Positions 1 to 64,000 of a DNA stretch of 64,000 nucleotides are shown here, one piece after another (within the stretch, counting starts at the first letter, position 1; every line of letters starts with the position of its first letter). The notes beneath the pieces were generated by a model. The model was not told the DNA's origin. It saw nothing but the letters and a program-made list of their open reading frames with translations, and ran no database searches. The stretch lies in NCBI RefSeq assembly GCF_024502345.1, contig NZ_JALDNN010000001.1. The stretch is one strand, 5' to 3'. The DNA comes from Escherichia coli. GTDB taxonomy: Bacteria > Pseudomonadota > Gammaproteobacteria > Enterobacterales > Enterobacteriaceae. The translations under genes were made by a program, and so were the position numbers.

Positions 1-10277: not shown

Positions 10278-11042
10278 CTAACTCAGGTTCATCTCCAGCG
10301 GCACCGCCGAGCGAATCAAATGGTGGCCTTCCAGCTCGATATCGTGGAGATTCTTTTTCACGGTCCGCACATGATCGCGTGCTGCGCGCTGGGCGACGTG
10401 CGGCAGCCGCTGCAACACCGCGTTGTAGATCCTCGCATGCTGGCGATCGATCTGCTTTTTTTGCTGTGGTCGATGGTAGAGATTATTTACGCTGGCAAAC
10501 ACTGAATTAAACATCAGATCGGTCAATGATTGCAGCGTAAACACCAGCACCTGATTGTGAGAAGCCTGACAAATGGCGAGATGGAAAGCGTGATCCAACT
10601 GCGCATGTTCAATCAGCGAAATCTCTTTGTTGTTCTCACTGGCGGCGAGCATTTTTTCATAACAGCGGGTTATCACAACAAAATCAGCCTGCGTTCCCAG
10701 CGTTGCCGCCAGCCTTGCCGATTCGCCCTCCAGTAATGCGCGAACGTCGAGCAGATCGTACAGCGTTCGCGGCTGTGTACTGAACAGATGGATCAGCGGG
10801 CTGGTGTCCTGCACCCGATTAAGCCGTGCGACACGAGAATCGCGACCCTGCGCCGTTTCAATAATCCCGCGCCCGCGCAGCACGGTCAGCCCTTCACGCA
10901 GTGCGGAGCGTGAGAAGCCGAGCTTTTCACACAGTCGACGTTCCGAGGGAAGTGGCTGACCGACCTTCAGTACGCCGTCGATAATTAACCGTTCGATACT
11001 CTCTGCAACCACTTCGCAAATAGGGCGACGTTCATCTTTCAT
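10278..11042 (-). CDS. glcC: Glycolate operon transcriptional activator GlcC (GntR family)
   Basis: 254 aa from MKDERRPICEVVAESIERLI; divergent from glcD. Confidence 0.9.
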   Translation of the reverse strand: MKDERRPICEVVAESIERLIIDGVLKVGQPLPSERRLCEKLGFSRSALREGLTVLRGRGIIETAQGRDSRVARLNRVQDTSPLIHLFSTQPRTLYDLLDVRALLEGESARLAATLGTQADFVVITRCYEKMLAASENNKEISLIEHAQLDHAFHLAICQASHNQVLVFTLQSLTDLMFNSVFASVNNLYHRPQQKKQIDRQHARIYNAVLQRLPHVAQRAARDHVRTVKKNLHDIELEGHHLIRSAVPLEMNLS

Positions 11043-11292
11043 TCCCGGACCTCGTGCACAGGTAGGACCAATTTTTCTGTTCTTAACTCGCAAAACACGC
11101 ACATCACGCAAGTGATTATGTTACATCAATTTAACATTGAGTTAACCAAGGCAAGGTCACAGAGCTGGAAAAAAAATGGTCTGACCGGTAGCTAAAGAGA
11201 TAGACGAAAACGAAAAGCCCGCTTAATAACTGTTCACAGAAGCAGCGCGCAAAAATCAGCTGCCACACAACACAACAAAGCGAAGCCTACTC
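11043..11292. promoter_or_regulatory. glcC-glcD divergent promoter region
   Basis: Non-coding region between divergent glcC and glcD starts; function inferred from E. coli knowledge. Confidence 0.5.
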
Positions 11293-12792
11293 ATGAGCAT
11301 CTTGTACGAAGAGCGTCTTGATGGCGCTTTACCCGATGTCGACCGCACATCGGTACTGATGGCACTGCGTGAGCATGTCCCTGGACTTGAGATCCTGCAT
11401 ACCGATGAGGAGATCATTCCTTACGAGTGTGACGGGTTGAGCGCGTATCGCACGCGTCCATTACTGGTTGTTCTGCCTAAGCAAATGGAACAGGTGACAG
11501 CGATTCTTGCTGTCTGCCATCGCCTGCGTGTACCGGTGGTGACCCGTGGTGCAGGCACCGGGCTTTCTGGTGGCGCGCTGCCGCTGGAAAAAGGTGTGTT
11601 GTTGGTGATGGCGCGCTTTAAAGAGATCCTCGACATTAACCCCGTTGGTCGCCGCGCGCGCGTGCAGCCAGGCGTGCGTAACCTGGCGATCTCCCAGGCC
11701 GTTGCACCGCATAATCTCTACTACGCACCGGACCCTTCCTCACAAATCGCCTGTTCCATTGGCGGCAACGTGGCAGAAAATGCCGGCGGCGTCCACTGCC
11801 TGAAATATGGTCTGACCGTACATAACCTGCTGAAAATTGAAGTGCAAACGCTGGACGGCGAGGCGCTGACGCTGGGATCGGACGCGCTGGATTCACCTGG
11901 TTTTGACCTGCTGGCGCTGTTCACCGGATCGGAAGGTATGCTCGGCGTGACCACCGAAGTGACGGTAAAACTGCTGCCGAAGCCGCCCGTGGCGCGGGTT
12001 CTGTTAGCCAGCTTTGACTCGGTAGAAAAAGCCGGACTTGCAGTTGGTGACATCATCGCCAATGGCATTATCCCCGGCGGGCTGGAGATGATGGATAACC
12101 TGTCGATCCGCGCGGCGGAAGATTTTATTCATGCCGGTTATCCCGTCGACGCCGAAGCAATTTTGTTATGCGAGCTGGACGGCGTGGAGTCTGACGTACA
12201 GGAAGACTGCGAGCGGGTTAACGACATCTTGTTGAAAGCGGGCGCGACTGACGTCCGTCTGGCACAGGACGAAGCAGAGCGCGTACGTTTCTGGGCCGGT
12301 CGCAAAAATGCGTTCCCGGCGGTAGGACGTATCTCCCCGGATTACTACTGCATGGATGGCACCATCCCGCGTCGCGCCCTGCCTGGCGTACTGGAAGGCA
12401 TTGCCCGTTTATCGCAGCAATATGATTTACGTGTTGCCAACGTCTTTCATGCCGGAGATGGCAACATGCACCCGTTAATCCTTTTCGATGCCAACGAACC
12501 CGGTGAATTTGCCCGCGCGGAAGAGCTGGGTGGGAAGATCCTCGAACTCTGCGTTGAAGTTGGCGGCAGCATCAGTGGGGAACATGGCATCGGGCGAGAA
12601 AAAATCAATCAAATGTGCGCCCAGTTCAACAGCGATGAAATCACGACCTTCCATGCGGTCAAGGCGGCGTTTGACCCCGATGGTTTGCTGAACCCTGGGA
12701 AAAACATTCCCACGCTACACCGCTGTGCTGAATTTGGTGCCATGCATGTGCATCACGGTCATTTACCTTTCCCTGAACTGGAGCGTTTCTGA
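11293..12792 (+). CDS. glcD: Glycolate oxidase FAD-binding subunit GlcD
   Basis: 499 aa, first gene of glcDEFGBA in conserved order. Confidence 0.95.
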   Translation: MSILYEERLDGALPDVDRTSVLMALREHVPGLEILHTDEEIIPYECDGLSAYRTRPLLVVLPKQMEQVTAILAVCHRLRVPVVTRGAGTGLSGGALPLEKGVLLVMARFKEILDINPVGRRARVQPGVRNLAISQAVAPHNLYYAPDPSSQIACSIGGNVAENAGGVHCLKYGLTVHNLLKIEVQTLDGEALTLGSDALDSPGFDLLALFTGSEGMLGVTTEVTVKLLPKPPVARVLLASFDSVEKAGLAVGDIIANGIIPGGLEMMDNLSIRAAEDFIHAGYPVDAEAILLCELDGVESDVQEDCERVNDILLKAGATDVRLAQDEAERVRFWAGRKNAFPAVGRISPDYYCMDGTIPRRALPGVLEGIARLSQQYDLRVANVFHAGDGNMHPLILFDANEPGEFARAEELGGKILELCVEVGGSISGEHGIGREKINQMCAQFNSDEITTFHAVKAAFDPDGLLNPGKNIPTLHRCAEFGAMHVHHGHLPFPELERF

Positions 12793-13844
12793 TGCTACGC
12801 GAGTGTGATTACAGCCAGGCGCTGCTGGAGCAGGTGAATCAGGCAATTAGCGATAAAACGCCGCTGGTGATTCAGGGCAGCAATAGCAAAGCCTTTTTAG
12901 GTCGCCCTGTCACCGGGCAAACGCTGGATGTGCGTTGTCATCGCGGCATTGTTAATTACGACCCGACCGAGCTGGTGATAACCGCGCGTGCCGGAACGCC
13001 GCTGGTGGCGATTGAAGCGGCGCTGGAGAGCGCCGGGCAAATGCTCCCCTGCGAGCCGCCGCATTATGGTGAAGAAGCCACCTGGGGCGGGATGGTCGCC
13101 TGCGGGCTGGCGGGGCCGCGTCGCCCGTGGAGCGGTTCGGTCCGCGATTTTGTCCTCGGCACGCGCATCATTACCGGCGCTGGAAAACATCTGCGTTTTG
13201 GTGGCGAAGTGATGAAAAACGTTGCCGGATACGATCTCTCACGGTTAATGGCCGGAAGCTACGGTTGTCTTGGCGTGCTCACTGAAATCTCGATGAAAGT
13301 GTTACCGCGACCGCGCGCCTCCCTGAGCCTGCGTCGGGAAATCAGCCTGCAAGAAGCCATGAACGAAATCGCCCAGTGGCAACTCCAGCCGCTACCCATT
13401 AGTGGCTTATGTTACTTCGACAATGCGTTGTGGATCCGCCTTGAGGGCGGCGAAGGATCGGTAAAAGCGGCGCGTGAACTGCTGGGGGGCGAAGAGGTTG
13501 CGGGTCAGTTCTGGCAGCAATTGCGTGAACAACAACTGCCGTTCTTCTCGTTACCAGGTACCTTATGGCGCATTTCATTACCCAGCGATGCGCCGATGAT
13601 GGATTTACCCGGCGAGCAACTGATCGACTGGGGCGGTGCGTTACGCTGGCTGAAATCGACAGCCGAGGACAATCAAATCCATCGCATCGCCCGCAACGCT
13701 GGCGGTCATGCGACCCGCTTTAGTGCCGGAGATGGTGGCTTTGCCCCGCTATCGGCTCCTTTATTCCGCTATCACCAGCAGCTTAAACAGCAGCTCGACC
13801 CTTGCGGCGTGTTTAACCCCGGTCGCATGTACGCGGAACTTTGA
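12792..13844 (+). CDS. glcE: Glycolate oxidase subunit GlcE
   Basis: 350 aa; start overlaps glcD stop. Confidence 0.95.
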   Translation: MLRECDYSQALLEQVNQAISDKTPLVIQGSNSKAFLGRPVTGQTLDVRCHRGIVNYDPTELVITARAGTPLVAIEAALESAGQMLPCEPPHYGEEATWGGMVACGLAGPRRPWSGSVRDFVLGTRIITGAGKHLRFGGEVMKNVAGYDLSRLMAGSYGCLGVLTEISMKVLPRPRASLSLRREISLQEAMNEIAQWQLQPLPISGLCYFDNALWIRLEGGEGSVKAARELLGGEEVAGQFWQQLREQQLPFFSLPGTLWRISLPSDAPMMDLPGEQLIDWGGALRWLKSTAEDNQIHRIARNAGGHATRFSAGDGGFAPLSAPLFRYHQQLKQQLDPCGVFNPGRMYAEL

Positions 13845-13854
13845 GGAGCAGGCT

Positions 13855-15078
13855 ATGCAAACCCAATTAACTGAAGAGATGCGGCAGAACGCGCGCGCGC
13901 TGGAAGCCGACAGCATCCTGCGCGCCTGTGTTCACTGCGGATTTTGTACCGCAACCTGCCCAACCTATCAGCTTCTGGGCGATGAACTGGACGGGCCGCG
14001 CGGGCGCATCTATCTGATTAAACAGGTGCTGGAAGGCAACGAAGTCACGCTTAAAACACAGGAGCATCTCGATCGCTGCCTCACTTGCCGCAATTGTGAA
14101 ACCACCTGTCCTTCTGGTGTGCGCTATCACAATTTGCTGGATATCGGGCGTGATATTGTCGAGCAGAAAGTGAAACGCCCACTGCCGGAGCGAATACTGC
14201 GCGAAGGATTGCGCCAGGTAGTGCCGCGTCCGGCTGTCTTCCGTGCGCTGACGCAGGTAGGGCTGGTGCTGCGACCGTTTTTACCGGAACAGGTCAGAGC
14301 AAAACTGCCTGCCGAAACGGTGAAAGCTAAACCGCGTCCGCCGCTGCGCCATAAGCGTCGGGTTTTAATGCTGGAAGGCTGCGCCCAGCCTACGCTTTCG
14401 CCCAACACCAACGCGGCAACTGCGCGAGTGCTGGATCGTCTGGGGATCAGCGTCATGTCAGCTAACGAAGCAGGCTGTTGTGGCGCGGTGGACTATCATC
14501 TTAATGCGCAGGAGAAAGGGCTGGCACGGGCGCGCAATAATATTGATGCCTGGTGGCCCGCGATTGAAGCAGGTGCCGAGGCAATTTTGCAAACCGCCAG
14601 CGGTTGCGGCGCGTTTGTCAAAGAGTACGGGCAGATGCTGAAAAACGATGCGTTATATGCCGATAAAGCGCGTCAAGTCAGTGAACTGGCGGTCGATTTA
14701 GTCGAGCTTCTGCGCGAGGAACCGCTGGAAAAAATGGCAATTCGCGGCGATAAAAAACTGGCCTTCCACTGCCCGTGTACCCTACAACATGCGCAAAAGC
14801 TGAACGGCGAAGTGGAAAAAGTGTTGCTTCGTCTTGGATTTACCTTAACGGACGTTCCCGACAGCCATCTGTGCTGCGGTTCAGCGGGAACATATGCGTT
14901 AACGCATCCCGATCTGGCACGCCAGCTGCGGGATAACAAAATGAATGCGCTGGAAAGCGGCAAACCGGAAATGATCGTCACCGCCAACATTGGTTGCCAG
15001 ACGCATCTGGCGAGCGCCGGTCGTACCTCTGTGCGTCACTGGATTGAAATTGTAGAACAAGCCCTTGAAAAGGAATAA
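13855..15078 (+). CDS. glcF: Glycolate oxidase iron-sulfur subunit GlcF
   Basis: 407 aa from MQTQLTEEM with CxxCxxCP cluster motifs; ORF-track start at 13708 is an upstream extension overlapping glcE. Confidence 0.9.
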   Translation: MQTQLTEEMRQNARALEADSILRACVHCGFCTATCPTYQLLGDELDGPRGRIYLIKQVLEGNEVTLKTQEHLDRCLTCRNCETTCPSGVRYHNLLDIGRDIVEQKVKRPLPERILREGLRQVVPRPAVFRALTQVGLVLRPFLPEQVRAKLPAETVKAKPRPPLRHKRRVLMLEGCAQPTLSPNTNAATARVLDRLGISVMSANEAGCCGAVDYHLNAQEKGLARARNNIDAWWPAIEAGAEAILQTASGCGAFVKEYGQMLKNDALYADKARQVSELAVDLVELLREEPLEKMAIRGDKKLAFHCPCTLQHAQKLNGEVEKVLLRLGFTLTDVPDSHLCCGSAGTYALTHPDLARQLRDNKMNALESGKPEMIVTANIGCQTHLASAGRTSVRHWIEIVEQALEKE

Positions 15079-15082
15079 CAAA

Positions 15083-15487
15083 ATGAAAACTAAAGTCATT
15101 CTTAGCCAGCAAATGGCGAGTGCAATTATTGCCGCAGGTCAGGAAGAGGCGCAGAAAAATAACTGGTCTGTTTCCATTGCTGTTGCCGATGACGGCGGTC
15201 ATCTGCTGGCGTTAAGTCGCATGGACGATTGCGCGCCGATTGCGGCTTACATCTCCCAGGAGAAAGCGCGTACCGCCGCGCTGGGGCGTCGTGAAACTAA
15301 GGGCTATGAAGAGATGGTGAACAACGGACGTACCGCGTTCGTGACTGCGCCGTTATTAACGTCGCTGGAAGGCGGCGTACCGGTTGTTGTTGATGGGCAA
15401 ATTATTGGTGCCGTGGGCGTTTCTGGTTTAACCGGAGCACAGGATGCGCAGGTCGCGAAAGCGGCAGCAGCGGTGTTGGCGAAATAA
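15083..15487 (+). CDS. glcG: GlcG (heme-binding-like protein)
   Basis: 134 aa from MKTKVILSQQ. Confidence 0.9.
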   Translation: MKTKVILSQQMASAIIAAGQEEAQKNNWSVSIAVADDGGHLLALSRMDDCAPIAAYISQEKARTAALGRRETKGYEEMVNNGRTAFVTAPLLTSLEGGVPVVVDGQIIGAVGVSGLTGAQDAQVAKAAAAVLAK

Positions 15488-15508
15488 GCGAAAACGAGGA
15501 GATAAACA

Positions 15509-17680
15509 ATGAGTCAAACCATAACCCAGGGCCGTTTACGCATTGACGCCAATTTTAAACGTTTTGTGGATGAAGAAGTTTTACCGGGAACAGGGCTGGA
15601 CGCTGCGGCGTTCTGGCGCAATTTTGATGAAATCGTTCACGATCTGGCACCAGAAAATCGTCAGTTGCTGGCAGAACGCGATCGCATTCAGGCGGCGCTT
15701 GATGAGTGGCATCGCAGCAATCCGGGGCCGGTAAAAGATAAAGCGGCCTATAAATCTTTCCTGCGTGAACTGGGCTACCTGGTGCCGCAACCGGAGCGCG
15801 TGACGGTGGAAACCACGGGCATTGACAGCGAAATCACCAGTCAGGCGGGGCCACAGCTGGTGGTTCCGGCAATGAACGCCCGCTACGCGCTGAACGCGGC
15901 GAACGCTCGCTGGGGCTCACTGTACGATGCGTTATACGGCAGCGACATCATCCCGCAGGAAGGGGCGATGGTCAGCGGCTACGATCCGCAACGCGGTGAG
16001 CAGGTTATCGCCTGGGTTCGGCGTTTCCTCGATGAATCTCTACCGCTGGAAAACGGCAGCTATCAGGATGTGGTGGCGTTTAAGGTGGTCGATAAACAAT
16101 TACGCATCCAGTTGAAAAATGGTAAAGAAACCACGTTACGTACCCCGGCGCAGTTTGTCGGTTACCGTGGCGATGCCGCTGCGCCGACCTGCATTTTGCT
16201 GAAAAATAACGGCCTGCATATTGAACTGCAAATTGATGCCAACGGGCGGATTGGCAAAGACGATCCGGCGCACATCAACGATGTTATCGTCGAAGCGGCC
16301 ATCAGTACCATTCTCGACTGCGAAGATTCGGTCGCGGCGGTTGATGCGGAAGATAAAATCCTGCTGTACCGCAATCTGCTGGGCCTGATGCAGGGGACTC
16401 TGCAAGAGAAAATGGAGAAAAACGGTCGACAAATCGTGCGTAAACTGAATGACGATCGTCATTACACCGCCGCCGATGGCTCTGAAATTTCTCTGCACGG
16501 ACGCTCGCTGCTGTTTATCCGCAACGTGGGTCATTTGATGACCATTCCTGTGATTTGGGACAGCGAAGGCAATGAAATCCCGGAAGGCATTCTTGATGGC
16601 GTCATGACTGGCGCGATTGCCCTCTATGATTTAAAAGTGCAGAAAAACTCGCGCACTGGCAGCGTCTATATTGTGAAACCGAAAATGCACGGTCCGCAGG
16701 AAGTGGCGTTCGCCAACAAACTGTTTACCCGCATTGAGACAATGCTCGGTATGGCACCGAATACCCTGAAAATGGGCATTATGGATGAAGAACGTCGGAC
16801 CTCGCTGAACTTGCGTAGCTGTATCGCTCAGGCGCGCAACCGCGTGGCGTTCATCAATACCGGTTTCCTCGACCGTACCGGCGATGAAATGCATTCGGTG
16901 ATGGAAGCTGGCCCGATGCTGCGTAAAAATCAGATGAAATCGACGCCGTGGATCAAAGCCTACGAGCGTAATAACGTGCTTTCCGGCCTGTTCTGTGGGC
17001 TGCGCGGTAAAGCGCAAATCGGTAAAGGCATGTGGGCAATGCCGGACCTGATGGCAGACATGTACAGCCAGAAGGGCGACCAACTGCGTGCCGGGGCAAA
17101 CACAGCCTGGGTTCCGTCACCAACCGCTGCTACGCTCCATGCGCTGCACTACCACCAAACCAACGTACAGAGCGTGCAAGCCAACATTGCCCAGACCGAG
17201 TTTAATGCTGAATTTGAACCGCTGCTGGACGATCTGCTGACTATTCCGGTTGCTGAAAACGCTAACTGGTCGGCGCAAGAGATCCAACAAGAGCTGGATA
17301 ACAACGTGCAGGGGATTCTGGGGTACGTGGTGCGCTGGGTGGAGCAGGGGATTGGTTGTTCAAAAGTGCCGGATATTCACAATGTGGCGCTGATGGAAGA
17401 CCGCGCAACGCTGCGTATCTCCAGCCAGCATATCGCCAACTGGTTACGTCACGGTATTCTGACCAAAGAACAGGTGCAGGCGTCGCTGGAGAATATGGCG
17501 AAAGTGGTTGATCAGCAAAACGCTGGCGATCCGGCTTATCGTCCGATGGCGGGGAATTTCGCTAACTCGTGTGCTTTTAAAGCTGCCAGCGATTTGATCT
17601 TCCTCGGCGTGAAACAGCCAAACGGTTATACCGAACCGTTATTACACGCCTGGCGTTTACGCGAAAAAGAAAGTCATTAA
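15509..17680 (+). CDS. glcB: Malate synthase G
   Basis: 723 aa, glc operon position. Confidence 0.95.
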
Positions 17681-18034
17681 TAGCGTCAAAAAAGCCCCGG
17701 CAAGTTTTATTGTCGGGGCTATGATAGTAACTGCGGTAGTACATTTATCCCGGAAATAACCGGAGCGATTATCAGGGTTTAACAATATTAAATACCCGTA
17801 GCGCATTACTAGCGGGCCTAAAACAACAATATGGACATCTTAACGATACTCTGCGCCTGCGTGTGCGGAACAGAAACCCTTACCCGATATACTTGTTATG
17901 CCAGAGGTAGCAATTGCGTTAGCGGCGTACTGTTGCTGTAAAGTATAACGCCTATATTTTACAGTTCAGTCCTCTTTTGCTTATTACAACCTTAAGTATA
18001 TCAAGCATATAAAGATAATAAGAGACTGAACAAT

Positions 18035-19717
18035 ATGGTTACCTGGACCCAAATGTATATGCCGATGGGAGGACTGGGGCTATCCGCTCTGGTCGCCCTG
18101 ATCCCGATAATATTCTTCTTCGTTGCACTCGCGGTATTACGTCTGAAAGGACATGTCGCTGGAGCAATAACCCTTATATTATCTATCCTGATTGCAATAT
18201 TCGCCTTTAAAATGCCGATTGATATGGCTTTTGCTGCTGCGGGCTATGGCTTTATTTATGGATTATGGCCTATTGCGTGGATTATTGTCGCGGCGGTGTT
18301 CCTCTATAAATTAACCGTTGCCAGCGGTCAGTTCGATATTATCCGCAGCTCGGTTATCTCCATCACCGACGATCAGCGTTTGCAGGTGTTACTGATTGGT
18401 TTCTCCTTTGGTGCGTTGCTGGAAGGAGCGGCTGGCTTTGGTGCGCCGGTGGCGATTACCGGTGCGCTGCTGGTGGGCCTGGGCTTCAAACCGTTATACG
18501 CGGCGGGGCTGTGTCTGATTGCCAACACTGCGCCAGTGGCGTTTGGTGCGTTGGGCGTGCCGATTCTGGTCGCCGGTCAGGTAACGGGAATCGATCCGTT
18601 CCACATTGGCGCAATGGCGGGACGTCAGTTACCGTTCCTGTCGGTTCTTGTGCCGTTCTGGCTGGTAGCAATGATGGACGGCTGGAAAGGGGTGAAAGAG
18701 ACGTGGCCAGCGGCGCTGGTTGCTGGGGGAAGCTTCGCTGTCACTCAGTTCTTTACCTCTAACTATATTGGTCCGGAACTGCCGGATATTACTTCGGCGC
18801 TGGTGAGTATCGTCTCACTCGCTTTATTCCTTAAAGTCTGGCGGCCGAAAAATACCGAAACGGCAATCAGCATGGGGCAATCCGCAGGTGCGATGGTGGT
18901 AAATAAGCCATCTTCTGGCGGTCCCGTGCCTTCAGAATATAGTCTGGGGCAAATCATTCGTGCGTGGTCACCGTTTTTAATCTTAACGGTGCTGGTCACC
19001 ATCTGGACCATGAAGCCGTTTAAAGCGTTATTTGCTCCGGGCGGCGCGTTTTATTCACTGGTGATTAATTTCCAGATCCCTCATTTGCATCAACAAGTGT
19101 TGAAAGCGGCACCCATTGTCGCCCAACCAACGCCAATGGATGCGGTGTTTAAATTCGACCCTCTCTCGGCTGGCGGCACCGCTATTTTTATTGCGGCGAT
19201 TATCTCTATCTTCATCCTCGGCGTGGGCATCAAGAAAGGGATTGGCGTCTTTGCCGAAACGCTAATTAGTCTGAAGTGGCCGATATTGTCGATTGGCATG
19301 GTGCTGGCGTTCGCCTTCGTCACCAACTATTCCGGCATGTCCACCACGCTGGCGCTGGTACTGGCAGGTACAGGCGTGATGTTCCCGTTTTTCTCACCGT
19401 TCCTCGGCTGGCTGGGGGTATTCCTTACCGGCTCGGACACTTCTTCAAACGCCCTGTTTGGTTCACTGCAATCGACCACGGCGCAGCAAATCAATGTCTC
19501 TGACACTCTGCTGGTGGCAGCAAATACCAGCGGCGGCGTAACTGGCAAGATGATCTCCCCGCAATCTATCGCCGTGGCCTGCGCCGCGACGGGCATGGTG
19601 GGCCGAGAATCTGAACTATTCCGCTACACCGTGAAGCACAGTCTGATTTTTGCCAGCGTTATCGGCGTTATCACGTTGTTGCAGGCGTATGTGTTTACTG
19701 GAATGTTGGTCTCGTAA
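18035..19717 (+). CDS. glcA: Glycolate/lactate permease GlcA (LctP family)
   Basis: 560-aa multi-TM protein at end of glc operon. Confidence 0.95.
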
Positions 19718-19726
19718 ATCAATAAT

Positions 19727-19760
19727 GCCGGATGATCGTTAATATCATCCGGCTTCATTT
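19727..19760 (+). terminator. Rho-independent terminator candidate after glcA
   Basis: Perfect 10-bp inverted repeat gccggatgat / atcatccggc with 7-nt loop, followed by T-rich tract. Confidence 0.5.
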
Positions 19761-20202
19761 ACATTATTCTGTCTTATTAATTGAAAATTATTTCTCGCTT
19801 TATTATCCATGCGGCAATAATGTTTTGTGTTCAGATAACCTGATAAATAATTAAGAGCGTGAGAACATCTATTTTTTTTATCACGCAAAACAAGTCTGTA
19901 TTAATTATGTTCGCTTGATGAGCAAACACCGTTCTATCTGTTGCTTTTGCAATCTTAATCGTTAAAACTACCAACGAATTTATATAGTTGCGTTGTGAAA
20001 TGTTGTTAATTTTTTGTTTATTGAAATTTCGTAAAAATAGCCAGCCAGACATCAAATAGGGGTTATTCTTATAAATTTCACCTGTTTTCTATCAATGATG
20101 TCGTTTTCTTAAGAATGGAGGAAATTATTAAAGAAGATAAAGCATAAAACTATTTCTCCCAGTTACGAATTTTTTAACATTGTTTTGTCACTTGCGTTAT
20201 TA

Positions 20203-21300
<1,098 letters not shown>

Positions 21301-21399
21301 TATTACTGTCGCCTGTAAATAACCGGCACAGTGCGAACACCATGCCGGGAGATTATGGCTGACAAAACGGGAACGACAGGATCCCGCTGTTGTCGGGGG

Positions 21400-23082
21400 T
21401 CAGAAGGTTTCCCAGTTCTCGCTGGCGTGTTGTTCCGTTTCACGAACGGACTTTACCGCTTTAACCTTACTCTGCGGGCTGGTGTTGCTGATTGTCGGTA
21501 CTATGGTATTTTTTCGTTCAGCATCGCGTTTTTTATTATCACGGAGACGAAATACGCTCACCTTCTCCTGCAGAATCCGTGACTGATTCTGCAACGAAGC
21601 GGCAGTGGCTGCAGACTGTTCCACCAGAGCTGCATTTTGTTGGGTGGTGCTGTCTATCTGGCCCATGGCGCTGTTAATCTGGGCAATACCATCTCCCTGC
21701 TCACGACTGGCCTTGGCTATTTCGTCAATCAGCCCTTCCATGCTCTGGACGTTACTGATGATATCCTCCATTCCCCTGTCTGCTTTTTCAACCAGGGTAC
21801 GGCCGGATGCAATGCGGGAAACGGAGTCATCAATGAGCTCTTTTATTTCCCGCGCGGCAGAAGCACTGCGCTGAGCCAGATTACGAACCTCTCCGGCCAC
21901 AACCGCAAATCCACGGCCGGACTCGCCGGCGCGTGCGGCTTCCACGGCAGCATTAAGCGCGAGAATGTTGGTCTGGAAGGCAATCCCGTCGATGACCTGG
22001 ATGATGGCTGTCATTTCAGACGAGGTGTCGTAAATCTCCTGCATCCGGGAAGACACCTCACTCATGACCACTCCATTCTGTTTCACAATGGCCGTTGTTT
22101 CTGTCACAAACTGGTAAACCTGTGCTGTATTGCCGGCAGTATTGTTTATGGTGGCCGTCAGTTGTTCCAGAGTGGCCGCCGTCTGTTCCACACCGGCAGC
22201 CTGCTCTTCGGTGCGGGCTGACAGGTCTGTATTACCACTGCTGATTTCTGCTGCAGTCAGCGCAATATTGTCCGCTCCCTGACGTACTTCCCGGACGGTG
22301 TTACTCAGACTCCCGCACATATCACGCAGTGCCTGCATCAGTTGCCCCAGCTGGTCCTGTGAGTCCACTTTAATCTCCACACACAGGTTACCTTCCGCCA
22401 CTTCCCGGGCAATCCGGACGGCTGAAATCAACGGACTGGTAATGCTTCTGGTGATCAGCCATGCCAGCACACCTCCCAGAAGAAGCGCCATACACCCAGT
22501 GATGATCAGTGTCAGTATGGCTGCCGTACCATTATCAGCGATAACTTCACCCGCTTTATCTATGCTTGTTTTTTCGTATTCCACCAGTGCCTGCAGACTG
22601 GCCATGTAGTCATTTATGATCGGTAATTGCTGTGACTCAATGAAGTGGTTCAGGGCTTCACGGTCCCCCTGCTCACTGATCTGAAGAGCTTTTACCAGGG
22701 TATCTGCATACACCTGACGCTTTTCACCAATGGTTTTCAGCAGCTTAATACCCTGCTCTGAAGTAAGCTCCCTGTTAAATTTATCCTGCAGTATATCCAC
22801 GCGAGCACGGGTTTTCTCTATCCGCTGCTGTGCATATGTCCTGATATCCGGGTCCCCCGACGTCAGCAGAACCAGTCCAAGCGCACCGTTTGATTCAATA
22901 CCGGTCTGCCATTCATTCGCCATACGCTCCTGCAGAAGATAATTATTCATCACGCGATCGGTGGAAGTGAGCATAGAGTTCAGGTACCCCACTCCGGTCA
23001 CTGTCATGATCATGATAAGAACCAGAATTAGGCTGAAGCTGCCAGCCAGCCTGATACCCACACTAAAGTCTTTGATTTTCAT
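21400..23082 (-). CDS. Methyl-accepting chemotaxis protein, four-helix-bundle sensor, HAMP, Tar/Tsr-like signalling domain, C-terminal NWETF
   Basis: 560 aa; signalling domain VIDGIAFQTNILALNAAVEAARAGESGRGFAVVAGEVRNLA, methylation-region motifs, NWETF pentapeptide. Confidence 0.85.
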   Translation of the reverse strand: MKIKDFSVGIRLAGSFSLILVLIMIMTVTGVGYLNSMLTSTDRVMNNYLLQERMANEWQTGIESNGALGLVLLTSGDPDIRTYAQQRIEKTRARVDILQDKFNRELTSEQGIKLLKTIGEKRQVYADTLVKALQISEQGDREALNHFIESQQLPIINDYMASLQALVEYEKTSIDKAGEVIADNGTAAILTLIITGCMALLLGGVLAWLITRSITSPLISAVRIAREVAEGNLCVEIKVDSQDQLGQLMQALRDMCGSLSNTVREVRQGADNIALTAAEISSGNTDLSARTEEQAAGVEQTAATLEQLTATINNTAGNTAQVYQFVTETTAIVKQNGVVMSEVSSRMQEIYDTSSEMTAIIQVIDGIAFQTNILALNAAVEAARAGESGRGFAVVAGEVRNLAQRSASAAREIKELIDDSVSRIASGRTLVEKADRGMEDIISNVQSMEGLIDEIAKASREQGDGIAQINSAMGQIDSTTQQNAALVEQSAATAASLQNQSRILQEKVSVFRLRDNKKRDAERKNTIVPTISNTSPQSKVKAVKSVRETEQHASENWETF

Positions 23083-23380
23083 TTTATTACCCGTGAATGA
23101 AGCTGGTTATTTCGGACCCCGGTGTCCCTGACAAATAACTGGTGCCTCCAGACTTATTTATGAGGAATCATATTTTGATTAACGAGATCTGTTATCGGTA
23201 TCAGTGTGCCTGAATGGAGTATGTCAGACACGACCACTTAATACCCCGAAGCGTCCTGCCAAAAAAGACCAGACGGTGAGGGCTGGTCTGAAATCTGACA
23301 ATGTCTATGGGGTCTACCGTTGCGTAGAGGGCTGTCACAACGTTAATAAGATTATCGGCAACAGTCCGGTAAACTTTAAC

Positions 23381-24028
23381 GGCACTGTTGCAAATAGTCG
23401 GTGGTGATAAACTTATCATCCCCTTTTGCTGATGGAGCTGCACATGAACCCATTCAAAGGCCGGCATTTTCAGCGTGACATCATTCTGTGGGCCGTACGC
23501 TGGTACTGCAAATACGGCATCAGTTACCGTGAGCTGCAGGAGATGCTGGCTGAACGCGGAGTGAATGTCGATCACTCCACGATTTACCGCTGGGTTCAGC
23601 GTTATGCGCCTGAAATGGAAAAACGGCTGCGCTGGTACTGGCGTAACCCTTCCGATCTTTGCCCGTGGCACATGGATGAAACCTACGTGAAGGTCAATGG
23701 CCGCTGGGCGTATCTGTACCGGGCCGTCGACAGCCGGGGCCGCACTGTCGATTTTTATCTCTCCTCCCGTCGTAACAGCAAAGCTGCATACCGGTTTCTG
23801 GGTAAAATCCTCAACAACGTGAAGAAGTGGCAGATCCCGCGATTCATCAACACGGATAAAGCGCCCGCCTATGGTCGCGCGCTTGCTCTGCTCAAACGCG
23901 AAGGCCGGTGCCCGTCTGACGTTGAACACCGACAGATTAAGTACCGGAACAACGTGATTGAATGCGATCATGGCAAACTGAAACGGATAATCGGCGCCAC
24001 GCTGGGATTTAAATCCATGAAGACGGCT
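23381..24028 (+). mobile_element. IS26, 3'-truncated (left IR plus ~648 bp)
   Basis: Left IR GGCACTGTTGCAAA at 23381-23394; transposase matches IS26 Tnp to ...ATLGFKSMKTA, then sequence diverges; right IR absent. Confidence 0.85.
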
Positions 24029-24031
24029 TAA
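23444..24031 (+). pseudogene. tnpA: IS26 transposase, C-terminally truncated (195 of ~234 aa)
   Basis: MNPFKGRHFQRDIILWAVRWYCKYGISYRELQEMLAERGVNVDHSTIYRWVQRYAPEMEKRL...; stop created at junction. Confidence 0.8.
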
Positions 24032-24531
24032 CGGACATAACCTACATCAGGACCCACGAAGGCTGGCTGTATCTTGCCGTGGTGGTTGATCTGTTCTCAC
24101 GCAAAATTATCGGCTGGTCCATGCAATCCCGGATGACAAAGGACATTGTCCTGAACGCACTGCTGATGGCCGTATGGCGGCGTAATCCCCAAAAACAGGT
24201 GCTGGTTCATTCGGATCAGGGCAGTCAGTACACAAGCCATGAGTGGCAGTCGTTCCTGAAATCACACGGCCTGGAGGGCAGCATGAGCCGTCGCGGTAAT
24301 TGCCATGATAATGTGGTTGCAGAAAGCTTTTTCCAGTTGTTGAAACGCGAACGGATAAAGAAAAAGATCTACGGAACGCGGGAAGAAGCCCGCAGCGATA
24401 TTTTTGATTACATCGAAATGTTTTATAACAGTAAGCGTCGGCATGGTTCCAGCGATCAGATGTCACCGACAGAATATGAAAACCAGTATTATCAACGGCT
24501 CGGAAGTGTCTAGATTATCTGTGGCGATTCA
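24029..24531 (+). mobile_element. IS3-family orfB 3' fragment (~160 C-terminal codons) abutting truncated IS26
   Basis: Translation LTDITYIRTHEGWLYLAVVVDLFSRKIIGWSM...HSDQGSQYTS...SMSRRGNCHDNVVAESFF (DDE integrase core). Confidence 0.65.
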
Positions 24532-24546
24532 TATCTTGGAATATAA

Positions 24547-25017
24547 ATGTTAAAAAAATTAATAACTTTTTCTGCCATCCTGTGTACGGGACAAGCATGG
24601 GCTGCATGTGTGGATGGTGCAGCTGGCCCAAACGGCGTAGATAGTGCCACCGAAGGTAGTACCTGCGATAACAGCGGTACGTCATATATAGGGAATAATA
24701 CCGCTTATGCGAGCGGGTCAGGTTCTGTTCTTAATTTCTTACCTGGAACTGTAATCAGTAGTAATGGTGTTGCTGCCGTTTATACGCTTGCCGTGGGAGG
24801 AGTCAATAGTGGCGGTTCGATCCCTGGAGCTGGAGCAACGGTTCATGCAAAAGGAGATTTAACAGTTAATGGGAATGCTCTGGGCAGTACTCGGAGTATT
24901 TTTATCTTTTCTGGTACAGATGCAGGGGGAAAACGTAACTCACTTCAGATAGATGGAAACCTGACTGCAACGAGGACTGGCGGTCTTTATGGGGCTGTTA
25001 TAGGTGATAATGCCTGA
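24547..25017 (+). pseudogene. Autotransporter/adhesin-like secreted protein, N-terminal fragment (signal peptide plus Gly/Ser/Thr-rich beta-helix-like region)
   Basis: Signal peptide MLKKLITFSAILCTGQAWA followed by G/S/T/N-rich repeats; ORF ends where the antisense integrase fragment begins. Confidence 0.4.
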
Positions 25018-25548
25018 CTGGGCAGCATAGCGCATGATTGCAGTGATACGCTGCTGAAGGCGCGCTGCAATCTCATAAATCTCTTTGGCTTCGGCTGCCT
25101 TTACTGGAACAAGTAAATCGGGAGTTCTGAGGGTGGTAATGTCACGTGAACCGATAAAGGGAAACACATGAGTTTCTAGGCTTTTCAGTATCTTCTCACT
25201 ATGTGAGGCTGACCATTTTTTGTTGCTCTTATGCCACTGCCTTGCGATGCCTTCAAATGTCTGAGCTGTTTCGGGTACCGACTTTTTGATTCGTTTCTGT
25301 TCGCACGGGTCAGTTCCTTCAGCTATCTGCTTTCTCGCCGCATCGCGTTTTTCCCTTGCTTCTGATAACGAGACTTCAGGATAGACACCCAGGGCGAGCG
25401 TTTTCTCTTTGCCCAGAAACCGGTAGCGGAGTCGCCAGTAGCGCGAGCCGTTAGGGTGAACGAGCAAAAACATGTTGCCGCTGTCGGCAAGTTTATAAGG
25501 TTTTTCATCCGGTTTAGCTGCACGGATTTTAGCGTCAGTGAGCGCCAT
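25018..25548 (-). pseudogene. P4-type tyrosine integrase, N-terminal ~175 codons only (catalytic domain missing)
   Basis: MALTDAKIRAAKPDEKPYKLADSGNMFLLVHPNGSRYWRLRYRFLGKEKTLALGVYPEVSLSEAREKRDAARK matches P4/CP4 integrase N-termini; ~195 bp downstream of the tRNA-Phe terminator. Confidence 0.75.
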
Positions 25549-25704
25549 TGGCGGTATCTCCTGATAGTAAAAGGGGCATAAATTTTATCGAATCAGACTA
25601 TACCCTCAGTTGTACCCTCGCAAGGGGCTTGATGCGGGTAGAAGTTGATTGAGCTGGGTGGAGTTAATGGATTGAAGAGGTGTTGATTTCTGCGGGATTA
25701 GAAT

Positions 25705-25732
25705 GCAAAAACGGACCTCCGTGGAGGTCCGT
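25705..25732 (-). terminator. Rho-independent terminator downstream of tRNA-Phe
   Basis: Perfect hairpin acggacctcc-gt-ggaggtccgt followed on the minus strand by TTTTT. Confidence 0.6.
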
Positions 25733-25743
25733 TGATATGAATT

Positions 25744-25792
25744 TGGTGCCCGGACTCGGAATCGAACCAAGGACACGGGGATTTTCAATCCC
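25744..25792 (-). tRNA. tRNA-Phe (pheV/pheU type), 3'-terminal 49 nt only; island attachment-site remnant
   Basis: TGGTGCCCGGACTCGGAATCGAACCAAGGACACGGGGATTTTCAATCCC is the reverse complement of the tRNA-Phe 3' end including CCA; homology stops inside the anticodon arm. Confidence 0.8.
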
Positions 25793-26069
25793 TTTAAAAG
25801 AGCCCAAACGATCCATCAGCACTAACAGTTTTTTACTGGTTTACCTTGAGAAAAATGTTTAAGTTTGGTTCTTCATGACTTAAGTATTGCTTAAATACGG
25901 CGTTTCGAAGCTACCAGAATCCTACCATTATGAGCCTATACCCATAGAAGAGAAATTATCTCCCGTTCTCGCGATTCAATGACTAAAAATCAGACGGTGC
26001 AGGCTTTTAGATACTGATATTATATCTTTTGGGTAAAGTATTAATCTCTGTTGAGATAGGCTCTTAGCC

Positions 26070-26414
26070 CTAAAATAGCCGAGCAGCAAACGCCAAAACA
26101 ACAATACTAACATTACCATTAACTGTCGCGATGGTTCTGAGTCGATCGTCTTTAAGTGTTTTACCATCAAATGTTGCGATGGTGCGGAGTCGATCGTCTT
26201 TCAGGGTCTTGCCATCAAAGGTAGCGATGGTGCGGAGTCGGTCGTCTTTCAGGGTTTTACCGTCAAAAGTTGAGATGGTTCTGAGCCGGTCGTCTTTCAG
26301 GGTTTTACCGTCAAACGTTGCGATGGTCCTGAGCCGGTCGTCTTTCAGGGTTTTACCGTCAAAGGTAGCGATGGTACGGAGTCGATCGTCTTTTATAGTT
26401 ACGCTCATAAGCAT
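26070..26414 (-). CDS. Small protein made almost entirely of ~5.5 tandem 16-aa repeats (DGKTLKDDRLRTIATF)
   Basis: ATG at 26414 preceded by AGGAG at 7-nt spacing; the overlapping plus-strand ORF lacks an SD. Confidence 0.5.
   Translation of the reverse strand: MLMSVTIKDDRLRTIATFDGKTLKDDRLRTIATFDGKTLKDDRLRTISTFDGKTLKDDRLRTIATFDGKTLKDDRLRTIATFDGKTLKDDRLRTIATVNGNVSIVVLAFAARLF
26127..26395. repeat. 48-bp direct tandem repeat array, ~5.5 copies, slightly degenerate
   Basis: Unit cgatggtNNNgagNcgNtcgtctttcagggttttaccNtcaaaNgtNg repeated head-to-tail. Confidence 0.85.
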
Positions 26415-26629
26415 TCTCCTGTGATACGTCCGTTCAGCACTTTACCATCCAAAATCAAGCACTGGTTTCTGTGAGTTCTGGACGCTAATTGTCTGAATCA
26501 GCGATTAAAACTCATCCAGTTAGCATTAACATTAACCAGCGCCTCATCGATCATAACAGGTCTGATGCAGGTTAAAAGATACAATCTTACCCATAAATTG
26601 CGGTAGCGCATTGTTCTTTTATCTGACAT

Positions 26630-29600
26630 CTAGAGGTGTCCTCCAACCCCTTTAAATTTTTCGATAAATGCCCCAATTTTCTGGAATACAGTCTGCTTTT
26701 TCGTTTTGTACTGAGGATTCAGCGGACTGAGCTTTGGTAGCGTCTCATTTAGCTCCGTCCCATTTTCGGTGGCATACTCCCGTTTTAGTGATGTGCGGAT
26801 ATAGCGCCTTGCAGCCTCTTCATTGAGGTTTTCTTCCTTAATCAACGCCTCTGCTTCCCGTTGCTGTTCACGCTGAGCATAGGTAAAGAATGCATCAATG
26901 ATACTGGCCTTGTCCGGCATGTCATCAAGGTTAGTTTGCTGAATAAAGTCAACAATCAGACCTTCTTTGGCACGGTTGCCCAGACTTGAGCGGATTAAGC
27001 GTCTGACCTCTTCAGTCAGGGCTTCTTTACCTTTTTTCTGACGATTGTGGTCGAAAATCAGACCAAGGATGTAATCCAGGTTAATTTCCTGCGACTTCAG
27101 CAGGTCAATTTCAAACACCACGTCATCCCAGTCTGTGGTTGATTTATCCCTGTCGTTTGATGCTTTTTCGCGTCGCTGCCAGTCCCGGATATCATTGTAT
27201 GCTGAGCGATAGTCCTGAACTTTACGTTCTGCCGGGAGACGAATGGTTTGTAATTCAGCAAATTTTTCATCATCCACATAGTGCTCTGCTTTAAAGGTTT
27301 CTACCGCTTCCGGGTCACTAATATCAACCTTCTGCAGGGCTTTCAGCGTGGCAAATTCATCATAGTTTTGCAGGATGTTTTCTGCCCGCAGATATTCACC
27401 AAACAGTTTGACGAAGGCTTTTTTCTCTTTTTCACTGTCGATACTGGCAGGGTCAGGGAAGCGCTGCTCCAGCTCAGAGACAACAGCCATAAAACCTCGT
27501 TTAGCCTCACCGGTTGCCGCATCGGTAAAGCCCTGCATGTACTCTTCGTAGCTTTTTTCCAGCACCACATTCTTGGTGTTTTTGTCGCCGAAAAGTGTGA
27601 TGGCATCAATGGTCGGACGCTCCAGGTCCCTGAAAGTCACGATATTGCCGAAGGTTTTGGTTGCATCATAGATACGGTTGGTGCGTGAGAATGCCTGCAT
27701 CAGACCGTGATAACGCAGGTTTTTGTCAACGAACAGAGTATTGAGCGTCGGAGCATCAAAGCCAGTCAAGAACATTCCCACCACGATGAGAAGGTCAATA
27801 TCCTGATTTTTCACTCGTTGAGCTAAATCGCGGTAGTAGTTCTGGAAACCGTTACTGTCGGTGCTGAAATTGGTTTTAAAGTGGTTGTTATAGTCATCAA
27901 TGGCTGAATCCAGGAATTCCTTTGCGCTGCTGTTCATTGCACTGGTATCAAAACTTTCGTCGGTAATATCACCAATAGCGCTTTGCTCTTCATTAGCAGC
28001 AAAAGAGAAGATGGTTGCCACACGAAGACGTTTATAGCTGCCAGATTTCTTCTCAGCTTCTTCCTGTAGCATTTTAAATGTCGTGTAATAAGCTTTTGCC
28101 GCGTCCACGCTGCTCACTGCTAACATGGCATTGAAGCCTTTTGCTCCCGGGAAGGTACGATGCGTTTTCTGGCGGAAGTTATTGAGAATGTATTGCGTTA
28201 TTTCCTGGATACGCAGTGGGTGCAGAAAGGCCTGGTGGTTTTCAGCCGCGCTGAGTTTTTTCTCATCAGTTTCCGTTTCAAGAGACTTAAACTGTGGGCG
28301 GACATCGTTATAGTCCACCTTAAACTTCAGCACTTTTTCATCACGAATCGCATCAGTAATGACGTAAGAATGTAATTCACGCCCGAAGACGCTGGCGGTG
28401 GTTTCTGCCCCCAGTGCGTTTTCCGGGAAAATAGGTGTACCGGTAAAACCAAACTGATAAAAGCTTCTGAATTTCTTTTTGAGGTTTTTCTGGGCCTCAC
28501 CAAACTGGCTGCGGTGACACTCATCAAAGATAAACACAACCTGCTGCTGATAGACGGGCAGGTCAGCTTCGGCTTTCATCAGGTTATTGAGTTTCTGAAT
28601 GGTTGTGACGATAATTTTGTTATCGTCCTTATCCAGGTTTCTTCTGAGGCCAGCTGTATTATCCGAACCATTCACACTGTCCGGAGAGAAGCGCTGATAC
28701 TCCTTCATGGTCTGGTAATCGAGGTCTTTCCTGTCGACCACGAAGAAGACTTTATCAATAAAGTCCAGCTCGGTTGCCAGACGTGCGGCCTTAAAACTGG
28801 TCAACGTTTTACCGCTACCTGTGGTATGCCAGATAAACCCGCCGCTTTCGGGTTTTGACCAGTTCTTCGCTTTAAATGAGCTGTTAATTTTCCAGAGGAT
28901 TCGCTCAGTGGCAGCAATCTGATAGGGGCGCATGACGAGCAGCGTCTGGCTGCTGTCAAACACGCTGTAATTAAACAGAACATTCAGCAGAGTATGCTTC
29001 TGGAAGAAAGTGGCGGTAAAGTCCTTCAGGTCCTTAATCAGAGTGTTATCCGACTTTGCCCAGTTCATGGTGAAATCAAAGCTATTTTTATCCCGTTTAG
29101 TGGTACTGGCAAAGTACCGGGTATCAGTCCCGTTGGAAATCACGAAGAGTTGCAGGTATTTAAACAGGGAGTTATCGCTGTTAAAGCTTTCCTTGCTGTA
29201 ACGGTGTATCTGGTTAAAGGCTTCACGAATCGCCACACCGCGTTTTTTGAGTTCGATTTGCACCAGTGGAAGGCCGTTGACCAGAATGGTGACGTCATAA
29301 CGGTTAGCGTGTGAGCCAGTCTGCTCAAACTGCTGAATGACCTGCACCTTATTGCGCAGCAGGTTCTTTTTATCTATCAGATAGATGTTTTCCAGACGAC
29401 CATCATCAAACGTAAAATCACAGATATAGTCGATATGGATTTTACGGGTTTTGTCCAGGCTGCTGTCACTGGGACTGTCCAGATACTGCTCTGCGAAGCG
29501 CCGCCATTCACTTTCGTTAAACACCACACCATTAAGACGCTGAAGCTGGTCTCGCACATTCGCCAGCATCGCAGCCGGTGACTTAACGGAGATAAACTCA

Positions 29601-29746
29601 TACCCCTGATTAAGAAGGTCTTGAATCAGCTCCCGCTCAAGGTCCGATTCGCTCTGGTAACTCTCACCAGTTTCCTGAGCTTTAGAGTACTTATCAAGGA
29701 CGATAAAGTTATTGGATTCAGCAATAGTATGTGTCTGTTGTGTCAT
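26630..29746 (-). CDS. hsdR: Type I restriction enzyme R subunit (HsdR)
   Basis: 1038 aa; DEAD/DEAH-type helicase motifs (TGSGKT, DECH) in an HsdR-like architecture. Confidence 0.9.
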
Positions 29747-29861
29747 GGTGCATCCTGTGCGTCATCTGGCAAAGTCCGGAAGGGTATCAGAAACATCATC
29801 CGGCACTCGTAAAGCCTGATACCGGTAGGTGAAAGCAGACACTGCCGGTATCAGTGGCCTG

Positions 29862-31087
<1,226 letters not shown>

Positions 31088-31091
<4 letters not shown>

Positions 31092-32644
31092 TTCTGCACC
31101 TCGCAGCCTTCAATTTCAGCCACAATCGCATCAATATCTTTGCGCAACTGGTCGATTTTGCTGACCGTGGTTTTCAGCTCTGCATTCAACTCAGCGATAT
31201 CGATAATTTCGCGAGTATCTTTCGCTTCCACATAGCTGCTCACCGACAGGTTATAGTCATTCGCGACAACAGTCTCAAACGCAACAGATTTCGCCAGATG
31301 AGCAACATCTTCCTTGCTGGCAAATACCTGCATAATTTGTTCGATATGGGCATCGGTCAGGATATTGTTGTTGGTCTCTTTTTTGAATAGTTCACTGGCG
31401 TCAATAAACTGAACTTTGGTATCGGTTTTATGTTTAGACAACACCAGAATATTGACGGCAATAGTGGTGCCAAAGAACAGGTTCGGTGCCAGTGAAATCA
31501 CGGTTTCGACATAGTTATTGTCAACCAGGTACTGTCGGATTTTCTGCTCTGCACCGCCACGGTAAAAAATACCGGGGAAGCAAACTATTGCTGCACGCCC
31601 TTTAGCAGACAGGTAGTTCAGCGCATGTAGGACAAATGCAAAGTCCGCTTTTGATTTCGGGGCCAGTACACCAGCTGGAGCAAAGCGCTCATCGTTAATC
31701 AGGGTCGGGTCGTCACTGCCAATCCACTTAACCGAGTACGGCGGGTTAGAGACAATCGCATCGAACGGTTTTTCATCGCCAAAGTGAGGCTCAGTCAGGG
31801 TATTCCCCAGTCTGATATCAAATTTGTCGTAGTTGATGTTGTGCAGGAACATGTTCATACGCGCCAGGTTAAAGGTTGTATGATTTATCTCCTGACCATA
31901 AAAACCTTCTTCAATGATATGGTTATCAAAGTGCTTCTTCGCCTGAAGCAGCAGTGAACCAGAGCCAGCGGCAGGGTCATAGATTTTGTTGACGTGAGTC
32001 TGACCGTGCATCGCAAGCTGAGCAATCAGCTTGGAGACGTGCTGAGGTGTGAAGAACTCCCCTCCAGACTTACCGGCATTTGCCGCATAGTTAGAAATCA
32101 GGAACTCGTAGGCATCACCAAACAGGTCAATCTGGTGCTCGTTAAAATTCCCCAGGTTAAGCCCTTCAACGCCTTTCAGAACGGCGGCAAGACGGCTGTT
32201 TTTGTCTTTAACTGTGTTACCCAGTCGATTGCTGGTCGTATCGAAATCGGCGAACAGGCCTTTGATGTCGGCCTCGGACGGATAGCCGTAGGCAGAGCTT
32301 TCTATAGCGACGAAGATACTATTTAAATCAGCATTCAGCCTGTCGTTGGTGTTCGCTTTAGCGGCAACGTTGCAGAACAGCTGGCTCGGGTAGATGAAAT
32401 AGCCTTTAGTCCTGATGGCATCGTCTTTGATGTCATCGGTAATGATGCTGTCATCAAGTGCTGCATAATGTATGCTCTCATCCCCTGCTTCCATGTAGCT
32501 GGAAAAATTCTCACTGATGAAGCGGTAGAAAAGTGCACCGAGTACATACTGTTTAAAATCCCATCCATCTACTGAGCCCCTGACATCATTGGCAATGGCC
32601 CAGATTTGACGGTGTAGCTCTGCACGCTGTTGAAGGCTTGTCAT
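31088..32644 (-). CDS. hsdM: Type I R-M N6-adenine DNA methyltransferase subunit (HsdM)
   Basis: 518 aa with NPPY catalytic motif ([10 protein letters not shown]); stop overlaps hsdS start. Confidence 0.9.
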
Positions 32645-32847
32645 TTTGTATCCTGTTGTATGATTCTTAAGTACTGTTATTGGCCCGATTTTATCGCAAT
32701 TTCATATGGATGACAGGCTTTGTATGTCATGCGTTGCACTGAGAGTTCGTTTGCCCGGTTGTGTAGCCAACACTCTTTCAGTCAGGCCAGTAGAAACGTT
32801 GCGCTGACGATAAATACTGAAGCCCCAATACCATCGGGGCTGAACGT

Positions 32848-34725
32848 TCAGTCGGTGAGAATTTCTTCATCCGTATCCATTGTGGATGGTGATGAATCTA
32901 TTTTTGTTGTAAGAAATACCCGATTCAGTAGTCTTTGCTTCAGGGCGTTTCTTCGCTCATTGTAGAATTCCGGGAAGTGACTGAACTCAATATTTTCATC
33001 TGAAACTAACAGCATTGATGGCGAATAGTTGTTTGATGGCTGAGATAGCCATTGTTTCAGGGAAGTATCCTGTTTACTTATATTCTGAGAGTGATTCAGT
33101 AAATGAAGATTCGGTATGGTGTCCCAGTATTCCGGATTTTCATAAAAGCTGAGCTTCTCAGGTGAATTCGCAATATAATCTAGTTTTTCAAGATATTTCT
33201 TTGAAAAATGATTTCTTGGGTGAAGGTGATCAATATGAAATACCTCGGTTGGATTCATTTCAGGGAACAGAAGATGCAATAGTGCGCGGCAACGACCTTC
33301 GCCATATCTGATATTGAGAAGGCTTTCGATGTATTCGTCGTCAAATCTGAGGTCTTTATTCGAGCCTTTATATCTGTCAATAATCTTTTCAAGAGGAAAG
33401 TGAATATCTGAAAGACTATTTTTCATTACCTCTCTGATACTCGTGAGTAGCGCATCTGCCTGGCTTCCAAAGATCCCTTTCAGAAGTACCATGTAAAACC
33501 ACTGGCTAATTACTGAGCGTTCATTGTGGTTTTTATTCAGGAGGTTAATCGTTGTATATAATGGATGTCCACTGGTTTGCTTTTTGTAAAGCCAGTAGAC
33601 CACAGGAATGACTGCATTTTTAGATATCAAAGACTGTGGATTGATGCCGAATCGCCTGATAAGAATAAAGGTCTCCTTGATACAGGATTTTATTTCAGAC
33701 CATTGTTGTTGTATCTTACCGACCTCCTCTGAAGTGAAGTTTTTTACTTTGAACCGGACGTCAGAGTCAATAAGCATCAGGCTGGTTTTTAAGAACCAGT
33801 CTCTTTCAATATAAAAACCCATTTCATTATTCTGATAAATGTTTTTTGTCAGTTCATCCAGTTCTCTTCTGAAATCCCCCTGCCAGTGCGCTACCGCTAT
33901 TGACATCAGTAAGTCTGAAAACTCAAGTTTTGTCCCCCCGCTGTTCGTGCGGATGAAAACATCCAGCACATGATCAATGTCCTGACTGCTCTCATTGAAG
34001 TAGTGGATAAGATTCTCAGTTCTTATCTTGGTATAAAGTTTAAGCAGAGTTTTTCTGGAAAATTCACTGGAAATGAGATCTCTTTTTTCAAGTTCTGGTA
34101 CGACAACGTTAAATAAAATATCATCAGGCGAATCATGTTGCTCGTATTTGAATATTTCGTGCAGGCAGAACCAGTGATGTTTGTTGTCTGTAAGTGAATC
34201 AGCGTATTGCTTGTCGGTCAGGAACCTGAAGTTATACTTCATCATGAGTTCGTCGTCTGACTTAAGTGGCGCGGTTAAATCGACGTAAAGCTTTCTGGGC
34301 GGCAGGATGCGATCATCCTGTGCCGAAGGCCACCACATCCGGGGCTGTTTATACGCATACGTTCCACACAATCCAATATATAATGATGTGAGACGCTGCT
34401 GACCATCAATCACCGCTTTGAAATCATGAAATCCAGCATTTGTTGCTACGCAGGGGTTTTCTTCATTAAATCGCTGACAGTATTCTTTCAGGAATTCATA
34501 GAATTTGTAATCATTTTTAATACTGGCACTACGGATATCCCACATCATGAAAGAGTTTATCGGGTAGTCTCGCATGATGGAATCAAACAGCAAACATATC
34601 TGACTGCTGCTCCAGACGAACTTCCTCTGAATTGCAGGCAGAAGATAGTGGCGTAAATTAATTGAATCTATCGCTTGTTTTATCGTTATTGCTTTTTCAT
34701 ACTGGCCAGCCATCATAAACCTCAT
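32848..34725 (-). CDS. DUF262 (ParB/GmrS-like) plus DUF1524 (His-Me finger, GmrD-like) two-domain protein; candidate Type IV (modification-dependent) restriction or defense nuclease
   Basis: 625 aa; N-terminal ...IQRKFVW...VIDGQQRLTSLYIGL; C-terminal HIDHLHPRNHFSKK; AT-rich coding sequence. Confidence 0.75.
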   Translation of the reverse strand: MRFMMAGQYEKAITIKQAIDSINLRHYLLPAIQRKFVWSSSQICLLFDSIMRDYPINSFMMWDIRSASIKNDYKFYEFLKEYCQRFNEENPCVATNAGFHDFKAVIDGQQRLTSLYIGLCGTYAYKQPRMWWPSAQDDRILPPRKLYVDLTAPLKSDDELMMKYNFRFLTDKQYADSLTDNKHHWFCLHEIFKYEQHDSPDDILFNVVVPELEKRDLISSEFSRKTLLKLYTKIRTENLIHYFNESSQDIDHVLDVFIRTNSGGTKLEFSDLLMSIAVAHWQGDFRRELDELTKNIYQNNEMGFYIERDWFLKTSLMLIDSDVRFKVKNFTSEEVGKIQQQWSEIKSCIKETFILIRRFGINPQSLISKNAVIPVVYWLYKKQTSGHPLYTTINLLNKNHNERSVISQWFYMVLLKGIFGSQADALLTSIREVMKNSLSDIHFPLEKIIDRYKGSNKDLRFDDEYIESLLNIRYGEGRCRALLHLLFPEMNPTEVFHIDHLHPRNHFSKKYLEKLDYIANSPEKLSFYENPEYWDTIPNLHLLNHSQNISKQDTSLKQWLSQPSNNYSPSMLLVSDENIEFSHFPEFYNERRNALKQRLLNRVFLTTKIDSSPSTMDTDEEILTD

Positions 34726-34786
34726 ATGTTATATTAGCTGGCCTATTTTAATTTATTGCGTGTCGGTAGTACAGTCTTTGCACAAA

Positions 34787-35116
34787 CTAATTTATGCAAT
34801 GGAAAAGCTGACGGCTCGGTTTGTGTTTTTCATTCGGGTAGACTCGCATTGCGGATGCACAAAGTGATGAAACCTGTCTTGCTATATTTTTACCGAAGTT
34901 AACAAGAAGGCCGTGCTTTATTTTTTCACCCTCTGCCCTGATGCTGATGATAAAGCTGAACTGATATACGATTACCTCAATGAGGTCATTGCCAAATGTT
35001 ATAATGGCGGCGTTGTTTATTTCATGTTCATAATCCCTCAGGTCAGTGTTAAGTCTTGCTGTTGCATCTACAAGTGCGTATTCTTTATCGATAATCATAA
35101 CTTTCTCACTTATCAT
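34787..35116 (-). CDS. Small hypothetical protein between the WYL regulator and the DUF262/DUF1524 gene
   Basis: ORF of 109 codons co-oriented with flanking genes; start uncertain (MISEKV or MIIDKEY); no family recognised. Confidence 0.3.
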   Translation of the reverse strand: MISEKVMIIDKEYALVDATARLNTDLRDYEHEINNAAIITFGNDLIEVIVYQFSFIISIRAEGEKIKHGLLVNFGKNIARQVSSLCASAMRVYPNEKHKPSRQLFHCIN

Positions 35117-35156
35117 GTTAATGTGATTTAATCATCACTAATAATATGTTGTGATT

Positions 35157-35870
35157 TTAATTACGATTATTCGTCTGTTTACTCCCGTAATGCATTATCT
35201 TATGAATAATGTTCATGTGGGGTAAGGCTTCCATAAAGTCAGACTGTTCAATCAGCGAAATGAGTGTGTTATCGATCTCAAACGTTGTATCCGGTAATAC
35301 CTCAACCAGCCTGATTCGGGACAGGGAAATAACGAACACGCCCGATGACGTACATCCGGCAAGAAACCACTCCGCATGGCTGCAAAGCAGACGGTAGGGA
35401 TGAACGGTATGGCTGACGTTTTCGTCGGTTCTGATACGCACCTGGGTCTGGTTAAGTATGGCGAGCGTCAGTCTGCTGAAATCACCGAAAAGGGTGGGTT
35501 TCTGGCGCGGCTCCGGTAGCATAATCCTGTATGGCGAGGGACGTTCCCCGTCAAGCATCAGGCTCAGTAGTTTGGCATCCATCGCGGGTAACAGACGGTC
35601 AAGATGCAGCAACCTCGCCAGTATCTTCATATCCCGTTCCGTGCGGCGACGAAAGTAATGTGAGGCAAGCTGATACACGCCGTTGCTCTGTTCAATATCA
35701 AGGTAGGTCAGACGGACGTTGAAATCCCGTCGCAGCGTTCGCGTCGTCACTCCAAATTCTTCTGCCAGCGTCCCGATATGCAGCTTTTCACCCTGAAACA
35801 AACGGCTCAGGATGATGGAAAGGCGGGTTGCCAGTCTGTCATGTTCGTTTTCTTGTGTTATCAGCGTCAT
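35157..35870 (-). CDS. HTH plus WYL-domain transcriptional regulator (YfjR / BrxR-like)
   Basis: 237 aa; N-terminal HTH LHIGTLAEEFGVTTRTLRRDFN, C-terminal ligand-binding-type region. Confidence 0.7.
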   Translation of the reverse strand: MTLITQENEHDRLATRLSIILSRLFQGEKLHIGTLAEEFGVTTRTLRRDFNVRLTYLDIEQSNGVYQLASHYFRRRTERDMKILARLLHLDRLLPAMDAKLLSLMLDGERPSPYRIMLPEPRQKPTLFGDFSRLTLAILNQTQVRIRTDENVSHTVHPYRLLCSHAEWFLAGCTSSGVFVISLSRIRLVEVLPDTTFEIDNTLISLIEQSDFMEALPHMNIIHKIMHYGSKQTNNRN

Positions 35871-35871
35871 A

Positions 35872-35930
35872 CATCATTTCCGAATTTAGCCGGGAAATGA
35901 TGCCAGCAGTAGCGGACAGGATTTGTCCGC
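35872..35930. promoter_or_regulatory. Two inverted repeats immediately upstream of the WYL regulator start (candidate operators)
   Basis: catcatttcc-N11-ggaaatgatg at 35872-35902 and gcggaca-ggatt-tgtccgc at 35911-35929. Confidence 0.4.
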
Positions 35931-35972
35931 CCTCTGAAGTTTTTTAAAGTCTGAATACCTTAAATGTAAGTG

Positions 35973-36266
35973 CTAAACGTCAGTATTCTCAGGTGAATAA
36001 AGATGCTTCTGGCGCATGTAGGCAATAAAAATGCAGGATGGTAGCGTCACCCGGTATGCGGGACCGGCTAAATCAATCAGCAGCCAGAGAGAACTGAGCA
36101 CCCAGCCCACGGGACCGGCAAAAGCGCCCATGGTACGCGTCAGCATGGCATTTCCTGCAACGGTCAGCCCTCTGCCTAACAGGGCTTTCGCCACACCATT
36201 TGTGACAACAAGTGCCATCTGATAGGCCGCAAACCCGGATGTTTTAATCCCCGCCTGGATTGCCAT
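35973..36266 (-). CDS. Hypothetical membrane-associated protein; possibly the 3' half of a frameshifted gene
   Basis: 97-aa ORF starting 2 nt after the stop of the upstream ORF, different frame. Confidence 0.3.
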   Translation of the reverse strand: MAIQAGIKTSGFAAYQMALVVTNGVAKALLGRGLTVAGNAMLTRTMGAFAGPVGWVLSSLWLLIDLAGPAYRVTLPSCIFIAYMRQKHLYSPENTDV

Positions 36267-36268
36267 GG

Positions 36269-36589
36269 TCAGCAGCTCCGGCGTGGGATTGCTGTATCGC
36301 AGACGATACCGAGCAGGAGATACCAGCCATCATCAAGTGCGGTGACGTATTCCGGGTTAGCCAGTGCCACTGCCAGCAGCGGGTCTTCGGGGAGTGTGTC
36401 ATCGTGGTTGAGATGCCAGAGCAGGGTTCCCGTTTCGTTCCAGAAGGCGGTAAACAGGTCGATATCATCGACAGGGCCAAGGATTTCATTGCTGAGGGCC
36501 ACCAGTGCGGAGGCGGGCAGGTTGAGAAGGGGAAGACTGGTGGGAGTCGTGAGTTTAAACATGATTATCTCCATAAGTAATTGATTCAT
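36269..36589 (-). CDS. Hypothetical protein; possibly the 5' half of a frameshifted gene
   Basis: 106-aa ORF immediately upstream of 35973-36266 on the same strand. Confidence 0.3.
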   Translation of the reverse strand: MNQLLMEIIMFKLTTPTSLPLLNLPASALVALSNEILGPVDDIDLFTAFWNETGTLLWHLNHDDTLPEDPLLAVALANPEYVTALDDGWYLLLGIVCDTAIPRRSC

Positions 36590-37081
36590 ATTGATAATAT
36601 GTTTTCAAATGACTTTTAGTTACATTTTTTTTACGTTGTTTGCTTATTTTGGATTATGTCCTTAAATTTAGTAGTGGGCTGGCGTTAAATCCCGTTTTTT
36701 TTCCGATTTGCAGCATTTTGTAAGCAAATTAGCATGAGCTGTTTTAACTGAAAATGAGAGAAGGCTTGCGCACAATTGCTATTGATTTTCTTACTTATTT
36801 TCTCAATCACAAAACGCCTTAAATAGTTCAAAAAACAATCAACACCCCATAATCGATATTATTTATGGGGAGAAACGACGTTTAAGCCTGAAAGTGGGGG
36901 AGTGGCACTTTCAGGAGATTAAGGAGGCAAACAGGCCTCTTTAACGCGTGTTTTTCTCACCAAAATGTCAGAGTCGGTGATTTGCACTTCAGTATTTCTG
37001 CCAATACTATTCGCTCCATGTGCTGGCCAGCATCTAACTCAATACCCTTAATCTGTATTAATTGAGCGAGATGTATGCATT

Positions 37082-38404
37082 ATGAAACCCGATAGTTCTT
37101 TAAACCAAATAACGCAGACAATGAAACGGAATGATGTTGATTCTGTGGATAGTCGCTTTTTTGAGTCAGCGCAAAACATGAAAACCAGCGTTGACGTTGA
37201 AGATTGCTGCGTTGAAGTGATGGTTCGACATCACAGCCCAAAGAATCAAAGAGAGGCATTCACTAAAGCTTTTTTTGATGAGTGTAAAATCCGTGCAGTA
37301 CAAACTGGCCGGACTATCGAAGCCAGCGATACAAAATGTACCGGGCTTAAGGCTATATTCCACTCATCCGGACGCATTAAGTTTATTGTCCGCAAAAGTA
37401 TTCGCGGAAAGAATGTTTACGTTGCAGTAGGAAGTTACCCTGAATTTTCCATTAATAACGCAAGGGAACATGCCTTTAAAATAATTCAGGAGCTTAAGGC
37501 TTCCGTTGAGACTTATGGTGAGCGTTTTCTTACGCACAGCAAAATAACGTTTAATGAACTTGTGGAACAGTATGTGAAATGCGTACTTAACACGGGCGTT
37601 AAGCGTTCAGCTAACACCGACCTTTCTAAGATCCGTAAATACCTGCGCCCTCTTCTCGGTGACAAAAAGCTGGCAGGTATGACGGAGGCAGATGTTCTGA
37701 GCTATCTACACGATCTCGATCTTAAGCCTGCCACACGCAACCGCCACCTGGCGCTCATTAAAGCGGTCTTTACCTGGGCTATACGCATGGGATACACCAG
37801 CCGCTCTCCGGCGCTTTATATCAAAGCGCTGCCTGAAGTGACGTCAGATCGCCGCGCCATGGATGACTCCCAGCTTCAGCGCTGGATGGAAGTCTGTGAG
37901 TGCTGGCGTAATGGTAAACCCGATCATGAAGCCCTTGCTCTGCTCATGTTCCTTGCCCTGACGGGGCTGCGTCTGGGGGAAACCCGTCACCTTCGTCTTG
38001 AAGATGTGGACTGGAGCCGCAAGGTTATCACCCTTCGCCATACCAAAAACGGCAAACTCCGCCGTGTACCGGTATGTGATAAGGCTTTCGTTCTTCTGAC
38101 AGAACAGCGTCAGCATCTGGGTGATGAAGGCTGGGTATTTCCGGGCAAGGGGACCGACAATCCGGTTTCTGAGCCGCGTCGCCTGCAAAAACGGCTTTGT
38201 GAGGCTGCGGGTATTCCACCGTTCACCATCCATGAGATGCGCCATACCTTTGCGACAAAACTCATTGAGAGCGGGGCCGACATTCACACCGTCAAAGACT
38301 TACTGGGCCACAGCACTATCAAAGTGACGGAGCTTTACTTGCACGCTTCCCCGGCGCGTTACCACGAAGCTGTTAACCGGGCGATGAATGTTTTTCCGGC
38401 CTAA
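37082..38404 (+). CDS. Tyrosine site-specific recombinase / integrase (not P4-type)
   Basis: 440 aa; C-terminal catalytic signature ...FTIHEMRHTFATKLIESGADIHTVKDLLGHSTIKVTELYLH. Confidence 0.8.
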   Translation: MKPDSSLNQITQTMKRNDVDSVDSRFFESAQNMKTSVDVEDCCVEVMVRHHSPKNQREAFTKAFFDECKIRAVQTGRTIEASDTKCTGLKAIFHSSGRIKFIVRKSIRGKNVYVAVGSYPEFSINNAREHAFKIIQELKASVETYGERFLTHSKITFNELVEQYVKCVLNTGVKRSANTDLSKIRKYLRPLLGDKKLAGMTEADVLSYLHDLDLKPATRNRHLALIKAVFTWAIRMGYTSRSPALYIKALPEVTSDRRAMDDSQLQRWMEVCECWRNGKPDHEALALLMFLALTGLRLGETRHLRLEDVDWSRKVITLRHTKNGKLRRVPVCDKAFVLLTEQRQHLGDEGWVFPGKGTDNPVSEPRRLQKRLCEAAGIPPFTIHEMRHTFATKLIESGADIHTVKDLLGHSTIKVTELYLHASPARYHEAVNRAMNVFPA

Positions 38405-38476
38405 ACAGAATTCCCCCTCAGGCAAGTGAGTTCTGCGCTTTACTGCCTGTGGTTCACATTCAAAAGGAACCTGTAA

Positions 38477-39172
38477 ATGAATAATAAATCAACACCATCC
38501 CCCTTGACTACAACGACCCCCGCTCGTTTTGCCTGCAGGAAATTAAATGCATTTCTGGCTCGTCGTGCTCTTCATATGAAGGTGGTAAGAAAAAACCTGA
38601 ACAAGGCTGCTGCAATCGACATCGATCTCGATGACATTTCTAAGTGCGGATGCCGTGATGGTCTGCCTGAAGGCTTTGTCAATACTGCAAAAGGGCTTTT
38701 CTATTATGAAGGAAAAAAATGGTACCAGTTAAGCTCGACCCCCATTCTCCCTGTCTACAGGCATTATTCTGATTGTAAAACGCGCAATATGGGCGTCGAG
38801 TTGATGACTATCAACCATGCTGGAGAGTTCGCCTGTGCTGATGTCTCATTAAGTGATGCAATGGTAAAACCTGATCACGTCATGGCTTCTCTGGCGGGCA
38901 AAGGTTTTGGTATCTCCCTGACGATAAAGTCTAAAGAGCTTCTGGTGCAATTCTTACAGGTGTGTATGAAGAAATCGCTGGAATTGCCTACTTATCTTGT
39001 CGCAGATTCGATGGGTTTTGTGCCTGGCAACAAAGCATTTCTTCACGGCAGTATACCTATCGCGCAGCACCTTTTGGAATTTGACTATTTGATTCCGGCT
39101 TCCCGTGTTCCACGAGGGCTTGTCGAGTCGGGAACGCTGGATGACTGGAAAACGATGGTACCTGTGAAATGA
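38477..39172 (+). CDS. Hypothetical protein downstream of the integrase
   Basis: 231-aa ORF with AAGGA-type SD; 3' end overlaps convergent ORF 39085-39468. Confidence 0.4.
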   Translation: MNNKSTPSPLTTTTPARFACRKLNAFLARRALHMKVVRKNLNKAAAIDIDLDDISKCGCRDGLPEGFVNTAKGLFYYEGKKWYQLSSTPILPVYRHYSDCKTRNMGVELMTINHAGEFACADVSLSDAMVKPDHVMASLAGKGFGISLTIKSKELLVQFLQVCMKKSLELPTYLVADSMGFVPGNKAFLHGSIPIAQHLLEFDYLIPASRVPRGLVESGTLDDWKTMVPVK

Positions 39173-39468
39173 ATCCATTCTGATTCACCGAAGTCACTGG
39201 TCTGGTGTGACAGCGAGTACAGCCAGGCGTTATCCTTTTCCGTGATATGTGCGGTACTGCAGCGTATGCCGGCAAGGGTTGCAAACGGTGGTAGTGTGCA
39301 GGTTGACTGTTGGTCGGATTCCTCCACCACGCGGAGTGAATAACCGTTTTCAGCGACCTTGTTAATCAGTTCAGTGAGATTAACACCATCGACATCAACG
39401 ACAATTCGCCCCATGTTCAGTGCCTGCACATTAATGCTGTCGGCTTCCAACGTCAGGGCCAGTTTCAT
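39085..39468 (-). CDS. Hypothetical small protein downstream of the WYL regulator
   Basis: ATG at 39468 preceded by GGAGG; C-terminal extent uncertain because of overlap with 38477-39172. Confidence 0.4.
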   Translation of the reverse strand: MKLALTLEADSINVQALNMGRIVVDVDGVNLTELINKVAENGYSLRVVEESDQQSTCTLPPFATLAGIRCSTAHITEKDNAWLYSLSHQTSDFGESEWIHFTGTIVFQSSSVPDSTSPRGTREAGIK

Positions 39469-39577
39469 TGTTTCGCCTCCGGATGCTTCCCCTGGGTAAT
39501 GTTATTTACCGTTCTGTAGTTATCGCGGGTCATCAGGCCGGTTGCCCTGCGAGCCCGGAGAATATCAATACTGTTTA

Positions 39578-40228
39578 TTAACTGAGAGCGGGTAAGGACT
39601 GAATAAATCCCGGGTCTTCAACAAGACGACACAGACTGTCGTTACGCCGGAAAGTCTCCTGCAGGGGCTGAACCAGATGGATTTCATCCAGGGAGAATAC
39701 GGCGATATGTCCGTCGTGCTCTGCCACCAGATACCAGGCCTGCTGGTGGATAAGTAACCGGCAGGGAGCCAGCCGCTCACAGCGCTGCCCCTCGGCAATC
39801 AGAGTCACCCGCCTGCGCCCGGTAATGGCCTGAATCAGTCGCCAGAAAGACAATGCGCCTGATGGCGAAGGAGCCGGACTGGCGGGTGCGATTACGCAGG
39901 GAGACTCATCGCACATCAGCAGTGCGTTTACCAGACGACGGTCAAAGCCAGGGAAAAGACCGGCCATCCCGCTGCGGTGGGCAAAGATAAGCACGTCGGG
40001 CACCATCTGCGTCTCACTGCCCGCAGTGCGTAAGCGGTAATATCCGGACTGATACTCCAGGTCCAGATACATCAGCCGCTCACGAAAATCACGCCGCAGC
40101 GTGCGCACCGACACACCAAACTCAGCGGCAAGCTTACGCACACTCAGCGTTTCCCCTGCCACCAGACGGCTGATTATCAGTGACAGCCTGACAGCCAGCC
40201 GGTCATGGCGGCGTTCTGCCTGTGTCAT
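39578..40228 (-). CDS. HTH plus WYL-domain transcriptional regulator (YfjR-like), paralog of 35157-35870
   Basis: 216 aa; [28 protein letters not shown]; same architecture as the first WYL regulator. Confidence 0.7.
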
Positions 40229-40444
40229 GAGACGTTCTCCGTGAAAGTTAACTGACTGAAAATGATGTGATTACTTTAAAGAGGGGGTCGGACAGGGTAT
40301 GGACACCACAGAAACTATTTTTCATTTCTGCAAAAGCCAGAGGCAGCGGGGGTTACAGGCCTTCCCTCGGTGAGTGAGGACCGTCAGCACGGTGCGATGC
40401 GGACAGGTGGTGTCCGATATTAACAAAGCAGCAACATTAAACGG

Positions 40445-41266
40445 TCACTGCAGTTGCGTGAGCAGGGCTTCCGCCATCACCCACAGTGCCCGGTTAAGTT
40501 TCACGTCCCCGTCGATACCGCGAACGGCACGGGTATGTGACCGTCCTCCTTTGGCATTACGGCCACTGAGCCCGCCCTTAATCAGGTTCTCCTGAATACG
40601 CTGGTACGTGGTCCACAGGTCATTGCTCTCATCCTGCCAGCGGCGAGGGGAGAGGATCTGCGATTCAGTCACCGGCTGGTGGTCTTCACCAAAGCGGTAT
40701 GTGAGGGCGGCTTTTGCCAGTGCCTGCTGTGCCGGGGGTGGCAACAGCAACGACTGCATGGCATCCCGTTTCTCCTCCACCCGGTCAAAAATCCCCAGCA
40801 CCTCATACGCGCCTTCAATCACCTGACTCACCACGTCCCCCTTGTGTGGCACCCGCACCTCGCCAAACGACTCACCGCAGACGAGCCCGTTCTGACAAAC
40901 CGCACGAAATAGTCCCGGCAACATCTGATACGAACTAGTGCCATCGTGGGAGTTGAGCAGGATAATTTCTGGTACCTGTTTACCGGTAATCTGCCCCTCA
41001 CGCCGCAGACGCAGCATATGCTTTGTATGTTCACGACGACCGGGGTCACGCACGCGGGTCTGACAGGCAAAGAATGGCTGGAAGCCTTCTCGCTGTAGGC
41101 TGTCGAGCAGGGAGATGGTAGGTATATAGGTATAACGCTCACTGCGGGATTCATGTTTGTCCTCGCTGAATACACTGGGCACCACGCGAAACAGCTCCTC
41201 ACGGGTTAACGGGCGGTCGCGACGGATAAGGTTTGCTGCGCCAAAGCGCGAAGCCAGACGGGTCAT
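40445..41266 (-). CDS. DUF932-family protein (YfjQ-like)
   Basis: 273 aa from MTRLASRFGAANLIRRDRPLTREELF; sits in the YfjP-YfjQ-YfjR order of CP4-type islands. Confidence 0.6.
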   Translation of the reverse strand: MTRLASRFGAANLIRRDRPLTREELFRVVPSVFSEDKHESRSERYTYIPTISLLDSLQREGFQPFFACQTRVRDPGRREHTKHMLRLRREGQITGKQVPEIILLNSHDGTSSYQMLPGLFRAVCQNGLVCGESFGEVRVPHKGDVVSQVIEGAYEVLGIFDRVEEKRDAMQSLLLPPPAQQALAKAALTYRFGEDHQPVTESQILSPRRWQDESNDLWTTYQRIQENLIKGGLSGRNAKGGRSHTRAVRGIDGDVKLNRALWVMAEALLTQLQ

Positions 41267-41357
41267 AAGCAGACTCCTCATAATGGGAAAACAAATAAAA
41301 GAAATCCCCGTCGCATCGGCGACAGGGTTAGGGAAATAACAGGGATGGGTTAAATAC

Positions 41358-42221
41358 TCAGAAGAAGAAATCCCAGACGGCACGGGCCACTGACACCACG
41401 GTGGTGCGCACGGCCTGAATGACGGCCCGCACCGGGGCGGGGATCAGGGGAAAGGCACTGATGCTATCGAGTACAGCACCGACGGTTTCACCAAAATCGC
41501 TACGCGCCTGTTCCCGGACTACCGTCGTGCGAAAGGAAGGCTGGAGTTGCGACACCACCGGGCTGGTGGCCTCACGTGGCAGGCACTTAATCATTCGCTC
41601 GGCCATCACCCGCAGTCCCCACTGAAGACGGACCGACACGGCACACACTGGATGTACGGGCTGGAACAGCTCATGCAGCAGGCAGATTTTGCGGCTGATA
41701 TTCTGCTTCTGCGCCGTGGACAACTGTCCCCCACCGCTGGTAGGTTCGGCCTTATCCGACTGGCTGATAACAAACAGCACCTTATGCCGGTATACCTCTC
41801 CAATCACCTGATGATAAAAATGTTCATCCACCGTCAGCGCCCGGTCATCGGCCTTAATCAGCCACAGTACCAGGTCGAGGCGAGGAAGCTGTTCGCGGTA
41901 CAGCGCAGCATACTCGGTATCGCGAGCACCACTTTCGCCCACGCCGGGCAGATCCATCAGCGTTATATAGCGGTCGCCAACCTGCAGGCGAAAGCGCAGT
42001 GGCTCACGTGTACAGGCCGCCACATCGCTGACCGGTGATACCTCACTGGCAAACAGGGCATTGCAGAGTGAGGATTTACCGGCACCGCTCTTACCCATAA
42101 TGCCGATCACTGGCTCGTAGCGGGTTAACTGATTTATCTGCTGCAATATACGTTCAGACACCCACTGTGGCAGACCAGCGAGCGATTGCTGAAACGGCTT
42201 CAATCCTTCAGAATTGTTCAT
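41358..42221 (-). CDS. YfjP/YeeP/YkfA-family GTPase
   Basis: 287 aa from MNNSEGLKPFQQ; P-loop GIMGKSGAGKSSL and DLPG motif. Confidence 0.7.
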   Translation of the reverse strand: MNNSEGLKPFQQSLAGLPQWVSERILQQINQLTRYEPVIGIMGKSGAGKSSLCNALFASEVSPVSDVAACTREPLRFRLQVGDRYITLMDLPGVGESGARDTEYAALYREQLPRLDLVLWLIKADDRALTVDEHFYHQVIGEVYRHKVLFVISQSDKAEPTSGGGQLSTAQKQNISRKICLLHELFQPVHPVCAVSVRLQWGLRVMAERMIKCLPREATSPVVSQLQPSFRTTVVREQARSDFGETVGAVLDSISAFPLIPAPVRAVIQAVRTTVVSVARAVWDFFF

Positions 42222-42327
42222 TACTACTCCTCTGAAAAATAATACAAAAACGGCAGAATCGTGAGATTCCACCGTTAATCTGGTATGTTCAAAGGGATGA
42301 TATATATCTGAAAATTATTAACTTGAT

Positions 42328-43254
42328 CTACTTTTTGTCTTTTTTACGTGATGAAACAGCCTGCAGCCAAGCATGCTTCATTTTCTGAATAAAGAAATAT
42401 TTTTCTTCAACTCCAGTGTCCCAACTATCCATGCATGCAATGATCATCTGTATTCTCATTGCAGTGTTATATGGTTTTAAATAAAAGGGGATCATATTTT
42501 TATTTCTCAGATACTCCCAGCAATAGATAGCTTGCTTTTCATCTTTTTTATCTAGCCAGTCATAATCAGTAAGAAATGTATTATATTGCTCTAGCCATTT
42601 ATCATGCAACTTACGAAAATAGGAAATTTTCTGACTTAAACTTACAGGAGCTAAATCAATAAACCTCATCAAAGTACAAATGCGTTCTTGTTCGGATGTT
42701 GTATTCGGGCTGTAGTTGTCGGGATCTGCGCCAGATGTTAAATAAAATCTACGCGAGTATTTTTCAGGTATATCTCTATTTTTTTCTTTATTGCTAGGGG
42801 AGGTTCCCACCTGCATTTCGGCTTGTACTTCATCAAGTGAGAAATTTTTAATTTCATCAATGTTTATAAATTCAAAAAAGGATGCAGGAGTTGAGTTCGG
42901 GTTGTAAATATTATCTTGTGCAAAGATATTCACGCTCGAGGAGGTTTCAGGACTGATTCTGTTGTTATATATATACATTAAGGCAAACCACGATCCTCTA
43001 TCAGAACCTTTGAAACAATCGAACTTCTCTTTGTCAATGATTTTGTAATGGAACTGTTTTTTCAAGTAAGTACGCGCACTTTGTATTGCTTCATTATTGA
43101 ATAGGAATTTAGTGTTCAATATATGATTAATGAGTTTTTGAAATTCCTCAGGCGTGTCGAAATTACTCGCCTGCTTAATGTAATCTTCGTTGTAATACAG
43201 ACTCAGAACGTAAAGGGAAAAGAACTCCTCTCTCACTTCGTCATACCTAAGCAT
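42328..43254 (-). CDS. Hypothetical low-GC 308-aa protein, Asn/Lys/Tyr/Phe-rich
   Basis: Long ORF in strongly AT-rich DNA, first gene of the co-oriented block containing the YfjP/YfjQ/WYL genes. Confidence 0.5.
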   Translation of the reverse strand: MLRYDEVREEFFSLYVLSLYYNEDYIKQASNFDTPEEFQKLINHILNTKFLFNNEAIQSARTYLKKQFHYKIIDKEKFDCFKGSDRGSWFALMYIYNNRISPETSSSVNIFAQDNIYNPNSTPASFFEFINIDEIKNFSLDEVQAEMQVGTSPSNKEKNRDIPEKYSRRFYLTSGADPDNYSPNTTSEQERICTLMRFIDLAPVSLSQKISYFRKLHDKWLEQYNTFLTDYDWLDKKDEKQAIYCWEYLRNKNMIPFYLKPYNTAMRIQMIIACMDSWDTGVEEKYFFIQKMKHAWLQAVSSRKKDKK

Positions 43255-43572
43255 GTACCCTCCAGTGTGATATCACATCTGTCCGATGCTTTCAAAAGTA
43301 TAAATGAACCATGATGATTTGGCATCTGCAAGGTGACTGTTGACTGGTTTTTTGCTGATTTTTTAATGATAAAGTAGTGATTACTAACTGATTAGTAAGT
43401 GATTAATGGCTGGTTGCCTCCTGTGATTTTTCTGCCTCTGGTAAATTGGGGGAGAGTACTGATCAACTCACCACTCTGAATAATTTTCATGATTGCACTC
43501 TACAAAGTTTCGACATCCGTCAAATTGTAACGGTCAGAGAACAGCGTTACACGAGGTTTTCCGTATCTATGC

Positions 43573-44629
43573 GGCTTTGTTGAATAAATCGAACTTTTGC
43601 TGAGTTGAAGGATCAGATCACGTATCTTCCCGACAACGCAGACCGTTCCGTGGCAAAGCAAAAGTTCAAAATCACCAACTGGCCCACCTACAATAAAGCC
43701 CTCATCAACCGTGGCTCCATAACTTTCTGGCTGGATGATGAAGCTATTCAGGCCTGGTATGAGTCAGCAACACCTTCTTCACGAGGCAGACCTCAGCGCT
43801 ATTCTGACCTTGCCATCACGACTGTGCTGGTCATTAAACGCGTATTCAGGCTGACCCTGCGCGCTGCGCAGGGCTTTATTGATTCCATTTTTTCTCTGAT
43901 GAACGTTCCGCTACGCTGCCCGGATTACAGCTGTGTCAGCAGGCGGGCAAAGTCGGTTAATGTCAGTTTCAAAACGCCCACCCGGGGTGAAATCGCACAC
44001 CTGGTAATTGATTCCACCGGGCTGAAGGTCTTCGGTGAAGGCGAGTGGAAAGTCAAAAAGCATGGCCAGGAACGCCGCCGTATCTGGCGTAAGCTGCATC
44101 TCGCCGTTGACAGTAAAACACATGAAATCATCTGCGCTGACCTGTCGCTGAACAACGTTACGGACTCAGAGGCCTTCCCCGGGTTAATCCGGCAAACCCA
44201 CCGGAAAATCAGGTCAGCCGCCGCCGATGGCGCTTACGATACCCGGCTATGTCACGATGAACTGCGGCGTAAGAAAATCAGCGCGCTTATCCCTCCCCGA
44301 AAAGGTGCGGGTTACTGGCCCGGTGAATATGCAGACCGTAACCGTGCAGTGGCTAATCAGCGAATGACCGGGAGTAATGCGCGGTGGAAATGGACAACAG
44401 ATTACAACCGTCGCTCGATAGCGGAAACGGCGATGTACCGGGTAAAACAGCTGTTCGGGGGTTCACTGACACTGCGTGACTACGATGGTCAGGTTGCAGA
44501 GGCTATGGCCCTGGTACGAGCGCTGAACAAAATGACGAAAGCAGGTATGCCTGAAAGCGTGCGTATTGCCTGAAAACACAACCCGCTACGGGGGAGACTT
44601 ACCCGAAATCTGATTTATTCAACAAAGCC
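43573..44629 (+). mobile_element. IS903-group (IS5 family) insertion sequence, complete, 1057 bp, no target-site duplication
   Basis: Terminal inverted repeats GGCTTTGTTGAATAAATC at 43573-43590 and 44612-44629; flanking 9-mers tatctatgc vs actgtgttt differ. Confidence 0.9.
43605..44573 (+). CDS. IS903-type transposase
   Basis: 322-aa ORF MKDQITYLPDNADRSVAKQKFKITNWPTYNKALINRGSITFWLDDEAIQAWY... with DDE motif region. Confidence 0.9.
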   Translation: MKDQITYLPDNADRSVAKQKFKITNWPTYNKALINRGSITFWLDDEAIQAWYESATPSSRGRPQRYSDLAITTVLVIKRVFRLTLRAAQGFIDSIFSLMNVPLRCPDYSCVSRRAKSVNVSFKTPTRGEIAHLVIDSTGLKVFGEGEWKVKKHGQERRRIWRKLHLAVDSKTHEIICADLSLNNVTDSEAFPGLIRQTHRKIRSAAADGAYDTRLCHDELRRKKISALIPPRKGAGYWPGEYADRNRAVANQRMTGSNARWKWTTDYNRRSIAETAMYRVKQLFGGSLTLRDYDGQVAEAMALVRALNKMTKAGMPESVRIA

Positions 44630-45024
44630 ACTGTGTTTATCAAATTCCATGCCCTTTTTGCTGCTTAATTTTAAATGACACTCTGATCATGCACCGTGAT
44701 TGAAATAAGTTATAGCCACCCCTTAATCATTTTTTTCAGACGACATTAACTTCGGAGTAAATAATTTAACACAATGAAATATCAAACCGCATCTGGCCTG
44801 AATGTTGAGTATTAATACGTGACGGATTGTTAATATATATCAGTACATAAACCCCAATATTCCAGTAATACACACCTACACAATACACACCAAGCAATTT
44901 AGTCAGCATCACCCAACTAACATCCAACACAAACTCAATAAGCCAGATTTGATACCACCTAATTACCTCAACCATCGCGGGTAAGGTTCCGTCCTGCCCG
45001 ATATTCAGATCACAGGAATCTATT

Positions 45025-45636
45025 ATGCTTAATGATATTTATCTTGACCAACGTCATGCCCCATTCAATACAACGTATTTGCAACGGATGCTGGGTGTAA
45101 TTGATAACGCTATAGCACAACACCCAAGGACAATGGCTGTCCGTGTCGATCTACGTCTGCCTGATGACAACTGTAATAGGAATAGTGGTCTGATATCCCG
45201 TTTCATTGAATCGCTTAATGCAAAAATCGATGCTCGGTACCGAAATAAAATAAAGAATGGCATCAGGAGCTACCCATGCCAGTTGCGTTACGCCTGGGTT
45301 CGGGAAGTGGGAGAAATAAACGAGAAGTCCCATTACCACATGGTACTTTTCGTGAACAAAGACACATTCAATGGACTTGGGAGCTATGGAGAAGGGGGAA
45401 CGGGATTAGCCAGCCTGATACGTGAAGCCTGGCTGAGCGCTTTGCAACTAGGCCCTTACCCCGAATACCGAACGTTGGTCCACATCCCGGACAACCCATT
45501 GTATTACCTGGACGTCAATAATTTAGACTACAAAACGGTTTACGATAAACTCACTTTCAGGCTGAGTTATTTTGCGAAAGAGCGCACCAAGTCATACAGC
45601 CGAGATGAACGCTCGTTTGGCTGCAGTCAGTCCTGA
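45025..45636 (+). CDS. YagK/YfjJ-family protein (inovirus Gp2-like), CP4-type island backbone
   Basis: 203 aa; MLNDIYLDQRHAPFNTTYLQRM...YHMVLFVNKDTF pattern recalled for YfjJ/YagK. Confidence 0.55.
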   Translation: MLNDIYLDQRHAPFNTTYLQRMLGVIDNAIAQHPRTMAVRVDLRLPDDNCNRNSGLISRFIESLNAKIDARYRNKIKNGIRSYPCQLRYAWVREVGEINEKSHYHMVLFVNKDTFNGLGSYGEGGTGLASLIREAWLSALQLGPYPEYRTLVHIPDNPLYYLDVNNLDYKTVYDKLTFRLSYFAKERTKSYSRDERSFGCSQS

Positions 45637-45871
45637 GGCAAAACAAACTAAGTCTATAAAGATTTTTTCAGCCTGGCTCTAATCGACTGAATCTCAGCAT
45701 ACTCCGCTTTTGAAGCCTTGACACGTCAGTTGTTCTTTCACCTCTGAGTGGCTACTCGCGACTGCCTGCAGGAGACTGATTATGTTATTGACCGCAAAAT
45801 CCATTAACTGACTTTTCGACTTAATCTCCTTAAGTTATGTGAGAAATTTGCCGATATGAAAACATGATCCT

Positions 45872-45908
45872 CCAGTCGCTACTGACATGCCCTGTCAGTA
45901 GCGACTGG
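45872..45908. promoter_or_regulatory. Perfect 16-bp inverted repeat with 5-nt spacer upstream of the HTH gene fragment
   Basis: ccagtcgctactgaca-tgccc-tgtcagtagcgactgg, ~35 bp upstream of the ATG at 45942. Confidence 0.4.
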
Positions 45909-45941
45909 TAATCTCAAGGAAAAATTACAAGGAGAACGCGC

Positions 45942-46176
45942 ATGAGCGGGCATGAGGTAATGGTACAAAGAATAACCGCTATTATTGCAGAACTTTACCA
46001 GTACGGTTTTGTATCACGTAAGAAGATGATGGACGAATTCAACATCAGTGAGCGTACTTTGTATCGTGATCTTAATCGTCTGGGCGACAGAATCGTCCCC
46101 GATGGTGATGGTATTTACAGGCTGGCTCCCGCTTACGCTAAACCTCAGGCTCTAAAAGAACAACAAAATCTCGGCC
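45942..46176 (+). pseudogene. HTH (DeoR-like) regulator gene, 5' fragment (~78 codons), joined without IS to appC
   Basis: MSGHEVMVQRITAIIAELYQYGFVSRKKMMDEFNISERTLYRDLNRL; frame runs into appC sequence at ~46175. Confidence 0.45.
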
Positions 46177-47133
46177 ATGTTTATTATGGCGATCAGCGCC
46201 TGGTATTTACTGCGCGGACGGGAGCGCGATGTCGCATTACGCTCGTTTGCCATCGGTTCCGTCTTCGGTACTCTGGCGATTATTGGCACGCTGCAACTCG
46301 GAGACAGTTCTGCGTATGAAGTCGCGCAAGTACAACCGGTAAAACTGGCGGCGATGGAAGGGGAGTGGCAAACGGAACCTGCACCTGCACCGTTCCATGT
46401 GGTTGCCTGGCCGGAACAGGATCAAGAGCGTAACGCCTTTGCCATCAAAATTCCCGCGCTGCTAGGGATCCTCGCCACTCACTCATTAGATAAACCCGTG
46501 CCGGGTCTGAAGAATTTGATGGCTGAAACCTACCCACGCTTGCAACGCGGACGTATGGCCTGGCTGTTAATGCAGGAAATATCGCAAGGCAATCGTGAGC
46601 CGCATGTGTTGCAGGCATTCCGGGAACTGGAAGGTGACCTGGGCTACGGCATGTTGCTCTCCCGCTATGCGCCGGATATGAATCATGTCACAGCCGCACA
46701 GTACCAGGCGGCGATGCGTGGTGCAATACCTCAGGTTGCGCCGGTATTCTGGAGTTTCCGCATCATGGTGGGCTGTGGTTCCCTGCTGCTACTGGTGATG
46801 CTGATTGCGCTTGTCCAGACGCTGCGTGGCAAAATCGACCAGCATCGCTGGGTGCTGAAAATGGCGCTCTGGAGTTTGCCGTTGCCGTGGATTGCGATTG
46901 AAGCCGGGTGGTTTATGACCGAGTTTGGTCGTCAGCCGTGGGCGATACAGGACATCTTACCGACATACTCCGCGCACTCCGCCTTAACCACAGGACAACT
47001 GGCTTTCTCACTGATCATGATCGTAGGGCTTTACACCCTGTTCTTAATCGCCGAAGTCTACCTGATGCAGAAATATGCCCGTCTGGGGCCGAGCGCGATG
47101 CAGAGTGAACAACCGACGCAGCAACAGGGGTAA
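46177..47133 (+). pseudogene. appC: Cytochrome bd-II oxidase subunit I (AppC/CbdA), 3' portion only (~318 of ~514 codons)
   Basis: C-terminal AppC sequence ...WIAIEAGWFMTEFGRQPWAIQDILPTYSAHS...; N-terminal heme-binding half absent. Confidence 0.8.
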
Positions 47134-47144
47134 AGGAGAAAATC

Positions 47145-48281
47145 ATGTTTGATTATGAAACATTGCGCTTCATCTGGTGGCTGCTGATTGGCGTGATCCT
47201 GGTGGTCTTTATGATCTCCGACGGATTTGACATGGGGATCGGCTGTTTGCTGCCGCTGGTGGCGCGTAATGATGATGAACGCCGGATAGTGATTAATAGC
47301 GTTGGTGCGCACTGGGAAGGCAATCAGGTCTGGTTGATCCTCGCAGGTGGGGCATTATTTGCCGCCTGGCCCAGAGTGTATGCAGCGGCGTTTTCCGGCT
47401 TTTATGTGGCGATGATCCTGGTGCTGTGCTCGCTGTTCTTCCGCCCGCTGGCCTTTGATTATCGCGGAAAAATCGCCGATGCACGCTGGCGTAAAATGTG
47501 GGATGCCGGTCTGGTCATCGGCAGTCTGGTGCCGCCGGTAGTCTTCGGTATCGCCTTCGGCAACTTGTTGCTCGGCGTGCCGTTTGCCTTCACACCGCAA
47601 TTACGCGTGGAGTATCTCGGCAGCTTCTGGCAACTGCTGACGCCATTCCCTTTATTGTGCGGATTGCTCAGCCTTGGGATGGTGATTTTGCAAGGTGGCG
47701 TCTGGTTACAACTGAAAACTGTTGGTGTGATTCATCTGCGTTCACAGCTGGCGACTAAACGCGCTGCACTGTTGGTGATGCTGTGCTTTTTGCTGGCGGG
47801 TTACTGGCTGTGGGTCGGTATTGATGGCTTTGTACTGCTCGCCCAGGATGCTAACGGTCCTTCCAATCCGTTAATGAAACTGGTGGCAGTGCTACCTGGT
47901 GCCTGGATGAATAATTTTGTCGAGTCGCCCGTTTTGTGGATCTTCCCGCTACTGGGGTTCTTCTGCCCATTGCTGACGGTGATGGCGATTTATCGTGGTC
48001 GCCCGGGTTGGGGATTTTTGATGGCATCATTGATGCAATTTGGCGTGATTTTCACGGCAGGCATCACGCTGTTCCCCTTTGTCATGCCGTCAAGCGTGAG
48101 TCCAATCTCCAGCCTGACGTTGTGGGACAGCACTTCCAGTCAGCTGACGCTGAGTATTATGTTGGTAATCGTGCTGATATTTTTGCCCATTGTGTTGCTC
48201 TACACTCTCTGGAGCTACTACAAAATGTGGGGGCGCATGACGACAGAAACTCTCCGCCGTAACGAAAACGAGCTGTACTAA
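47145..48281 (+). CDS. appB: Cytochrome bd-II oxidase subunit II (AppB/CbdB)
   Basis: 378-aa membrane protein [33 protein letters not shown]... Confidence 0.9.
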
Positions 48282-48293
48282 GGAGCAGGAACA

Positions 48294-48386
48294 ATGTGGT
48301 ATTTACTTTGGTTCGTCGGCATTTTGTTGATGTGTTCGCTCTCCACCCTTGTGTTGGTATGGCTGGACCCGCGATTGAAAAGTTAA
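48294..48386 (+). CDS. appX: Cytochrome bd-II accessory small membrane protein AppX
   Basis: 30-codon ORF MWYLLWFVGILLMCSLSTLVLVWLDPRLKS with SD AGGAGCAGG upstream. Confidence 0.7.
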   Translation: MWYLLWFVGILLMCSLSTLVLVWLDPRLKS

Positions 48387-48465
48387 CGAACGTAAGTCTG
48401 ATGCGGCGCATTAGCGTCGTATCAGGCAATCAATAATGTCGGATATGAAAAGCGGAAACATATCG

Positions 48466-49764
48466 ATGAAAGCGATCTTGATCCCATTTTTATCTCTTCT
48501 GATTCCGTTAACCCCGCAATCTGCATTCGCTCAGAGTGAGCCGGAGCTGAAGCTGGAAAGTGTGGTGATTGTCAGTCGTCATGGTGTGCGTGCCCCAACC
48601 AAGGCCACGCAACTGATGCAGGATGTCACCCCAGACGCATGGCCAACCTGGCCGGTAAAACTGGGTTGGCTGACACCGCGCGGTGGTGAGCTAATCGCTT
48701 ATCTCGGACATTACCAACGCCAGCGTCTGGTAGCCGACGGATTGCTGACGAAAAAGGGCTGCCCGCAGCCTGGTCAGGTCGCGATTATTGCTGATGTCGA
48801 CGAGCGTACCCGTAAAACAGGCGAAGCCTTCGCCGCCGGGCTGGCACCTGACTGTGCAATAACCGTACATACCCAGGCAGATACGTCCAGTCCCGATCCG
48901 TTATTTAATCCTCTAAAAACTGGCGTTTGCCAACTGGATAACGCGAACGTGACTGACGCGATCCTCAGCAGGGCTGGAGGGTCAATTGCTGACTTTACCG
49001 GGCATCGGCAAACGGCGTTTCGCGAACTGGAACGGGTGCTTAATTTTCCGCAATCAAACTTGTGCCTTAACCGTGAGAAACAGGACGAAAGCTGTTCATT
49101 AACGCAGGCATTACCATCGGAACTCAAGGTGAGCGCCGACAATGTCTCATTAACCGGTGCGGTAAGCCTCGCATCAATGCTGACGGAGATATTTCTCCTG
49201 CAACAGGCACAGGGAATGCCGGAGCCGGGGTGGGGAAGGATCACTGATTCACACCAGTGGAACACGTTGCTAAGTTTGCATAACGCGCAATTTTATTTAC
49301 TACAACGCACGCCGGAGGTTGCCCGCAGCCGCGCCACCCCGTTGTTGGATTTGATCATGACAGCGTTGACGCCCCATCCACCGCAAAAACAGGCGTATGG
49401 TGTGATATTACCCACTTCAGTGCTGTTTATCGCCGGACACGATACTAATCTGGCAAATCTCGGCGGCGCACTGGAGCTCAACTGGACGCTTCCAGGTCAG
49501 CCGGATAACACGCCGCCAGGTGGTGAACTGGTGTTTGAACGCTGGCGTCGGCTAAGCGATAACAGCCAGTGGATTCAGGTTTCGCTGGTCTTCCAGACTT
49601 TACAGCAGATGCGTGATAAAACGCCGCTGTCATTAAATACGCCGCCCGGAGAGGTGAAACTGACCCTGGCAGGATGTGAAGAGCGAAATGCGCAGGGCAT
49701 GTGTTCGTTGGCCGGTTTTACGCAAATCGTGAATGAAGCACGCATACCGGCGTGCAGTTTGTAA
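48466..49764 (+). CDS. appA: Periplasmic acid phosphatase / phytase AppA
   Basis: 432 aa from MKAILIPFLSLLIPLTPQSAFA; histidine acid phosphatase motif RHGVRAP. Confidence 0.9.
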   Translation: MKAILIPFLSLLIPLTPQSAFAQSEPELKLESVVIVSRHGVRAPTKATQLMQDVTPDAWPTWPVKLGWLTPRGGELIAYLGHYQRQRLVADGLLTKKGCPQPGQVAIIADVDERTRKTGEAFAAGLAPDCAITVHTQADTSSPDPLFNPLKTGVCQLDNANVTDAILSRAGGSIADFTGHRQTAFRELERVLNFPQSNLCLNREKQDESCSLTQALPSELKVSADNVSLTGAVSLASMLTEIFLLQQAQGMPEPGWGRITDSHQWNTLLSLHNAQFYLLQRTPEVARSRATPLLDLIMTALTPHPPQKQAYGVILPTSVLFIAGHDTNLANLGGALELNWTLPGQPDNTPPGGELVFERWRRLSDNSQWIQVSLVFQTLQQMRDKTPLSLNTPPGEVKLTLAGCEERNAQGMCSLAGFTQIVNEARIPACSL

Positions 49765-49774
49765 TGCATAAAAA

Positions 49775-49800
49775 AGAGCATTCAGCTACCTGAATGCTCT
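49775..49800. terminator. Hairpin between convergent appA and etk ends
   Basis: Perfect 11-bp inverted repeat agagcattcag-ctac-ctgaatgctct. Confidence 0.45.
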
Positions 49801-49830
49801 GAGGCTGATGACAAACGAAGAACTGTCTAA

Positions 49831-49870
49831 TGCGTAGACCGGAAAAGGCGTTCACGCCGCATCCGGTCAC
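49831..49870. repeat. REP (repetitive extragenic palindromic) element
   Basis: tgcgtagaccggaaaaggcgttcacgccgcatccggtcac resembles the E. coli REP consensus. Confidence 0.5.
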
Positions 49871-49883
49871 TTTACCTTCAGTT

Positions 49884-50578
49884 TTACTCTTTCTCGGAGT
49901 AACTATAACCGTAATAGTTATAGCCGTAACTGTAAGCGGTGCTGGCGCGTTTAATCACACCATTGAGGATAGCGCCTTTAATATTGACGCCTGCCTGTTC
50001 CAGACGCTGCATTGACAAGCTCACCTCTTTGGCGGTGTTCAGGCCAAAACGCGCAACCAGCAGGCTGGTGCCGACAGAGCGCCCCACGACCGCAGCATCG
50101 CTCACCGCCAGCATCGGCGGCGTATCGACAATCACCAGATCGTAATGGTCGTTCGCCCATTCCAGTAATTGACGCATCCGATCGCGCATCAGCAGTTCAG
50201 ACGGGTTAGGTGGCATCTGACCGCGAGTAATCACATCAAAGCCTCCTTTGCCAAAATGCTGGATCACTTTGTTGAGCTCATCTTTACCTGCCAGATATTC
50301 CGACAAGCCATGTGCATTACTCACGGTAAACAGGTTATGCGAATAACCATGGCGTAAGTCGGCATCAATAAATAACACTTTTTGATCGGACTGGGCGATC
50401 ACCGCTGCCAGAGTTGAACTGACAAATGTTTTACCACTGTCTGGCGTCGCACCGGTGATCATCAGAATGTTATTCTCAGTCTCCATCATAGCGAAATGCA
50501 GACTGGTTCGTAGCGCACGTACGGCTTCCACAGCAGAATCCGCCGGGTTATCCACCGCCAGGAAGGGGATATTTTTAG
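49884..50578 (-). pseudogene. etk: Tyrosine-protein kinase Etk/Wzc family, C-terminal ~230 codons only; 5' part removed at the IS5 junction
   Basis: Walker A/B kinase domain (GATPDSGKTFVSSTLAAV, DLVIVDTPP) and Tyr-rich tail YSYGYNYYGYSYSEKE; reading frame runs into the IS5 end at 50579. Confidence 0.75.
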
Positions 50579-51773
<1,195 letters not shown>

Positions 51774-52368
51774 CAAGAGAACGCAACAGCGCACTTGCTT
51801 TGCCACAGTTGAATTTTGTGCCGTAACGATGTGCAAGCATGTAAGCATAAGGAGTCAAGGTATAGCGTGTTACTTAGTTACTCGGATTAACAATCCCAAC
51901 GTACAGAGCGGCGGATTTACAGAGTCAGCGCAGTCCCTGCTCCGGCAGTCAGTGGCAGGCGGCGTACTGAAGCAAACCATTATCGATACCGGCATCGGCG
52001 ATACCATCGGCATGCTGATGTCACACGGCAATATTTCTCCCTACATCATGGCGTGGTTGATAACCGTGCTGATCCGTCTGGCAACGGGTCAGGGCGTGGT
52101 CTCAGCCATGACGGCGGCGGGGATTATTAGCGCAGCAATCCTCGACCCGGCAACCGGTCAACTGGTGGGCGTCGACCCGGCGTTGCTGGTGCTGGCAACA
52201 GCGGCTGGCTCCAACACGCTGACCCATATCAACGATGCTTCGTTCTGGCTGTTCAAAGGCTACTTTGATCTGTCGGTGAAGGATACGCTGAAAACCTGGG
52301 GTCTGCTGGAGCTGGTAAACTCCGTGGTTGGCCTGATAATCGTGTTGATCATCAGCATGATTGCATAA
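51774..52368 (+). pseudogene. GntP-family permease, C-terminal fragment
   Basis: ...[44 protein letters not shown]...[27 protein letters not shown]; 5' boundary not resolved, upstream frame runs into IS5. Confidence 0.55.
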
Positions 52369-52417
52369 CGTTGATACCGCTCTGGCCCACAGCGCCAGAG
52401 CGGTTTTCCATCCTGCC

Positions 52418-53113
52418 TCAACAATCCTCAATAATCAGATATACCGCCTTCACCGGACCATGCACCCCAACCACCTTGATAAGCTCAATATCCGCCGTCG
52501 AGCTGGGTCCACTGATGATATTAATGCACGATGGCATACGCTCACCGGCCTGTGCTTTCTGATGCAGTTTTTCTGCCAGCTGCGCCACGCGCGGCAGGAT
52601 GGTGCTTTTACGCAGCACGAAAATAGAGGACTCCGGCAACAGGCTCAGGGAGCGCCCGCGCTCCGGTGCGGAAAACAGCACCACGCCGCCGGACTCGGTC
52701 AGGCCATATTCGGCATACACCACGCCGACTTTCGCCTGCTCGGCCTGGGTAATATTTTCGCTACCACGCGCCGGATCCCAGACCACGGCGTTGCATTCCT
52801 GCTGCAAGCGTTCGGTGATGCCCAGCTCCACCAGCCGGCTGTCGCCGCTCAGCACCACCGGCTGCTGACCCAATTCTTCGCACAGGCGCAGTGCCGCGTC
52901 TGCGGCCTGGTCCTCGCTGGTCAGTTCGCAGCGGGCCAGCATCACTTCGCTGGCAAACTGGATAAACGCAGAGCAGCGCTGCTCGGGGCTAAGCTCGGTC
53001 AGGCGCTCGTTGGCATAGTTGTTAACCGGTGCGGCATCCGCTTGCGGTTCGAAGCGCAGCGGGCGACCCAGCGCCTGGGCGATGGTGTTTAAAAACGCGG
53101 TACGGTTATCCAT
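52418..53113 (-). CDS. ykgG: LutC-like lactate utilization protein YkgG
   Basis: 231 aa from MDNRTAFLNTIAQALGRPL; overlaps ykgF stop. Confidence 0.85.
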   Translation of the reverse strand: MDNRTAFLNTIAQALGRPLRFEPQADAAPVNNYANERLTELSPEQRCSAFIQFASEVMLARCELTSEDQAADAALRLCEELGQQPVVLSGDSRLVELGITERLQQECNAVVWDPARGSENITQAEQAKVGVVYAEYGLTESGGVVLFSAPERGRSLSLLPESSIFVLRKSTILPRVAQLAEKLHQKAQAGERMPSCINIISGPSSTADIELIKVVGVHGPVKAVYLIIEDC

Positions 53114-54533
53114 TCTTTTTCTCCTGCGCCTGATGTTTCTTAAACCAGCTGCGGAAGCTCTCGCCGTCAGCATCAGGCAGATCGCGCGCCTCCATCCAGT
53201 CACCAATCGCGCCAACCTTGAGCGGGGTTTTGCCGCCATTGATAAACCAGCTCGCCGCATGCGCGCCCGCCATCATCCCGACTTTCCACAGCCCCGGATG
53301 GCTATTGGCATAGGCGAACATCTTGATCGCCCGTCGCTCGGCTTTCGGCGTAATGCCCTCCTCGGCCATCACCCGGCGATGACGCAGGATCAGTTTTGAC
53401 AACGGAATACGCACCGGGCAGACGCTGTCACAAGCCGTGCACAAAGAACAGGCGTACGGCAGGTCTTTAAAATCTTTATAGCCGCCGAGCAGCGGAGAAA
53501 TCACCGCGCCGATAGGGCCGGGATAGATAGAGCCATAGCCGTGCCCGCCGATGTGGCGGTACGCCGGACAGGTGTTCATACAGGCTCCGCAGCGGATGCA
53601 GCGCAGCACATCGCGAAACTCTGAGCCCAGCACCTGCGAGCGACCGTTATCGACAATCACCAGATGGAACTCTTCCGGTCCGTCAACGTTGTCCGCCTCA
53701 CGCGGGCCGGTCAGCCAGGTGTTGTAGCCCGTCAGACGTGCGCCCACGGCGCTGCGCGCCAGCATGGTAATCAGCACATCCACCTCGGCAAAGGTCGGCG
53801 CGATACGCTCCATGCCCATCACCGCAATGTGCGTTTTCGGTAGCGTGGTGCACATGCGCGCGTTGCCTTCGTTGGTCACCAGACACACCGAGCCGGTTTC
53901 CGCCACGGCAAAGTTACAGCCAGTAATACCGATTTCGGCACTGAGGAAATCCTCGCGGATCTTCTGACGAATGAACAAGGTCATAGCTTCCGGGGTTTCC
54001 GGGCCGTCGTACCCCAGACGTTCGTTCAGCACGCGGCGGATCTGGTAGCGATCTTTATGAATCGCCGGAACCACGACGTGCGAAGGCGGATCCTGATCCA
54101 ACTGCAGGATATATTCCCCGAGATCGGTTTCGATCACCTGGATTCCGGCATCCTGCAACACATGGTTGACGCTGATTTCTTCGGTCACCATCGACTTGGA
54201 CTTCACCACCTTCTGCGCATTTTTACTCTGCGCGACCTGCAAAATGTAGCGAGTGGCATCTTCTTTGGTTTTGGCGAAATAGACGTGTCCGCCGTTTTCC
54301 GTCACTTTCTCGGAGAGTTGGTACAGGTAAGCGTCGAGGTTGCTCAGAACGTGATCGCGGATCTGGCTGGCACGATCGCGCCATTCTTCCCAGTGGCCTA
54401 ACTCATCGACCATTTTTTGCCGATTCGCGCCGATACGCTCCTGCGCATTAGCCACGGCTTTGCGCATAATCGGATCTTCTATCTGCTGACGAATACGCAG
54501 TTTAAATTCTACATCGCTGGTTTTTATCGACAT
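53106..54533 (-). CDS. ykgF: LutB-like iron-sulfur lactate utilization protein YkgF
   Basis: 475 aa with two CxxCxxCxxxCP ferredoxin motifs. Confidence 0.85.
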   Translation of the reverse strand: MSIKTSDVEFKLRIRQQIEDPIMRKAVANAQERIGANRQKMVDELGHWEEWRDRASQIRDHVLSNLDAYLYQLSEKVTENGGHVYFAKTKEDATRYILQVAQSKNAQKVVKSKSMVTEEISVNHVLQDAGIQVIETDLGEYILQLDQDPPSHVVVPAIHKDRYQIRRVLNERLGYDGPETPEAMTLFIRQKIREDFLSAEIGITGCNFAVAETGSVCLVTNEGNARMCTTLPKTHIAVMGMERIAPTFAEVDVLITMLARSAVGARLTGYNTWLTGPREADNVDGPEEFHLVIVDNGRSQVLGSEFRDVLRCIRCGACMNTCPAYRHIGGHGYGSIYPGPIGAVISPLLGGYKDFKDLPYACSLCTACDSVCPVRIPLSKLILRHRRVMAEEGITPKAERRAIKMFAYANSHPGLWKVGMMAGAHAASWFINGGKTPLKVGAIGDWMEARDLPDADGESFRSWFKKHQAQEKKNG

Positions 54534-54543
54534 CTCTTTCCCC

Positions 54544-55263
54544 TCAGCGGCTCATCAGCACTTCAGCAATATGCATCACTTTGACCGGCTGGCCTTCCCG
54601 TTGCAGTCGACCGCCAATGTTCAGCAGGCAGCTAACGTCTGCGCCAATCAAAAATTCCGGCTTTGCGTCCATCAGATGTAATACTTTCTCTTTCACCATC
54701 TCACCGGATATCTCGGCCATCTTGACCGAGAACGTCCCGCCAAAGCCGCAACAGGTATCCTGATCGGCAAACGTCAACAGCTCCAGTCCGCGCACGTTTT
54801 TCAGCAGCGTAAGCGGCTCTTCCTTCACTCCCAGTTTGCGGGTCAGGCTACAGGAAGGATGATACACAGCGCGGCCCTGCAGGCTGGCACCAACGTCCAC
54901 CACACCCAGTTTGTTGACGATAAAGGAGGTGAGATCCTGCATACGCGCGGAAACTTTCTCAGCACGCAGCGCCCATTCCGGTTCATCGGCCAGATACGTC
55001 GGGTAGCTTTTAACCGCGTAGGTGCAGGAGCCCGCCGGGGAGATAATCGGATCGTCGTTGTCTTCCAGCGCGGCGATCAGGTTTTTCATCCCGGGGATCG
55101 CCTCTTTGATGTAACCGCTGTTGATGGCTGGCTGACCGCAACACCCTTGCTTCTCGGGGAAATTAACGCGACAACCCAGTTTTTCCAGCAGCAATACGGA
55201 GTCTCGTGCCATCCGTGATTTCAGTGCGTCACCAATACAGGTGACAAAGAAATTTACATTCAC
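54544..55263 (-). CDS. ykgE: LutA-like Fe-S oxidoreductase YkgE (cysteine-rich domain)
   Basis: 239 aa MNVNFFVTCIGDALKSRMARDSVLLLEKLGCRV... with CCG motifs. Confidence 0.85.
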   Translation of the reverse strand: MNVNFFVTCIGDALKSRMARDSVLLLEKLGCRVNFPEKQGCCGQPAINSGYIKEAIPGMKNLIAALEDNDDPIISPAGSCTYAVKSYPTYLADEPEWALRAEKVSARMQDLTSFIVNKLGVVDVGASLQGRAVYHPSCSLTRKLGVKEEPLTLLKNVRGLELLTFADQDTCCGFGGTFSVKMAEISGEMVKEKVLHLMDAKPEFLIGADVSCLLNIGGRLQREGQPVKVMHIAEVLMSR

Positions 55264-55337
55264 AATAACTACTCCATTGCTTCATTTCTGTTTATTGCGC
55301 TTGATATCGCGATATCAAACAAATGTTCATTCGTATT

Positions 55338-57035
55338 TCATGCCCAGTTTTTATGTTTGCTGGTTTTACCAATACCTGGGTTCATAGTGTTGGTCGGATC
55401 ATTTTCCTGATAAAAACGTGCCAAATTTTCCGGCGCTTTATACAGATGGCCGACATTGTGTTCCGCCGGATATTGCGCTCCGCGTTGGCGCAGTAATTCC
55501 AGCATCTGTTCTTTTAACGCGTGGGCATCTACGCCTTTTTTAACGATATAATCCTGATGGAATACATGGCACATAAAATGGCCGTAATAGAGTTTATGCA
55601 CCAACTGACTGTCAATTTCCGCCGGTAAATGCTCATACCATTCGGTATCATTGCGGCGTAATGCAATATCCAGCGCGAGAATATCCTCAACCTCGTCAGA
55701 ATGAACGGCCTGATAACGAATGGCAGCACCCGCGGCGGCAAAACGATGCAGAAACGCCTTACTGCCCTCTTCCGCGGTACAGGTAAAGAACGCGCCCTCG
55801 GCCGATTTAAAATAGTCCGTTAACCATGCCTGGGCTTCGGCCACACCCTCACCGGACATTTTCAACATCAGATGGTGTTCATAGTTATCGCGCCAGGTCT
55901 TCATCCGCGCCGGGAGATGGCTCGGGAACAGATGGCTAAAAGCCTGCATCGCGCGGTCGGTAAAGTGCGGGCGAAAGATCTTCACCTTCTCAAGTATGGC
56001 CTCGGTACGCCCCTTCAGGTTGAAGAAGAACGGCATTTTGTCCGTGCCAAGTTTGTCGATCATCAGGAAGGTATCTTTGCTGTATTTCTCTGCAATATCA
56101 TAGATATCGCGGTGCATATACTCCCCAGCAACCGGCAGGTTTGTAAAATTCGCCAGGATGTGGCGGCGAATCTCAGTCAGGACATCAGTCTGATTGGTAC
56201 CGATATAAAAGACCTGCTGGTTCTTCTCGGCTTCAAAGGTATCCAGACGTACGGCAAACACCGCTAACTTGCCCGCACAGCCAGAGGATTCAAACAGGCG
56301 ATCCGGGTCAGCGTTGTAACGTGCTGGCGTGTCGGCATTGATGTCCCGCACGCGGCTAACATAGTCGTGATCGTGCGCGTGACGCCCGTCATGGTTGACG
56401 AGCACGGCTTCAATCGCATTGTTATCCAGCCGGGCAAGGATTTGCTCTGGCGTCTGACCTAGCTCAATGCCGAGGTGATTGACCAGCTGCAAGCGTCCCT
56501 GTTCATCAATACGGGCAAACAGCGACATCTCGGTATAAGCCGGGCCACGCTGGACCAGAGAACCGCCGGAGTTATTACAGATACCGCCGATAACCGACGC
56601 GCCGATGCACGAAGAGCCAATCACCGAATGCGGCTCACGGCCAAACGGCTTCAGCGCCTTTTCCAGCGAATACAGCGTGGTGCCCGGATAAGCCAGCACC
56701 TGCTTACCCTCATCCAGCACATGCAGACTGTCCAGCCGCAGCGTGCTGATAATGACGATCTCGCGGTCGTAATCATTACCATTGGGCGTCGAACCCTCAG
56801 TCAGGCCAGTGTTCGACGCCTGCATCAGGATTATTTTATCGGCCTCAACGCAGGCGCTAAGGACTTTCCAGAGTTCAAGCAAAGAGCCGGGGATAACCAC
56901 CGCCAGAGCATCACCCTGACCCGAGCGAAAACCCTTACGGTAACGCGCAGTTTTTGACGGTTCGGTGAGGATATGAGCAGGGCCAACCAATTGGGTAAGA
57001 GTTGTCAAAAAGGTCTTATTATCAGTATGTTTCAT
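55338..57035 (-). CDS. FAD-dependent D-lactate dehydrogenase, Dld paralog
   Basis: ~565 aa from MKHTDNKTFLTTLTQLVGPAHILTEPSKTARYRKGFRSGQGDALAVV; ORF-track start at 57083 is probably an extension. Confidence 0.8.
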   Translation of the reverse strand: MKHTDNKTFLTTLTQLVGPAHILTEPSKTARYRKGFRSGQGDALAVVIPGSLLELWKVLSACVEADKIILMQASNTGLTEGSTPNGNDYDREIVIISTLRLDSLHVLDEGKQVLAYPGTTLYSLEKALKPFGREPHSVIGSSCIGASVIGGICNNSGGSLVQRGPAYTEMSLFARIDEQGRLQLVNHLGIELGQTPEQILARLDNNAIEAVLVNHDGRHAHDHDYVSRVRDINADTPARYNADPDRLFESSGCAGKLAVFAVRLDTFEAEKNQQVFYIGTNQTDVLTEIRRHILANFTNLPVAGEYMHRDIYDIAEKYSKDTFLMIDKLGTDKMPFFFNLKGRTEAILEKVKIFRPHFTDRAMQAFSHLFPSHLPARMKTWRDNYEHHLMLKMSGEGVAEAQAWLTDYFKSAEGAFFTCTAEEGSKAFLHRFAAAGAAIRYQAVHSDEVEDILALDIALRRNDTEWYEHLPAEIDSQLVHKLYYGHFMCHVFHQDYIVKKGVDAHALKEQMLELLRQRGAQYPAEHNVGHLYKAPENLARFYQENDPTNTMNPGIGKTSKHKNWA

Positions 57036-57470
57036 GGAGGGCGGCTCTCCGCTCCTTATATCAGGGCCAGTGAAAATGGCCATAAGTTCATTTGTACGAC
57101 AAAACAGAATATTCCCTCAATCAATATCCACATGCAATACCCCATTTTATTTCTTTCGGCACCGCTCACATTTTTTAATGAAATTACCACTACCACATAA
57201 TTCATACTCCGTTCTTTTACTGGATGCCAAAACGCTTATTTCATTTATTGCAAAGACCATTTCATACCTATTAATGATTAACTCTAATGGGTATTATTAT
57301 ATTTAGTGGTTATTCATGTTTAATAAAAAAATAACATTATTTATACAATTATTAACCTTTGTAACTTTATTTCACTGAAGCGATTCAGTTTGCATTTTTT
57401 ATTTTATTATTAAGGTAGCCTCCTTCCCCCTAAATATAGTTAAGTCTAAAAAAGTAAATCGGGAATTGTA

Positions 57471-59024
57471 ATGCACGAATATTTAATGTTTGCTCTGGCA
57501 CTCTCTCCTTTGCTGCTGATGGTATTTTTAATACTGAAATTAAAAATGCCCATCCATTATTCCGTACTGATCTCTTTGGTATTCACTGCTGCACTATCGG
57601 CAATATTCTGGGAAATGCCCACACAGAATCTGAAAGCCGCGATAGGCTATGGTGCACTGAAGGGACTATGGCCGATCGTAATTGTTATCCTCGGCGCTAT
57701 CTTCAGTTATAACGTCATGCAGGCGACCAAAGCGCTGGATATTCTGCGCGATATTCTCGCCAGCATTAGCGAAGATAAGCGTATTCAGGTGCTGCTGATT
57801 TCATGGTGTTTTGGTGGATTTCTTGAAGCCGCTGCGGGCTATGGCACGGCGGTCGCTATTCCGATCGGTATTCTCATTGCGCTGGGATTCAACCCGTTGA
57901 AGGCGGCGATTGCTTCCCTCGTAGCAAATACCGTTCCGACCGCATTTGGCGCGGTTGGGATCCCGGTTTCTATTCTGGCAGAGCAGGTTAATCTGCCGGT
58001 TTATACCTTAGGCGGAACCATTATTTTGCAGCTCGCGCTGTTTAATATCCTGCTGCCGTTTGTGATTGTCTGCATTATTGGCGGTGGCCTGAAAGCCATT
58101 CGCGGCGTATTTCTGATCACGTTGATTTGCGGCATTTCCACGCTGGTTCCGCAATATTTTGTCGCCATCCATCTTGGCGCGGAATTACCCGCCTTTGCCG
58201 GTAGCCTGGTCAGCCTGTTTGCCGTGGCGATGGTCAGTCGCCTGCGCAAAGGGAAAACCGATCCCGAGTGGCGCATTGAGGTCAGCCATACCCGCGAAAC
58301 CACGCCGCGCTCGGCAAAAGTGTTGTTCCGGGTTGGCTCTATTTATCTGTTTATTTTTGTGTTTATCCTGCTGTGTTCGCCGCTGTTCCCGACAATAAAA
58401 GGCGCGGCATCCCAACTGGCTTCGGTGCTGCATTTCCCGTTGGCTGACGGCAAAACGATGGCGCTGAAAGTTGAATGGGCGACCACACCGGGGATGCTGA
58501 TCATCTTTGCGACCATTATCGGCGGTTTTATTCAGGGAGCGTCCGCACGTGGGATGCTGGAAGTATTTATCAAAACGATTTTCCAGCTTAAAAACTCTAT
58601 CGTCGCAATTATGGCGATCGTCGCGCTGGCCACGGTGATGGATCTCAGCGGGATTATCTCCACGCTGGCCCAGTCGATTGTCGATCTGACCGGCAGCTCG
58701 TACGTCTTCCTCGCCCCGGTGATTGGCGCGCTGGGCACGTTCGTGACCGGCAGCGATACCAACTCGAACATTCTGTTCGGCAAGCTGCAAACCATTGCCG
58801 CCAGCAAGTTACATATCGATCCTAACTGGCTGGCGGCGGCCAATACCTCTGGCGCTACGGGGGGGAAAATGATTTCGCCGCAAAGCATCGCCATCGCAGT
58901 TTCTGCCACCAAAATGGACGGTCAGGCCAACCAGATTATGTCTGGCACCATGAAATACTGCTGCGCCTACATTGTGATCCTCGGCCTGAAAGTCGGTCTG
59001 TTTTATTACTGGTTTATGGCGTAA
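57471..59024 (+). CDS. L-lactate permease family transporter (LctP)
   Basis: 517-aa multi-TM protein with LctP-family C-terminal block TGSDTNSNILFGKLQ...[13 protein letters not shown]; divergent from the dld-like gene. Confidence 0.8.
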   Translation: MHEYLMFALALSPLLLMVFLILKLKMPIHYSVLISLVFTAALSAIFWEMPTQNLKAAIGYGALKGLWPIVIVILGAIFSYNVMQATKALDILRDILASISEDKRIQVLLISWCFGGFLEAAAGYGTAVAIPIGILIALGFNPLKAAIASLVANTVPTAFGAVGIPVSILAEQVNLPVYTLGGTIILQLALFNILLPFVIVCIIGGGLKAIRGVFLITLICGISTLVPQYFVAIHLGAELPAFAGSLVSLFAVAMVSRLRKGKTDPEWRIEVSHTRETTPRSAKVLFRVGSIYLFIFVFILLCSPLFPTIKGAASQLASVLHFPLADGKTMALKVEWATTPGMLIIFATIIGGFIQGASARGMLEVFIKTIFQLKNSIVAIMAIVALATVMDLSGIISTLAQSIVDLTGSSYVFLAPVIGALGTFVTGSDTNSNILFGKLQTIAASKLHIDPNWLAAANTSGATGGKMISPQSIAIAVSATKMDGQANQIMSGTMKYCCAYIVILGLKVGLFYYWFMA

Positions 59025-59281
59025 ACCATTGTCAACCCCGTCAAATTCGCGGCAATCGAATTTGACGACATAGTGACCAAAAAGGTTTGCACCGCCCCGG
59101 GAACGGAACGAGGCAACAGACTTTACGATTTGTCGGCGCTGACTAAAATAGCGCCGATGTTTCAAATCGAGGATTGTTGTTATGTTGTTCTGGAAAAAGA
59201 TGGTGAAGAAGTTCGACGCCTTTTCCGGTGATGCTGCCAACTTACTGATTTAGTGTATGATGGTGTTTTTGAGGTGCTCCA

Positions 59282-59557
59282 GTGGCTTCTGTTTCTATCA
59301 GCTGTCCCTCCTGTTCAGCTACTGACGGGGTGGTGCGTAACGGCAAAAGCACCGCCGGACATCAGCGCTATCTCTGCTCTCACTGCCGTAAAACATGGCA
59401 ACTGCAGTTCACTTACACCGCTTCTCAACCCGGTACGCACCAGAAAATCATTGATATGGCCATGAATGGCGTTGGATGCCGGGCAACCGCCCGCATTATG
59501 GGCGTTGGCCTCAACACGATTTTCCGCCATTTAAAAAACTCAGGCCGCAGTCGGTAA
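59282..59557 (+). CDS. insA: IS1 InsA
   Basis: 91 aa [43 protein letters not shown]... Confidence 0.85.
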
Positions 59558-59979
59558 CCTCGCGCATACAGCCGGGCAGTGACGTCATCGTCTGCGCGGA
59601 AATGGACGAACAGTGGGGATACGTCGGGGCTAAATCGCGCCAGCGCTGGCTGTTTTACGCGTATGACAGGCTCCGGAAGACGGTTGTTGCGCACGTATTC
59701 GGTGAACGCACTATGGCGACGCTGGGGCGTCTTATGAGCCTGCTGTCACCCTTTGACGTGGTGATATGGATGACGGATGGCTGGCCGCTGTATGAATCCC
59801 GCCTGAAGGGAAAGCTGCACGTAATCAGCAAGCGATATACGCAGCGAATTGAGCGGCATAACCTGAATCTGAGGCAGCACCTGGCACGGCTGGGACGGAA
59901 GTCGCTGTCGTTCTCAAAATCGGTGGAGCTGCATGACAAAGTCATCGGGCATTATCTGAACATAAAACACTATCAATAA
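59476..59979 (+). CDS. insB: IS1 InsB (made as InsAB' by programmed frameshift)
   Basis: 167-aa overlapping ORF, typical IS1 organisation. Confidence 0.8.
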
Positions 59980-60253
59980 GTTGGAGTCATTACCGACCGG
60001 GTTAAACCGGAAATGCGACACCTCGGAAGTGTCTCCTGAAAACCTTTCATCAGTACGCTCATCATGCTGTTCATAGAGTAGTCCAAATACAGTACCGTAC
60101 AGTACGGTACGTTTTATATCTTGACTTCTGAGCGCCGTCAAATGAAAATGTACTCGTCAGTACGATTACGAACCCTACTATCTGACGTGATTCCGAAATC
60201 TGAGAACAAAAAGTGTTGGCCCCGGCCAGACACCTAAACTAACGAGGAAACAT

Positions 60254-60898
60254 ATGGATAAAAGAGCGCTTAAACGGCAACAGATCCTGGAGGTCGCATC
60301 CGGACTGTTTCGACAAAAGGGATTTGATGCCACGTCTATCTCAGAAATTAACGCGATTGTTGGTGGCTCAAAATCGACAATTTACAGTCACTTTTCTTCG
60401 AAAGAAGAGCTATTTGTAGAATGCATGTCTTCAGAAACTGAACAGTATATAAAAAGCATGACTATTGAAACTGCGGGGCAGGTGCGCCTTTTCAGAAAAT
60501 CACCACAGCTGGTCATCGAGCAATTTGCCGTTGCCTTTTTACGCTATATTTGCTCTCCGGATATTGTGGATTTGCAAAGATTAATGATTTCCGAGGCCGG
60601 AAGATCGGGTATCGGAGAATTATATTATGCGCGAATGCAAAAACTGCGTTCAAATGTTTCGGCGCTTTTTACCGATTTAATGAATCAAAATATTTTAAGA
60701 AAAGATGATCCTGTGTTGGCGGCTGAGTATTTTCGTTCTCTTCTCCAGGCCGACATACTGGAACCCTTGCTTTTAAAAGCAAGAAAGGATCAGCCTGACG
60801 AAAGTGAAATCGTCATGAAAGCGCAGGCCTCCGTTAATGCGTTTATGAAACTGTATGGTCCTGAAAAAATTGAGGATGTAGCAAAGACATCTTTCTAA
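60254..60898 (+). CDS. TetR/AcrR-family transcriptional regulator
   Basis: 214 aa; N-terminal HTH LEVASGLFRQKGFDATSISEINAIVGGSKSTIYSHFSSKEELF; AT-rich gene. Confidence 0.75.
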   Translation: MDKRALKRQQILEVASGLFRQKGFDATSISEINAIVGGSKSTIYSHFSSKEELFVECMSSETEQYIKSMTIETAGQVRLFRKSPQLVIEQFAVAFLRYICSPDIVDLQRLMISEAGRSGIGELYYARMQKLRSNVSALFTDLMNQNILRKDDPVLAAEYFRSLLQADILEPLLLKARKDQPDESEIVMKAQASVNAFMKLYGPEKIEDVAKTSF

Positions 60899-60916
60899 AA
60901 TACAGTAAGCGTTCTT

Positions 60917-60946
60917 TCACCCTATTATTAGGGTGATTTTTCTTTT
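60917..60946 (+). terminator. Rho-independent terminator after the TetR-family gene
   Basis: tcaccct-attatt-agggtga hairpin followed by TTTTTCTTTT. Confidence 0.55.
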
Positions 60947-61021
60947 AGGAATATTTATTTTCAATTGTCATTGGATGACTTTGCCAACGGCCTTCTTGTA
61001 AATAAAATTTCGTGGATACTT

Positions 61022-61426
61022 ATGTGTATAAAGTTTACTCTCTTAAAAGATCGTGAAGCTGTAATTAAGTCTCTTACTCACTGGATTGACTCGAATTTAT
61101 ACCGGCCCATTACCGTTTTAGATGTGGCGCGGAAATCCGGTTATTCATTGGCTTACATTCAGCGTAACTTTCGCCAGGAGTGTGGCATAAGTATAGGTCT
61201 CTATATCCGAAGCCGGAAACTCGAAAAAGCCGCGCATATGCTCAGACATACGCAGCTCTCTGTTTCAGATATATTCACGATGTTAGGGTACGAGGAGCCG
61301 TCAACGTTCAGCAGAGCGTTCTCGAATCAATATGGGCTCTCCCCAACCAAATACCGCGAGCTGGCTAAAAAAAGTCACTACATGAATGGATTGTCGATGT
61401 TGATTACTGAGGTAACGCGCGAATAA
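61022..61426 (+). CDS. Small AraC-family (MarA/SoxS-like) transcriptional regulator
   Basis: Twin HTH pattern ...WIDSNLYRPITVLDVARKSGYSLAYIQRNFRQECGISIGLYIRSRKLEKAAHML...; start uncertain (ATG 61022, or TTG 60965). Confidence 0.65.
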   Translation: MCIKFTLLKDREAVIKSLTHWIDSNLYRPITVLDVARKSGYSLAYIQRNFRQECGISIGLYIRSRKLEKAAHMLRHTQLSVSDIFTMLGYEEPSTFSRAFSNQYGLSPTKYRELAKKSHYMNGLSMLITEVTRE

Positions 61427-61438
61427 AGCGATAATCCG

Positions 61439-63223
61439 CTAACCCGCCTCCAGCATCCCAAAGCTCACAATCCGCGCGCGGCCCAGCTCTTTCGCCCGGT
61501 ACAAGGCCACATCCGCGGCGCGCAGCAGGTTGTCAGTCTGGGCATGTTGCGGGTAGCTGGCAATGCCAATCGACACGTCCACCGGCCCAATCTCGGTCAG
61601 CCCGTAGCGAATCGACAGCTCATGTACGCCGGTGTAAATCGTCTGCACGCAGGCGTGCGCCTCTGGTTCATCGGCACCGGGAAGCAGCACCAGAAACTCC
61701 TCGCCCCCGTAGCGGAATGCGAGTCCGTTGTCATGGGCAGCCCGCTGGACAATTGACGCCACGCTTTTAATCACCTGATCGCCCGCTTCATGGCCGAATC
61801 GGTCGTTGATGCTCTTGAAGTGATCGATGTCGATCATCATGCAGCTTAACGGCTCGCCGGTGCGCAACGCCTGTGCCGTTTGGGTTTGCAGGGTATCTTC
61901 CAGATGATGACGATTACGCAGGCCGGTGAGCGGGTCGAACAAGGCTTTTTCCAGCAACGCGTCGCGCAGACGCTGGTTGGCCAGCGCCAGACCGAGCGCT
62001 TCGGCCATCAGTTCCAGATAGGCGCGGGATGGGGCGTTGTCCGCCGTAATATTCTGGAAGGAGAGCAGGCCAATGGCCTCGCCCTGGGCGATAAGCGGCA
62101 CGCACAGCGAACTATCCGCCTGGGGGGCCGGAAGATGATAGCAGGCGATATCCGGCTCACCGTTTACCGGCGGGTGGCTCTGCCCGCGACGCACGGCCCA
62201 GCACTCGTCAGGGTGGAAGCTCGTCTCTTCCCCAACCGGTGAAAGCCATTGCGCGACGCAGCGCATCTGCCACGGCTCCCGGTCAAGGACGTAAAGTCGG
62301 CCCGCGATCCCCGGTGCGATATTAGGCGCAAACAGCTCCGCCACGTTAATCACATCGTTAAAGTTCTCACACCCCTGCAGCCGCTGGGTCATGCGCGCCA
62401 GCAGTTCGCGGATGGCCCAGTCGGCATCGCGTTCTCTTTCCAGACGCTGTCGCGCCAGGCCGTTTTCGCGGAAGATGCGGATGGCCTGGGCCATATCGCC
62501 AATCTCATCAATCTGGTTGAAATTGGGCGTTTCAACCGCGTAATCCTGGGACGCCAGACGGTGCACCACGTCGCTCAGGCGCACCACGGGACGCAGCACG
62601 CGGCGCTTTAATATAAAGCCGAGAACAAACAGGAACAGCAGGGCGGTCAGGCCGACCATCAGCTCAGAGGCCGTACGCAGCGCTTTCGATTTTTTTGTCG
62701 CATCCTGAACGGAGGCGATGACGCGTTTGTCGAGTATCTGGCGGAAGTGATCGAGCTGGCTCTGCGCGCGCTCCAGCTCCTGCTCATAGGGCGCACCGTA
62801 GAGCAGCGCAACGGCCTGCGCGTCTTCTCCCTGCGTCGCGCTCGTTAGTGCCGTTTGCTGCTCGTCCTGTAGCTCATCGACGATCTTTATCCCTTCATGC
62901 AGCAGGGCCAGTTCTTCATCCGATGCGCCGTTATCCTGCAACTTTTCCAGCCGAAGCTCGATGCTCTTCAGGCTGTTTTCCGCCTGGTTATATTCCTTGA
63001 GAACCTGAGGATCTTTTTTAATGACGTACAGTCGTGCTAAATCAGACTGGGCCCAGATATCGGTTTCGATATCTTCCGTGAGCTGATCAAATTTCTGCCG
63101 TTGTTCAACGGCCTGACGCTCGAGGGTATCAGCACTGGACGCCATCAGCATGATGATGCCGGAGGCGATGGTCAGGCAGACCGTGGCCCCATAGGCCCAG
63201 TTTGTTATCGTTGCGATTCGCAC
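61439..63223 (-). CDS. Membrane-anchored diguanylate cyclase with N-terminal sensor/coiled-coil, GAF-like region and C-terminal GGDEF domain
   Basis: 594 aa; GGDEF-domain motifs RYGGEEF and DPLTGLRNRHHLED; GC-rich relative to neighbours. Confidence 0.8.
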   Translation of the reverse strand: MRIATITNWAYGATVCLTIASGIIMLMASSADTLERQAVEQRQKFDQLTEDIETDIWAQSDLARLYVIKKDPQVLKEYNQAENSLKSIELRLEKLQDNGASDEELALLHEGIKIVDELQDEQQTALTSATQGEDAQAVALLYGAPYEQELERAQSQLDHFRQILDKRVIASVQDATKKSKALRTASELMVGLTALLFLFVLGFILKRRVLRPVVRLSDVVHRLASQDYAVETPNFNQIDEIGDMAQAIRIFRENGLARQRLERERDADWAIRELLARMTQRLQGCENFNDVINVAELFAPNIAPGIAGRLYVLDREPWQMRCVAQWLSPVGEETSFHPDECWAVRRGQSHPPVNGEPDIACYHLPAPQADSSLCVPLIAQGEAIGLLSFQNITADNAPSRAYLELMAEALGLALANQRLRDALLEKALFDPLTGLRNRHHLEDTLQTQTAQALRTGEPLSCMMIDIDHFKSINDRFGHEAGDQVIKSVASIVQRAAHDNGLAFRYGGEEFLVLLPGADEPEAHACVQTIYTGVHELSIRYGLTEIGPVDVSIGIASYPQHAQTDNLLRAADVALYRAKELGRARIVSFGMLEAG

Positions 63224-63342
63224 CTGATGATCCTTTTACGACATGAGTAGGATGGCGTTCTTCAAATTATAGAAAACGTCTGATTTAAGGCGAAAAAAAA
63301 GGCGGCACATCGCCGCCTGGTGTGGTCTATATCGTCACATCC

Positions 63343-64000
63343 TCACAATTCTGGAGGATTTTTTCCTTCTTCGATGAAGTCGGGGTCCAGCTCTTCGGCG
63401 TTACCTTCGTGATCGCGCCCTGAGAAGAGGTTCCAGCAGGCGATAAACAGCGCGGCAATGAGCGGCCCAATCACAAAGCCGTTAATGCCGTACAGCTCCA
63501 TGCCGCCGAGGGTGGAGATCAGTATCAGGTAGTCCGGCATTTTGGTGTCTTTCCCGACCAGCAGCGGGCGCAGGATATTGTCCACCAGCCCGACGATAAT
63601 CACGAAGAAGCCGACAATAAACAGCCCTTGCCAAAGCTGATGGGTGGCGAACAGGAAGATGGCGGCGGGCACCCAGACAATCGCCGAGCCGATGGCGGGC
63701 ACCAGCGAGAGGAAGGCCATCAGCGCGCCCCAGAGCACGCTGCCGTCAATACCGGCAATCGCAAACGCAATCCCGCCGAGGATGCCCTGAACCACCGCCA
63801 CCGCCGCCGTACCTTTTACCGTGGCGCGCGACACGCCGACGAATTTGGCGAACAGGTGTTGCTTGGCGAAATCAGACAGCGGCAGGGAGTCGAGGATCTG
63901 GCGCACCAGATACGGGCCGTCTTTCAGCAGGAAGAACAGCAGATAAAGCATGATGCCGAAGCTTATCGCAAAGCCAAACGTGCCCTTGCCAATCAGAAAC
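63343..64000 (-). CDS. AI-2E-family (PerM/UPF0118) transporter, 3' part; gene continues beyond window end
   Basis: Multi-TM C-terminal region ending ...DPDFIEEGKNPPEL; ORF open to position 64000. Confidence 0.6.
   Translation of the reverse strand, partial: FLIGKGTFGFAISFGIMLYLLFFLLKDGPYLVRQILDSLPLSDFAKQHLFAKFVGVSRATVKGTAAVAVVQGILGGIAFAIAGIDGSVLWGALMAFLSLVPAIGSAIVWVPAAIFLFATHQLWQGLFIVGFFVIIVGLVDNILRPLLVGKDTKMPDYLILISTLGGMELYGINGFVIGPLIAALFIACWNLFSGRDHEGNAEELDPDFIEEGKNPPEL

What the first reader, a model, noticed from the sequence alone, without database searches (positions are those of the whole stretch)
37082..39468. Non-P4 tyrosine integrase followed by an unknown gene that overlaps a convergent small gene by 88 bp
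The integrase has a clear catalytic C-terminus but an unusual N-terminus, and no tRNA or attachment site is apparent nearby. The 231-aa gene after it and the convergent 127-aa gene (GGAGG SD) overlap by 88 bp, which suggests a truncation or a frameshifted end in one of them.
Basis: seen in the sequence. Interest (0 to 1): 0.3.

Follow-up and report, generated by a model that had tools for sequence, protein, structure and literature searches.

The report
Deletion scar inside decayed pheV genomic islands
The two overlapping small genes are the cut-off front ends of two unrelated genes joined by a recent deletion between neighbouring E. coli genomic islands, and the intact integrase beside them is a stranded internal recombinase of one of those islands, so the finding is ordinary island decay.

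Summary
In detail: the three ORFs and the 88-bp overlap sit exactly where stated. The overlap has no biological meaning.

- **231-aa ORF.** It is residues 1-228 of a 643-aa DUF927 (Cch/SaPI-Rep-like) helicase plus 3 foreign codons.
- **127-aa ORF.** It is residues 1-103 of a 162-aa DUF5983 protein plus 24 codons read antisense through the helicase fragment.
- **Junction J1 (39159-39160).** The two fragments meet at a 2-bp (TA) junction. It was absent from 5,426 complete E. coli genomes and from the metagenome collection scanned.
- **Neighbouring scars.** Two more deletion junctions lie nearby, at 36295-36296 and 39590-39594.
- **Integrase.** It is intact and identical in protein sequence to the copy in an undamaged island. 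It has an arm-type N-domain, a central domain and a catalytic domain, but only 21% identity to P4 Int. Its "odd" first ~50 residues are unconserved and probably not part of the protein.
- **Island family.** The integrase is the internal recombinase of a conserved Enterobacterales island at tRNA-Phe. That island carries two integrases, the helicase, a DUF2787/LRAT/WYL backbone and defence cargo.
- **Attachment site.** The island's 49-bp distal tRNA-Phe repeat is at 25744-25792. The tRNA-proximal end has been deleted.

Low interest.

The parts
24940..25548 (-). N-terminal 202-aa fragment of a classic P4-type integrase (arm and central domains, no catalytic domain). It is the remnant of a further island lying directly beside the tRNA-Phe repeat.
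   Evidence: Pfam Arm-DNA-bind_3 100.9 bits and Phage_int_M 86.3 bits, with no Phage_integrase hit. IS3-family transposase debris lies to its left.
25744..25792 (-). 49-bp exact copy of the 3' end of tRNA-Phe. This is the distal attachment repeat (attR-type) of island A.
   Evidence: The 23-mer matches exactly once, with 0 expected by chance. The contiguous match to the tRNA 3' end is 49 nt, and the island-side flank (CTTTTAAAGGG) is the same as at the distal end of the complete island L014 and similar in L013.
25793..35116 (-). Variable defence cargo of island A: a 5-fold beta-flower protein, type I restriction-modification genes (HsdR 26630-29746, HsdS, HsdM 31088-32644), a GmrSD/DUF262 nuclease (32848-34725) and a 109-aa hypothetical.
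   Evidence: Pfam. Collinear with the annotated island in WCHEC025943, L001.
35157..35870 (-). HTH/WYL regulator (237 aa), a backbone gene of island A.
   Evidence: Pfam HTH_DeoR and WYL. The same 237-aa gene is present in relatives carrying the full backbone (L001, L003, L006-L010, L014-L017).
35973..36266 (-). C-terminal fragment of the DUF3944 (JukA-like) backbone gene, cut by junction J0.
   Evidence: The window matches L001 only up to 5939, inside the 249-aa DUF3944 gene. The full-length protein hits PADLOC JukA at 1.9e-72.
36295..36296 (.). Junction J0: a 2.76-kb deletion inside island A with TA microhomology. It removed the 127-aa hypothetical, the DeoR-like gene, LRAT, DUF2787, the 143-aa hypothetical and parts of two flanking genes.
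   Evidence: blastn breakpoints and a three-way sequence comparison.
36269..36589 (-). N-terminal fragment of the 117-aa backbone hypothetical, running across J0.
   Evidence: The match to L001 starts at 8696, inside the gene at 8610-8963.
37082..38404 (+). Intact tyrosine integrase, the internal recombinase of island A. The longest ORF is 440 aa; the conserved protein probably starts at M47 (ATG 37220), giving 394 aa.
   Evidence: Pfam. The catalytic residues R297, K322, H384, R387, H410 and Y419 are invariant in alignment A1. There are 0 amino-acid differences from the copy in the intact island L001. Residues 1-52 are unconserved or absent in homologues.
38477..39172 (+). Truncated DUF927 (Cch/SaPI-Rep-like) helicase gene: residues 1-228 of 643 plus 3 foreign codons. 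The Walker A motif and ATPase region are lost.
   Evidence: 228/228 identical to L001 residues 1-228. The full-length protein matches PDB 5DGK and 8TCH and NCBIfam SCCmec_Cch1 over residues ~175-378. The GGSTTGKT motif is visible at about residues 264-271 of the full-length protein.
39159..39160 (.). Junction J1: the fusion of island A (inside DUF927) to island B (inside DUF5983), with TA microhomology.
   Evidence: Absent from 5,426 complete E. coli genomes and from JGI metagenome contigs.
39085..39468 (-). Truncated DUF5983 gene: residues 1-103 of 162 plus 24 codons read antisense through the DUF927 fragment.
   Evidence: 103/104 identical to the 162-aa protein of L002. Pfam DUF5983_N is complete, while the C-terminal domain covers only positions 3-41 of 90.
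39465..39594 (-). 3' fragment (about 43 codons) of a cbtA-family toxin gene. Its stop codon overlaps the DUF5983 start (ATGA).
   Evidence: Features annotated under the match; gene coordinates in L004; blastn mapping.
39590..39594 (.). Junction J2: a 3.55-kb deletion inside island B with GGGTA microhomology. It removed the 5' part of cbtA, the antitoxin gene, DUF987, the JAB/RadC gene, the antirestriction gene, DUF905, ykfB, the yfjS-like gene, ypjK and the end of yfjR.
39578..40228 (-). Truncated YfjR-like WYL regulator: residues 1-213 of 233 plus 3 foreign codons.
   Evidence: 213/213 identical to the 233-aa protein of G3/10.
40445..42272 (-). DUF932 (YfjQ-like) and GTPase (YfjP-like) genes of the CP4-type island B, 100% identical to strain G3/10.
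   Evidence: Pfam; blastn 100% over 39590-43572; annotation.

Best explanation
The region is a recent deletion scar between two genomic islands that sat in tandem in the pheV region of an E. coli chromosome.

**Island A (25744-39160).** It belongs to a conserved Enterobacterales island family that integrates into tRNA-Phe. Read from the distal end, an intact member contains:
- a 49-bp tRNA-Phe repeat;
- variable defence cargo;
- a backbone of a WYL regulator, DUF3944/JukA-like, LRAT, DUF2787 and small orphan genes;
- then, transcribed in the opposite direction, an internal integrase and a DUF927 Cch/Rep-like helicase;
- a convergent second integrase, more cargo, and the tRNA.

**Island B.** It is a CP4-type island with yfjP, yfjQ, yfjR, cbtA and DUF5983.

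**What happened (inferred order).** An illegitimate deletion with 2-bp microhomology removed several elements. These were the last two thirds of the helicase gene, whatever lay between the two islands, and the 3' end of DUF5983. By analogy with intact relatives, the lost middle part held the tRNA-proximal integrase, an att repeat and the distal genes of island B. Each broken gene now reads into foreign DNA until a chance stop codon, and that produces the 88-bp 'overlap'. Two further microhomology deletions, J0 and J2, flank the region.

**Consequences.** The integrase is undamaged but stranded. Its helicase partner lacks the ATPase, the tRNA-proximal att site is gone, and only one tRNA-Phe repeat remains in the window. 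The island can therefore presumably no longer excise or replicate.

**Shown versus inferred.** Shown here: the truncations, the junctions, the family membership and the att remnant. Inferred: the tandem ancestor, the single-deletion origin of J1, and the loss of mobility.
For: **ORFs and overlap.**

**Truncations.** The 231-aa ORF is 228/228 identical to the start of a 643-aa DUF927 protein. The 127-aa ORF is 103/104 identical to the start of a 162-aa DUF5983 protein. The YfjR-like ORF is 213/213 identical to the start of a 233-aa protein.

**Breakpoints.** Mapped by blastn and three-way comparison. J0 is at 36295-36296 (TA), J1 at 39159-39160 (TA) and J2 at 39590-39594 (GGGTA).

**Uniqueness of J1.** No place in 5,426 complete E. 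coli genomes spans it. An exact 34-mer across it is absent from JGI metagenome contigs.

**Recency.** The integrase and the helicase fragment each differ from the intact island L001 by one synonymous change.

**Family synteny.** The gene order is conserved in E. coli, Edwardsiella and Rosenbergiella records, in records of further Enterobacterales and in metagenome contigs, down to 42% integrase identity.

**Complete islands.** L013 (13.9 kb) and L014 (17 kb) are bounded by tRNA-Phe repeats. The same 49-bp repeat with a similar island-side flank is at window 25744-25792.

**Tandem model.** Strain G3/10 carries an A-type backbone, then a 23-bp tRNA-Phe repeat, then island B in the same order and orientation.

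**Helicase identity.** PDB 5DGK at 3.4e-15, PDB 8TCH at 2.3e-7 and NCBIfam SCCmec_Cch1 at 3.3e-19.

**Literature.** GI-pheV is described as mosaic and deletion-prone (PMC11537424).
Against: - No sequence of the ancestral tandem array is available for this strain, so a single deletion at J1 is the most economical reading, not a demonstrated one. A recombination between pheV- and pheU-borne islands followed by rearrangement would give the same junction.
- Three junctions within 3.3 kb is a lot. An assembly or construct artefact cannot be excluded from the sequence alone, although 2-5 bp of microhomology is not what repeat-driven misassembly produces.
- Loss of mobility was not tested. The window ends at 64 kb, so a tRNA-Phe gene could lie beyond it.
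- Which of the two integrases acts at tRNA-Phe in intact islands is unknown.
Confidence: 0.9

Rival explanations
1. The two small genes are genuine, full-length convergent genes whose 3' ends overlap by design, for example for antisense or transcriptional-interference control.
For: Both ORFs have start codons and the 127-aa ORF has a good GGAGG ribosome-binding site.
Against: Both are exact N-terminal pieces of longer, well-conserved proteins of 643 and 162 aa. Similarity to each homologous locus stops at the same 2-bp point. The two genes belong to different islands elsewhere, and the junction occurs in no other genome searched. The ribosome-binding site is simply the native DUF5983 one, coupled to the cbtA stop codon.
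Confidence: 0.01
2. A frameshift or point mutation in one otherwise complete gene created the overlap.
For: Overlapping ends are a common signature of frameshifts.
Against: Downstream of the junction there is no DNA similarity, in any frame, to the remainder of either gene. The remaining 1.2 kb of DUF927 and 179 bp of DUF5983 are physically absent.
Confidence: 0.01
3. The junctions are artefacts of assembly or of a chimeric record, and the real chromosome carries intact islands.
For: There are three junctions within 3.3 kb. The region is rich in repeated island modules and IS elements. J1 was seen nowhere else.
Against: The junctions have only 2-5 bp of shared sequence, not repeats of read or k-mer length. 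Both sides are otherwise near-identical (99% and above) to real islands in a consistent order and orientation. Microhomology deletions are the expected mode of island decay (established knowledge; see also PMC11537424).
Confidence: 0.05
4. J1 was made by the integrase itself, through aberrant site-specific recombination between a secondary site in DUF927 and one in DUF5983.
For: An intact tyrosine recombinase gene lies 760 bp from the junction.
Against: The crossover shares only TA. Neither side resembles the 49-bp tRNA-Phe attachment sequence. J0 and J2 have the same microhomology character and lie in unrelated sequences.
Confidence: 0.03

Closest known systems
GI-pheV / GI-pheU mosaic genomic islands of E. 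coli (PMC11537424)
   Same: The region lies beside the glc-yghJ chromosomal segment next to the pheV region. It has a tRNA-Phe 3'-end direct repeat, a P4-type integrase remnant, a 'yee'-type module (cbtA/DUF5983), IS debris and module deletions. Loss of att repeats is linked there to shortened, fixed islands.
   Different: That paper defines the islands by the tRNA-adjacent intP4 gene and 19- or 23-bp repeats. Island A here uses a 49-bp repeat and carries a second, internal integrase plus a DUF927 helicase, and the passages I read do not mention these. No pheV gene or adjacent intact intP4 is present in the window.
Pipolins of Gammaproteobacteria (PMC11551731)
   Same: By the paper's description these are bimodular integrative islands at a tRNA gene. 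They have two tyrosine recombinases, DUF2787, a WYL protein and orphan genes as a conserved core, one replication gene, and variable defence cargo (type I R-M and others) at the distal side. The paper also notes 'piPolB-less, pipolin-like islands'.
   Different: No primer-independent PolB is present. A DUF927 helicase occupies the replication-gene position. Both integrases here are arm-domain types, whereas pipolins have IntSXT plus IntP2. The target is tRNA-Phe, not tRNA-Leu. I did not test direct sequence homology of the backbone to a pipolin.
DUF927 proteins of mobilizable genomic islands (MGIVchHai6, MGIVflInd1; PMC4958241, PMC7449626)
   Same: A DUF927 gene sits in the recombination module of integrative islands that often carry type I R-M cargo.
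   Different: Those islands insert at trmE or yicC, have one integrase plus Xis/RdfM and MobI, and are driven by IncC or SXT activators. In MGIVchHai6 the DUF927 gene was dispensable for mobilization. None of those partner genes was seen here.
SCCmec Cch helicase (PDB 5DGK) and the staphylococcal pathogenicity-island protein (PDB 8TCH)
   Same: The full-length relative of the 231-aa ORF matches both over its central region of about 160-200 residues (E 3.4e-15 and 2.3e-7). This fits a self-loading replicative helicase of an integrative element.
   Different: Similarity is confined to the central region. The window copy stops at residue 228, before the Walker A motif, so it cannot be an active helicase.
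CP4-type cryptic-prophage islands with the CbtA/CbeA toxin-antitoxin and a DUF5983 gene
   Same: The gene order GTPase, DUF932, WYL regulator ... cbtA, DUF5983 is 99-100% identical to the island in strain G3/10.
   Different: 3.55 kb, including the antitoxin and most of the toxin gene, is deleted at J2. DUF5983 is cut at codon 103, and the distal genes (DUF957, DUF4942) and the repeat are missing.
Phage P4 integrase
   Same: Tyrosine recombinase of about 400-440 aa with an arm-binding N-domain, a central domain and a catalytic domain.
   Different: Identity is only 21% over 268 residues. The gene is not next to its att site but inside the island, convergent with a second integrase. No closer phage integrase exists in the phage collection (31.5% identity or less).

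Membership tests
Tyrosine recombinase (Phage_integrase, PF00589) | C-terminal catalytic domain scoring above the Pfam threshold | tested here: met
   110.7 bits against a 27.1-bit cut-off, residues 260-424.
Tyrosine recombinase (Phage_integrase, PF00589) | Catalytic residues R, K, H-x-x-R, H/W and the tyrosine nucleophile | tested here: met
   R297, K322, H384, R387, H410 and Y419 are invariant across 17 sequences including P4 Int.
P4-type / arm-domain (DUF4102) integrases | N-terminal Arm-DNA-bind_3 domain | tested here: inconclusive
   23.7 bits, below the 27-bit cut-off, at residues 80-139. The domain is on record for most close homologues, and the region aligns at 31-38% identity to genuine arm domains.
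P4-type / arm-domain (DUF4102) integrases | Central Phage_int_M domain | tested here: met
   28.1 bits against a 27-bit cut-off, residues 157-244.
P4-type / arm-domain (DUF4102) integrases | Gene lies directly next to the tRNA attachment site | tested here: not met
   In every intact relative a DUF927 gene and a second integrase lie between it and tRNA-Phe. The window contains no tRNA gene.
P4-type / arm-domain (DUF4102) integrases | Clear sequence similarity to P4 Int | tested here: inconclusive
   21% identity, E 8e-7, covering residues 114-355 only.
DUF927 / Cch-like replicative helicase (the 231-aa ORF) | Complete DUF927 domain | tested here: not met
   19.4 bits, below the 22.6-bit cut-off, covering profile positions 24-161 of 284. 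The full-length relative scores 116.6 bits over positions 24-276.
DUF927 / Cch-like replicative helicase (the 231-aa ORF) | P-loop ATPase region homologous to Cch | tested here: not met
   The Cch-homologous region is residues 214-373 of the full-length protein, with GGSTTGKT at about 264-271. The ORF ends native sequence at residue 228.
DUF5983 (the 127-aa ORF) | N-terminal domain PF25638 | tested here: met
   105.6 bits, profile positions 1-54 of 56.
DUF5983 (the 127-aa ORF) | Complete C-terminal domain PF19419 | tested here: not met
   Only profile positions 3-41 of 90 are covered. Native sequence stops at residue 103 of 162.
Pipolin | Primer-independent PolB gene, the hallmark according to PMC11551731 | tested here: not met
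   The precomputed Pfam lists show no polymerase family on any gene in the stretches shown for the relatives' loci. In the window, the ORFs of island A that were scanned gave none.
Pipolin | Core of two tyrosine recombinases, DUF2787, a WYL protein and orphan genes near the integration site, with distal defence cargo | tested here: inconclusive
   The gene content is present in intact relatives, but homology to actual pipolin core genes was not tested. In the window DUF2787 is deleted (J0) and the second integrase is missing.
GI-pheV (PMC11537424) | pheV tRNA gene with an adjacent intact intP4 | tested here: not met
   The window has no tRNA gene. The only classic P4-type integrase is a 202-aa fragment.
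GI-pheV (PMC11537424) | Direct repeat derived from the 3' end of tRNA-Phe, in the pheV chromosomal region | tested here: met
   A 49-bp repeat that includes the canonical 23-mer. The chromosomal flank runs from the yghQ-like gene through the glc operon to a truncated yghJ, up to 20510.
tRNA-Phe dual-integrase DUF927 island family (defined here from relatives) | 49-bp tRNA-Phe repeat with a CTTTTAA(A)GGG island-side flank | tested here: met
   window, L014 and L013.
tRNA-Phe dual-integrase DUF927 island family (defined here from relatives) | Complete backbone, internal integrase, full DUF927 gene, second integrase and tRNA-Phe | tested here: not met
   The backbone is cut by J0, DUF927 is cut by J1, and the second integrase and the tRNA are absent.

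The most novel reading that the evidence does not exclude
The integrase/DUF927 pair marks a family of Enterobacterales defence islands at tRNA-Phe that may not yet have been described as such. Its features would be:
- a 49-bp att repeat;
- two arm-type tyrosine integrases in convergent orientation around a Cch/Rep-like helicase;
- a DUF2787/LRAT/WYL/JukA-like backbone;
- at least three cargo slots.

On this reading the family is the helicase-bearing counterpart of pipolins. The internal integrase would have a job other than tRNA integration, for example cargo exchange or resolution of replicated copies. The integrase-helicase block is about 65-70% identical at the DNA level between islands whose backbone is 91-94% identical. 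No E. coli genome has the backbone without this block. The window holds only a decayed copy, so this would have to be studied in intact relatives.
Probability: 0.3. Interest if true: 0.45.

Novelty: new member of a known kind. Interest (0 to 1): 0.15.

Why it matters
It matters little for biology and somewhat for annotation.
- The 231-aa and 127-aa ORFs, the 216-aa YfjR-like ORF and two ORFs at J0 should be called pseudogene fragments, not genes.
- The apparent antisense overlap should not be interpreted.
- The case is a clean worked example of how microhomology deletions between tandem tRNA-associated islands create chimeric ORFs and strand an intact integrase.
- The side product of wider use is the outline of a conserved island family at tRNA-Phe with two integrases and a helicase. 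About 2.4% of complete E. coli genomes (130 of 5,426) carry sequence from one or both of its two probe genes. The family resembles pipolins but carries a different replication gene.

Tried and rejected
- **J1 elsewhere.** Megablast of a 241-bp junction-spanning query found no place covering both sides in 5,426 E. coli genomes. An exact 34-mer scan of JGI metagenome contigs gave 0 hits.
- **Nested-element idea.** I asked whether the integrase-DUF927 block is an independent element inserted into the backbone. A concatenated query of the 117-aa backbone gene plus the 3' end of the second integrase found no 'empty-site' arrangement in any E. coli genome, so I rejected the idea for E. coli.
- **Direct link to pipolins.** The 50%-identical E. 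coli DUF2787 homologue P0131 turned out to sit in an unrelated context, with no polymerase family on record for any gene shown. The pipolin comparison therefore rests on the paper's description only.
- **True start codon of the integrase.** None of the ATGs at 37082, 37121 or 37220 has a convincing ribosome-binding site. The three closest loci are identical there, so they give no information. M47 is favoured only by alignment with the 387-396-aa homologues.
- **Promoter/terminator scan of 36300-39700.** Counts did not differ from shuffles.
- **Phage and plasmid collections.** There is no close relative of the integrase (31.5% identity or less) or of the helicase (27% or less).
- **Invalid comparison.** A codon comparison of the integrase with L003 was invalid because of an indel offset and is not used.
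- **Extra att repeats.** No additional tRNA-Phe repeat lies between the second integrase and the tRNA in relatives. The cargo there therefore belongs to the same element rather than to a separate mini-island.
Full report
**1. Observation**

- The ORF listing reproduces the three ORFs at the stated coordinates: 37082-38404 (+, 440 aa), 38477-39172 (+, 231 aa) and 39085-39468 (-, 127 aa). The last two overlap by 88 bp.
- The GGAGG upstream of the 127-aa ORF is at 39476-39480 on the minus strand.
- No tRNA gene is found in the window.

**2. What the two small ORFs are**

- Pfam gives the 231-aa ORF only a sub-threshold, partial DUF927 hit. It gives the 127-aa ORF a complete DUF5983 N-domain but less than half of the C-domain.
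- Megablast against 5,426 complete E. coli genomes shows that similarity to integrase-plus-DUF927 loci stops at window 39164. Similarity to DUF5983/cbtA loci starts at 39159.
- In the annotated relatives the DUF927 protein is 643 aa (637 aa in a second strain) and the DUF5983 protein is 162 aa.
- The 231-aa ORF is 228/228 identical to the first 228 residues of the 643-aa protein.
- The 127-aa ORF is 103/104 identical to the first 104 residues of the 162-aa protein.
- A three-way sequence comparison places the crossover at a shared TA, 39159-39160.
- Beyond that point the + ORF reads 3 foreign codons to a stop. The - ORF reads 24 codons on the antisense strand of the helicase fragment. Twelve plus 76 nucleotides gives the 88-bp overlap, so the overlap is a by-product of a junction and not a designed arrangement.
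- No genome in the E. coli collection and no JGI metagenome contig contains this junction.

**3. More scars**

- The same mapping shows a second junction, J2, at 39590-39594 with GGGTA shared. It joins the 3' 130 bp of a cbtA toxin gene to a YfjR-like regulator gene that has lost its last 20 codons. Relative to strain G3/10, 3.55 kb is missing.
- A third junction, J0, at 36295-36296 with TA shared removes 2.76 kb of backbone genes on the other side of the integrase.
- The integrase is thus the only intact gene between J0 and J1.

**4. The integrase**

*Domains and catalytic residues*
- It has the catalytic domain (110.7 bits), the central Phage_int_M domain (28.1 bits) and a marginal arm-domain hit (23.7 bits against a 27-bit cut-off).
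- All catalytic residues are invariant in an alignment of 17 homologues.

*Similarity to other integrases*
- It is 21% identical to P4 Int.
- It is 31% identical over residues 80-426 to the 394-aa arm-domain integrase that sits next to tRNA-Phe in related islands.
- The nearest phage integrases are 31.5% identical or less.
- 'Non-P4' is therefore fair by sequence but not by architecture.

*The N-terminus*
- Residues 1-52 are only 30-36% identical in relatives whose residues 151-440 are 93-97% identical.
- They are absent from the 387-396-aa family members, whose start codons align with M47.
- The 'unusual N-terminus' is most likely an upstream extension of the ORF or an unconstrained leader. 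The start codon could not be settled.

*State of the copy*
- The protein is identical to the copy in the intact island of strain WCHEC025943, with one synonymous difference in 441 codons.
- The helicase fragment likewise has one synonymous difference.
- The damage is therefore recent.

**5. The element it belongs to**

The genomic contexts of homologues from 99% down to 42% identity all show the same layout. They come from E. coli, Edwardsiella and Rosenbergiella records, records of further Enterobacterales and gut metagenome contigs. Reading towards tRNA-Phe at either the speC/yqgA side (pheV) or the dsbD/cadC side (pheU), the layout is:
- variable defence genes (type I R-M with GmrSD, ubiquitin-like Bub-type genes, TIR/ABC-3C, a colicin);
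- a backbone on one strand: a ~103-aa hypothetical, a WYL regulator, DUF3944, a 127-aa hypothetical, a small DeoR-like gene, LRAT, DUF2787, a 143-aa hypothetical and a 117-aa hypothetical;
- then on the other strand an optional cargo gene, this integrase and the DUF927 gene;
- then a convergent second integrase of 392-402 aa with a strong arm domain;
- then 0.4-3.5 kb of further variable genes (SIR2, a deaminase, a SNIPE nuclease);
- then the tRNA.

Further points about the family:
- Two complete islands are delimited by tRNA-Phe repeats: 13.9 kb in L013 and 17 kb in L014. No extra repeat lies between the second integrase and the tRNA.
- The distal repeat is 49 bp in L014, with a characteristic island-side flank that is also recognisable at the degenerate repeat in L013. 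The same 49-bp repeat and a similar flank are at window 25744-25792. Island A in the window therefore runs from 25744 to J1.
- The full-length DUF927 protein matches the SCCmec Cch helicase structure (5DGK, 3.4e-15), a staphylococcal pathogenicity-island protein (8TCH) and the NCBIfam Cch1 model. It is therefore most likely the element's replication helicase. The window copy ends before the Walker A motif.
- No E. coli genome has the backbone joined directly to the second integrase, so the integrase-helicase block is a fixed part of the island.
- That block is much more divergent (65-70% DNA identity) than the backbone (91-94%) between islands.

**6. How the junction arose**

- The right side of J1 is 99-100% identical to a CP4-type island in strain G3/10.
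- In G3/10 an A-type backbone, a 23-bp tRNA-Phe repeat and this CP4-type island lie in the same order and orientation as in the window.
- The simplest history is a tandem array of island A, a repeat and island B.
- One microhomology deletion would then have removed everything from DUF927 codon 229 to DUF5983 codon 104. By analogy with intact relatives, that stretch held the second integrase and the intervening repeat. This step is inferred.

**7. Wider setting**

- Window 1-20510 is chromosomal: a yghQ-like gene, the glc operon and a truncated yghJ, which is the pheV side of the chromosome.
- Positions 20.5-25.7 kb are IS debris ending in a 202-aa P4-type integrase fragment directly beside the 49-bp repeat.
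- To the right of island B lie an IS5-family transposase gene and an island-borne copy of a truncated appC with appB, appA and further genes, as in G3/10.

**8. Comparison with known systems**

- The overall picture matches published descriptions of GI-pheV as a mosaic, deletion-prone island whose repeats are often lost (PMC11537424).
- By gene content, island A resembles pipolins: two recombinases, DUF2787, a WYL protein, orphan genes, distal defence cargo and one replication gene. It lacks the defining PolB. The pipolin paper itself mentions PolB-less pipolin-like islands (PMC11551731).
- DUF927 genes are also conserved in mobilizable islands of Vibrio, where one was dispensable for mobilization (PMC7449626, PMC4958241).
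- I found no paper in the library describing this tRNA-Phe family as such, but the library is incomplete.

**9. Verdict**

The finding is a real feature of the sequence with an ordinary explanation. It consists of pseudogene fragments at a unique deletion junction and an orphaned but intact integrase. Interest is low. The only lead of some wider value is the island family itself, which would need to be studied in intact relatives.

Noticed in passing
window 25744-25792 (-) and 24940-25548 (-): A 49-bp exact copy of the tRNA-Phe 3' end is followed directly by a 202-aa N-terminal fragment of a classic P4-type integrase. This looks like the start of a third, almost completely lost island in the tandem array. 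The fragment is cut off next to IS3-family debris.
   Followed up: partly
window 35973-36266 (-); full gene in L001 5616-6365: The DUF3944 backbone gene of the island family matches the PADLOC JukA model (1.9e-72). None of the neighbouring backbone genes scanned matched any PADLOC model other than WYL, so no JukB-type partner was seen. In the window only the C-terminal ~100 residues remain.
   Followed up: partly
L008 vs L014 vs L001; L018 vs L019: Between islands whose backbone and second integrase are 85-94% identical, the internal integrase-DUF927 block is only 65-70% identical. A cargo slot just upstream of the internal integrase holds different genes (398, 389 or 409+112 aa, or none). This suggests block exchange or fast divergence of the recombination/replication module.
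   Followed up: partly
relatives L001, L008, L014, L016, L018 (between the second integrase and tRNA-Phe): Variable defence-type genes (SIR2 plus a 667-aa protein, a 576-aa deaminase-domain protein, a SNIPE/T5orf172 nuclease, GmrSD pairs) sit between the tRNA-proximal integrase and the tRNA, with no extra att repeat. This is an unusual cargo position between att and int.
   Followed up: partly
window 36860-36965 (+): About 120-220 bp upstream of the integrase ORF lies a 10-bp perfect hairpin (CCTGAAAGTG...CACTTTCAGG) followed by a terminator-like stem-loop with a T-run (36919-36944). The ~570 bp from about 36740 into the start of the integrase ORF is 100% identical in three islands whose integrase regions differ by up to 4%. 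This may be a regulatory leader.
   Followed up: no
window about 46000-50500; L011 18529-24157 and L004 17860-22262: A truncated appC with appB, appA and a truncated etk-like gene is carried inside the island region, as in strain G3/10. In G3/10 the block is present twice, and one copy is disrupted by IS30 and frameshifts.
   Followed up: no
window 43605-44573 (+): An IS5-family transposase ORF (322 aa) lies within the stretch 43573-44629, which does not match strain G3/10. G3/10 has 348 bp there, carrying a small HTH (AlpA-like) gene.
   Followed up: no
window 17735-17956 (-) and 20808-20930 (-): Rfam finds the sRNA C0719 in the glc region and isrC within the IS-rich segment just past the truncated yghJ.
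   Followed up: no
window 20507-25001: A patchwork of IS30, IS26 and IS3 fragments surrounds a methyl-accepting chemotaxis protein gene. The segment is inverted relative to strain C 236-04A.
   Followed up: partly
L001 9482-10804: RefSeq annotates the integrase in WCHEC025943 as only 276 aa (9974-10804), although the same uninterrupted 440-aa ORF is present. The annotated lengths of this integrase in databases (276-478 aa) are therefore unreliable.
   Followed up: yes

What the first reader, a model, noticed from the sequence alone, without database searches (positions are those of the whole stretch)
42328..43254. Low-GC 308-aa orphan at the head of the YfjP-YfjQ-WYL block
The gene is far more AT-rich than its neighbours and has no recognisable motifs. 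It occupies the variable cargo slot upstream of the YfjP-like GTPase, the position held by rnlAB-type toxin-antitoxin and defense genes in CP4-57-like islands. That makes it a candidate accessory or defense gene, bounded by IS903 on the other side.
Basis: inference. Interest (0 to 1): 0.55.

Follow-up and report, generated by a model that had tools for sequence, protein, structure and literature searches.

The report
Hypervariable alpA-side island gene, function unknown
The AT-rich 308-codon gene is real. It is not an orphan but a member of an unnamed, fast-diverging protein family that always sits next to the alpA excision switch of one class of chromosomal islands, so it is more likely an island regulator than a phage-defence gene, though no function has been shown.

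Summary
The ORF is at 42328-43254 (-), 308 aa, GC 0.35 against 0.58 for its neighbours. It has a good Shine-Dalgarno sequence, dN/dS of 0.17 against its Kluyvera orthologue, and a confident AlphaFold model. No Pfam, NCBIfam or PADLOC family matches it, and PHROGs gave only non-significant hits.

It is not an orphan. At least 84 clusters at 50% identity across Gammaproteobacteria share its C-terminal core. The protein has two homologous helical-bundle domains, an acidic disordered linker and a basic C-terminal helix. Most relatives add a C-terminal ribbon-helix-helix (RHH) DNA-binding domain, which this clade has lost.

In all 25 loci examined the gene has an alpA homologue 0.3-2.2 kb upstream, on the opposite strand in 24. 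It is hypervariable (median identity 30% against 71-88% for its flanks) and its alleles are shuffled relative to those flanks.

The slot upstream of the YfjP-type GTPase is indeed a defence hotspot: AbpAB and RnlAB in K-12, and PADLOC hits for 7 of 10 occupants elsewhere. The GTPase operon carries its own promoter and leader whether or not this gene is present, so the gene is not the head of that operon.

An array of 11-bp-phased ATCA repeats lies just upstream of its promoter and occurs only with this RHH-less clade.

Best reading, at 0.35 confidence: an island-encoded regulatory or specificity factor. A defence or anti-defence role is not excluded.

The parts
42328..43254 (-). Coding sequence of the 308-aa protein (WP_001547760.1 in E. 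coli G3/10). Helical domain 1 covers about residues 8-100, the acidic disordered linker about 106-179, helical domain 2 about 185-281, and the basic C-terminal helix 282-307. There is no RHH.
   Evidence: ORF. 100% identical annotated CDS. dN/dS 0.17 against Kluyvera. AF2 pLDDT 83, pTM 0.76. Internal duplication by hhalign, probability 97.7%, E 1.9e-12. Net charge by region.
43258..43263 (-). Shine-Dalgarno sequence GGAGGG, ending 3 nt before the ATG
   Evidence: Read from the sequence. Conserved in Kluyvera.
43297..43325 (-). Putative sigma-70 promoter of the gene: ATGCCA, 17-nt spacer, TATACT
   Evidence: Consensus scan. The -10 TATACT and the spacing are conserved in Kluyvera, where the -35 is CTGTCA. 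Prediction only.
43353..43428 (-). Array of [A/T]ATCA repeats. Five copies are exactly 11 bp apart, starting at 43404, 43393, 43382, 43371 and 43360. A sixth starts at 43428. The array lies directly upstream of the putative -35.
   Evidence: None of 5000 dinucleotide-preserving shuffles reached the observed run. In 842 kb of fetched DNA, such runs occur only upstream of genes of this RHH-less clade.
43573..44629 (+). IS903 (transposase ORF 43605-44573). It has no target-site duplication. It replaces 358 bp that in strain G3/10 hold alpA and the alpA-proximal part of the control region.
   Evidence: Inverted-repeat positions. Alignment with G3/10. G3/10 annotation.
42249..42302 (-). Start of the GTPase operon's own control region: the conserved box with a TATCAT -10 (42302-42297), followed by a GC-rich hairpin and U-run (42276-42249). 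It lies between this gene's stop codon and the GTPase ATG.
   Evidence: Compensatory changes at all 7 predicted pairs. A sigma-70 promoter TTGAAA-15-TATCAT is reported for ykfA and yfjPQ (PMC3946193). No Rfam match.
41358..42221 (-). YfjP-like GTPase gene (context, separate operon)
   Evidence: Annotation of the identical G3/10 locus. MMR_HSR1 Pfam hits on orthologues.
40445..41266 (-). DUF932 (YfjQ-like) gene (context)
39578..40228 (-). WYL-domain regulator gene (YfjR-like; context)
45025..45636 (+). YagK/YfjJ-type 'inovirus Gp2 family' gene. Together with the deleted alpA it forms the module that accompanies this gene family.
   Evidence: YagK_YfjJ_C Pfam hits in the Pfam-annotated contexts of relatives.

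Best explanation
The ORF is a real gene for a soluble, all-helical protein. It has two homologous helical-bundle domains of about 90 residues, joined by an acidic disordered linker of about 70 residues, and it ends in a basic helix. It belongs to an unnamed, hypervariable family found in integrase/AlpA/YfjJ-type chromosomal islands of Gammaproteobacteria, where it is transcribed divergently from alpA, the excision and activation switch. Most members end in an RHH DNA-binding domain. The clade containing this gene (E. coli, Kluyvera, Buttiauxella, Budvicia, Yersinia, Salmonella) has lost that domain.

Most likely it is an island-encoded regulatory or specificity factor of the alpA-side control region. 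Its role would be comparable to a phage immunity repressor or a SaPI Stl. It is probably not a defence effector, and it is not part of the yfjPQ operon.

For this RHH-less form I infer one of two modes of action. It may bind the 11-bp-phased ATCA repeats directly upstream of its own promoter through its tandem domains and basic helix. Alternatively it may act through protein-protein contacts, for example with AlpA.

Shown: the gene is real, its fold, the internal duplication, family membership, synteny, hypervariability, the repeat array, and the separate promoter and leader of the GTPase operon. Inferred: DNA binding, regulation, and the target.
For: Real gene: dN/dS 0.17; AF2 pLDDT 83; intact in 28 of 5426 complete E. 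coli genomes.

Family and RHH in relatives: (source names 'ribbon-helix-helix', and 'CopG family'). The AF2 model of P0047 ends in an extended segment followed by two helices, consistent with an RHH.

Synteny: an alpA homologue lies 0.3-2.2 kb upstream in 25 of 25 loci, on the opposite strand in 24. A YagK_YfjJ_C gene is close by in all 13 Pfam-annotated contexts of relatives, from Enterobacterales to Vibrio, Shewanella and Kushneria.

Same-slot analogue: four islands hold another AT-rich protein with an N-terminal RHH-like start.

Hypervariability as in immunity regions: median identity is 30% against 71-88% for the flanks. The gene's distances do not correlate with those of the flanks (Mantel p 0.16-0.9), while GTPase and DUF932 correlate at r=0.86.

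Repeat array specific to this clade and placed just upstream of the -35.

Separate GTPase promoter and leader.

No hit in PADLOC, plasmids or phages.
Against: The query lacks the RHH, which is the only recognisable DNA-binding element of the family. The protein is near neutral overall, pI 6.5.

The MatP likeness of relatives disappears when the RHH is removed from the profile.

About two thirds of otherwise similar islands lack the gene, so it is dispensable for the island.

The slot is a proven defence hotspot, and hypervariability with allele shuffling is also typical of arms-race genes.

The repeat array could be an AlpA site, an iteron array or curved DNA rather than this protein's site.

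No expression or binding data exist, and no paper mentions the protein.
Confidence: 0.35

Rival explanations
1. Defence or anti-defence cargo. The protein would be a stand-alone sensor or effector, or an inhibitor of host defences, kept in the island's cargo hotspot and diversified by an arms race with phages or host immunity.
Against: There is no PADLOC hit and no enzymatic or effector domain. Cargo at this slot belongs to unrelated families, mostly on the opposite strand. This one family instead keeps the same strand and the same position next to alpA across orders of Gammaproteobacteria at 15-30% identity. Most members carry an RHH. In islands that have it, the recognisable defence genes lie beyond alpA and yagK: MmeI, SIR2_2, DUF1156/SNF2 and HsdM. 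No homologue was found on plasmids or phages.
Confidence: 0.25
2. Accessory DNA-binding factor of the YagK/YfjJ (inovirus Gp2-like, HUH) protein. It would mark an origin of replication or transfer in the control region, in the way RHH accessory proteins assist relaxases and rolling-circle Rep proteins. The phased repeats would be iterons.
For: A YagK_YfjJ_C gene is always close by. The RHH tails of relatives weakly match RepB-RCR_reg, CopG, plasmid RepA regulator and BfmA N-terminal models. The 11-bp-phased repeat array resembles iterons.
Against: This clade has lost the RHH. The ATCA array is absent from islands that carry RHH-bearing alleles or no allele, although those islands also have yagK. 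Many islands with yagK lack the gene. Co-variation with YagK could not be measured, because a single-seed search missed divergent YagK proteins.
Confidence: 0.12
3. Decaying or silenced passenger with no current function in this strain. It would be an H-NS-silenced AT-rich remnant in an island that has already lost alpA, its right-hand half and its mobility.
For: The island in the window is degraded. alpA is deleted by IS903. The backbone is truncated near 39159 by another integrase-bearing element. The appC gene at the junction is truncated. AT-rich DNA is a usual H-NS target (established knowledge, not tested here).
Against: The reading frame is intact and identical to that in strains with an intact alpA. 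The allele shows purifying selection, dN/dS 0.17 overall and 0.11 in the C-terminal domain. The fold is confidently predicted.
Confidence: 0.1

Closest known systems
Unnamed family of 'uncharacterized' gammaproteobacterial island proteins, for example WP_001547760.1, UniProt A0A853H5R9 and A0A2C6BVW2. Some members are named 'CopG family' or 'ribbon-helix-helix protein'.
   Same: Full-length homology. Same predicted two-domain fold. Same position next to alpA and yagK.
   Different: The query clade ends right after the basic helix and lacks the C-terminal RHH that most members have. No member has a studied function.
MatP (macrodomain Ter protein; helical bundle, RHH and coiled coil)
   Same: The profile of RHH-bearing relatives matches MatP chains at E 5e-4, covering a W-x-W-x-Y-L helix, a basic helix and the RHH. 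hhalign gives 77.6% over the basic helix plus RHH.
SaPI Stl and phage immunity repressors (functional analogy only)
   Same: Transcribed divergently from the element's excision and activation gene. Highly divergent alleles sit in otherwise conserved backbones. Most members have a DNA-binding domain.
   Different: There is no sequence or fold relationship. The query has no recognisable DNA-binding domain. Many related islands lack the gene. Neither repression nor induction by a helper has been shown.
RnlAB, AbpAB and other cargo of the CP4-57 slot
   Same: Same genomic slot, between the yfjJ-type gene and the yfjP leader.
   Different: No homology. It is a single gene with no partner ORF: the 106-bp spacer to the GTPase gene holds only the promoter box and hairpin. 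The family is conserved at this position, unlike the unrelated cargo families.
K-12 YfjH (b2623)
   Same: About 300 aa, GC 0.37, divergent from alpA, basic C-terminal tail.
   Different: No detectable homology by HMM or hhalign. It lies on the integrase side of alpA.

Membership tests
Unnamed alpA-adjacent tandem-helical family (alignment A2) | Significant full-length sequence similarity to family members | tested here: met
   E 1e-150 to 1e-25 to full-length relatives from Kluyvera, Buttiauxella, Budvicia, Yersinia and Salmonella. 84 representatives match at E<=1e-3.
Unnamed alpA-adjacent tandem-helical family (alignment A2) | Two homologous helical domains separated by a disordered linker | tested here: met
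   AF2 models of the query and of P0047. hhalign of the N-domain against the C-domain gives probability 97.7%, E 1.9e-12.
Unnamed alpA-adjacent tandem-helical family (alignment A2) | Position divergent from alpA and next to a YagK/YfjJ-type gene | tested here: met
   Met in the identical locus of strain G3/10 and in the 25 loci surveyed. In the window itself alpA has been deleted by IS903, while yagK remains at 45025-45636.
Ribbon-helix-helix (CopG/Arc/MetJ) DNA-binding proteins | A beta-strand, helix, helix module | tested here: not met
   The query ends 14 residues after the conserved KMKHAW motif. The tail of about 45 residues seen in relatives is absent. The 106-bp spacer before the GTPase gene leaves no room for a frameshifted remnant. 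Relatives do have the module.
MatP | Sequence similarity of the helical bundle without the RHH | tested here: not met
   The RHH-trimmed profile scores E 34-50 against MatP at PDB database size. hhalign aligns only a 13-residue motif, probability 10%.
MatP | Fold similarity to solved MatP | tested here: inconclusive
   [not shown]
Known anti-phage defence systems (PADLOC-DB 2.0) | Match to a defence protein model | tested here: not met
   No families at E<=1.
Known anti-phage defence systems (PADLOC-DB 2.0) | Location in a defence-gene hotspot | tested here: met
   The K-12 slot holds abpAB and rnlAB. Seven of ten other occupants match PADLOC models.
Known anti-phage defence systems (PADLOC-DB 2.0) | Protection against phage on expression | not testable with these tools
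   Needs plaque assays.
Type II toxin-antitoxin (RnlAB-like) | Homology to RnlA or RnlB, or a two-gene toxin-antitoxin arrangement | tested here: not met
   No NCBIfam, Pfam or PADLOC hit. No partner ORF on either side.
Stl-like or immunity-type master regulator (functional class) | Divergent from the excision/activation gene, with hypervariable alleles in a conserved backbone | tested here: met
Stl-like or immunity-type master regulator (functional class) | Sequence-specific DNA binding and repression, relieved by an inducer | not testable with these tools
   Only a candidate site is available: the phased ATCA array.
Death-fold (PYD/CARD/DED) domains | Six-helix bundle with clear structural similarity | tested here: inconclusive
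   [not shown]

The most novel reading that the evidence does not exclude
The family may set the induction or immunity specificity of AlpA/YfjJ-type defence-carrying islands. In this reading the tandem, possibly death-fold-like, helical domains sense a helper phage, a plasmid or an island protein. The RHH, or in this clade the phased ATCA repeats or a direct contact with AlpA, would couple that input to the excision and activation switch. That would make it a Gram-negative counterpart of SaPI Stl for a widespread class of transducible islands.
Probability: 0.12. Interest if true: 0.7.

Novelty: new variant of a known kind. Interest (0 to 1): 0.4.

Why it matters
CP4-57-like and AlpA/YfjJ-type islands are among the main carriers of anti-phage systems in Enterobacterales and other Gammaproteobacteria. 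Beyond the role of AlpA, it is poorly understood how they are kept quiet, induced and moved. A positionally fixed, hypervariable gene on the alpA side would be an obvious candidate for their control or specificity module, especially as most alleles carry a DNA-binding RHH. If that proves true, it would give a handle on the induction of these islands. It would also explain a recurrent AT-rich 'hypothetical protein' that current annotation pipelines leave unnamed. If it proves to be a defence or anti-defence protein instead, it would add a new single-gene family with an unusual tandem-domain fold.

Tried and rejected
1. Family libraries: Pfam, NCBIfam and PADLOC gave no match, and PHROGs gave only non-significant hits.

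3. MatP lead: the profile hit at E 5e-4 comes from the RHH and basic linker, which the query lacks. I rejected it for the query after the trimmed-profile control.

4. Partition-cassette idea (an RHH protein paired with the adjacent GTPase): rejected. The two genes do not co-vary. Two thirds of GTPase loci lack the gene. The family occurs without the GTPase in Vibrio, Shewanella and Kushneria.

5. The source name 'Rho GTPase-activating protein' on the Budvicia homologue has no Pfam support.

6. K-12 YfjH, YfjM and YfjI are not detectable homologues.

7. tblastn against plasmids and phages found nothing.

8. A scan of IMG/VR with alignment A2 failed because the alignment has no sufficiently conserved stretch. 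A scan with A4 gave one locus, L063, which I did not examine.

9. Rfam has no family for the GTPase leader.

10. Literature: no paper mentions the protein accessions. Papers on yfjP, yfjQ, alpA and island excision do not describe this gene.

11. Attributing the ATCA array to AlpA is weakened. alpA is present in all islands, but the array occurs only with this clade of the gene.

Full report
**Observation.** The window has an ATG-initiated ORF of 308 codons at 42328-43254 on the minus strand. Its GC content is 0.350. The adjacent GTPase and DUF932 genes are at 0.575 and 0.580, and the window as a whole is at 0.50. With this composition, an open frame of that length has a chance probability of about 4e-11. 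A GGAGGG Shine-Dalgarno sequence ends 3 nt before the ATG. A consensus scan finds a plausible sigma-70 promoter (ATGCCA-17-TATACT) at 43325-43297. Its -10 and spacing are conserved in the Kluyvera orthologous locus. Pfam, NCBIfam and PADLOC give no match, and PHROGs gives only non-significant hits. IS903 lies on the far side at 43573-44629.

**IS903 and the missing alpA.** The IS has no target duplication. Compared with E. coli G3/10, it replaces 358 bp that include the alpA-type gene.

**Is it a real gene?** The same sequence, at 99.3-100% identity, is annotated as an intact 'hypothetical protein' (WP_001547760.1) in the listed genomes among the 28 of 5426 complete E. coli genomes that carry it. 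Against the Kluyvera intermedia orthologue (78% amino-acid identity), dN/dS is 0.17. It is 0.11 in the C-terminal domain and 0.27 in the linker. AlphaFold2 with a 74-sequence alignment gives pLDDT 83 and pTM 0.76. The model has two well-defined all-helical domains (about residues 1-105 and 180-308) and a low-confidence linker (110-175). It is a real protein-coding gene under purifying selection.

**Is it an orphan?** No. A word-indexed search found only eight close relatives. A full HMMER scan of 1.84 billion representatives found 84 clusters at E<=1e-3. AFDB50 returns dozens of 'uncharacterized' proteins of about 300 aa with the same predicted fold, from Enterobacterales, Vibrio, Aeromonas, Halomonadaceae, Acinetobacter and others. 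Most distant relatives share the C-terminal domain (query residues 180-305) and then continue for about 45 more residues. That tail matches RHH_1/CopG and RepB-RCR_reg weakly in Pfam. It also matches CopG, an HP0222-type RHH protein and MatP in the PDB sequence search. Some sources name these proteins 'ribbon-helix-helix' or 'CopG family'. An AF2 model of one such relative, P0047, ends in an extended segment followed by two helices, consistent with an RHH.

**Loss of the RHH in this clade.** The query and its nearer relatives (Kluyvera, Buttiauxella, Budvicia, Yersinia, Salmonella) stop 12-22 residues after the conserved KMKHAW motif and have no RHH. The 106-bp spacer before the GTPase ATG leaves no room for a frameshifted remnant. 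This RHH-less clade spans 32-79% identity to the query, which suggests the loss is old and stable.

**Anatomy of the protein.** Profile-profile comparison shows that the N-terminal domain (residues 25-99) and the first part of the C-terminal domain (178-252) are homologous: hhalign probability 97.7%, E 1.9e-12. The protein therefore carries an internal duplication. The linker is acidic (pI 4.5), the last helix is basic (pI 10), and the whole protein is near neutral.

**The MatP lead.** The sequence profile hits MatP at E 5e-4. A control shows this depends on the RHH and the preceding basic linker. A profile trimmed to what the query actually contains scores E 34-50. hhalign then aligns only a 13-residue W-x-W-x-Y-L motif. 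The query cannot be filed as MatP-like.

**Genomic context around the gene.** In every Pfam-annotated context examined, the family member has an alpA (Phage_AlpA) and/or a YagK_YfjJ_C ('inovirus Gp2 family') gene immediately upstream. These genes are on the opposite strand. The contexts come from E. coli, Kluyvera, Buttiauxella, Budvicia (two copies), Yersinia (two), Salmonella, Vibrio, Shewanella, Kushneria and two metagenomic contigs. A systematic check of 25 loci found an alpA homologue 0.3-2.2 kb upstream in all of them, on the opposite strand in 24. In Enterobacterales the gene is followed, on the same strand about 100 bp later, by the YfjP-like GTPase gene. In Vibrio, Shewanella and Kushneria there is no such GTPase. 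The deep association is therefore with the alpA/yagK module.

**Defence cargo in these islands.** In islands that carry the gene, the recognisable defence cargo lies beyond alpA and yagK: MmeI-type RM, SIR2_2, DUF1156/SNF2 and HsdM. A 2025 paper describes a comparable class of Pseudomonas islands. Its core is int, alpA, an inovirus Gp2-like gene, RadC and YqaJ, with defence cargo, and these islands are transduced by a jumbo phage (PMC12595487).

**Is the slot variable?** I anchored a survey on the GTPase, using one genome per species (48 loci). A family member sits about 100 bp upstream in 13 loci and 1 kb upstream in one more. Four further loci hold a different AT-rich protein of 246-253 aa whose N-terminus looks like an RHH. 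The rest mostly hold large opposite-strand genes. Of ten such proteins tested, seven match PADLOC models: TmtA, HEC-06/SspE-like, PDC-S60 (twice), CBASS E1-E2 and a type III methyltransferase. In K-12 CP4-57 the slot between yfjJ and yfjP holds abpB-abpA, yfjM and rnlAB.

**How this family differs from cargo.** The family keeps the same strand and position at 15-30% identity across orders, and it is one homologous family rather than a mix of unrelated ones. It is also hypervariable. Median pairwise identity is 30% (range 18-97%), against 71% for alpA, 77% for the GTPase and 88% for DUF932 in the same 19 loci. Its distance matrix does not correlate with any flank (Mantel p 0.16-0.9), while GTPase and DUF932 correlate at r=0.86. 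Within an allele type selection is purifying. Old, divergent alleles reshuffled among conserved backbones is the pattern seen at phage immunity regions and for SaPI Stl. It is also the pattern of arms-race genes.

**Low GC.** In all nine other islands checked, the family member is AT-rich (0.33-0.42) next to a GC-rich GTPase gene (0.51-0.59). The compositional step is a standing property of this locus, not evidence of a recent separate acquisition.

**Relation to the GTPase operon.** The roughly 100 nt upstream of the GTPase ATG are conserved in 46 of 47 elements, whether or not the family member is present, and in K-12 yfjP as well. This stretch starts with the box TTTCAGAT(A/C)(T/G)ATAT(C/T)AT. 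Its TATCAT is the -10 of the sigma-70 promoter TTGAAA-15-TATCAT that genomic SELEX reported for ykfA and yfjPQ (PMC3946193). A GC-rich hairpin and U-run follow (window 42276-42249). All seven RNAalifold pairs of the hairpin show compensatory changes. The Shine-Dalgarno sequence comes next. No Rfam family matches. The GTPase operon therefore appears to have its own promoter and leader immediately after this gene's stop codon. The gene is a separate unit, not the head of the YfjP-YfjQ-WYL block.

**A candidate cis element.** Directly upstream of the gene's putative -35 there are five [A/T]ATCA motifs exactly 11 bp apart, starting at window 43404, 43393, 43382, 43371 and 43360. A sixth starts at 43428. 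None of 5000 dinucleotide-preserving shuffles reaches such a run. The same holds for the Kluyvera and Buttiauxella loci, and for a TCAG(T/C) variant in Salmonella. In 842 kb of fetched DNA, in-phase runs of three or more occur only upstream of genes of the RHH-less clade: E. coli, Kluyvera, Buttiauxella and Budvicia. They are absent from islands with RHH-bearing alleles or with no allele, and from K-12 CP4-57, although alpA is present in all of those. The array therefore travels with this clade of the gene. It is a plausible binding site for its product, or it belongs to the promoter cassette. An AlpA site is less likely, and an iteron or curved-DNA role is not excluded.

**Interpretation.** I commit to an island-encoded regulatory or specificity factor of the alpA-side control region, at 0.35 confidence. 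Four lines of evidence support this:
- the RHH in most family members and in the alternative occupant of the slot;
- the invariant divergent arrangement with alpA;
- immunity-like allele diversity;
- the clade-specific repeat array next to its promoter.

The main weaknesses are as follows:
- this clade has no recognisable DNA-binding domain;
- two thirds of related islands do without the gene;
- nothing has been measured experimentally.

The rivals are:
- defence or anti-defence cargo, 0.25;
- an accessory DNA-binding factor for the YagK Rep/relaxase-like protein, 0.12;
- a silent passenger in a degraded island, 0.10.

In the window the island is clearly decayed. alpA is deleted. The backbone is truncated near 39159 by another element with an integrase (37082-38404) and a type I RM system. 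The appC gene at the junction is truncated.

**Novelty and interest.** The gene belongs to an uncharacterised family with no Pfam or NCBIfam model and no paper found in the searched library. If it is a regulator, it is a new variant of a known kind: an RHH-type island regulator that has lost its RHH and carries novel tandem domains. Interest is moderate, 0.4. It offers a concrete, testable lead into how CP4-57-like defence islands are controlled, but the present evidence does not establish a surprising mechanism.

Noticed in passing
window 42222-42320 (-); also L015-L061, L068 12580-12713: A conserved leader of about 100 nt lies upstream of every YfjP-type GTPase gene (46 of 47 loci, plus K-12 yfjP). 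It has a promoter box whose TATCAT -10 matches the SELEX-defined ykfA and yfjPQ promoters, then a GC-rich hairpin with a U-run whose 7 pairs all show compensatory changes, then the Shine-Dalgarno sequence. No Rfam family matches. It could be an attenuator, a terminator or a 5' stabiliser of the operon.
   Followed up: partly
window 43573-44629: The IS903 copy has no target-site duplication. It is joined to a 358-bp deletion that removed the alpA-type gene and part of the control region present in E. coli G3/10 (L001 13374-13731). The island has therefore lost its excision activator.
   Followed up: yes
L020 4118-4879, L021 4118-4879, L025 4116-4877, L055 4169-4909: In four islands the same slot, divergent from a 192-212-aa ORF (probably YagK-like) and directly upstream of the GTPase leader, holds an unrelated AT-rich protein of 246-253 aa. 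Its N-terminus (MIKRITFNTDDNLTIDSIDRYAESNGTSRSKVICELL) looks like an RHH. It may be a functional analogue.
   Followed up: partly
L068 2645-3601 (E. coli K-12 yfjH, b2623): YfjH is a positional analogue: 318 aa, GC 0.37, divergent from alpA, with a basic C-terminal tail. It has no detectable homology to the family by HMM or hhalign.
   Followed up: yes
[not shown]
   Followed up: partly
L002 10001-11089 (Budvicia aquatica, P0008): NCBI names this homologue 'Rho GTPase-activating protein'. No Pfam domain supports the name. It should not be read as a link to the neighbouring GTPase.
   Followed up: yes
window 26630-32644 and 37082-38404: A type I restriction-modification system (hsdR 26630-29746, a putative hsdS 29862-31091 that has no family match and is inferred from position, hsdM 31088-32644) and a tyrosine integrase gene. 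They belong to another element that abuts the truncated CP4-57-like island near 39159. ORFs at 32848-34725 (625 aa) and 35157-35870 (237 aa) have no NCBIfam match.
   Followed up: partly
window 45942-46319 and 46177-47133: The island-chromosome junction lies here. An ORF with an HTH-like N-terminus runs into a 5'-truncated appC (cbdA) cytochrome bd-II subunit I gene. The same truncation is annotated in strain G3/10.
   Followed up: partly
L063 (IMG/VR UViG_2751185776_000007): This was the only viral-collection contig with a family relative (36% identity over 57 residues of the conserved AW-QKK region and the start of the RHH tail). I did not examine it.
   Followed up: no

What the first reader, a model, noticed from the sequence alone, without database searches (positions are those of the whole stretch)
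43573..44629. Complete IS903-group element without target-site duplication
Both 18-bp inverted repeats are intact but the flanking 9-mers differ, so this copy probably mediated a deletion or recombination rather than a simple insertion. It separates the YfjP/WYL block from the YagK-like gene.
Basis: seen in the sequence. Interest (0 to 1): 0.3.

Follow-up and report, generated by a model that had tools for sequence, protein, structure and literature searches.

The report
IS903B copy replacing a 347-bp segment
This is an ordinary, intact copy of the common insertion sequence IS903B in an E. coli genomic island; it has no flanking duplication because it sits exactly where 347 bp, including a small alpA-type regulator gene, have been deleted.

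Summary
Window 43573-44629 is a complete 1057-bp IS903B with perfect 18-bp inverted repeats and an intact DDE transposase gene. It is 100% identical to many plasmid copies. Its flanking 9-mers (TATCTATGC / ACTGTGTTT) are unrelated.

Twenty-eight complete E. coli genomes carry both flanks without the IS. In those genomes the flanks are about 333-372 bp apart, not contiguous. In the relatives with 100% identical flanks the gap is exactly 347 bp, and it encodes a 68-aa Phage_AlpA-family regulator. In the window the IS replaces precisely this segment, which is not found anywhere else in the window.

The most likely history is a simple insertion at one boundary, followed by a transposase-mediated adjacent deletion to the other boundary. 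This is a documented behaviour of IS903. I could not exclude recombination between two IS copies, or a one-step insertion with deletion. Both ancestral boundary 9-mers score like real IS903-group target sites.

Copies without a target-site duplication (TSD) are common: 29 of 52 IS903-group copies in a sample of representative genomes, and 3 of 9 distinct E. coli chromosomal IS903B loci sampled. This is a known kind of event, well resolved here, and of low interest.

The parts
43573..43590 (+). Left 18-bp terminal inverted repeat of IS903B (GGCTTTGTTGAATAAATC)
   Evidence: Exact match; inverted-repeat pair I1.
43573..44629 (+). Complete IS903B element, 1057 bp
   Evidence: 100% identity over the full length to many plasmid copies annotated 'IS5-like element IS903B family transposase'. 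It is the only copy in the window.
43650..44573 (+). Transposase gene. It encodes 307 aa from the GTG at 43650. NCBI's PGAP pipeline annotates the same frame in other genomes as a 969-bp CDS, equivalent to the TTG at 43605. The frame is intact and D121, D193 and E259 are present.
   Evidence: NF033579 IS5-family transposase, 357.6 bits. Pfam DDE_Tnp_1_5 and DDE_Tnp_1. Residues read; that these positions are the catalytic triad is from my own knowledge. 969-bp CDS annotations.
44612..44629 (-). Right 18-bp terminal inverted repeat of IS903B
   Evidence: Exact match on the minus strand.
43564..43572 (.). Left junction 9-mer TATCTATGC, equal to G3/10 locus L001 4992-5000. The ancestral sequence continues with the 347 bp that are missing here.
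   Evidence: As a target site it scores at the 87th-92nd percentile on an empirical IS903-group target matrix.
44630..44638 (.). Right junction 9-mer ACTGTGTTT, equal to L001 5348-5356, the first bases after the missing 347 bp.
   Evidence: Target-site score at the 98th-99th percentile.
42328..43254 (-). Left neighbour: a 308-aa ORF with no family match. It is transcribed away from the IS. 318 bp of its upstream region are retained.
   Evidence: Identical gene in G3/10 (WP_001547760.1).
45025..45636 (+). Right neighbour: a YagK/YfjJ-family ('inovirus Gp2 family') gene, 395 bp downstream of the IS. In relatives the deleted alpA-family gene precedes it.
   Evidence: Pfam YagK_YfjJ_C, 177 bits. 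Gene order in relatives.

Best explanation
An intact IS903B entered this CP4-type genomic island of an E. coli chromosome. It is probably a recent arrival, because it is 100% identical to widespread plasmid copies. It now occupies the exact position of a 347-bp deletion. The deletion removed the 68-aa alpA-family (Phage_AlpA) regulator gene, 131 bp upstream of that gene and 9 bp downstream of it. Those points are shown. The proposed history is inferred. First, IS903B made a normal insertion with a 9-bp duplication at one of the two boundary 9-mers, either TATCTATGC or ACTGTGTTT. Second, its transposase carried out an intramolecular, replicative-type transposition into the other 9-mer 347 bp away. 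That event excised the intervening DNA as a circle carrying a second IS copy. It left one IS joined to the original flank on one side and to the new target on the other, so no duplication remains. A likely consequence is loss of the island's AlpA-type regulator, a family first described as an activator of CP4-57 prophage excision. The stated confidence applies to this two-step mechanism. The descriptive part (IS903B plus an exact 347-bp deletion) is near certain.
For: The IS is complete and intact. In G3/10 the flanks match the window at 100% over 3983 bp on the left and 99.98% over 5720 bp on the right, and they are separated by exactly 347 bp. All 28 complete E. coli genomes that have both flanks keep a spacer of about 333-372 bp. 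Eight further assemblies all show the Phage_AlpA gene between the same neighbours, and L124 again has a 347-bp spacer. The missing segment encodes a Phage_AlpA protein, 34 bits against a cutoff of 21. It is absent from the rest of the window; only chance hits with E >= 2.6 were found. There is no microhomology at the deletion boundaries. Both ancestral boundary 9-mers with their 5-bp flanks score like real targets on a matrix built from 23 natural IS903-group insertions that have a TSD: 87th-92nd and 98th-99th percentile, with random position pairs reaching both scores 0.1% of the time. The matrix shows the T-rich and A-rich flank positions of the published motif WTTYA-N9-TRAAW (PMC2577343). 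IS903 is reported to produce adjacent deletions and cointegrates (PMC11708052; PMC12670165). In the long-term evolution experiment (LTEE) with E. coli, all 14 IS-plus-deletion events proved to be insertion followed by adjacent deletion.
Against: No intermediate was found, that is, no simple IS903B insertion with a TSD at either boundary. None of the 5,426 complete E. coli genomes has IS903B at either junction, and neither junction sequence occurs in the JGI metagenome contigs. The order and number of events are therefore inferred. The target matrix is weak (23 sites, mostly from IS903 relatives 83-93% identical to IS903B) and was applied after the fact. The matrix result fits the two-IS recombination model equally well. 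The LTEE base rate comes from IS150, not IS903.
Confidence: 0.55

Rival explanations
1. Two IS903B copies inserted independently, in the same orientation, at the two boundary 9-mers. Homologous (RecA-dependent) recombination between them then deleted one copy together with the 347 bp between them. The survivor kept the left flank of one copy and the right flank of the other.
For: This predicts exactly the observed junctions and also explains why both 9-mers look like good targets. Exchange of flanks between IS copies is clearly common in this group: reciprocal flank swaps are seen among Mixta mediterraneensis copies (L072/L077 and L076/L084). IS903B is abundant in E. coli, present in 1,993 of 5,426 genomes with a median of 2 places.
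Against: It needs three events instead of two, including two same-orientation hits within 347 bp. No genome with that arrangement was found. Only one copy is present in the 64-kb window.
Confidence: 0.25
2. A one-step event: IS903B arrived and the 347 bp were lost in the same transposition. Either the two IS ends attacked two separate target positions, or the IS was captured at a pre-existing double-strand gap, as Ngan et al. 2024 proposed for an IS5-family element.
For: A de novo IS5-family movement (assigned by the authors to the IS903 sub-group) with a 62-kb deletion and no TSD was observed directly in E. coli C (PMC11708052). No intermediate was found here.
Against: Those authors concede that a rapid two-step history is possible. 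Capture at a random break would not predict that both boundaries resemble IS903 target sites. Absence of an intermediate among sampled genomes is weak evidence, because the window's own lineage is not in the collection.
Confidence: 0.12
3. An assembly artefact: the real genome has two IS903B copies around the 347-bp segment, or a different arrangement, and the assembler collapsed or misjoined the repeats.
For: Multi-copy IS elements are a classic cause of collapsed or misjoined assemblies. Reads are not available to me.
Against: Both junctions are clean to the base, and the two flanks are neighbours in the same orientation in all relatives. A random misjoin would not reproduce that.
Confidence: 0.03
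4. A simple insertion whose duplication was misread, or relatives that gained the 347 bp rather than the window losing it.
For: None found.
Against: The flanks are never contiguous in IS-free genomes. The spacer with the alpA-family gene is kept in alleles whose flanks are 95-100% identical to the window's. No direct repeat exists at any offset.
Confidence: 0.01

Closest known systems
IS903B (IS5 family, IS903 group; relatives are IS903 of Tn903, IS102 and IS602)
   Same: Length 1057 bp, perfect 18-bp terminal inverted repeats and a single DDE transposase ORF. The sequence is 100% identical to copies annotated as IS903B on plasmids of Escherichia, Salmonella and Citrobacter.
   Different: This copy lacks the 9-bp target duplication that the element makes when it inserts. 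That difference comes from the copy's history, not from the element itself.
IS903 adjacent deletions (the replicative, cointegrate-type pathway; cited in PMC11708052 and PMC12670165)
   Same: The IS is retained intact, DNA directly next to one end is lost, there is no TSD, and there is no microhomology at the boundaries.
   Different: The pre-deletion intermediate and the excised circle cannot be observed here. At 347 bp the deletion is at the small end of the 14 bp to 48.9 kb range reported for LTEE IS150 events.
De novo IS-plus-deletion events without a TSD (Ngan et al. 2024, mBio, PMC11708052)
   Same: An IS5-family IS sits at the centre of a deletion with no TSD.
   Different: That case was caught in real time and removed 62 kb. 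This is a natural isolate with a 347-bp loss and an unknown timing.
AlpA of prophage CP4-57 (Pfam PF05930). This applies to the deleted gene, not to the IS.
   Same: The gene lost from the window is a 68-aa Phage_AlpA/HTH_17 protein. It lies in a CP4-type island next to a YagK/YfjJ-family gene.
   Different: Its function in this island has not been tested. That it controls excision here is an inference from the family name.

Membership tests
IS903B / IS903 group of the IS5 family | Element length of about 1057 bp | tested here: met
   43573-44629 is 1057 bp.
IS903B / IS903 group of the IS5 family | Perfect 18-bp terminal inverted repeats GGCTTTGTTGAATAAATC | tested here: met
   Two exact matches on opposite strands at the element ends.
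IS903B / IS903 group of the IS5 family | A single intact IS5-family DDE transposase of about 307 aa | tested here: met
   NF033579, 357.6 bits against a cutoff of 140. Pfam DDE_Tnp_1_5 and DDE_Tnp_1. D121, D193 and E259 present (the positions are from my own knowledge).
IS903B / IS903 group of the IS5 family | Nucleotide identity to reference copies named IS903B | tested here: met
   100% over 1057 bp to many records annotated IS903B. The ISfinder reference sequence itself was not available.
IS903B / IS903 group of the IS5 family | 9-bp direct target duplication flanking the copy | tested here: not met
   TATCTATGC against ACTGTGTTT, and no repeat at any offset. This feature marks a simple insertion event rather than the element. 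It is also absent from 29 of 52 group copies and from 3 of 9 distinct sampled E. coli loci.
IS-associated adjacent deletion | The IS-free ancestral allele has extra DNA between the two flanks, and that DNA is missing exactly at an IS end | tested here: met
   347 bp (L001 5001-5347) lie between the flanks in G3/10, and comparable spacers occur in the 27 other genomes.
IS-associated adjacent deletion | An earlier state with the same IS at one boundary, flanked by a TSD | tested here: inconclusive
   Not found in 5,426 complete E. coli genomes or in JGI metagenomes. The window's own lineage is not represented in either collection.
IS-associated adjacent deletion | Dependence on the transposase (not RecA) and on both IS ends | not testable with these tools
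   This needs genetics.
Phage_AlpA family (the deleted gene) | Match to PF05930 above the gathering score | tested here: met
   34.0 bits against a cutoff of 21 for L001 5132-5338. Precomputed hits exist in 8 assemblies.

The most novel reading that the evidence does not exclude
The IS903B copy and the 347-bp loss arose in a single TSD-less transposition event: either the ends were inserted at two separate targets, or the IS was captured at a break. In addition, loss of the island's alpA-type regulator may be recurrently favoured, since an independent IS3 insertion disrupts the same gene in strain 1368KP.
Probability: 0.1. Interest if true: 0.3.

Novelty: already known. Interest (0 to 1): 0.1.

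Why it matters
It matters little beyond correct annotation. It is a clean, base-resolved natural example of an IS903B copy associated with a small deletion. It explains why this copy has no target duplication, and it shows that this strain's CP4-type island has lost its alpA-family regulator, which may affect whether the island can still excise. It also gives a rough base rate: one third to one half of complete IS903-group copies lack a TSD. A missing TSD should therefore not be flagged as unusual on its own.

Tried and rejected
- **Displaced segment or second copy.** I looked for the 347-bp segment elsewhere in the window, which would indicate an inversion or translocation, and for a second full or partial IS903B copy. 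Neither was found.
- **Shifted boundaries.** I tested for a direct repeat at shifted boundaries and found none longer than 4 nt.
- **Junctions or an intermediate elsewhere.** None of the 5,426 complete E. coli genomes has IS903B at either junction. Exact-match scans of JGI metagenome contigs with each junction gave 0 hits. An exact-protein look-up of the YagK-like neighbour returned 8 places, all with the alpA-family gene present and no IS903B.
- **Regulatory or RNA elements.** An Rfam scan of the ancestral spacer and of the window around the IS found nothing credible. The promoter and terminator scan of the ancestral spacer gave no more sites than shuffled controls. I therefore make no claim about promoters that were removed or supplied.
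- **Published target motif.** Matching WTTYA-N9-TRAAW by simple counting did not discriminate (4 and 5 of 10 positions). The empirical matrix was more informative but remains weak.
- **Primary literature.** Hu & Derbyshire 1998 (PMC107802) is not held.
- **A nearby transposase in L124.** It is not IS903B, because it has no matching IRs, so I dropped it.

Full report
**What is there.** Window 43573-44629 is a 1057-bp element. It is bounded by the 18-mer GGCTTTGTTGAATAAATC at 43573-43590 (+) and its exact reverse complement at 44612-44629. These are the only two matches in the 64-kb window even when 3 mismatches are allowed, and 0.08 were expected by chance (see also pair I1). Between the repeats lies one long ORF on the + strand, 43605/43650-44573. 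Taken from the GTG at 43650, its 307-aa product matches the NCBIfam IS5-family transposase model NF033579 at 357.6 bits against a cutoff of 140. It also matches Pfam DDE_Tnp_1_5 and DDE_Tnp_1. D121, D193 and E259 are present; that these positions form the catalytic triad is from my own knowledge of IS903. The whole 1057 bp is 100% identical to many plasmid copies annotated 'IS5-like element IS903B family transposase' in Escherichia, Salmonella and Citrobacter. IS903B-like DNA occurs in 1,993 of 5,426 complete E. coli genomes. The element is therefore a complete, apparently functional IS903B.

**The flanks.** The 9 bases to the left are TATCTATGC (43564-43572) and the 9 to the right are ACTGTGTTT (44630-44638). 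The two 25-bp flanks share no word longer than 4 nt at any offset. These are WYL/HTH_DeoR, DUF932 and a YfjP-like GTPase on the minus strand to the left, and a YagK_YfjJ_C gene on the plus strand to the right.

**Reconstruction of the site before the IS.**
- A 3-kb query made of the IS plus 1 kb on each side found no complete E. coli genome with the same arrangement. It did find 28 genomes with both flanks and no IS.
- In those genomes the flanks are never contiguous. The match spans 2333-2372 bp, or 3608 bp in one strain with an IS3, against the 2000 bp of flank in the query.
- In strain G3/10 the flanks are identical to the window (100% over 3983 bp on the left, 99.98% over 5720 bp on the right). 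The left flank ends at locus position L001 5000 and the right flank starts at L001 5348. That leaves exactly 347 bp which the window lacks.
- Those 347 bp contain a 207-bp gene (L001 5132-5338) annotated as a helix-turn-helix regulator. It matches Pfam Phage_AlpA at 34 bits against a cutoff of 21.
- Eight further assemblies, retrieved through the exact YagK-like protein, all show the same order: 308-aa ORF, Phage_AlpA gene, YagK-like gene. One of them was aligned to the window and again gives a 347-bp spacer.
- Alleles that differ by 1.5-5% still keep the gene.
- The 347 bp are not anywhere else in the window.
- The ancestral state therefore had the spacer, and the window's lineage lost it exactly where the IS now sits.

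**How it probably happened.** Three histories give the observed junctions.
- **(1) Simple insertion, then adjacent deletion.** A simple insertion occurs at one boundary 9-mer, followed by a transposase-mediated adjacent deletion (intramolecular replicative transposition) into the other 9-mer.
- **(2) Two insertions, then recombination.** Two same-orientation insertions occur, one at each 9-mer, followed by homologous recombination between the copies.
- **(3) A single TSD-less event.** The IS arrives and the segment is lost in one step.
- **What the literature says.** IS903 is reported to make adjacent deletions and cointegrates, and these deletions are thought to need both IS ends and the replicative pathway (PMC11708052; PMC12670165). 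In the long-term evolution experiment (LTEE) with E. coli, all 14 IS-plus-deletion events (14 bp to 48.9 kb, none with a TSD) were traced to insertion followed by adjacent deletion. The same paper reports one IS5-family event that may have been one-step, although its authors allow a rapid two-step history.
- **Target-site test.** To ask whether the boundaries look transposase-chosen, I collected 52 complete IS903-group copies from representative genomes. I built a symmetrised position matrix from the 23 copies that carry a 9-bp TSD. It shows the T-rich and A-rich positions 4-6 bp outside the duplication, in line with the published motif WTTYA-N9-TRAAW (PMC2577343).
- **Result of the test.** In the ancestral sequence the left boundary site scores at the 87th-92nd percentile and the right at the 98th-99th percentile. 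Random position pairs reach both scores 0.1% of the time. The leave-one-out median score of true sites lies between the scores of the two boundary sites.
- **What the test means.** This mildly favours transposase-made junctions at both ends, that is histories 1 or 2, over capture at a random break. The matrix is weak and was applied after the fact.
- **Weighing.** There is no microhomology at the boundaries. History 1 needs fewer events than history 2. I put history 1 at about 0.55, history 2 at 0.25, history 3 at 0.12, and artefact or other at the remainder. No intermediate was found in complete E. coli genomes or in JGI metagenomes.

**How unusual is it.** It is not unusual.
- In the representative-genome sample, 29 of 52 complete IS903-group copies have no TSD. 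Shifting the boundaries by up to 3 bp rescues none of them. Excluding the IS-rich Mixta mediterraneensis genome, the figure is 14 of 24.
- Several of these copies show reciprocal flank swaps, the signature of recombination between IS copies.
- I sampled ten chromosomal IS903B copies from complete E. coli genomes, representing nine distinct loci. Six have a perfect TSD and three distinct loci have none.

**Consequences.** The deletion removes the whole alpA-family gene, 131 bp upstream of it and 9 bp downstream. It keeps 318 bp upstream of the divergent 308-aa ORF and 395 bp upstream of the YagK-like gene. The AlpA family was first described as an activator of CP4-57 prophage excision (Pfam description; own knowledge), so the island may have lost a regulator of its own mobility. 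This is inferred and not tested. Promoter, terminator and Rfam scans added nothing.

**Verdict.** The thing is a known element doing a known thing, so novelty is 'already known' and interest is low (0.1).

Noticed in passing
L132 (E. coli 1368KP, NZ_CM173843.1), about locus 1150-2410; corresponds to L001 ~5150: An IS3 is inserted a few codons into the same alpA-family gene that the window has lost, in a strain whose flanks are 100% identical to the window. The total length difference is 1261 bp, as expected for IS3 plus a short target duplication. This is a second, independent IS hit on this small gene.
   Followed up: partly
window 45942-47133: An HTH_DeoR N-terminal fragment (ORF 45942-46319) runs into a 5'-truncated appC/cbdA. 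The 46177-47133 product matches only positions 190-418 of the Cyt_bd_oxida_I profile. The same junction is annotated as two pseudogenes in G3/10. The island's right end therefore truncates the cytochrome bd-II oxidase subunit I gene in a whole group of strains.
   Followed up: no
window 49884-51705 and onward to about 56000: A truncated tyrosine-kinase (etk-like) gene abuts an ISKpn26-type IS5 transposase ORF (50725-51705, minus strand). Beyond it lies the ykgF/lactate-utilisation region. This is another IS-bounded rearrangement junction, shared with G3/10 and C 236-04A.
   Followed up: no
window 23381-24030 and 25316-25788: These two stretches match DNA that is directly adjacent in G3/10 (L002 15604/15605, the boundary between IS26 and a truncated Arm-DNA-binding integrase fragment). 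In the window they are in opposite relative orientation and 1285 bp apart, which suggests an IS26-associated inversion or insertion.
   Followed up: no
window 1-24000 versus 45300-51800: The window joins the glc/gss/pitB neighbourhood, through a mosaic island (type I restriction-modification genes, integrase fragments, a CP4-type module), to appC'BA-etk'. In reference E. coli maps these regions lie far apart (own knowledge). In G3/10 the YagK'-appC'-appB-appA-etk' block is present twice (L002 5656-13354 and 44182-49901).
   Followed up: no
window 59221-59996: An IS1 copy, about 99% identical to the IS1A copies of G3/10.
   Followed up: no
L072/L077 and L076/L084 (Mixta mediterraneensis contigs): Pairs of IS903-like copies carry reciprocally swapped flanking 9-mers (X-IS-Y and Y-IS-X). 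This is direct evidence of recombination between IS copies in a genome with dozens of copies.
   Followed up: partly
L028, L030, L042, L031, L095-L106: The exact 32-nt IS903 left end also occurs in metagenome-assembled genomes binned as Erysipelotrichia, Segatella copri and Bacillota, and in Paracoccus and Chryseobacterium assemblies. This probably reflects contamination or mis-binning rather than real host range.
   Followed up: no
L140 (E. coli ST648 chromosome, NZ_CP008697.1): A TSD-less IS903B copy, with 1 mismatch in its left inverted repeat, lies directly downstream of a chromosomal blaCTX-M-14.
   Followed up: no

Follow-up and report, generated by a model that had tools for sequence, protein, structure and literature searches.

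A blunt join between truncated WYL-regulator and appC genes marks a probably captured core-chromosome fragment in an Escherichia coli island

INTRODUCTION

In a 64,000-nucleotide stretch of Escherichia coli DNA (hereafter, the window), the beginning of a gene for a helix-turn-helix (HTH) regulator runs into the latter part of appC, which encodes subunit I of cytochrome bd-II, and appB, cbdX (appX) and appA follow. A reading made from the sequence alone (the sequence-only reading) took this arrangement as a gene fusion that either connects the phytase gene appA to an island promoter or marks loss of the oxidase. The locus thus raises the questions of what the junction encodes, whether the oxidase is lost, and how the two genes came to be joined.

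RESULTS

The join is blunt and lies between positions 46172 and 46173

The features of the locus are as follows.

45025–45636, + strand: intact island gene of the Gp2 inovirus/YagK-YfjJ family, upstream of the truncated regulator gene (ORF; RefSeq annotation of the identical gene in G3/10 and AMSCJX03)
45872–45908, no strand: perfect inverted repeat with arms 45872–45887 and 45893–45908 (16-nt arms, 100% complementary, 5-nt spacer)
45942–46172, + strand: 5′ 231 nt (77 codons) of a WYL-domain HTH regulator gene (alignment to Z226-5 and PSJ-29; Pfam; PADLOC WYL model)
45942–46319, + strand: chimeric ORF of 77 regulator codons and 48 out-of-frame codons (ORF list, alignment)
46172/46173, no strand: breakpoint, blunt illegitimate join (three-way alignment and megablast)
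46173–47133, + strand: appC remnant, K-12 appC nt 585–1545, AppC residues 196/197–514 (alignment; RefSeq annotation of relatives)
47145–48281, + strand: intact appB, protein identical to K-12 AppB, 16 synonymous differences (K-12 comparison)
48294–48386, + strand: intact cbdX (appX), protein identical to that of K-12 (K-12 comparison)
48466–49764, + strand: intact appA (acid phosphatase/phytase), 5 amino-acid differences from K-12 (K-12 comparison)
49884–50578, − strand: etk remnant, 3′ 695 nt of 2181, cut by IS5 (comparison; incomplete tyrosine autokinase in the G3/10 RefSeq annotation)
50579–51773, − strand: IS5/ISKpn26-like element at the right end of the app fragment (flanks TTAG and CAAG)

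An IS-free junction had been proposed at ~46175. Such a junction exists, and megablast together with a base-by-base alignment, in which the partners were the Z226-5 island with its intact regulator gene and K-12 hyaF-appC, puts the breakpoint exactly between 46172 and 46173. The island regulator gene contributes its initial 231 nt (77 codons) on the left of the join, and appC continues on the right from K-12 nt 585, which is the third base in codon 195. Specifically, the island match ends with ...AAAATCTC and the appC match begins with GGCCATG..., and the three-way alignment of island, window and K-12 contains no base common to both parents at the join, that is, no microhomology. Island DNA abuts appC directly, with no IS end, IS remnant or repeat at the breakpoint in the alignment of the join. 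When positions 45640–46700 were searched by megablast against 5426 complete E. coli genomes, the appC match started at query position 534 (position 46173) in more than 5400 genomes, and the regulator-side half of the query found matches in only 19.

The junction encodes no fusion protein and leaves a truncated AppC

The alignment and the ORF list show that the regulator frame is offset by one base from that of appC. After the 77 regulator codons, it runs through 48 unrelated codons supplied by appC DNA and stops at 46319, so that the HTH frame does not, as had been claimed, pass directly into AppC. Because the two frames are out of register, no HTH-AppC fusion protein is encoded. The chimeric ORF is predicted to be a non-functional remnant; its equivalent is annotated by RefSeq as an incomplete pseudogene in most of the genomes that carry the junction.

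In the island copy, appC begins only at nt 585, and neither the preceding 584 nt nor the gene's own upstream region is present. The remaining AppC ORF (46177–47133) covers residues 197–514, the C-terminal 318 residues, and the alignment finds only this part in the window copy, not a full-length AppC of ~514 residues with its N-terminal helices. In particular, transmembrane helices 1–5 are missing, and K-12 AppC residues H19, E99 and H186, of which H19 and H186 are haem ligands, all fall in the missing part. The loss of the N-terminal ~200 residues and of the native promoter, noted from the sequence alone, is therefore true of the island copy, from which the first 196 residues are missing. No Shine-Dalgarno sequence was found before the internal ATG at 46177 (Met197), and in relatives RefSeq annotates the equivalent gene as 'cytochrome ubiquinol oxidase subunit I, incomplete, missing N-terminus'.

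The downstream genes appB, cbdX and appA are intact in the window, as had also been stated, and show no decay, which could reflect either a recent event or selection on appA. We infer that the junction makes nothing useful and that its products are inert; the only plausibly active leftovers would be the spare appB and cbdX and, especially, appA.

The app fragment reads as a foreign extra copy in an island

The window fragment is collinear with the native K-12 appCBXA (cbdAB-appA) operon from appC nt 585 to etk, with 98.4% identity. Missing from the island fragment are the initial 584 nt of appC and the appC promoter region, which is under AppY/ArcA control in the native operon. Furthermore, the native operon lies downstream of hyaF, whereas the window fragment lies in an island adjoining the glc region. 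The left part of the window is chromosomal (glcDEFGBA and neighbours), and it is followed by island DNA with type I restriction-modification genes, an integrase and CP4-like genes. The 64-kb window contains no tRNA gene, and no integrase lies next to the module formed by the regulator remnant and the app fragment; the edge of the island thus either falls beyond the window or has been eroded.

The whole arrangement of the window has no match in any of the 5426 complete genomes. The junction itself, identified by an identical 40-mer or 32-mer, is present in 16 of them and in six metagenome contigs assembled in different projects, the longest of 173 kb; three of these contigs run past the window's IS5 site. 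A blunt join without homology between unrelated genes is what a chimeric assembly of two unrelated loci would look like; the recurrence of the same junction in 16 independently sequenced complete genomes and six metagenome contigs refutes an assembly artefact, to which we assign practically no probability.

Could the fragment instead be the strain's only app operon, in which a deletion destroyed AppC and the oxidase was lost? In favour of this, the window contains no other appC and no hya genes. Against it, the fragment lies beside glc-region island DNA and not between hyaF and etk, and all 16 junction genomes have a further appC match elsewhere, at a second appC–etk place. Specifically, in 15 of the 16 the regulator half of the query matches at one place and the combined query at two; the exception, G3/10, has two copies of the whole module and gives three and four places, respectively. 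A 4.4-kb app-fragment query likewise finds a second place in 12 of 12 junction genomes among the matches listed. The native loci were located by stepping along two genomes, AMSCJX03 and G3/10. AMSCJX03 has an intact hyaABCDEF-appC(1545 nt, 514 aa)-appB-cbdX-appA-etk at 2.83 Mb, and G3/10 has an intact appC-appB-cbdX-appA-etk next to hyaF at 3.13 Mb, in each case ~2 Mb from the junction. The native hyaB of G3/10 is interrupted by IS30.

Sequence divergence separates the island copies from the resident ones. The window fragment (46173–50578) is 98.37–98.41% identical (~1.6% divergence) to the resident copies of K-12, AMSCJX03 and G3/10, compared with 99.2–99.98% for the other complete-genome island copies examined and 98.7–99.6% for three metagenome contigs. 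The best native locus in the search of 5426 complete genomes reaches 99.5% among the matches listed. In the two relatives inspected, an intact native locus thus coexists with an island allele that is distinct from the resident allele and common to the island copies. Because the fragment diverges by ~1.6% from resident copies and matches island copies more closely, it reads as a foreign extra copy, island cargo from another E. coli lineage; for the window itself, whose native hya-app locus lies beyond the 64 kb, island membership and second-copy status are deduced from its near-identical relatives.

The same evidence (the 1.6% divergence, the second appC–etk place in 16 of 16 junction genomes, and the intact native operon in the two inspected) makes it very unlikely that the fragment is the only app operon, and the proposed loss of the oxidase is unsupported. 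The native operon is a separate locus, undamaged in the two relatives examined, so that the usual site almost certainly still encodes the oxidase and leaves the host's cytochrome bd-II unaffected.

A second copy could also have arisen by a recent segmental duplication within the genome that placed the host's app-etk region in the island. In favour of such a duplication, the island and native Etk and Etp proteins of AMSCJX03 are identical and its two 11.4-kb copies are 99.2% identical, which shows exchange between the copies. Against it, over the 4.4 kb, the window differs at 66–67 positions from the native copies of AMSCJX03 and G3/10, versus 1 from the main (second) island copy of G3/10 and 27 from the AMSCJX03 island copy, and the same junction is found in three different tRNA-region contexts in different strains. 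Against these observations, such a duplication has only a slim chance of being correct, and a foreign extra copy remains the preferred reading.

The island occurs at several integration contexts and carries a core-chromosome block

AMSCJX03 and OY754834 show the longer form of the island, which stands next to tRNA-Phe and an integrase. The order in both is tRNA-Phe, integrase, IS903-like element, gfcA-E, etp, etk, appA, cbdX, appB, appC′, HTH′ and Gp2, and OY754834 has an IS1 and a truncated gene between the integrase and the IS903-like element. The AMSCJX03 island is collinear with that genome's own native locus over 11,449 bp, from appC′ to gfcA, and the match ends ~46 bp past the native IS1 site, at the terminus of the IS903-like element. 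The block therefore includes the complete group-4-capsule operon gfcABCDE-etp-etk in addition to appA, cbdX and appB. In A30, the module lies in a thrW island beside tRNA-Thr next to proA, and the nearest annotated integrase is ~21 kb away, on the island's other side. In CAVP773, the module adjoins setC-nlpA, where selC islands usually lie, and the integration site is probably selC.

The surroundings are those of CP4-6/CP4-57 islands, which have the same neighbours (YagK/YfjJ (Gp2), a YfjR-like WYL protein, a GTPase, DUF932, an antirestriction protein, CbtA/YafW and DUF4942), and the module's relatives likewise have an integrase and tRNA-Phe or tRNA-Thr nearby. As in other mosaic CP4-type islands, there is heavy traffic of IS1, IS5, IS30 and IS903, and, as in mosaic E. 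coli islands generally, there are truncated pseudogenes; RefSeq flags both halves of the junction as incomplete. The junction is in this respect an ordinary pseudogene or deletion scar in a mosaic tRNA-associated island, a product of ordinary island decay. Unlike CP4-type accessory cargo, the cargo here is, in its long form, an 11.4-kb core-chromosome block (appC′-appB-cbdX-appA-etk-etp-gfcEDCBA) from another lineage, which gives the host a partial second copy of core genes. A literature search found no relevant description of a second app/etk copy in an island.

An IS5 joint and later deletions have eroded the module

In the window, the block is cut short by the IS5 element at 50579–51773, which joins etk′ to a truncated gluconate-permease gene. 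The element has no target duplication, and its non-matching flanks (TTAG and CAAG) identify it as a recombination or deletion joint and not a simple insertion. The etk′-IS5 joint occurs only in 11–12 junction-bearing genomes among the 5426 searched, and none of the 5426 has IS5 in a native etk at the etk′ site.

Other copies have decayed in other ways. In A30, a 366-bp deletion with ~8–9 bp of microhomology (GCTGATTG) fuses appC′ to appB; CAVP773 and OY754834 have the same 1689-nt 'appB' CDS as A30, which points to the same deletion in both. The extra module copy of G3/10 (copy 1) is interrupted by IS30, and its appB and appA are frameshifted.

A single capture event is the preferred account of the junction

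We consider it highly probable, taking the account as a whole, that a single illegitimate, homology-independent recombination within a tRNA-associated CP4-57/CP4-6-like island left the scar. The ancestral island would have carried the WYL/HTH regulator gene and its inverted-repeat operator in front of PDC-M09, which is a PADLOC candidate defence system and not a validated one. In this event, no less than 11.4 kb of core chromosome from another lineage would have taken the place of the defence genes and of the 3′ three-quarters of the regulator gene. The captured block would run from appC nt 585 through appB, cbdX, appA, etk and etp to gfcEDCBA, its far end abutting the IS903-like element; that end was presumably anchored at the IS903-like element and the other joined illegitimately. 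The island would then have spread horizontally to at least three contexts (pheV, thrW and a setC-adjacent site, probably selC), and a later IS5/ISKpn26 event in the window's version would have deleted gfc and etp together with two-thirds of etk.

The identity of the junction across genomes, metagenome contigs and several contexts suggests that the block was captured once and that the island then spread horizontally. The mechanism of capture is a reconstruction, since no donor genome with an intermediate structure and no native etk::IS5 was found among the 5426 genomes. It resembles homology-facilitated illegitimate recombination or IS-anchored capture in that one end of the block abuts an IS (the IS903-like element of the long version) and the second end is joined without one. 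Classical cases of homology-facilitated illegitimate recombination have 3–10 bp of microhomology at the illegitimate end, as opposed to 0 bp at 46172/46173, and here neither donor nor intermediate was found.

Other routes were considered and rejected. Tandem duplication by IS5-IS5 recombination is incompatible with a native etk that is intact in AMSCJX03 and G3/10 and with an etk′-IS5 joint restricted to island copies. IS1-bounded capture fails because the AMSCJX03 island copy continues 46 bp past the IS1 site, through intergenic DNA, to the IS903-like end. IS-mediated adjacent deletion and microhomology-mediated deletion would have left, respectively, an IS end or remnant and shared bases at 46172/46173, where there are none.

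The inverted repeat is a candidate operator of the lost WYL regulator

The intact form of the regulator gene is found in Z226-5 and PSJ-29, where it measures 879 nt (292 aa). Pfam places HTH_DeoR/HTH_11 at residues 10–47, WYL at 123–174 and WCX at 209–279, and PADLOC finds PDC-M09A (E-value 1e-120) and PDC-M09B (E-value 1e-214) after the gene in both genomes.

A perfect 16-bp palindrome had been reported just upstream of the junction. The perfect 16-nt arms are real, but they are separated by 5 nt, so that the element is a spaced inverted repeat and not a contiguous palindrome. It is part of the upstream DNA that is native to the regulator gene, 34 nt before the ATG, and is kept in islands that carry the intact regulator gene, as the alignment shows. 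No other perfect inverted repeat in the 64 kb combines arms of 12 nt or more with a loop of 10 nt or less, and among 20 shuffled sequences, 19 contained no such repeat and one contained a single one. No further occurrence of the arm sequence was found in the window. No T-run follows the repeat on either strand, indicating that it is not a typical intrinsic terminator.

The repeat is most likely a candidate operator of the WYL regulator, a reading that rests on the analogous layout of BrxR-type genes, in which an inverted repeat with a 5-bp spacer lies upstream of the WYL regulator gene. BrxR-type WYL regulators repress their own promoter and defence islands through inverted repeats with a 5-bp spacer located between promoter and gene (Picton et al. 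2022, PMC9122601). Like BrxR and CapW, the intact homologue of the window regulator has three domains (HTH-WYL-WCX) and lies directly upstream of a candidate defence system (PDC-M09), and here, too, an inverted repeat with a 5-bp spacer stands between the presumed promoter and the gene. The BrxR arms measure 11 nt versus 16 nt here, where the operator role is putative. Furthermore, the intact homologue has no detectable sequence similarity to BrxR or CapW (phmmer against PDB chains, with E up to 10, gave no meaningful match, BrxR and CapW included), and the window keeps only 77 residues of it.

Transcription from the regulator promoter into appA looks unlikely

The junction could, in principle, place appB-cbdX-appA under the island regulator promoter, with loss of the autorepressor giving a derepressed second phytase copy. 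Several features fit this possibility: the window still has the candidate operator and the DNA upstream of the regulator gene, BrxR-type regulators repress their own promoter through repeats of this kind, and the remnant consists only of the first 77 residues, which makes it shorter than the BrxR wHTH domain (94 residues) and leaves it without a dimerisation domain. In addition, the window appA is intact, and there is no convincing intrinsic terminator between 45942 and appA, where the only terminator-like sites on the + strand are 5-pair stems inside appB, no commoner than in shuffled sequence.

Other features speak against it. The promoter scan found no sigma-70-like promoter above threshold upstream of the HTH gene, and three plasmid homologues of the regulator (31–40% identity) have no comparable upstream repeat. 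The frames are unfused and no Shine-Dalgarno sequence precedes 46177, which would leave ~830 nt untranslated between the stop at 46319 and appB. Long untranslated RNA normally invites Rho-dependent polarity, and a stretch of this length would favour it here, against expression of the downstream genes. Finally, appC′/appB have decayed further in three relatives, and appB and appA are frameshifted in G3/10 copy 1, which argues against selection on an appB-cbdX-appA transcription unit. We therefore regard transcription from the regulator promoter into appB-cbdX-appA as unlikely.

The appA gene has its own minor promoter besides the appC (cyx) promoter; Atlung and Brondsted reportedly treated the appA promoters in 1994. 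This minor promoter would be a more likely route than the regulator promoter for any expression of the spare appA. For regulation of the operon, the reference list of PMC10057817 includes Atlung & Brondsted 1994 and Brondsted & Atlung 1996.

DISCUSSION

The junction itself matters little, as it is a non-coding scar. The locus calls for caution in a more general way: a core gene that appears truncated in a limited window may be a xenologous island copy and not a loss of function. As a unique breakpoint, the junction is also a means to trace the capture across 16 genomes, six metagenome contigs and three integration contexts.

What is less ordinary is its cargo, a block of core chromosome with appA and the whole group-4-capsule operon. 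Insertions of IS1 or IS5 are frequent in native gfc promoters, as in the AMSCJX03 and G3/10 loci. Tentatively, and as a proposal that we hold to be rather unlikely, a CP4-like island family may carry the captured 11.4-kb core block between E. coli strains and tRNA sites (pheV, thrW and probably selC) and so supply a second capsule locus and a second phytase, with the WYL/appC junction as the fixed marker of a single capture; the island gfc would then perhaps be the only uninterrupted one in some hosts, and the window appA might be transcribed from a repressor-less WYL promoter.

A strain that carries the uneroded version possesses a second gfc-etp-etk capsule locus and a second appA. This doubling could affect capsule or phytase phenotypes, and it could confuse read mapping and allele typing.

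Insertion sequences left and right of the junction

Left of the point where the truncated WYL/HTH regulator gene (HTH') joins appC', the window carries an IS903-like element in place of a 348-bp stretch, which is present in G3/10 and in metagenome contigs and there includes a 207-nt AlpA-like HTH gene. This element shares 93.7% identity with the IS903-like element bounding the gfcA end of the foreign appC'-to-gfcA cargo in AMSCJX03. At the right end of the app fragment, an IS5/ISKpn26 element connects the remnant of etk with an N-terminally truncated gluconate-permease gene.

43575-44630: IS903-like (IS5-family) element, with a transposase ORF at 43605-44573 (322 aa)
50579-52368: IS5/ISKpn26 element and the gene joined to it, with non-matching flanks (TTAG and CAAG)

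Because these flanks differ, and because this IS5 continues into other DNA (RelE/HTH genes) in the other module copy of G3/10, the sequence indicates that IS5/ISKpn26 is a recombination joint here.

Module copies and secondary decay in relatives

The whole Gp2'-HTH'-appC'-appB-appA-etk'-IS5 module is present twice in G3/10, at a distance of ~39 kb.

L007:18656-26354 and L001:19386-26066: the two module copies in G3/10
L010:15153-15168: appC'-appB deletion site in A30

In the first copy, IS1 truncates the left end, IS30 lies between appB and appA, and both of these genes are frameshifted. In A30, short direct repeats (GCTGATTG) bound a secondary deletion of 366 bp that fused the appC remnant to appB, and the resulting 562-aa ORF, which RefSeq names 'appB', is the same CDS in CAVP773 and OY754834.

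The native gfc locus also bears insertions in the cspH-gfcA intergenic region, with IS1 in AMSCJX03 and ISKpn26 in G3/10.

L006:30020-30787: native cspH-gfcA intergenic region, AMSCJX03
L008:28265-29245: native cspH-gfcA intergenic region, G3/10

Because of these insertions, the resident gfc capsule operon may be promoter-disrupted in both strains. The island gfc copy of AMSCJX03 carries the IS903-like element at a point other than the native IS1 site.

Other gene content of the window

An island-borne lactate-utilisation cluster (52400-59100) encodes LutC/YkgG, YkgF and YkgE homologues, a D-lactate dehydrogenase (dld) and a permease for L-lactate. Beyond it lie IS1 (~59221-59994), regulators of the TetR and HTH types, a diguanylate cyclase and an AI-2E transporter; the gene names follow the annotation of a 99.96% identical G3/10 stretch. 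Directly upstream of the glc operon (4674-8786, minus strand) lies a sphingolipid-type pair, matching serine palmitoyltransferase (NF047599, 599 bits, over the curated cut-off) and fatty acyl-AMP ligase (NF006624, 874 bits); to our knowledge, such a pair is no textbook feature of E. coli K-12. Many E. coli carry, at other positions, islands ~95-96% identical to the region 26000-39000, which holds a type I restriction-modification system (hsdR/M/S) and DUF262/GmrSD-like and integrase genes. The window's overall arrangement was found in none of the complete genomes of the collection (5426 E. coli).

WYL regulators and a candidate defence block

In Z226-5 and PSJ-29, the intact WYL regulator gene stands first in a block of four, ahead of PDC-M09A, PDC-M09B and a gene whose 840-aa product gives weak PDC-M09B/CARF-like matches.

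L003:8303-14065: intact-regulator block, Z226-5 (also L004, PSJ-29)
39578-40228, minus strand: second, paralogous WYL/YfjR-like regulator gene of the window, in conserved CP4-like backbone

The four-gene block is a candidate phage-defence system, which the capture of appC would have deleted. The second, paralogous regulator of the window could, in principle, cross-regulate the putative orphaned operator, an inverted repeat at 45872-45908.

Follow-up and report, generated by a model that had tools for sequence, protein, structure and literature searches.

In the 64-kb stretch of Escherichia coli DNA analyzed here (the window), a dld-like gene, homologs of ykgEFG (lutABC) and an LctP-family permease gene lie side by side, which raises the question of whether this is a variant of a resident locus or a lactate utilization unit of foreign origin. 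Here it is proposed that the region is very probably a horizontally acquired, self-contained lactate catabolism cassette from Citrobacter. The permease would import D- and L-lactate together with a proton; Dld, a peripheral-membrane FAD enzyme, would oxidize D-lactate to pyruvate and pass the electrons to quinone; and the LutA/LutB/LutC iron-sulfur complex would convert L-lactate to pyruvate. In E. coli, these functions would add to the core lactate genes (dld and, normally, lldPRD, ykgEFG and glcA, the last of which is present in this window) without replacing them, and the benefit to the host is putative because it already has lactate pathways.

Organization of the Locus

All five open reading frames were found at the positions given in Table 1, with lutC, lutB, lutA and dld on the minus strand and the permease gene, lctP, divergent, so that both units would be transcribed from the same spacer. 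The lut genes are in the order lutA-lutB-lutC, having a 10-bp gap between lutA and lutB and an 8-bp overlap between lutB and lutC, as the initial annotation had it when describing ykgE, ykgF and ykgG as abutting or overlapping. It had also placed dld 75 bp upstream of ykgE on the same strand; the strand and order are right, and the gap is 74 bp. The AT-rich region of 435 bp that it described between dld and the divergent permease has 32.2% GC, versus 52–60% for the genes, and its length holds only with the dld start at Met17 (57,035), being 387 bp when counted from the longest open reading frame (57,083). Met17 is the better start because C. gillenii does not share the ATG upstream of it, and because the alignment to the family model begins at residue 17.

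All five genes are intact, free of stops and frameshifts, and under strong purifying selection (dN/dS 0.015–0.13 in four comparisons, including plasmid versus chromosomal copies). The dld and lutABC genes most likely form one transcript, starting from a promoter in the AT-rich spacer. Their co-transcription is probable because of the 74-bp gap, the lack of a terminator-like structure in it and the homology of the promoter blocks, those 5' of dld being homologous to the blocks directly 5' of lutA in dld-less Citrobacter alleles and of K-12 ykgE. The terminator scan placed nothing in this 74-bp spacer, whose RNA fold has −10.4 kcal/mol (z = +0.29 versus shuffles).

Table 1. Features of the cassette and its borders (positions in the window).
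Feature	Position	Strand	Details
IS5/ISKpn26-like element, left edge	50576..51777	-	Transposase 50725-51705; ISKpn26-family IS5 annotated in strain G3/10
Filler, 177 bp	51778..51954		Between IS5 and Citrobacter DNA
gntP 3' fragment (codons 311-447), donor-chromosome relic	51955..52368	+	100% aa identity to C. portucalensis GntP C-terminus
lutC/ykgG-like gene	52418..53113	-	231 aa; LUD domain PF02589; 86% aa identity to K-12 YkgG
lutB/ykgF-like gene, iron-sulfur subunit	53106..54533	-	475 aa; TIGR00273
lutA/ykgE-like gene, CCG-domain subunit	54544..55263	-	239 aa; 94% aa identity to K-12 YkgE
dld-lutA spacer, 74 bp	55264..55337	-	18-bp perfect palindrome at 55301-55318; no terminator
dld, respiratory FAD-dependent D-lactate dehydrogenase	55338..57035	-	565 aa from Met17; NF008387
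Divergent control region, AT-rich, 32% GC	57036..57470		Composition; both ends conserved
GntR/FadR-type palindrome	57091..57103		Predicted to overlap the dld-lutABC transcription start
Putative dld-lutABC promoter	57109..57137	-	-35 TTGCAT (57137-57132), 17-nt spacer, -10 GAATAT (57114-57109)
Conserved block with CRP-like half-site	57146..57173	-	TGTGA centred ~61 nt upstream of the predicted start
Cra(FruR)-like operator	57374..57389		Upstream of lctP
LctP-family lactate permease	57471..59024	+	517 aa; TIGR00795
Last 203 bp of Citrobacter-derived DNA	59025..59227		Homology to Citrobacter and Klebsiella plasmid stops at 59227, cut by IS1
IS1, right edge	59228..59995	+	IS1 termini read; IS1B annotated in strain G3/10

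Origin and Distribution

The Citrobacter DNA comprises 7.3 kb (51,955–59,227) between IS5 and IS1, within an E. coli genomic island. Its coding sequences are 96–98.5% identical at the nucleotide level to C. portucalensis, and a native Citrobacter locus (L093), which encodes exactly the same Dld protein, is 97.3% identical to the window over 51,955–59,232. The gene order of the donor, on the Citrobacter freundii-complex chromosome, is tpl-tyrP-pdxK-lctP<>dld-lutABC-gntP-uxuAB; gntP is full length in L093, and the fragment in the window aligns to positions 311–446 of NF007459. Judging from these identities, the cassette is an extra, foreign, horizontally acquired second copy and not a rearranged resident ykgEFG, which is found in >5,100 genomes and whose K-12 form is 83% identical to the lutABC genes described here at the nucleotide level.

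The cassette was found in 108 of 5,426 complete E. coli genomes (~2%), at 90 chromosomal and 19 plasmid places, with ~96 of these genomes having at least 95% identity and 12 more ~82–86%. Additionally, 199 plasmid records have a match, including 124 from Klebsiella, 55 from Escherichia and 11 from Raoultella; 122 are predicted to be conjugative, and the carriers are mostly Klebsiella IncF plasmids. The whole IS5-to-IS1 unit is 98.7–99.97% identical in at least four flank contexts. Plasmid pLR-46_1, which is 98–99% identical to locus L011 at the nucleotide level, flanks included, represents a second, independent capture from a C. gillenii-like donor, and the five genes are intact in both captures.

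Two other origins were considered for this arrangement. In one, dld and a permease would have moved beside ykgE in the resident locus by local rearrangement, and the cassette does adjoin the resident ykgEFG in three loci (L090, L091 and L097), where it replaces the CP4-6-to-rclR region, so that the chromosomal neighborhoods of the two can coincide. However, these same three loci hold both copies side by side with IS5 between them, the lutABC genes are far closer to Citrobacter than to the resident genes, and a gntP fragment identical to Citrobacter GntP accompanies the cassette; the dld gene is ~78% identical in nucleotides to the core dld, which stays between pbpG and bglX in 5,425 of the 5,426 genomes. 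The identity values and the co-occurrence of both copies refute a rearrangement, which is considered extremely unlikely. An assembly artefact or chimera made by the flanking insertion sequences might be suspected, as IS5 and IS1 flank the segment without target-site duplications and no complete genome matches 80% or more of positions 20,001–45,000 of the window in one place. The same order and junctions are nevertheless present in >100 independently finished E. coli genomes and in the 199 plasmid records, and Citrobacter chromosomes have the same gene order without any insertion sequence. Recurrence across independent assemblies refutes this explanation as well, its probability being practically nil, and a misplacement of the canonical dld by mis-assembly, raised by the initial annotation, was checked and rejected.

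The left IS5 has the terminal repeats GGAAGGTGCG...CGCACCTTCC and lacks a target-site duplication, because the flanking 4-mers differ (TTAG/CAAG); it accompanies the module in at least four contexts within E. coli. The filler next to it has no match to any Citrobacter locus or K-12 region, and E. coli copies of the unit are the only other place where it occurs. The IS1 on the right has unmatched flanking 9-mers, and other E. coli contexts have it at this junction too. A composite transposon was rejected, as the borders are formed by IS5 on the left versus IS1 on the right, neither with matching flanking repeats; the unit probably reached its several contexts through IS-mediated recombination. 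The left limit originally assigned to the region, 51,774, corresponds to the first bases past IS5, and the filler and the gntP fragment inside it are not lactate genes.

Predicted Lactate Oxidation and Transport

Dld scores 1046.8 bits with the equivalog model NF008387 (cut-off 391), residues 17–581 of the longest open reading frame aligning to model positions 3–567 of 570, and the FAD-binding (PF01565) and membrane-association (PF09330) domains are recorded for the identical protein. It is 87% identical in amino acids to the core E. coli Dld over the full length without gaps. The gene was initially described as a paralog; the identity values indicate instead a xenologue of Citrobacter origin that did not arise by duplication in the host. 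Quinone-linked D-lactate oxidation can be inferred from the 87% identity to the characterized enzyme. The dN/dS of dld is ~0.05, and the gene is gone from the locus by clean deletion in most C. freundii-complex reference genomes, so it is dispensable in that complex.

LutB reaches 758.9 bits with the equivalog TIGR00273 (cut-off 444.8), and its translation contains two CxxCxxCxxxCP motifs, CIRCGACMNTCP and CSLCTACDSVCP, for the binding of two 4Fe-4S clusters. LutA, a subunit that alone has no NCBIfam equivalog model, has two CCG motifs (GCCGQP and TCCGFGG); PF02754 is recorded for the identical gene, and the protein matches the C-terminal region of GlcF/GlpC/LdhH. LutC has the LUD domain PF02589 (E = 7e-30). 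The dN/dS values are 0.025–0.05 (lutB), ~0.02 (lutA) and 0.04–0.13 (lutC). The LutB equivalog, the LutA CCG domains, the LutC LUD domain and the A-B-C adjacency place the three genes in LutABC. YkgEFG of E. coli has been described as a respiratory L-lactate dehydrogenase in nitrate respiration, its loss causing a fitness defect with L-lactate plus nitrate, and it acts on L-lactate and not on D-lactate (PMC9701030). By analogy, this LutABC copy is predicted to convert L-lactate to pyruvate.

The permease scores 403.6 bits with TIGR00795 of the LctP subfamily (cut-off 341.15; residues 4–509 on model positions 6–526 of 530) and lies below the equivalog cut-offs of LldP (NF007740, 257.6 versus 918) and GlcA (NF007249, 253.6 versus 1121). 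Its substrate range is assumed, because it is only 34–41% identical to a characterized carrier, the GlcA encoded in the same window. Wherever a locus extends far enough to reveal the neighbors, the permease ortholog adjoins lutABC, and from its sequence the protein is assigned to a lut-linked LctP-family type that is neither LldP nor GlcA.

Control Region and Candidate Regulators

No regulator gene is present within the cassette. Both ends of the spacer are conserved across Citrobacter and homologous to the region upstream of K-12 ykgE. On the dld side, the GntR/FadR-type palindrome TTTGTACGACAAA occurs once in the 64-kb window, with 0.16 expected by chance, and its arms are invariant in eight Citrobacter and mobile sequences and in K-12 (ATTTGTCATACAAAT). 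It has TGTnnnACA, compared with GGTnnnACC in the PdhR core, and matches the LldR box AAnTGGTCnGACCAnTT at 9 of 14 positions. At the homologous K-12 ykgEFG promoter, a pdhR knock-down raises activity in LB and DAP-seq supports binding (PPTP-seq and DAP-seq), and the YieP ChIP-exo regulon includes ykgE, as cited in PMC11340327; ykg is absent from the gSELEX target lists of PdhR and LldR.

K-12 and Citrobacter share the hexamers of the putative dld-lutABC promoter and the 17 nt between them, with GATTAT as their -10. A generic promoter scan did not flag it, and sigma-70 promoter-like matches are not enriched in the region (7 versus 6.6 expected in shuffled sequence). The block further upstream, AAATGTGAGCGGTGCCGAAAGAAATAAA, is nearly invariant in Citrobacter, the Klebsiella plasmid, the window and K-12, and matches the CRP consensus in one half-site only.

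On the lctP side, the Cra(FruR)-like operator ACTGAAGCGATTCAGT shares 13 of 14 positions with the published Cra motif ctgaAtCGaTtcag and occurs once in the window (0.14 expected). It is invariant in Citrobacter, and of 27 other Enterobacterales loci, 17 have a related palindrome 88–115 nt 5' of the start codon of lctP; the window differs from other genera in the spacing between the site and the best -10-like hexamer. PMC5888115 does not contain the terms ykgE, lldP or dld, and the published K-12 ChIP data are uninformative on this site because K-12 itself has no lctP and its Cra-like site is degenerate. Together, the conserved sites (Cra-like, CRP-like and GntR-type) suggest that regulators of the host control the cassette, the candidates being Cra at lctP, and CRP with a GntR/FadR-type regulator (PdhR or YieP) at dld-lutABC. 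Since these operator-like sites resemble those of regulators found in every enterobacterial host, sensible expression after transfer may be possible.

Comparison with Known Systems

In K-12, rclR is followed by 526 bp and then ykgEFG, with no dld or permease nearby, in agreement with the initial annotation, which had rclR rather than dld preceding ykgEFG; the arrangement described here is thus not the standard one of K-12. The claim of a distinct combined D- and L-lactate utilization module stands as regards the combined unit; the idea of a variant of the resident ykgEFG does not, the lutABC genes being an extra copy. The K-12 LutABC proteins are 86–95% identical and Dld 87%; however, dld and lldPRD are unlinked from ykgEFG, which is core and chromosomal, whereas the cassette is IS-bounded cargo. 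The ykgE promoter region shares the -35/-10 hexamers, the CRP-like block and the GntR-type palindrome with the dld side of the cassette, and retains only a 25-residue relic of lctP beside the degenerate Cra-like site; this K-12 control region is a decayed homolog.

Edwardsiella, Pectobacterium, Dickeya, Serratia, Kosakonia, Proteus and other Enterobacterales have lctP-lutABC operons with an orthologous permease (62–80% aa identity) adjacent to orthologous LutABC, many of them with a Cra-like palindrome at a similar distance 5' of lctP. In these, the four genes are co-directional and dld is absent, whereas Citrobacter and Escherichia have the permease in inverted orientation, and some Citrobacter have dld between the promoter and lutA. 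In Bacillus, a dedicated GntR-type regulator, LutR, adjoins the lut genes, the cluster is not known to contain dld, and the Lut proteins are much more distant. The lutABC, lutP and lutR genes of Bacillus subtilis (Chai et al. 2009, as cited in PMC7984374) represent the same permease-linked, three-subunit oxidation of L-lactate. In Shewanella oneidensis MR-1, which has the studied analog of the cassette, the same five functions are clustered as lldP-dld-lldEFG (SO_1522 to SO_1518; Pinchuk et al. 2009, as summarized in PMC5432575). According to the account in PMC5432575, its control involves CRP, the cluster contains no regulator gene, its D-lactate dehydrogenase is a distant homolog of a yeast FAD-dependent enzyme, in contrast to the classical E. 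coli-type Dld (NF008387) found here, and lldP-dld and lldEFG are transcribed separately because transcription terminates after dld, ahead of lldE; in the cassette, the divergent lctP points away from dld, which would share a transcript with lutABC.

The arrangement is not new, being annotated in hundreds of public records, and the cassette is ordinary because it has also been mentioned in print. Plasmid pFec10 of E. coli Fec10 carries a 'lactate utilization gene cluster' (LctP, Dld and YkgEFG; PMC7984374) that fits the cassette by description, with an LctP without chromosomal counterpart, a Dld >85% identical and a YkgE 94% identical, and a lutABC/lutP island was reported for ST127 (PMC9769692). 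Klebsiella IncFIB/IncFII plasmids such as p08EU827_1 have the same cassette (97.1% nucleotide identity over 7,241 bp), gntP relic included. Compared with these plasmid copies, the one described here is chromosomal, bounded by IS5 and IS1 and ~220 bp shorter on the lctP side, the homology in the Klebsiella plasmid continuing for that length past the equivalent of 59,227.

Possible Role of the Cassette

The genes could be passenger DNA, intact but silent or redundant and moved by insertion sequence and plasmid traffic without a fitness gain. DNA of 32% GC, such as the spacer, is of the kind silenced by H-NS, native lactate genes exist (dld is core, ykgEFG near-universal and glcA in the window), dld was lost at the locus in most C. 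freundii-complex references, only ~2% of E. coli genomes have the cassette, and, in mice with colitis used as a model, E. coli mutated in ykgEFG and dld had no defect (PMC9701030). Against this are the strong purifying selection on all five genes, also between plasmid and chromosomal copies, the two independent captures with five intact genes each, the persistence on many conjugative Klebsiella plasmids and the conserved operator-like sites of the spacer, which leave the passenger explanation unlikely. Another 2-hydroxy acid, such as glycolate or a short hydroxy-carboxylate, might be the main substrate rather than lactate, considering that the permease is far under the LldP and GlcA equivalog cut-offs, that LctP-family carriers also take glycolate, as the title of Nunez et al. 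2002 indicates, and that LutA and LutB are related to GlcF and GlpC. This is very unlikely, since Dld scores 2.7 times the cut-off of the D-lactate dehydrogenase equivalog and is close to the characterized enzyme, LutB reaches the L-lactate oxidation equivalog, and the 86–95% identical YkgEFG uses L-lactate (PMC9701030).

Beyond the lactate cassette of Citrobacter origin itself, a wider reading can be offered tentatively, as a rather doubtful one. The cassette would be a regulator-free portable unit wired to conserved host regulators (Cra for lctP; for dld-lutABC, CRP and a GntR-type repressor that senses pyruvate or acid, such as PdhR or YieP) and giving a real advantage on D- and L-lactate; additionally, the Cra regulon would include, so far unrecognized, the lut-linked lctP of Enterobacterales, and the orphan ykgEFG of E. 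coli would be the decayed remnant of this complete unit. If this were true, E. coli and epidemic Klebsiella plasmids would gain on host- or microbiota-derived lactate, for example, in anaerobic or nitrate respiration in the inflamed gut.

The cluster is of a known kind and made of well-characterized families; its value is that of a tidy example of metabolic cargo passing from Citrobacter to E. coli and Klebsiella, yielding a few testable regulatory predictions and no discovery. For Enterobacteriaceae in the gut, the lactate supplied by the host and by lactic acid bacteria is a relevant nutrient. The transferable uptake system, together with both stereospecific dehydrogenases, could help explain the retention of the cassette beside metal-resistance genes on large Klebsiella plasmids; in p08EU827_1, the ars and pco clusters flank it.

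Gene content and proposed function

The five genes of the initial annotation, a dld-like dehydrogenase gene ahead of ykgE, ykgF and ykgG homologues (lutA, lutB and lutC) and a divergent LctP-family permease gene, were borne out by the ORF listing, translation and curated family models. All five are full length, without internal stops, and are correctly named in the public annotation. The permease scored far under the cut-offs of the LldP and GlcA equivalog models. The geometry described earlier also agrees with the present analysis: the distance between dld and lutA is 74 bp (75 bp had been given, correct to within one base), lutA and lutB are separated by 10 bp, lutB and lutC overlap by 8 bp, and the divergent region is very AT-rich (32.2% GC versus 52-60% in the genes). 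Its length of 435 bp presupposes Met17 as the start of dld, which is the better start because the alignment to the family model begins at residue 17 and C. gillenii has not kept the upstream ATG.

Pairwise dN/dS values for the five genes were 0.015-0.13, having as partners the Klebsiella plasmid copy, C. portucalensis, C. gillenii and the E. coli plasmid pLR-46_1. The translations contain cofactor motifs, two CxxCxxCxxxCP in LutB and two CCG in LutA. According to the family assignments, the permease would import lactate, Dld would oxidize D-lactate and LutABC would oxidize L-lactate, both reactions producing pyruvate and delivering electrons to the respiratory chain.

Features of the cassette and its surroundings (window coordinates)
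Feature	Position	Strand	Evidence or remark
LptF-like permease, serine palmitoyltransferase/BioF-like enzyme, fatty acyl-AMP ligase	2493-8786		BioF-like enzyme 599 bits, NF047599
Glycolate operon glcDEFGBA	11293-19717		About 38 kb upstream of the cassette
sRNAs C0719 and isrC	17735-17956; 20808-20930		Rfam; by the glc operon
Mosaic island	21400-44573		Between glcA and the app fragment
app-etk region piece	45301-50555		Abuts IS5
IS5	50576-51777		Left edge
Filler, 177 bp	51778-51954		Between IS5 and the Citrobacter gntP fragment
Citrobacter-derived DNA	51955-59227		Span of the C. portucalensis nucleotide match
lutC/ykgG	52418-53113	-	ORF listing and translation; LUD domain, no NCBIfam model matched
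lutB/ykgF	53106-54533	-	TIGR00273, 758.9 bits (cut-off 444.8)
lutA/ykgE	54544-55263	-	ORF listing and translation
18-bp perfect palindrome	55301-55318		TTGATATCGCGATATCAA; dld-lutA spacer
dld	55338-57083	-	Longest ORF, preferred start Met17 (57035); NF008387 equivalog, 1046.8 bits (cut-off 391)
Segment deleted in dld-less Citrobacter	55409-57040
GntR/FadR-type palindrome	57091-57103		TTTGTACGACAAA; just downstream of the -10
Predicted -35 and -10 of dld-lutABC	57137-57109	-	TTGCAT, 17-nt spacer, GAATAT
Cra-like site	57374-57389		ACTGAAGCGATTCAGT
lctP (517-aa permease)	57471-59024	+	LctP subfamily model, 403.6 bits (cut-off 341)
IS1	59228-59995		Right edge
TetR-family regulator, MarA/SoxS/RamA-like AraC-family regulator, HAMP-GGDEF diguanylate cyclase, AI-2E family transporter	60254-63951		Right of IS1

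A second set of lactate genes in E. coli

The window belongs to E. coli; over 51500-59300 it has 99.9% identity to strain G3/10 and others. The cassette lutABC has 83% nucleotide identity to the resident ykgEFG of more than 5,100 complete E. coli genomes, and its dld has about 78% nucleotide and 87% amino acid identity to the core dld, which is located between pbpG and bglX and was found in 5,425 of 5,426 genomes. The permease gene with its spacer was present in 108 of the 5,426 (90 chromosomal and 19 plasmid places). Because of this divergence and limited distribution, the cassette counts as a second, accessory lactate gene set. A canonical dld misplaced by mis-assembly, one way in which the arrangement could have been spurious, does not agree with a gene only about 78% identical in nucleotides to the core copy. 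Neither is this the standard K-12 arrangement, in which rclR precedes ykgEFG, as described earlier, the order being rclR, 526 bp and ykgEFG-ykgH-betA. The earlier reading is partly supported. The unit combines D- and L-lactate functions and is distinct from K-12, but as a foreign extra copy it does not represent a variant of the resident locus, nor is the arrangement new. The place counts suggest that most carriers of the cassette hold both lut copies; the record of strain LHM10-1 (H46) has one lut place only.

A 'lactate utilization gene cluster' comprising an LctP without a chromosomal counterpart, Dld and a second ykgEFG has been reported for pFec10, where the reason for gaining the second ykgEFG was called unknown (PMC7984374), and lutABC and lutP are among the lineage-specific island genes of a study on ST127 UPEC (PMC9769692). 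Given these two reports and the public annotation of all five genes, the cassette is already known, and it is ordinary metabolic cargo. What is added here is its Citrobacter origin, its presence as an IS-bounded unit in several contexts, two independent captures, a derived dld deletion in Citrobacter, a K-12 lctP relic together with a shared promoter, and regulatory predictions. The closest studied system is lldP-dld-lldEFG of Shewanella oneidensis, which has the same five functions; however, its D-lactate dehydrogenase belongs to another family and its transcription units are different, lldP-dld being activated by CRP and lldEFG induced by L-lactate (PMC5432575).

Citrobacter origin, boundaries and spread

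A scan of the permease protein against one genome per species gave 97-99% amino acid identity in the C. freundii complex. The C. portucalensis nucleotide match, with coding sequences 96-98.5% identical, also covers a 3' fragment of gntP; from codon 311 on, its product shows 100% identity to the GntP of Citrobacter. By exact-protein look-up, the same Dld protein is encoded in the native context at locus L093 of a Citrobacter chromosome, in the order tyrosine phenol-lyase, aromatic amino acid permease, pyridoxal kinase, lctP, dld-lutABC, full-length gntP, uxuAB and a GntR-type regulator, with 97.3% nucleotide identity to the window across the segment. On the basis of the C. portucalensis match, the gntP fragment and the identity to L093, the DNA between the filler and IS1 is Citrobacter-derived. 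Among the sequences compared, the filler matched only other E. coli copies of the unit. No matching target-site duplication was found at IS5 or at IS1, which points to IS-mediated recombination or deletion and not to simple insertion.

The cassette is also carried by many large plasmids, at 97.1% identity over 7,241 bp. A match was found in 199 plasmid records, mainly from Klebsiella (124), Escherichia (55) and Raoultella (11). Of the 199, 143 cover 80% or more of the query and 122 are predicted conjugative; in the K. pneumoniae plasmid p08EU827_1, ars and pco clusters flank the cassette. In E. coli chromosomes, the complete IS5-to-IS1 unit (50576-59995) occurs in at least four different flank contexts, with 98.7-99.97% identity. 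In one of these contexts (loci L090, L091 and L097, about 13331-17400) the cassette adjoins the resident ykgEFG in the order mmuPM-afuC-afuB'-IS1-cassette-IS5-ykgEFG, with IS5 inserted at a CTAG that precedes the resident ykgE by 99 nt, severing this operon from its conserved promoter. From this gene order, the cassette stands where the CP4-6-to-rclR region would be, and these genomes have the two lut copies together. The resident ykgE of L097 is also called as two ORFs, of 150 and 132 aa. E. coli plasmids, pLR-46_1 among them, also carry a second, more divergent family of the cassette (82-86% nucleotide identity). It shows 98-99% identity to C. gillenii, and this includes its flank, which is a different one and consists of a fragment of an aromatic amino acid permease. 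There have therefore been at least two captures from Citrobacter, with all five genes each time.

Evolution of the arrangement

The permease orthologue heads a co-directional lctP-lutABC operon without dld in Edwardsiella, Pectobacterium, Dickeya, Serratia, Kosakonia, Proteus, Budvicia and others. In Citrobacter the permease gene is divergent, and dld lies between the spacer and lutA in C. gillenii, in L093 and in the mobile copies. In contrast to these, dld is missing from the reference genomes of C. portucalensis, C. braakii, C. werkmanii, C. youngae and five unnamed Citrobacter species, which share one deletion that leaves the last 71 bp of dld (19-23 codons, 70-89% identity; 9497-9565 in L004, a C. 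freundii-complex reference, and present also in L005, L006, L013 and L028) and the dld ribosome-binding region. The C. freundii complex is therefore polymorphic for dld, its absence being the derived state. A 280-aa ORF in the lutA-lctP gap of Tenebrionibacter was considered, from its N-terminus, as a truncated dld and discarded, since tblastn gave no Dld similarity.

In K-12 (DH10B, locus L087), the rclR-ykgE spacer (6347-6872) is homologous to both ends of the cassette control region, with 79% identity over 87 nt (E = 3e-15) and 87% over 39 nt (E = 1e-7). An lctP relic of 25 residues (6811-6885), corresponding to lctP 334-358 at 80% identity, abuts the rclR stop. Because of this shared homology and the relic, together with a degenerate Cra-like site, the orphan ykgEFG of E. 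coli looks like a decayed divergent lctP-lutABC unit. For the ykgE leader of K-12, a dld relic was also considered, but the similarity (AAACAT...GGGCATGA) is short and too weak to claim.

Predicted regulation

The dld-lutABC genes are probably co-transcribed, in view of the 74-bp spacer, the lack of a terminator-like fold in it and a promoter region common to dld-less alleles: in the alignment, the sequence upstream of dld is that found directly upstream of lutA/ykgE in dld-less Citrobacter alleles and K-12. A role of the dld-lutA spacer as terminator or attenuator was rejected, as it has no significant fold (z = +0.29). The perfect palindrome in this spacer is conserved in C. freundii-complex alleles and does not act as a predicted terminator in the window; in C. 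gillenii and K-12 its place is taken by GC-rich hairpins (fold z about -1.8). Generic scans for promoters and terminators gave counts not above the shuffled expectation and thus no independent support.

The alignment conserves the -35, the 17-nt spacer and a -10 (GATTAT, GAATAT in the window), a block AAATGTGAGCGnnGCCGAAAGAAATAAA with a TGTGA half-site whose predicted centre is near -61, and a GntR/FadR-type palindrome (ATTTGTCATACAAAT in K-12), on which a repressor would block initiation. Of the regulators weighed for this palindrome, LldR is not supported, its published box being matched at 9/14 positions only and ykg being missing from the LldR gSELEX list. By motif alone the site is not a good PdhR box either (core TGT/ACA versus GGT/ACC), and ykg is also missing from the PdhR gSELEX list; however, pdhR knock-down increased K-12 ykgEFG promoter activity in LB (fold-change value 1.68, -logP 4.87), and DAP-seq supports PdhR at this promoter (PMC10505187, Supplementary Data 6). 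PdhR is retained only as a candidate because of this PPTP-seq and DAP-seq entry. The YieP ChIP-exo regulon, as cited in PMC11340327, takes in ykgE. By analogy with the homologous K-12 promoter, PdhR and YieP are thus the candidate repressors. Palindromes of the same type, ATTTGTCACACAA and ATTTGTCATATAAAT, lie upstream of lctP-lutABC in Proteus (L035-L044, about -265 from lctP) and Kosakonia (L015 and L030, about -44). The cassette has no regulator gene and seems built for regulators that any enterobacterial host supplies. Rfam found no RNA family inside it, and the tRNA search found none anywhere in the window.

On the lctP side, the Cra-like site matches 13/14 positions of the Cra motif ctgaAtCGaTtcag, has one occurrence in the window versus 0.14 expected by chance, and is invariant in Citrobacter. 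Of 27 other Enterobacterales loci, 17 have a related palindrome that precedes the lctP start codon by 88-115 nt; the chance rate is estimated here at about 0.02 per sequence. In most of these loci it is 27-28 nt upstream of a TATAAA/TATAAG hexamer and would centre near -46.5, which is the position for Cra activation at ppsA. The spacing from the site in the window differs from that in other genera, so that Cra might act there as an activator or as a repressor. K-12 has a degenerate copy (ACTAAATTGCTTCAAT) and no lctP, which would explain why K-12 Cra studies do not list an lctP site.

Surroundings of the cassette

None of the complete E. coli genomes in the collection is collinear with at least 80% of 20001-45000, and G3/10 matches the window from 39590 onward only, with a gap at 43573-44629. 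The app-etk piece, which includes a truncated appC copy, appB, cbdX, appA and the 3' end of etk, is E. coli DNA displaced into the island; G3/10 has two copies of it, one interrupted by IS30. The genes to the right of IS1 are not part of the cassette, since none has a counterpart beside lctP in Citrobacter. GlcA, of the glycolate operon, is a second LctP-family carrier in the window, only 34-41% identical to the cassette permease. Near this operon, the set with the BioF-like enzyme looks like one for lipid or sphingolipid-type biosynthesis.

Follow-up and report, generated by a model that had tools for sequence, protein, structure and literature searches.

The IS1 elements of Escherichia coli (IS1A- and IS1B-type isoforms) are about 768 bp long, end in imperfect inverted repeats of about 23 bp, carry the frames insA and insB' joined by a -1 frameshift at an A6C motif, and are accompanied by a direct target duplication of 9 bp (sometimes 8-14 bp). 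Where the target duplication is missing, the cause is generally taken to be either adjacent deletion or recombination of one IS copy with another (PMC11708052). The locus described here, in a window of 64 kb (the whole stretch of E. coli DNA that was analysed), resembles such rearrangement joints: one IS lies between unrelated truncated sequences without a duplication, each junction recurs with other partners, and one end of the IS is the anchor of nested deletions. Signs of both processes, recombination of IS copies and adjacent deletion, are visible here. It differs from them in that ancestor and reciprocal product were not found, and the choice of the route is a matter of deduction. On its left side the locus can be compared to pseudo-compound units, in which accessory DNA is enclosed by two different ISs, and on its right side to the TetR-regulated tripartite MFS efflux systems of the EmrAB-TolC type. 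An IS1 as junction between two blocks is a well-known and ordinary outcome of IS biology; the sole item of mild novelty is a conserved small ORF, which is cut by the element. The features are listed in Table 1.

Table 1. Position of the features around the IS1 in the 64-kb window.
Feature	Position	Strand	Remarks
ISKpn26 (IS5 family)	50579-51773	-	opposite end of the lactate block
L-lactate permease gene	57471-59024	+	517 aa; last intact gene of the lutCBA-dld-permease block
Promoter-like site TTTACG-16 nt-TAAAAT	59122-59149	+	upstream of the small ORF; found in L002 and mapped to the window
Small ORF, first 15 codons	59182-59226	+	ATG at 59182; Shine-Dalgarno sequence GAGGAT at 59169-59174, seven bases upstream
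IS1 (IS1B-type), intact	59227-59994	+	768 bp; both termini and frames
IRL of IS1	59227-59249		
insA	59282-59557	+	
A6C frameshift site	59531-59539		
insB' frame	to 59979		
IRR of IS1	59972-59994		
NodT-family outer-membrane efflux factor gene, 5' remnant	59995-60074	-	at most 26 codons (MNSMMSVLMKGFQETLPRCRISGLTR), counted from the long start
Palindrome GTACCGTAC-A-GTACGGTAC	60092-60110		9+1+9, perfect; TetR/efflux divergent control region
TetR/AcrR-family regulator gene	60254-60898	+	without its divergent efflux operon

At the level of the element, no difference from the usual IS1 was found in length, repeats or frames. The canonical termini were matched exactly and once per end in the window (0 expected from shuffles), with the left end, GGTGATGCTGCC..., at 59227 and the right end closing at 59994. 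IRL (GGTGATGCTGCCAACTTACTGAT) and IRR (GGTAATGACTCCAACTTATTGAT) agree at 18 of 23 positions. InsA comprises 91 aa, and a -1 shift at the A6C motif (TTAAAAAAC at 59531) leads to an InsAB' of 232 aa; the Pfam models Zn_ribbon_InsA, HTH_Tnp_IS1 and DDE_Tnp_IS1 matched the product. The copy is 100% identical to that of strain G3/10, for which PGAP annotates an intact IS1B-family transposase gene with programmed frameshift. Where the window copy departs from the usual IS1 is in lacking the 9-bp target duplication, a property of the history of this copy and not of the element.

The preliminary description had stated that an ORF preceded by a Shine-Dalgarno sequence is cut by the IS1 end, that the 9-bp flanks differ and that the element marks a rearrangement boundary between the lactate cluster and the TetR/AraC/GGDEF segment. 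All three statements hold. The ORF is cut after codon 15. The flanks, GCCTTTTCC on the left (59218-59226) and GACCGGGTT on the right (59995-60003), are unrelated, and no repeat appeared at any offset: the boundaries were shifted by up to 3 bp and lengths of 7-14 bp were tried, for which the best repeat reached 60% identity, and the 30-bp flanks have no k-mer of 5 or more in common. Since a target duplication marks a primary insertion, its absence points to a secondary rearrangement at this IS1. In uninterrupted relatives the flanks are not contiguous and come from two unrelated loci. In the alleles from Citrobacter, E. coli and plasmids, the left flank runs on into the small ORF (...GCGTTGATTCCACCACGC) and then into REP sequences. 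The sequence before the right flank is ...CATCACTATCCTG, which is part of the efflux factor gene. With flanks from two different, identifiable loci, the element cannot be a simple insertion. The earlier reading is refined in two points, i.e. the interrupted “gene” is an ORF of 25 codons, and the right side is a truncated gene as well.

The full-length gene, which the preliminary description proposed to look for in related genomes, was found. It has only 25 codons, reads MLFWKKMVKKFDAFSALIPPRYFRV, and is followed by its stop codon and REP-type repeats; it is unannotated and belongs natively to the chromosomes of Citrobacter, where it follows the lactate permease gene. In eight Citrobacter species the intact ORF is chromosomal and lies between the permease gene and a convergent aromatic amino-acid transporter gene. 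Two further alleles of the block have intact copies as well. One of them, 96-97% identical, is found on E. coli chromosomes and is related to an allele on many Klebsiella plasmids; the other, about 87% identical, is carried by E. coli plasmids. In the window, the frame starting at 59182 reads MLFWKKMVKKFDAFS up to 59226 and continues for eight codons into IS1 (GDAANLLI), with a stop at 59251-59253 and a total of 23 aa. By itself, an ORF of 15 codons is no more than expected by chance, and the reality of the ORF therefore rests on its conservation in relatives and not on the sequence of the window.

Across Citrobacter, the ORF, its Shine-Dalgarno sequence and the promoter-like site form a nearly invariant block (window 59122-59226; L002 5423-5560; L012-L019), on both sides of which the sequences diverge with indels. 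The promoter-like site overlaps an inverted repeat, TCGGCGCT (59133-59140) and AGCGCCGA (59150-59157). Five sites of the ORF vary among ten alleles, and all five are synonymous third positions, where codons 1-14 of the Citrobacter matches were constrained by the search pattern. Third-position conservation is 0.91 in the ORF and 0.74 in the adjacent permease gene, hence some constraint at the nucleotide level acts in addition. An overlapping frame of 68-83 codons is called a hypothetical protein by PGAP and others. This frame is not conserved. In some alleles it is broken by upstream indels; all five substitutions of the ORF fall on first codon positions of this frame, and both of the two checked change the amino acid. 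The “hypothetical protein” called downstream of the permease gene in uninterrupted alleles is probably the wrong frame. The ORF matched no Pfam or NCBIfam model, and Rfam gave only sub-threshold matches to the REP-derived naRNA4, downstream, on the uninterrupted locus. The exact peptide of 25 aa occurred once, without a name, in a collection of 15 billion proteins, and a literature search found its sequence in no paper. From these sequence comparisons, we give it close to an even chance that the 25-codon ORF is a genuine, unannotated small gene of the Citrobacter lactate-utilisation locus, with its own putative promoter and Shine-Dalgarno sequence, possibly under dual protein and RNA constraint, annotated by the pipelines in the wrong frame and inactivated by IS1 in the whole E. 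coli lineage of the block. Studies of small proteins in Citrobacter could reasonably include this ORF as a candidate.

On the right side, IS1 joins the 5' end of a gene for an outer-membrane efflux factor. Assemblies without the IS1 have the TetR gene divergent from an OMF-MFP-MFS operon (NodT-family outer-membrane factor, EmrA-like membrane fusion protein and MFS pump), which is followed by genes for a 98-aa protein and an ion-channel protein and by further chromosomal genes. The uninterrupted outer-membrane factor (L020:4325-5821) scored 410 bits with TIGR01845 at a cut-off of 210 and thus belongs to the NodT family. The right end of IS1 corresponds to position 5742 of L020, and the part matching L020 5742-5821 is kept in the window. 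Should the shorter annotated start be the true one, only the leader of the gene is left. The body of the factor gene and the downstream MFP and MFS genes are absent from the window. They are likewise absent from all 5426 complete E. coli genomes searched; the intact operon was seen in other Escherichia assemblies and in the complete genome CP103751. The uninterrupted locus is alike to the EmrAB-TolC-like systems in its gene content and divergent TetR gene, whereas all that the window retains is the regulator gene, the control region and no more than 26 codons of the first gene. The divergent control region includes a 19-bp palindrome (GTACCGTACAGTACGGTAC) between efflux remnant and TetR gene, which has one mismatch in the uninterrupted L020 (GTACTGTAC...); the palindrome is probably the TetR operator. 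For annotation this means that the region harbors two unannotated truncations, of the small ORF and of the efflux factor gene, and a TetR regulator without its efflux operon.

The segment to the right of IS1 consists of genes for TetR, AraC, a diguanylate cyclase and an AI-2E transporter and of mmuPM. It is ordinary variable chromosomal DNA; in uninterrupted genomes it runs through the efflux operon and, in L030, on to proBA. The diguanylate cyclase gene has an internal stop in E. coli S43 (L003 7745-9529) and is intact in the window and in G3/10.

Each junction of the element was also found elsewhere without the other; the IS1 itself is intact, and on either side it adjoins a truncated gene. 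The left junction (codon 15 of the small ORF joined to IRL) was present in 43 of 43 E. coli records with a lactate-block allele of at least 99% identity (about 42 genomes). The 12 records displayed of these 43 all end at the identical base, and the remainder of the small ORF was found in none of the 43 records with the IS1-bearing allele. The bodies of IS1 at this junction vary. PGAP labels them IS1A, IS1B or IS1X2, and identity over the matched stretch of 1095 bp (end of the permease gene, junction and IS1) ranges from 94 to 99.9%. In NCTC9966 (L006 12528-13287), the element is a divergent isoform from base 127 on, with deletions of 2 bp and 6 bp, and is annotated as frameshifted. About 35 of the left-junction records are without the right junction, and at least five other right flanks are paired with the left junction; the DNA beyond IS1 comprises an alcohol dehydrogenase gene, an IS5 remnant followed by a CP4-57-like island, a helicase gene, or 'afuB-fbpC. 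The joint of IS1 and 'afuB-fbpC is resident in 456 genomes, roughly tenfold the number that carry this lactate-block allele.

In all, 18 genomes have the right junction (IRR joined to the efflux remnant and the TetR gene); the IS1 is the same in each of them, and their right flanks are 100% identical over 4006 bp. This junction has four left flanks, three or four of which are nested: the small ORF (as in the window), a site at window 43081 in L026 with a 100% identical flank, a site at window 42468 in L021, and a site upstream of ypjK in ECONIH4 and its relatives, a region present in G3/10 and absent from the window. Genomes with the right junction and without the lactate block at its left are ECONIH4, 2273-PO3, CAVP776, MSB1_9D and the 0H strains. 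The constant junction with varying left endpoints (L026, L021 and L008-L010 compared to window 42468-59226) looks like the outcome of repeated adjacent deletions promoted by IS1. Both junctions on one IS1 occur in 8 complete genome records and in the assemblies L023, L025 and L028. The two junctions have separate histories.

We consider it somewhat probable that the IS1 is a recombination joint, created by homologous recombination between two IS1 copies, and not a simple insertion. The IRL of one IS1 would have been fixed earlier inside the 25-codon ORF downstream of the lactate permease gene, and the IRR of a separate IS1 in the first codons of the efflux factor gene beside the segment from TetR to mmuPM. 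Homologous recombination between these two copies of the same orientation would then have placed the left junction of the lactate block and the right junction of the TetR segment on one IS1. Each original 9-bp duplicate would have stayed with the partner that was lost, and no duplication would therefore surround the element. This course is supported by the existence of alleles in which the small ORF is uninterrupted, and of others in which the OMF-MFP-MFS operon is. A transposing element keeps its own body, yet bodies are swapped at the constant left junction, which requires an exchange between IS1 copies; the pairing of the left junction with the widespread resident IS1 site at 'afuB-fbpC requires it, too. 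Because isoform swaps and resident-site pairing need such an exchange, recombination is favoured, and we infer a RecA-type exchange between IS1 copies rather than a deletion made by the transposase. Against this stands that no crossover point is visible, the IS1 of the window being 100% identical to the right-junction IS1 of ECONIH4. A primary insertion with its duplication would read GTCATTACC+GCCTTTTCC+GCGTTGAT in the small ORF and CTATCCTG+GACCGGGTT+GGTGATGC in the efflux gene. The order of events was deduced, because a search of 5426 complete E. coli genomes gave neither the reciprocal product nor an ancestor with a duplication at either site; JGI metagenome contigs gave no exact-pattern match to the two hypothetical intermediates. 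A search for termini gave no second IS1 within the 64-kb window with which the copy could pair.

An adjacent deletion promoted by IS1 through intramolecular replicative transposition is possible, if on the unlikely side. Here, a first insertion of IS1, with the normal 9-bp duplication, would have hit the 5' end of the efflux factor gene; its IRL would next have targeted the small ORF, located further to the left on this chromosome, which would delete the intervening DNA and create a new left junction free of a duplication. That duplications can go missing by adjacent deletion is recognised (PMC11708052). The right junction with its 4006 bp of flank is 100% identical among genomes, with the left endpoints at 43081 and 42468 nested in the DNA left of the lactate block of the window and that of ECONIH4 upstream of ypjK. 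Nested endpoints are reportedly the classical pattern of IS1 deletions (Reif and Saedler in 1975). They are also what speaks against the recombination of two IS1 copies, as the left junction of the window could be one more member of this series. However, the left junction is common to the approximately 35 records without the right junction, with other IS1 isoforms and right flanks. After an adjacent deletion, these would all have to descend from the type seen in the window, and would still need an exchange between IS1 copies. Moreover, the lactate block differs at 3-13 positions among contexts over the 5.0-7.4 kb compared, and the right flank at none in 4 kb. This slightly greater diversity of the block suggests that the left junction is older than the combination. 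That two IS1 copies were collapsed in assembly, by which the lactate block was falsely joined to the TetR segment, is very improbable. IS1 is highly repeated (a median of about 11 matching places per E. coli genome with any match, nearly all of them IS1) and short-read assemblies often break or misjoin at it, but the identical order of permease gene, IS1 and TetR gene was recovered in the 8 complete genome records, which come from different laboratories, and in the three further assemblies; a sequencing or assembly artefact is therefore not the cause. Practically negligible is the formal possibility that a simple insertion lost its 9-bp duplication by point mutations or sequencing errors, the outcome by which the preliminary description would have been overturned. 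The flanks are not diverged copies of each other (small ORF, GCGTTGATTCCACCACGC; efflux gene, CATCACTATCCTG; best alignment 60% at any offset) and belong to different loci, and the pair of junctions recurs at 99.6-100% identity in the 8 complete records.

An inversion between the resident IS1 beside 'afuB and the IS1 at the efflux gene was considered separately and is not supported, as G3/10 has tauA after mmuM and not afuC-afuB'-IS1.

The lactate block is composed of ISKpn26, a truncated gluconate permease gene, lutCBA, dld and the L-lactate permease gene. Its identity to the closest representatives of Citrobacter species is 92-95%. Because the small ORF and its surroundings are native to Citrobacter chromosomes, the block is, by its sequence, called Citrobacter-type and taken to be captured from this genus. 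ISKpn26, too, is without its 4-bp duplication (TTAG left, CAAG right), and truncates a gene on either side, that for the gluconate permease and that for the tyrosine kinase (etk). From ISKpn26 to IS1, the block was found in at least four different chromosomal contexts, always with ISKpn26 at one end and IS1 at the other, as in a pseudo-compound unit. Unlike in a true compound transposon, the ends are from different IS families and neither has a duplication, and therefore the block cannot move as such a transposon. We infer that it was relocated through homology with resident IS copies. The locus documents the shuffling of a Citrobacter-origin lactate block, capped by ISKpn26 and IS1, via such copies in a hypervariable region of E. 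coli near thrW and mmuPM, and, at the right junction, an IS1 next to which DNA appears to have been deleted repeatedly.

A circular sequence of 13,429 bp (L007, CP056566.1, pRHBSTW-00386_2) was deposited as a plasmid without replicon typing. It contains nothing but IS5, the lactate block, IS1 and 'afuB-fbpC-mmuM-mmuP. Recombination between two IS5 copies may have released it as a circle, or the record may be an artefact of assembly.

The window is collinear with G3/10 and its relatives from about 39.6 kb on. Collinearity begins at 39590, inside a WYL-domain gene; before this position, approximately 450 bp (window about 39159-39604) correspond to the DUF5983/CbtA toxin region of a CP4-like island. 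A further deletion or recombination joint, by which ypjK-yfjS-ykfB and neighbours would have been removed, is suggested at about 39590. The segment 'appC-appB-appA-etk'-ISKpn26 is present in two copies in G3/10 (L011 6977-13734 and 46174-49949). In the window (about 45301-51773) it adjoins the lactate block, away from its usual chromosomal neighbours, and the app gene block appears to travel with the IS.
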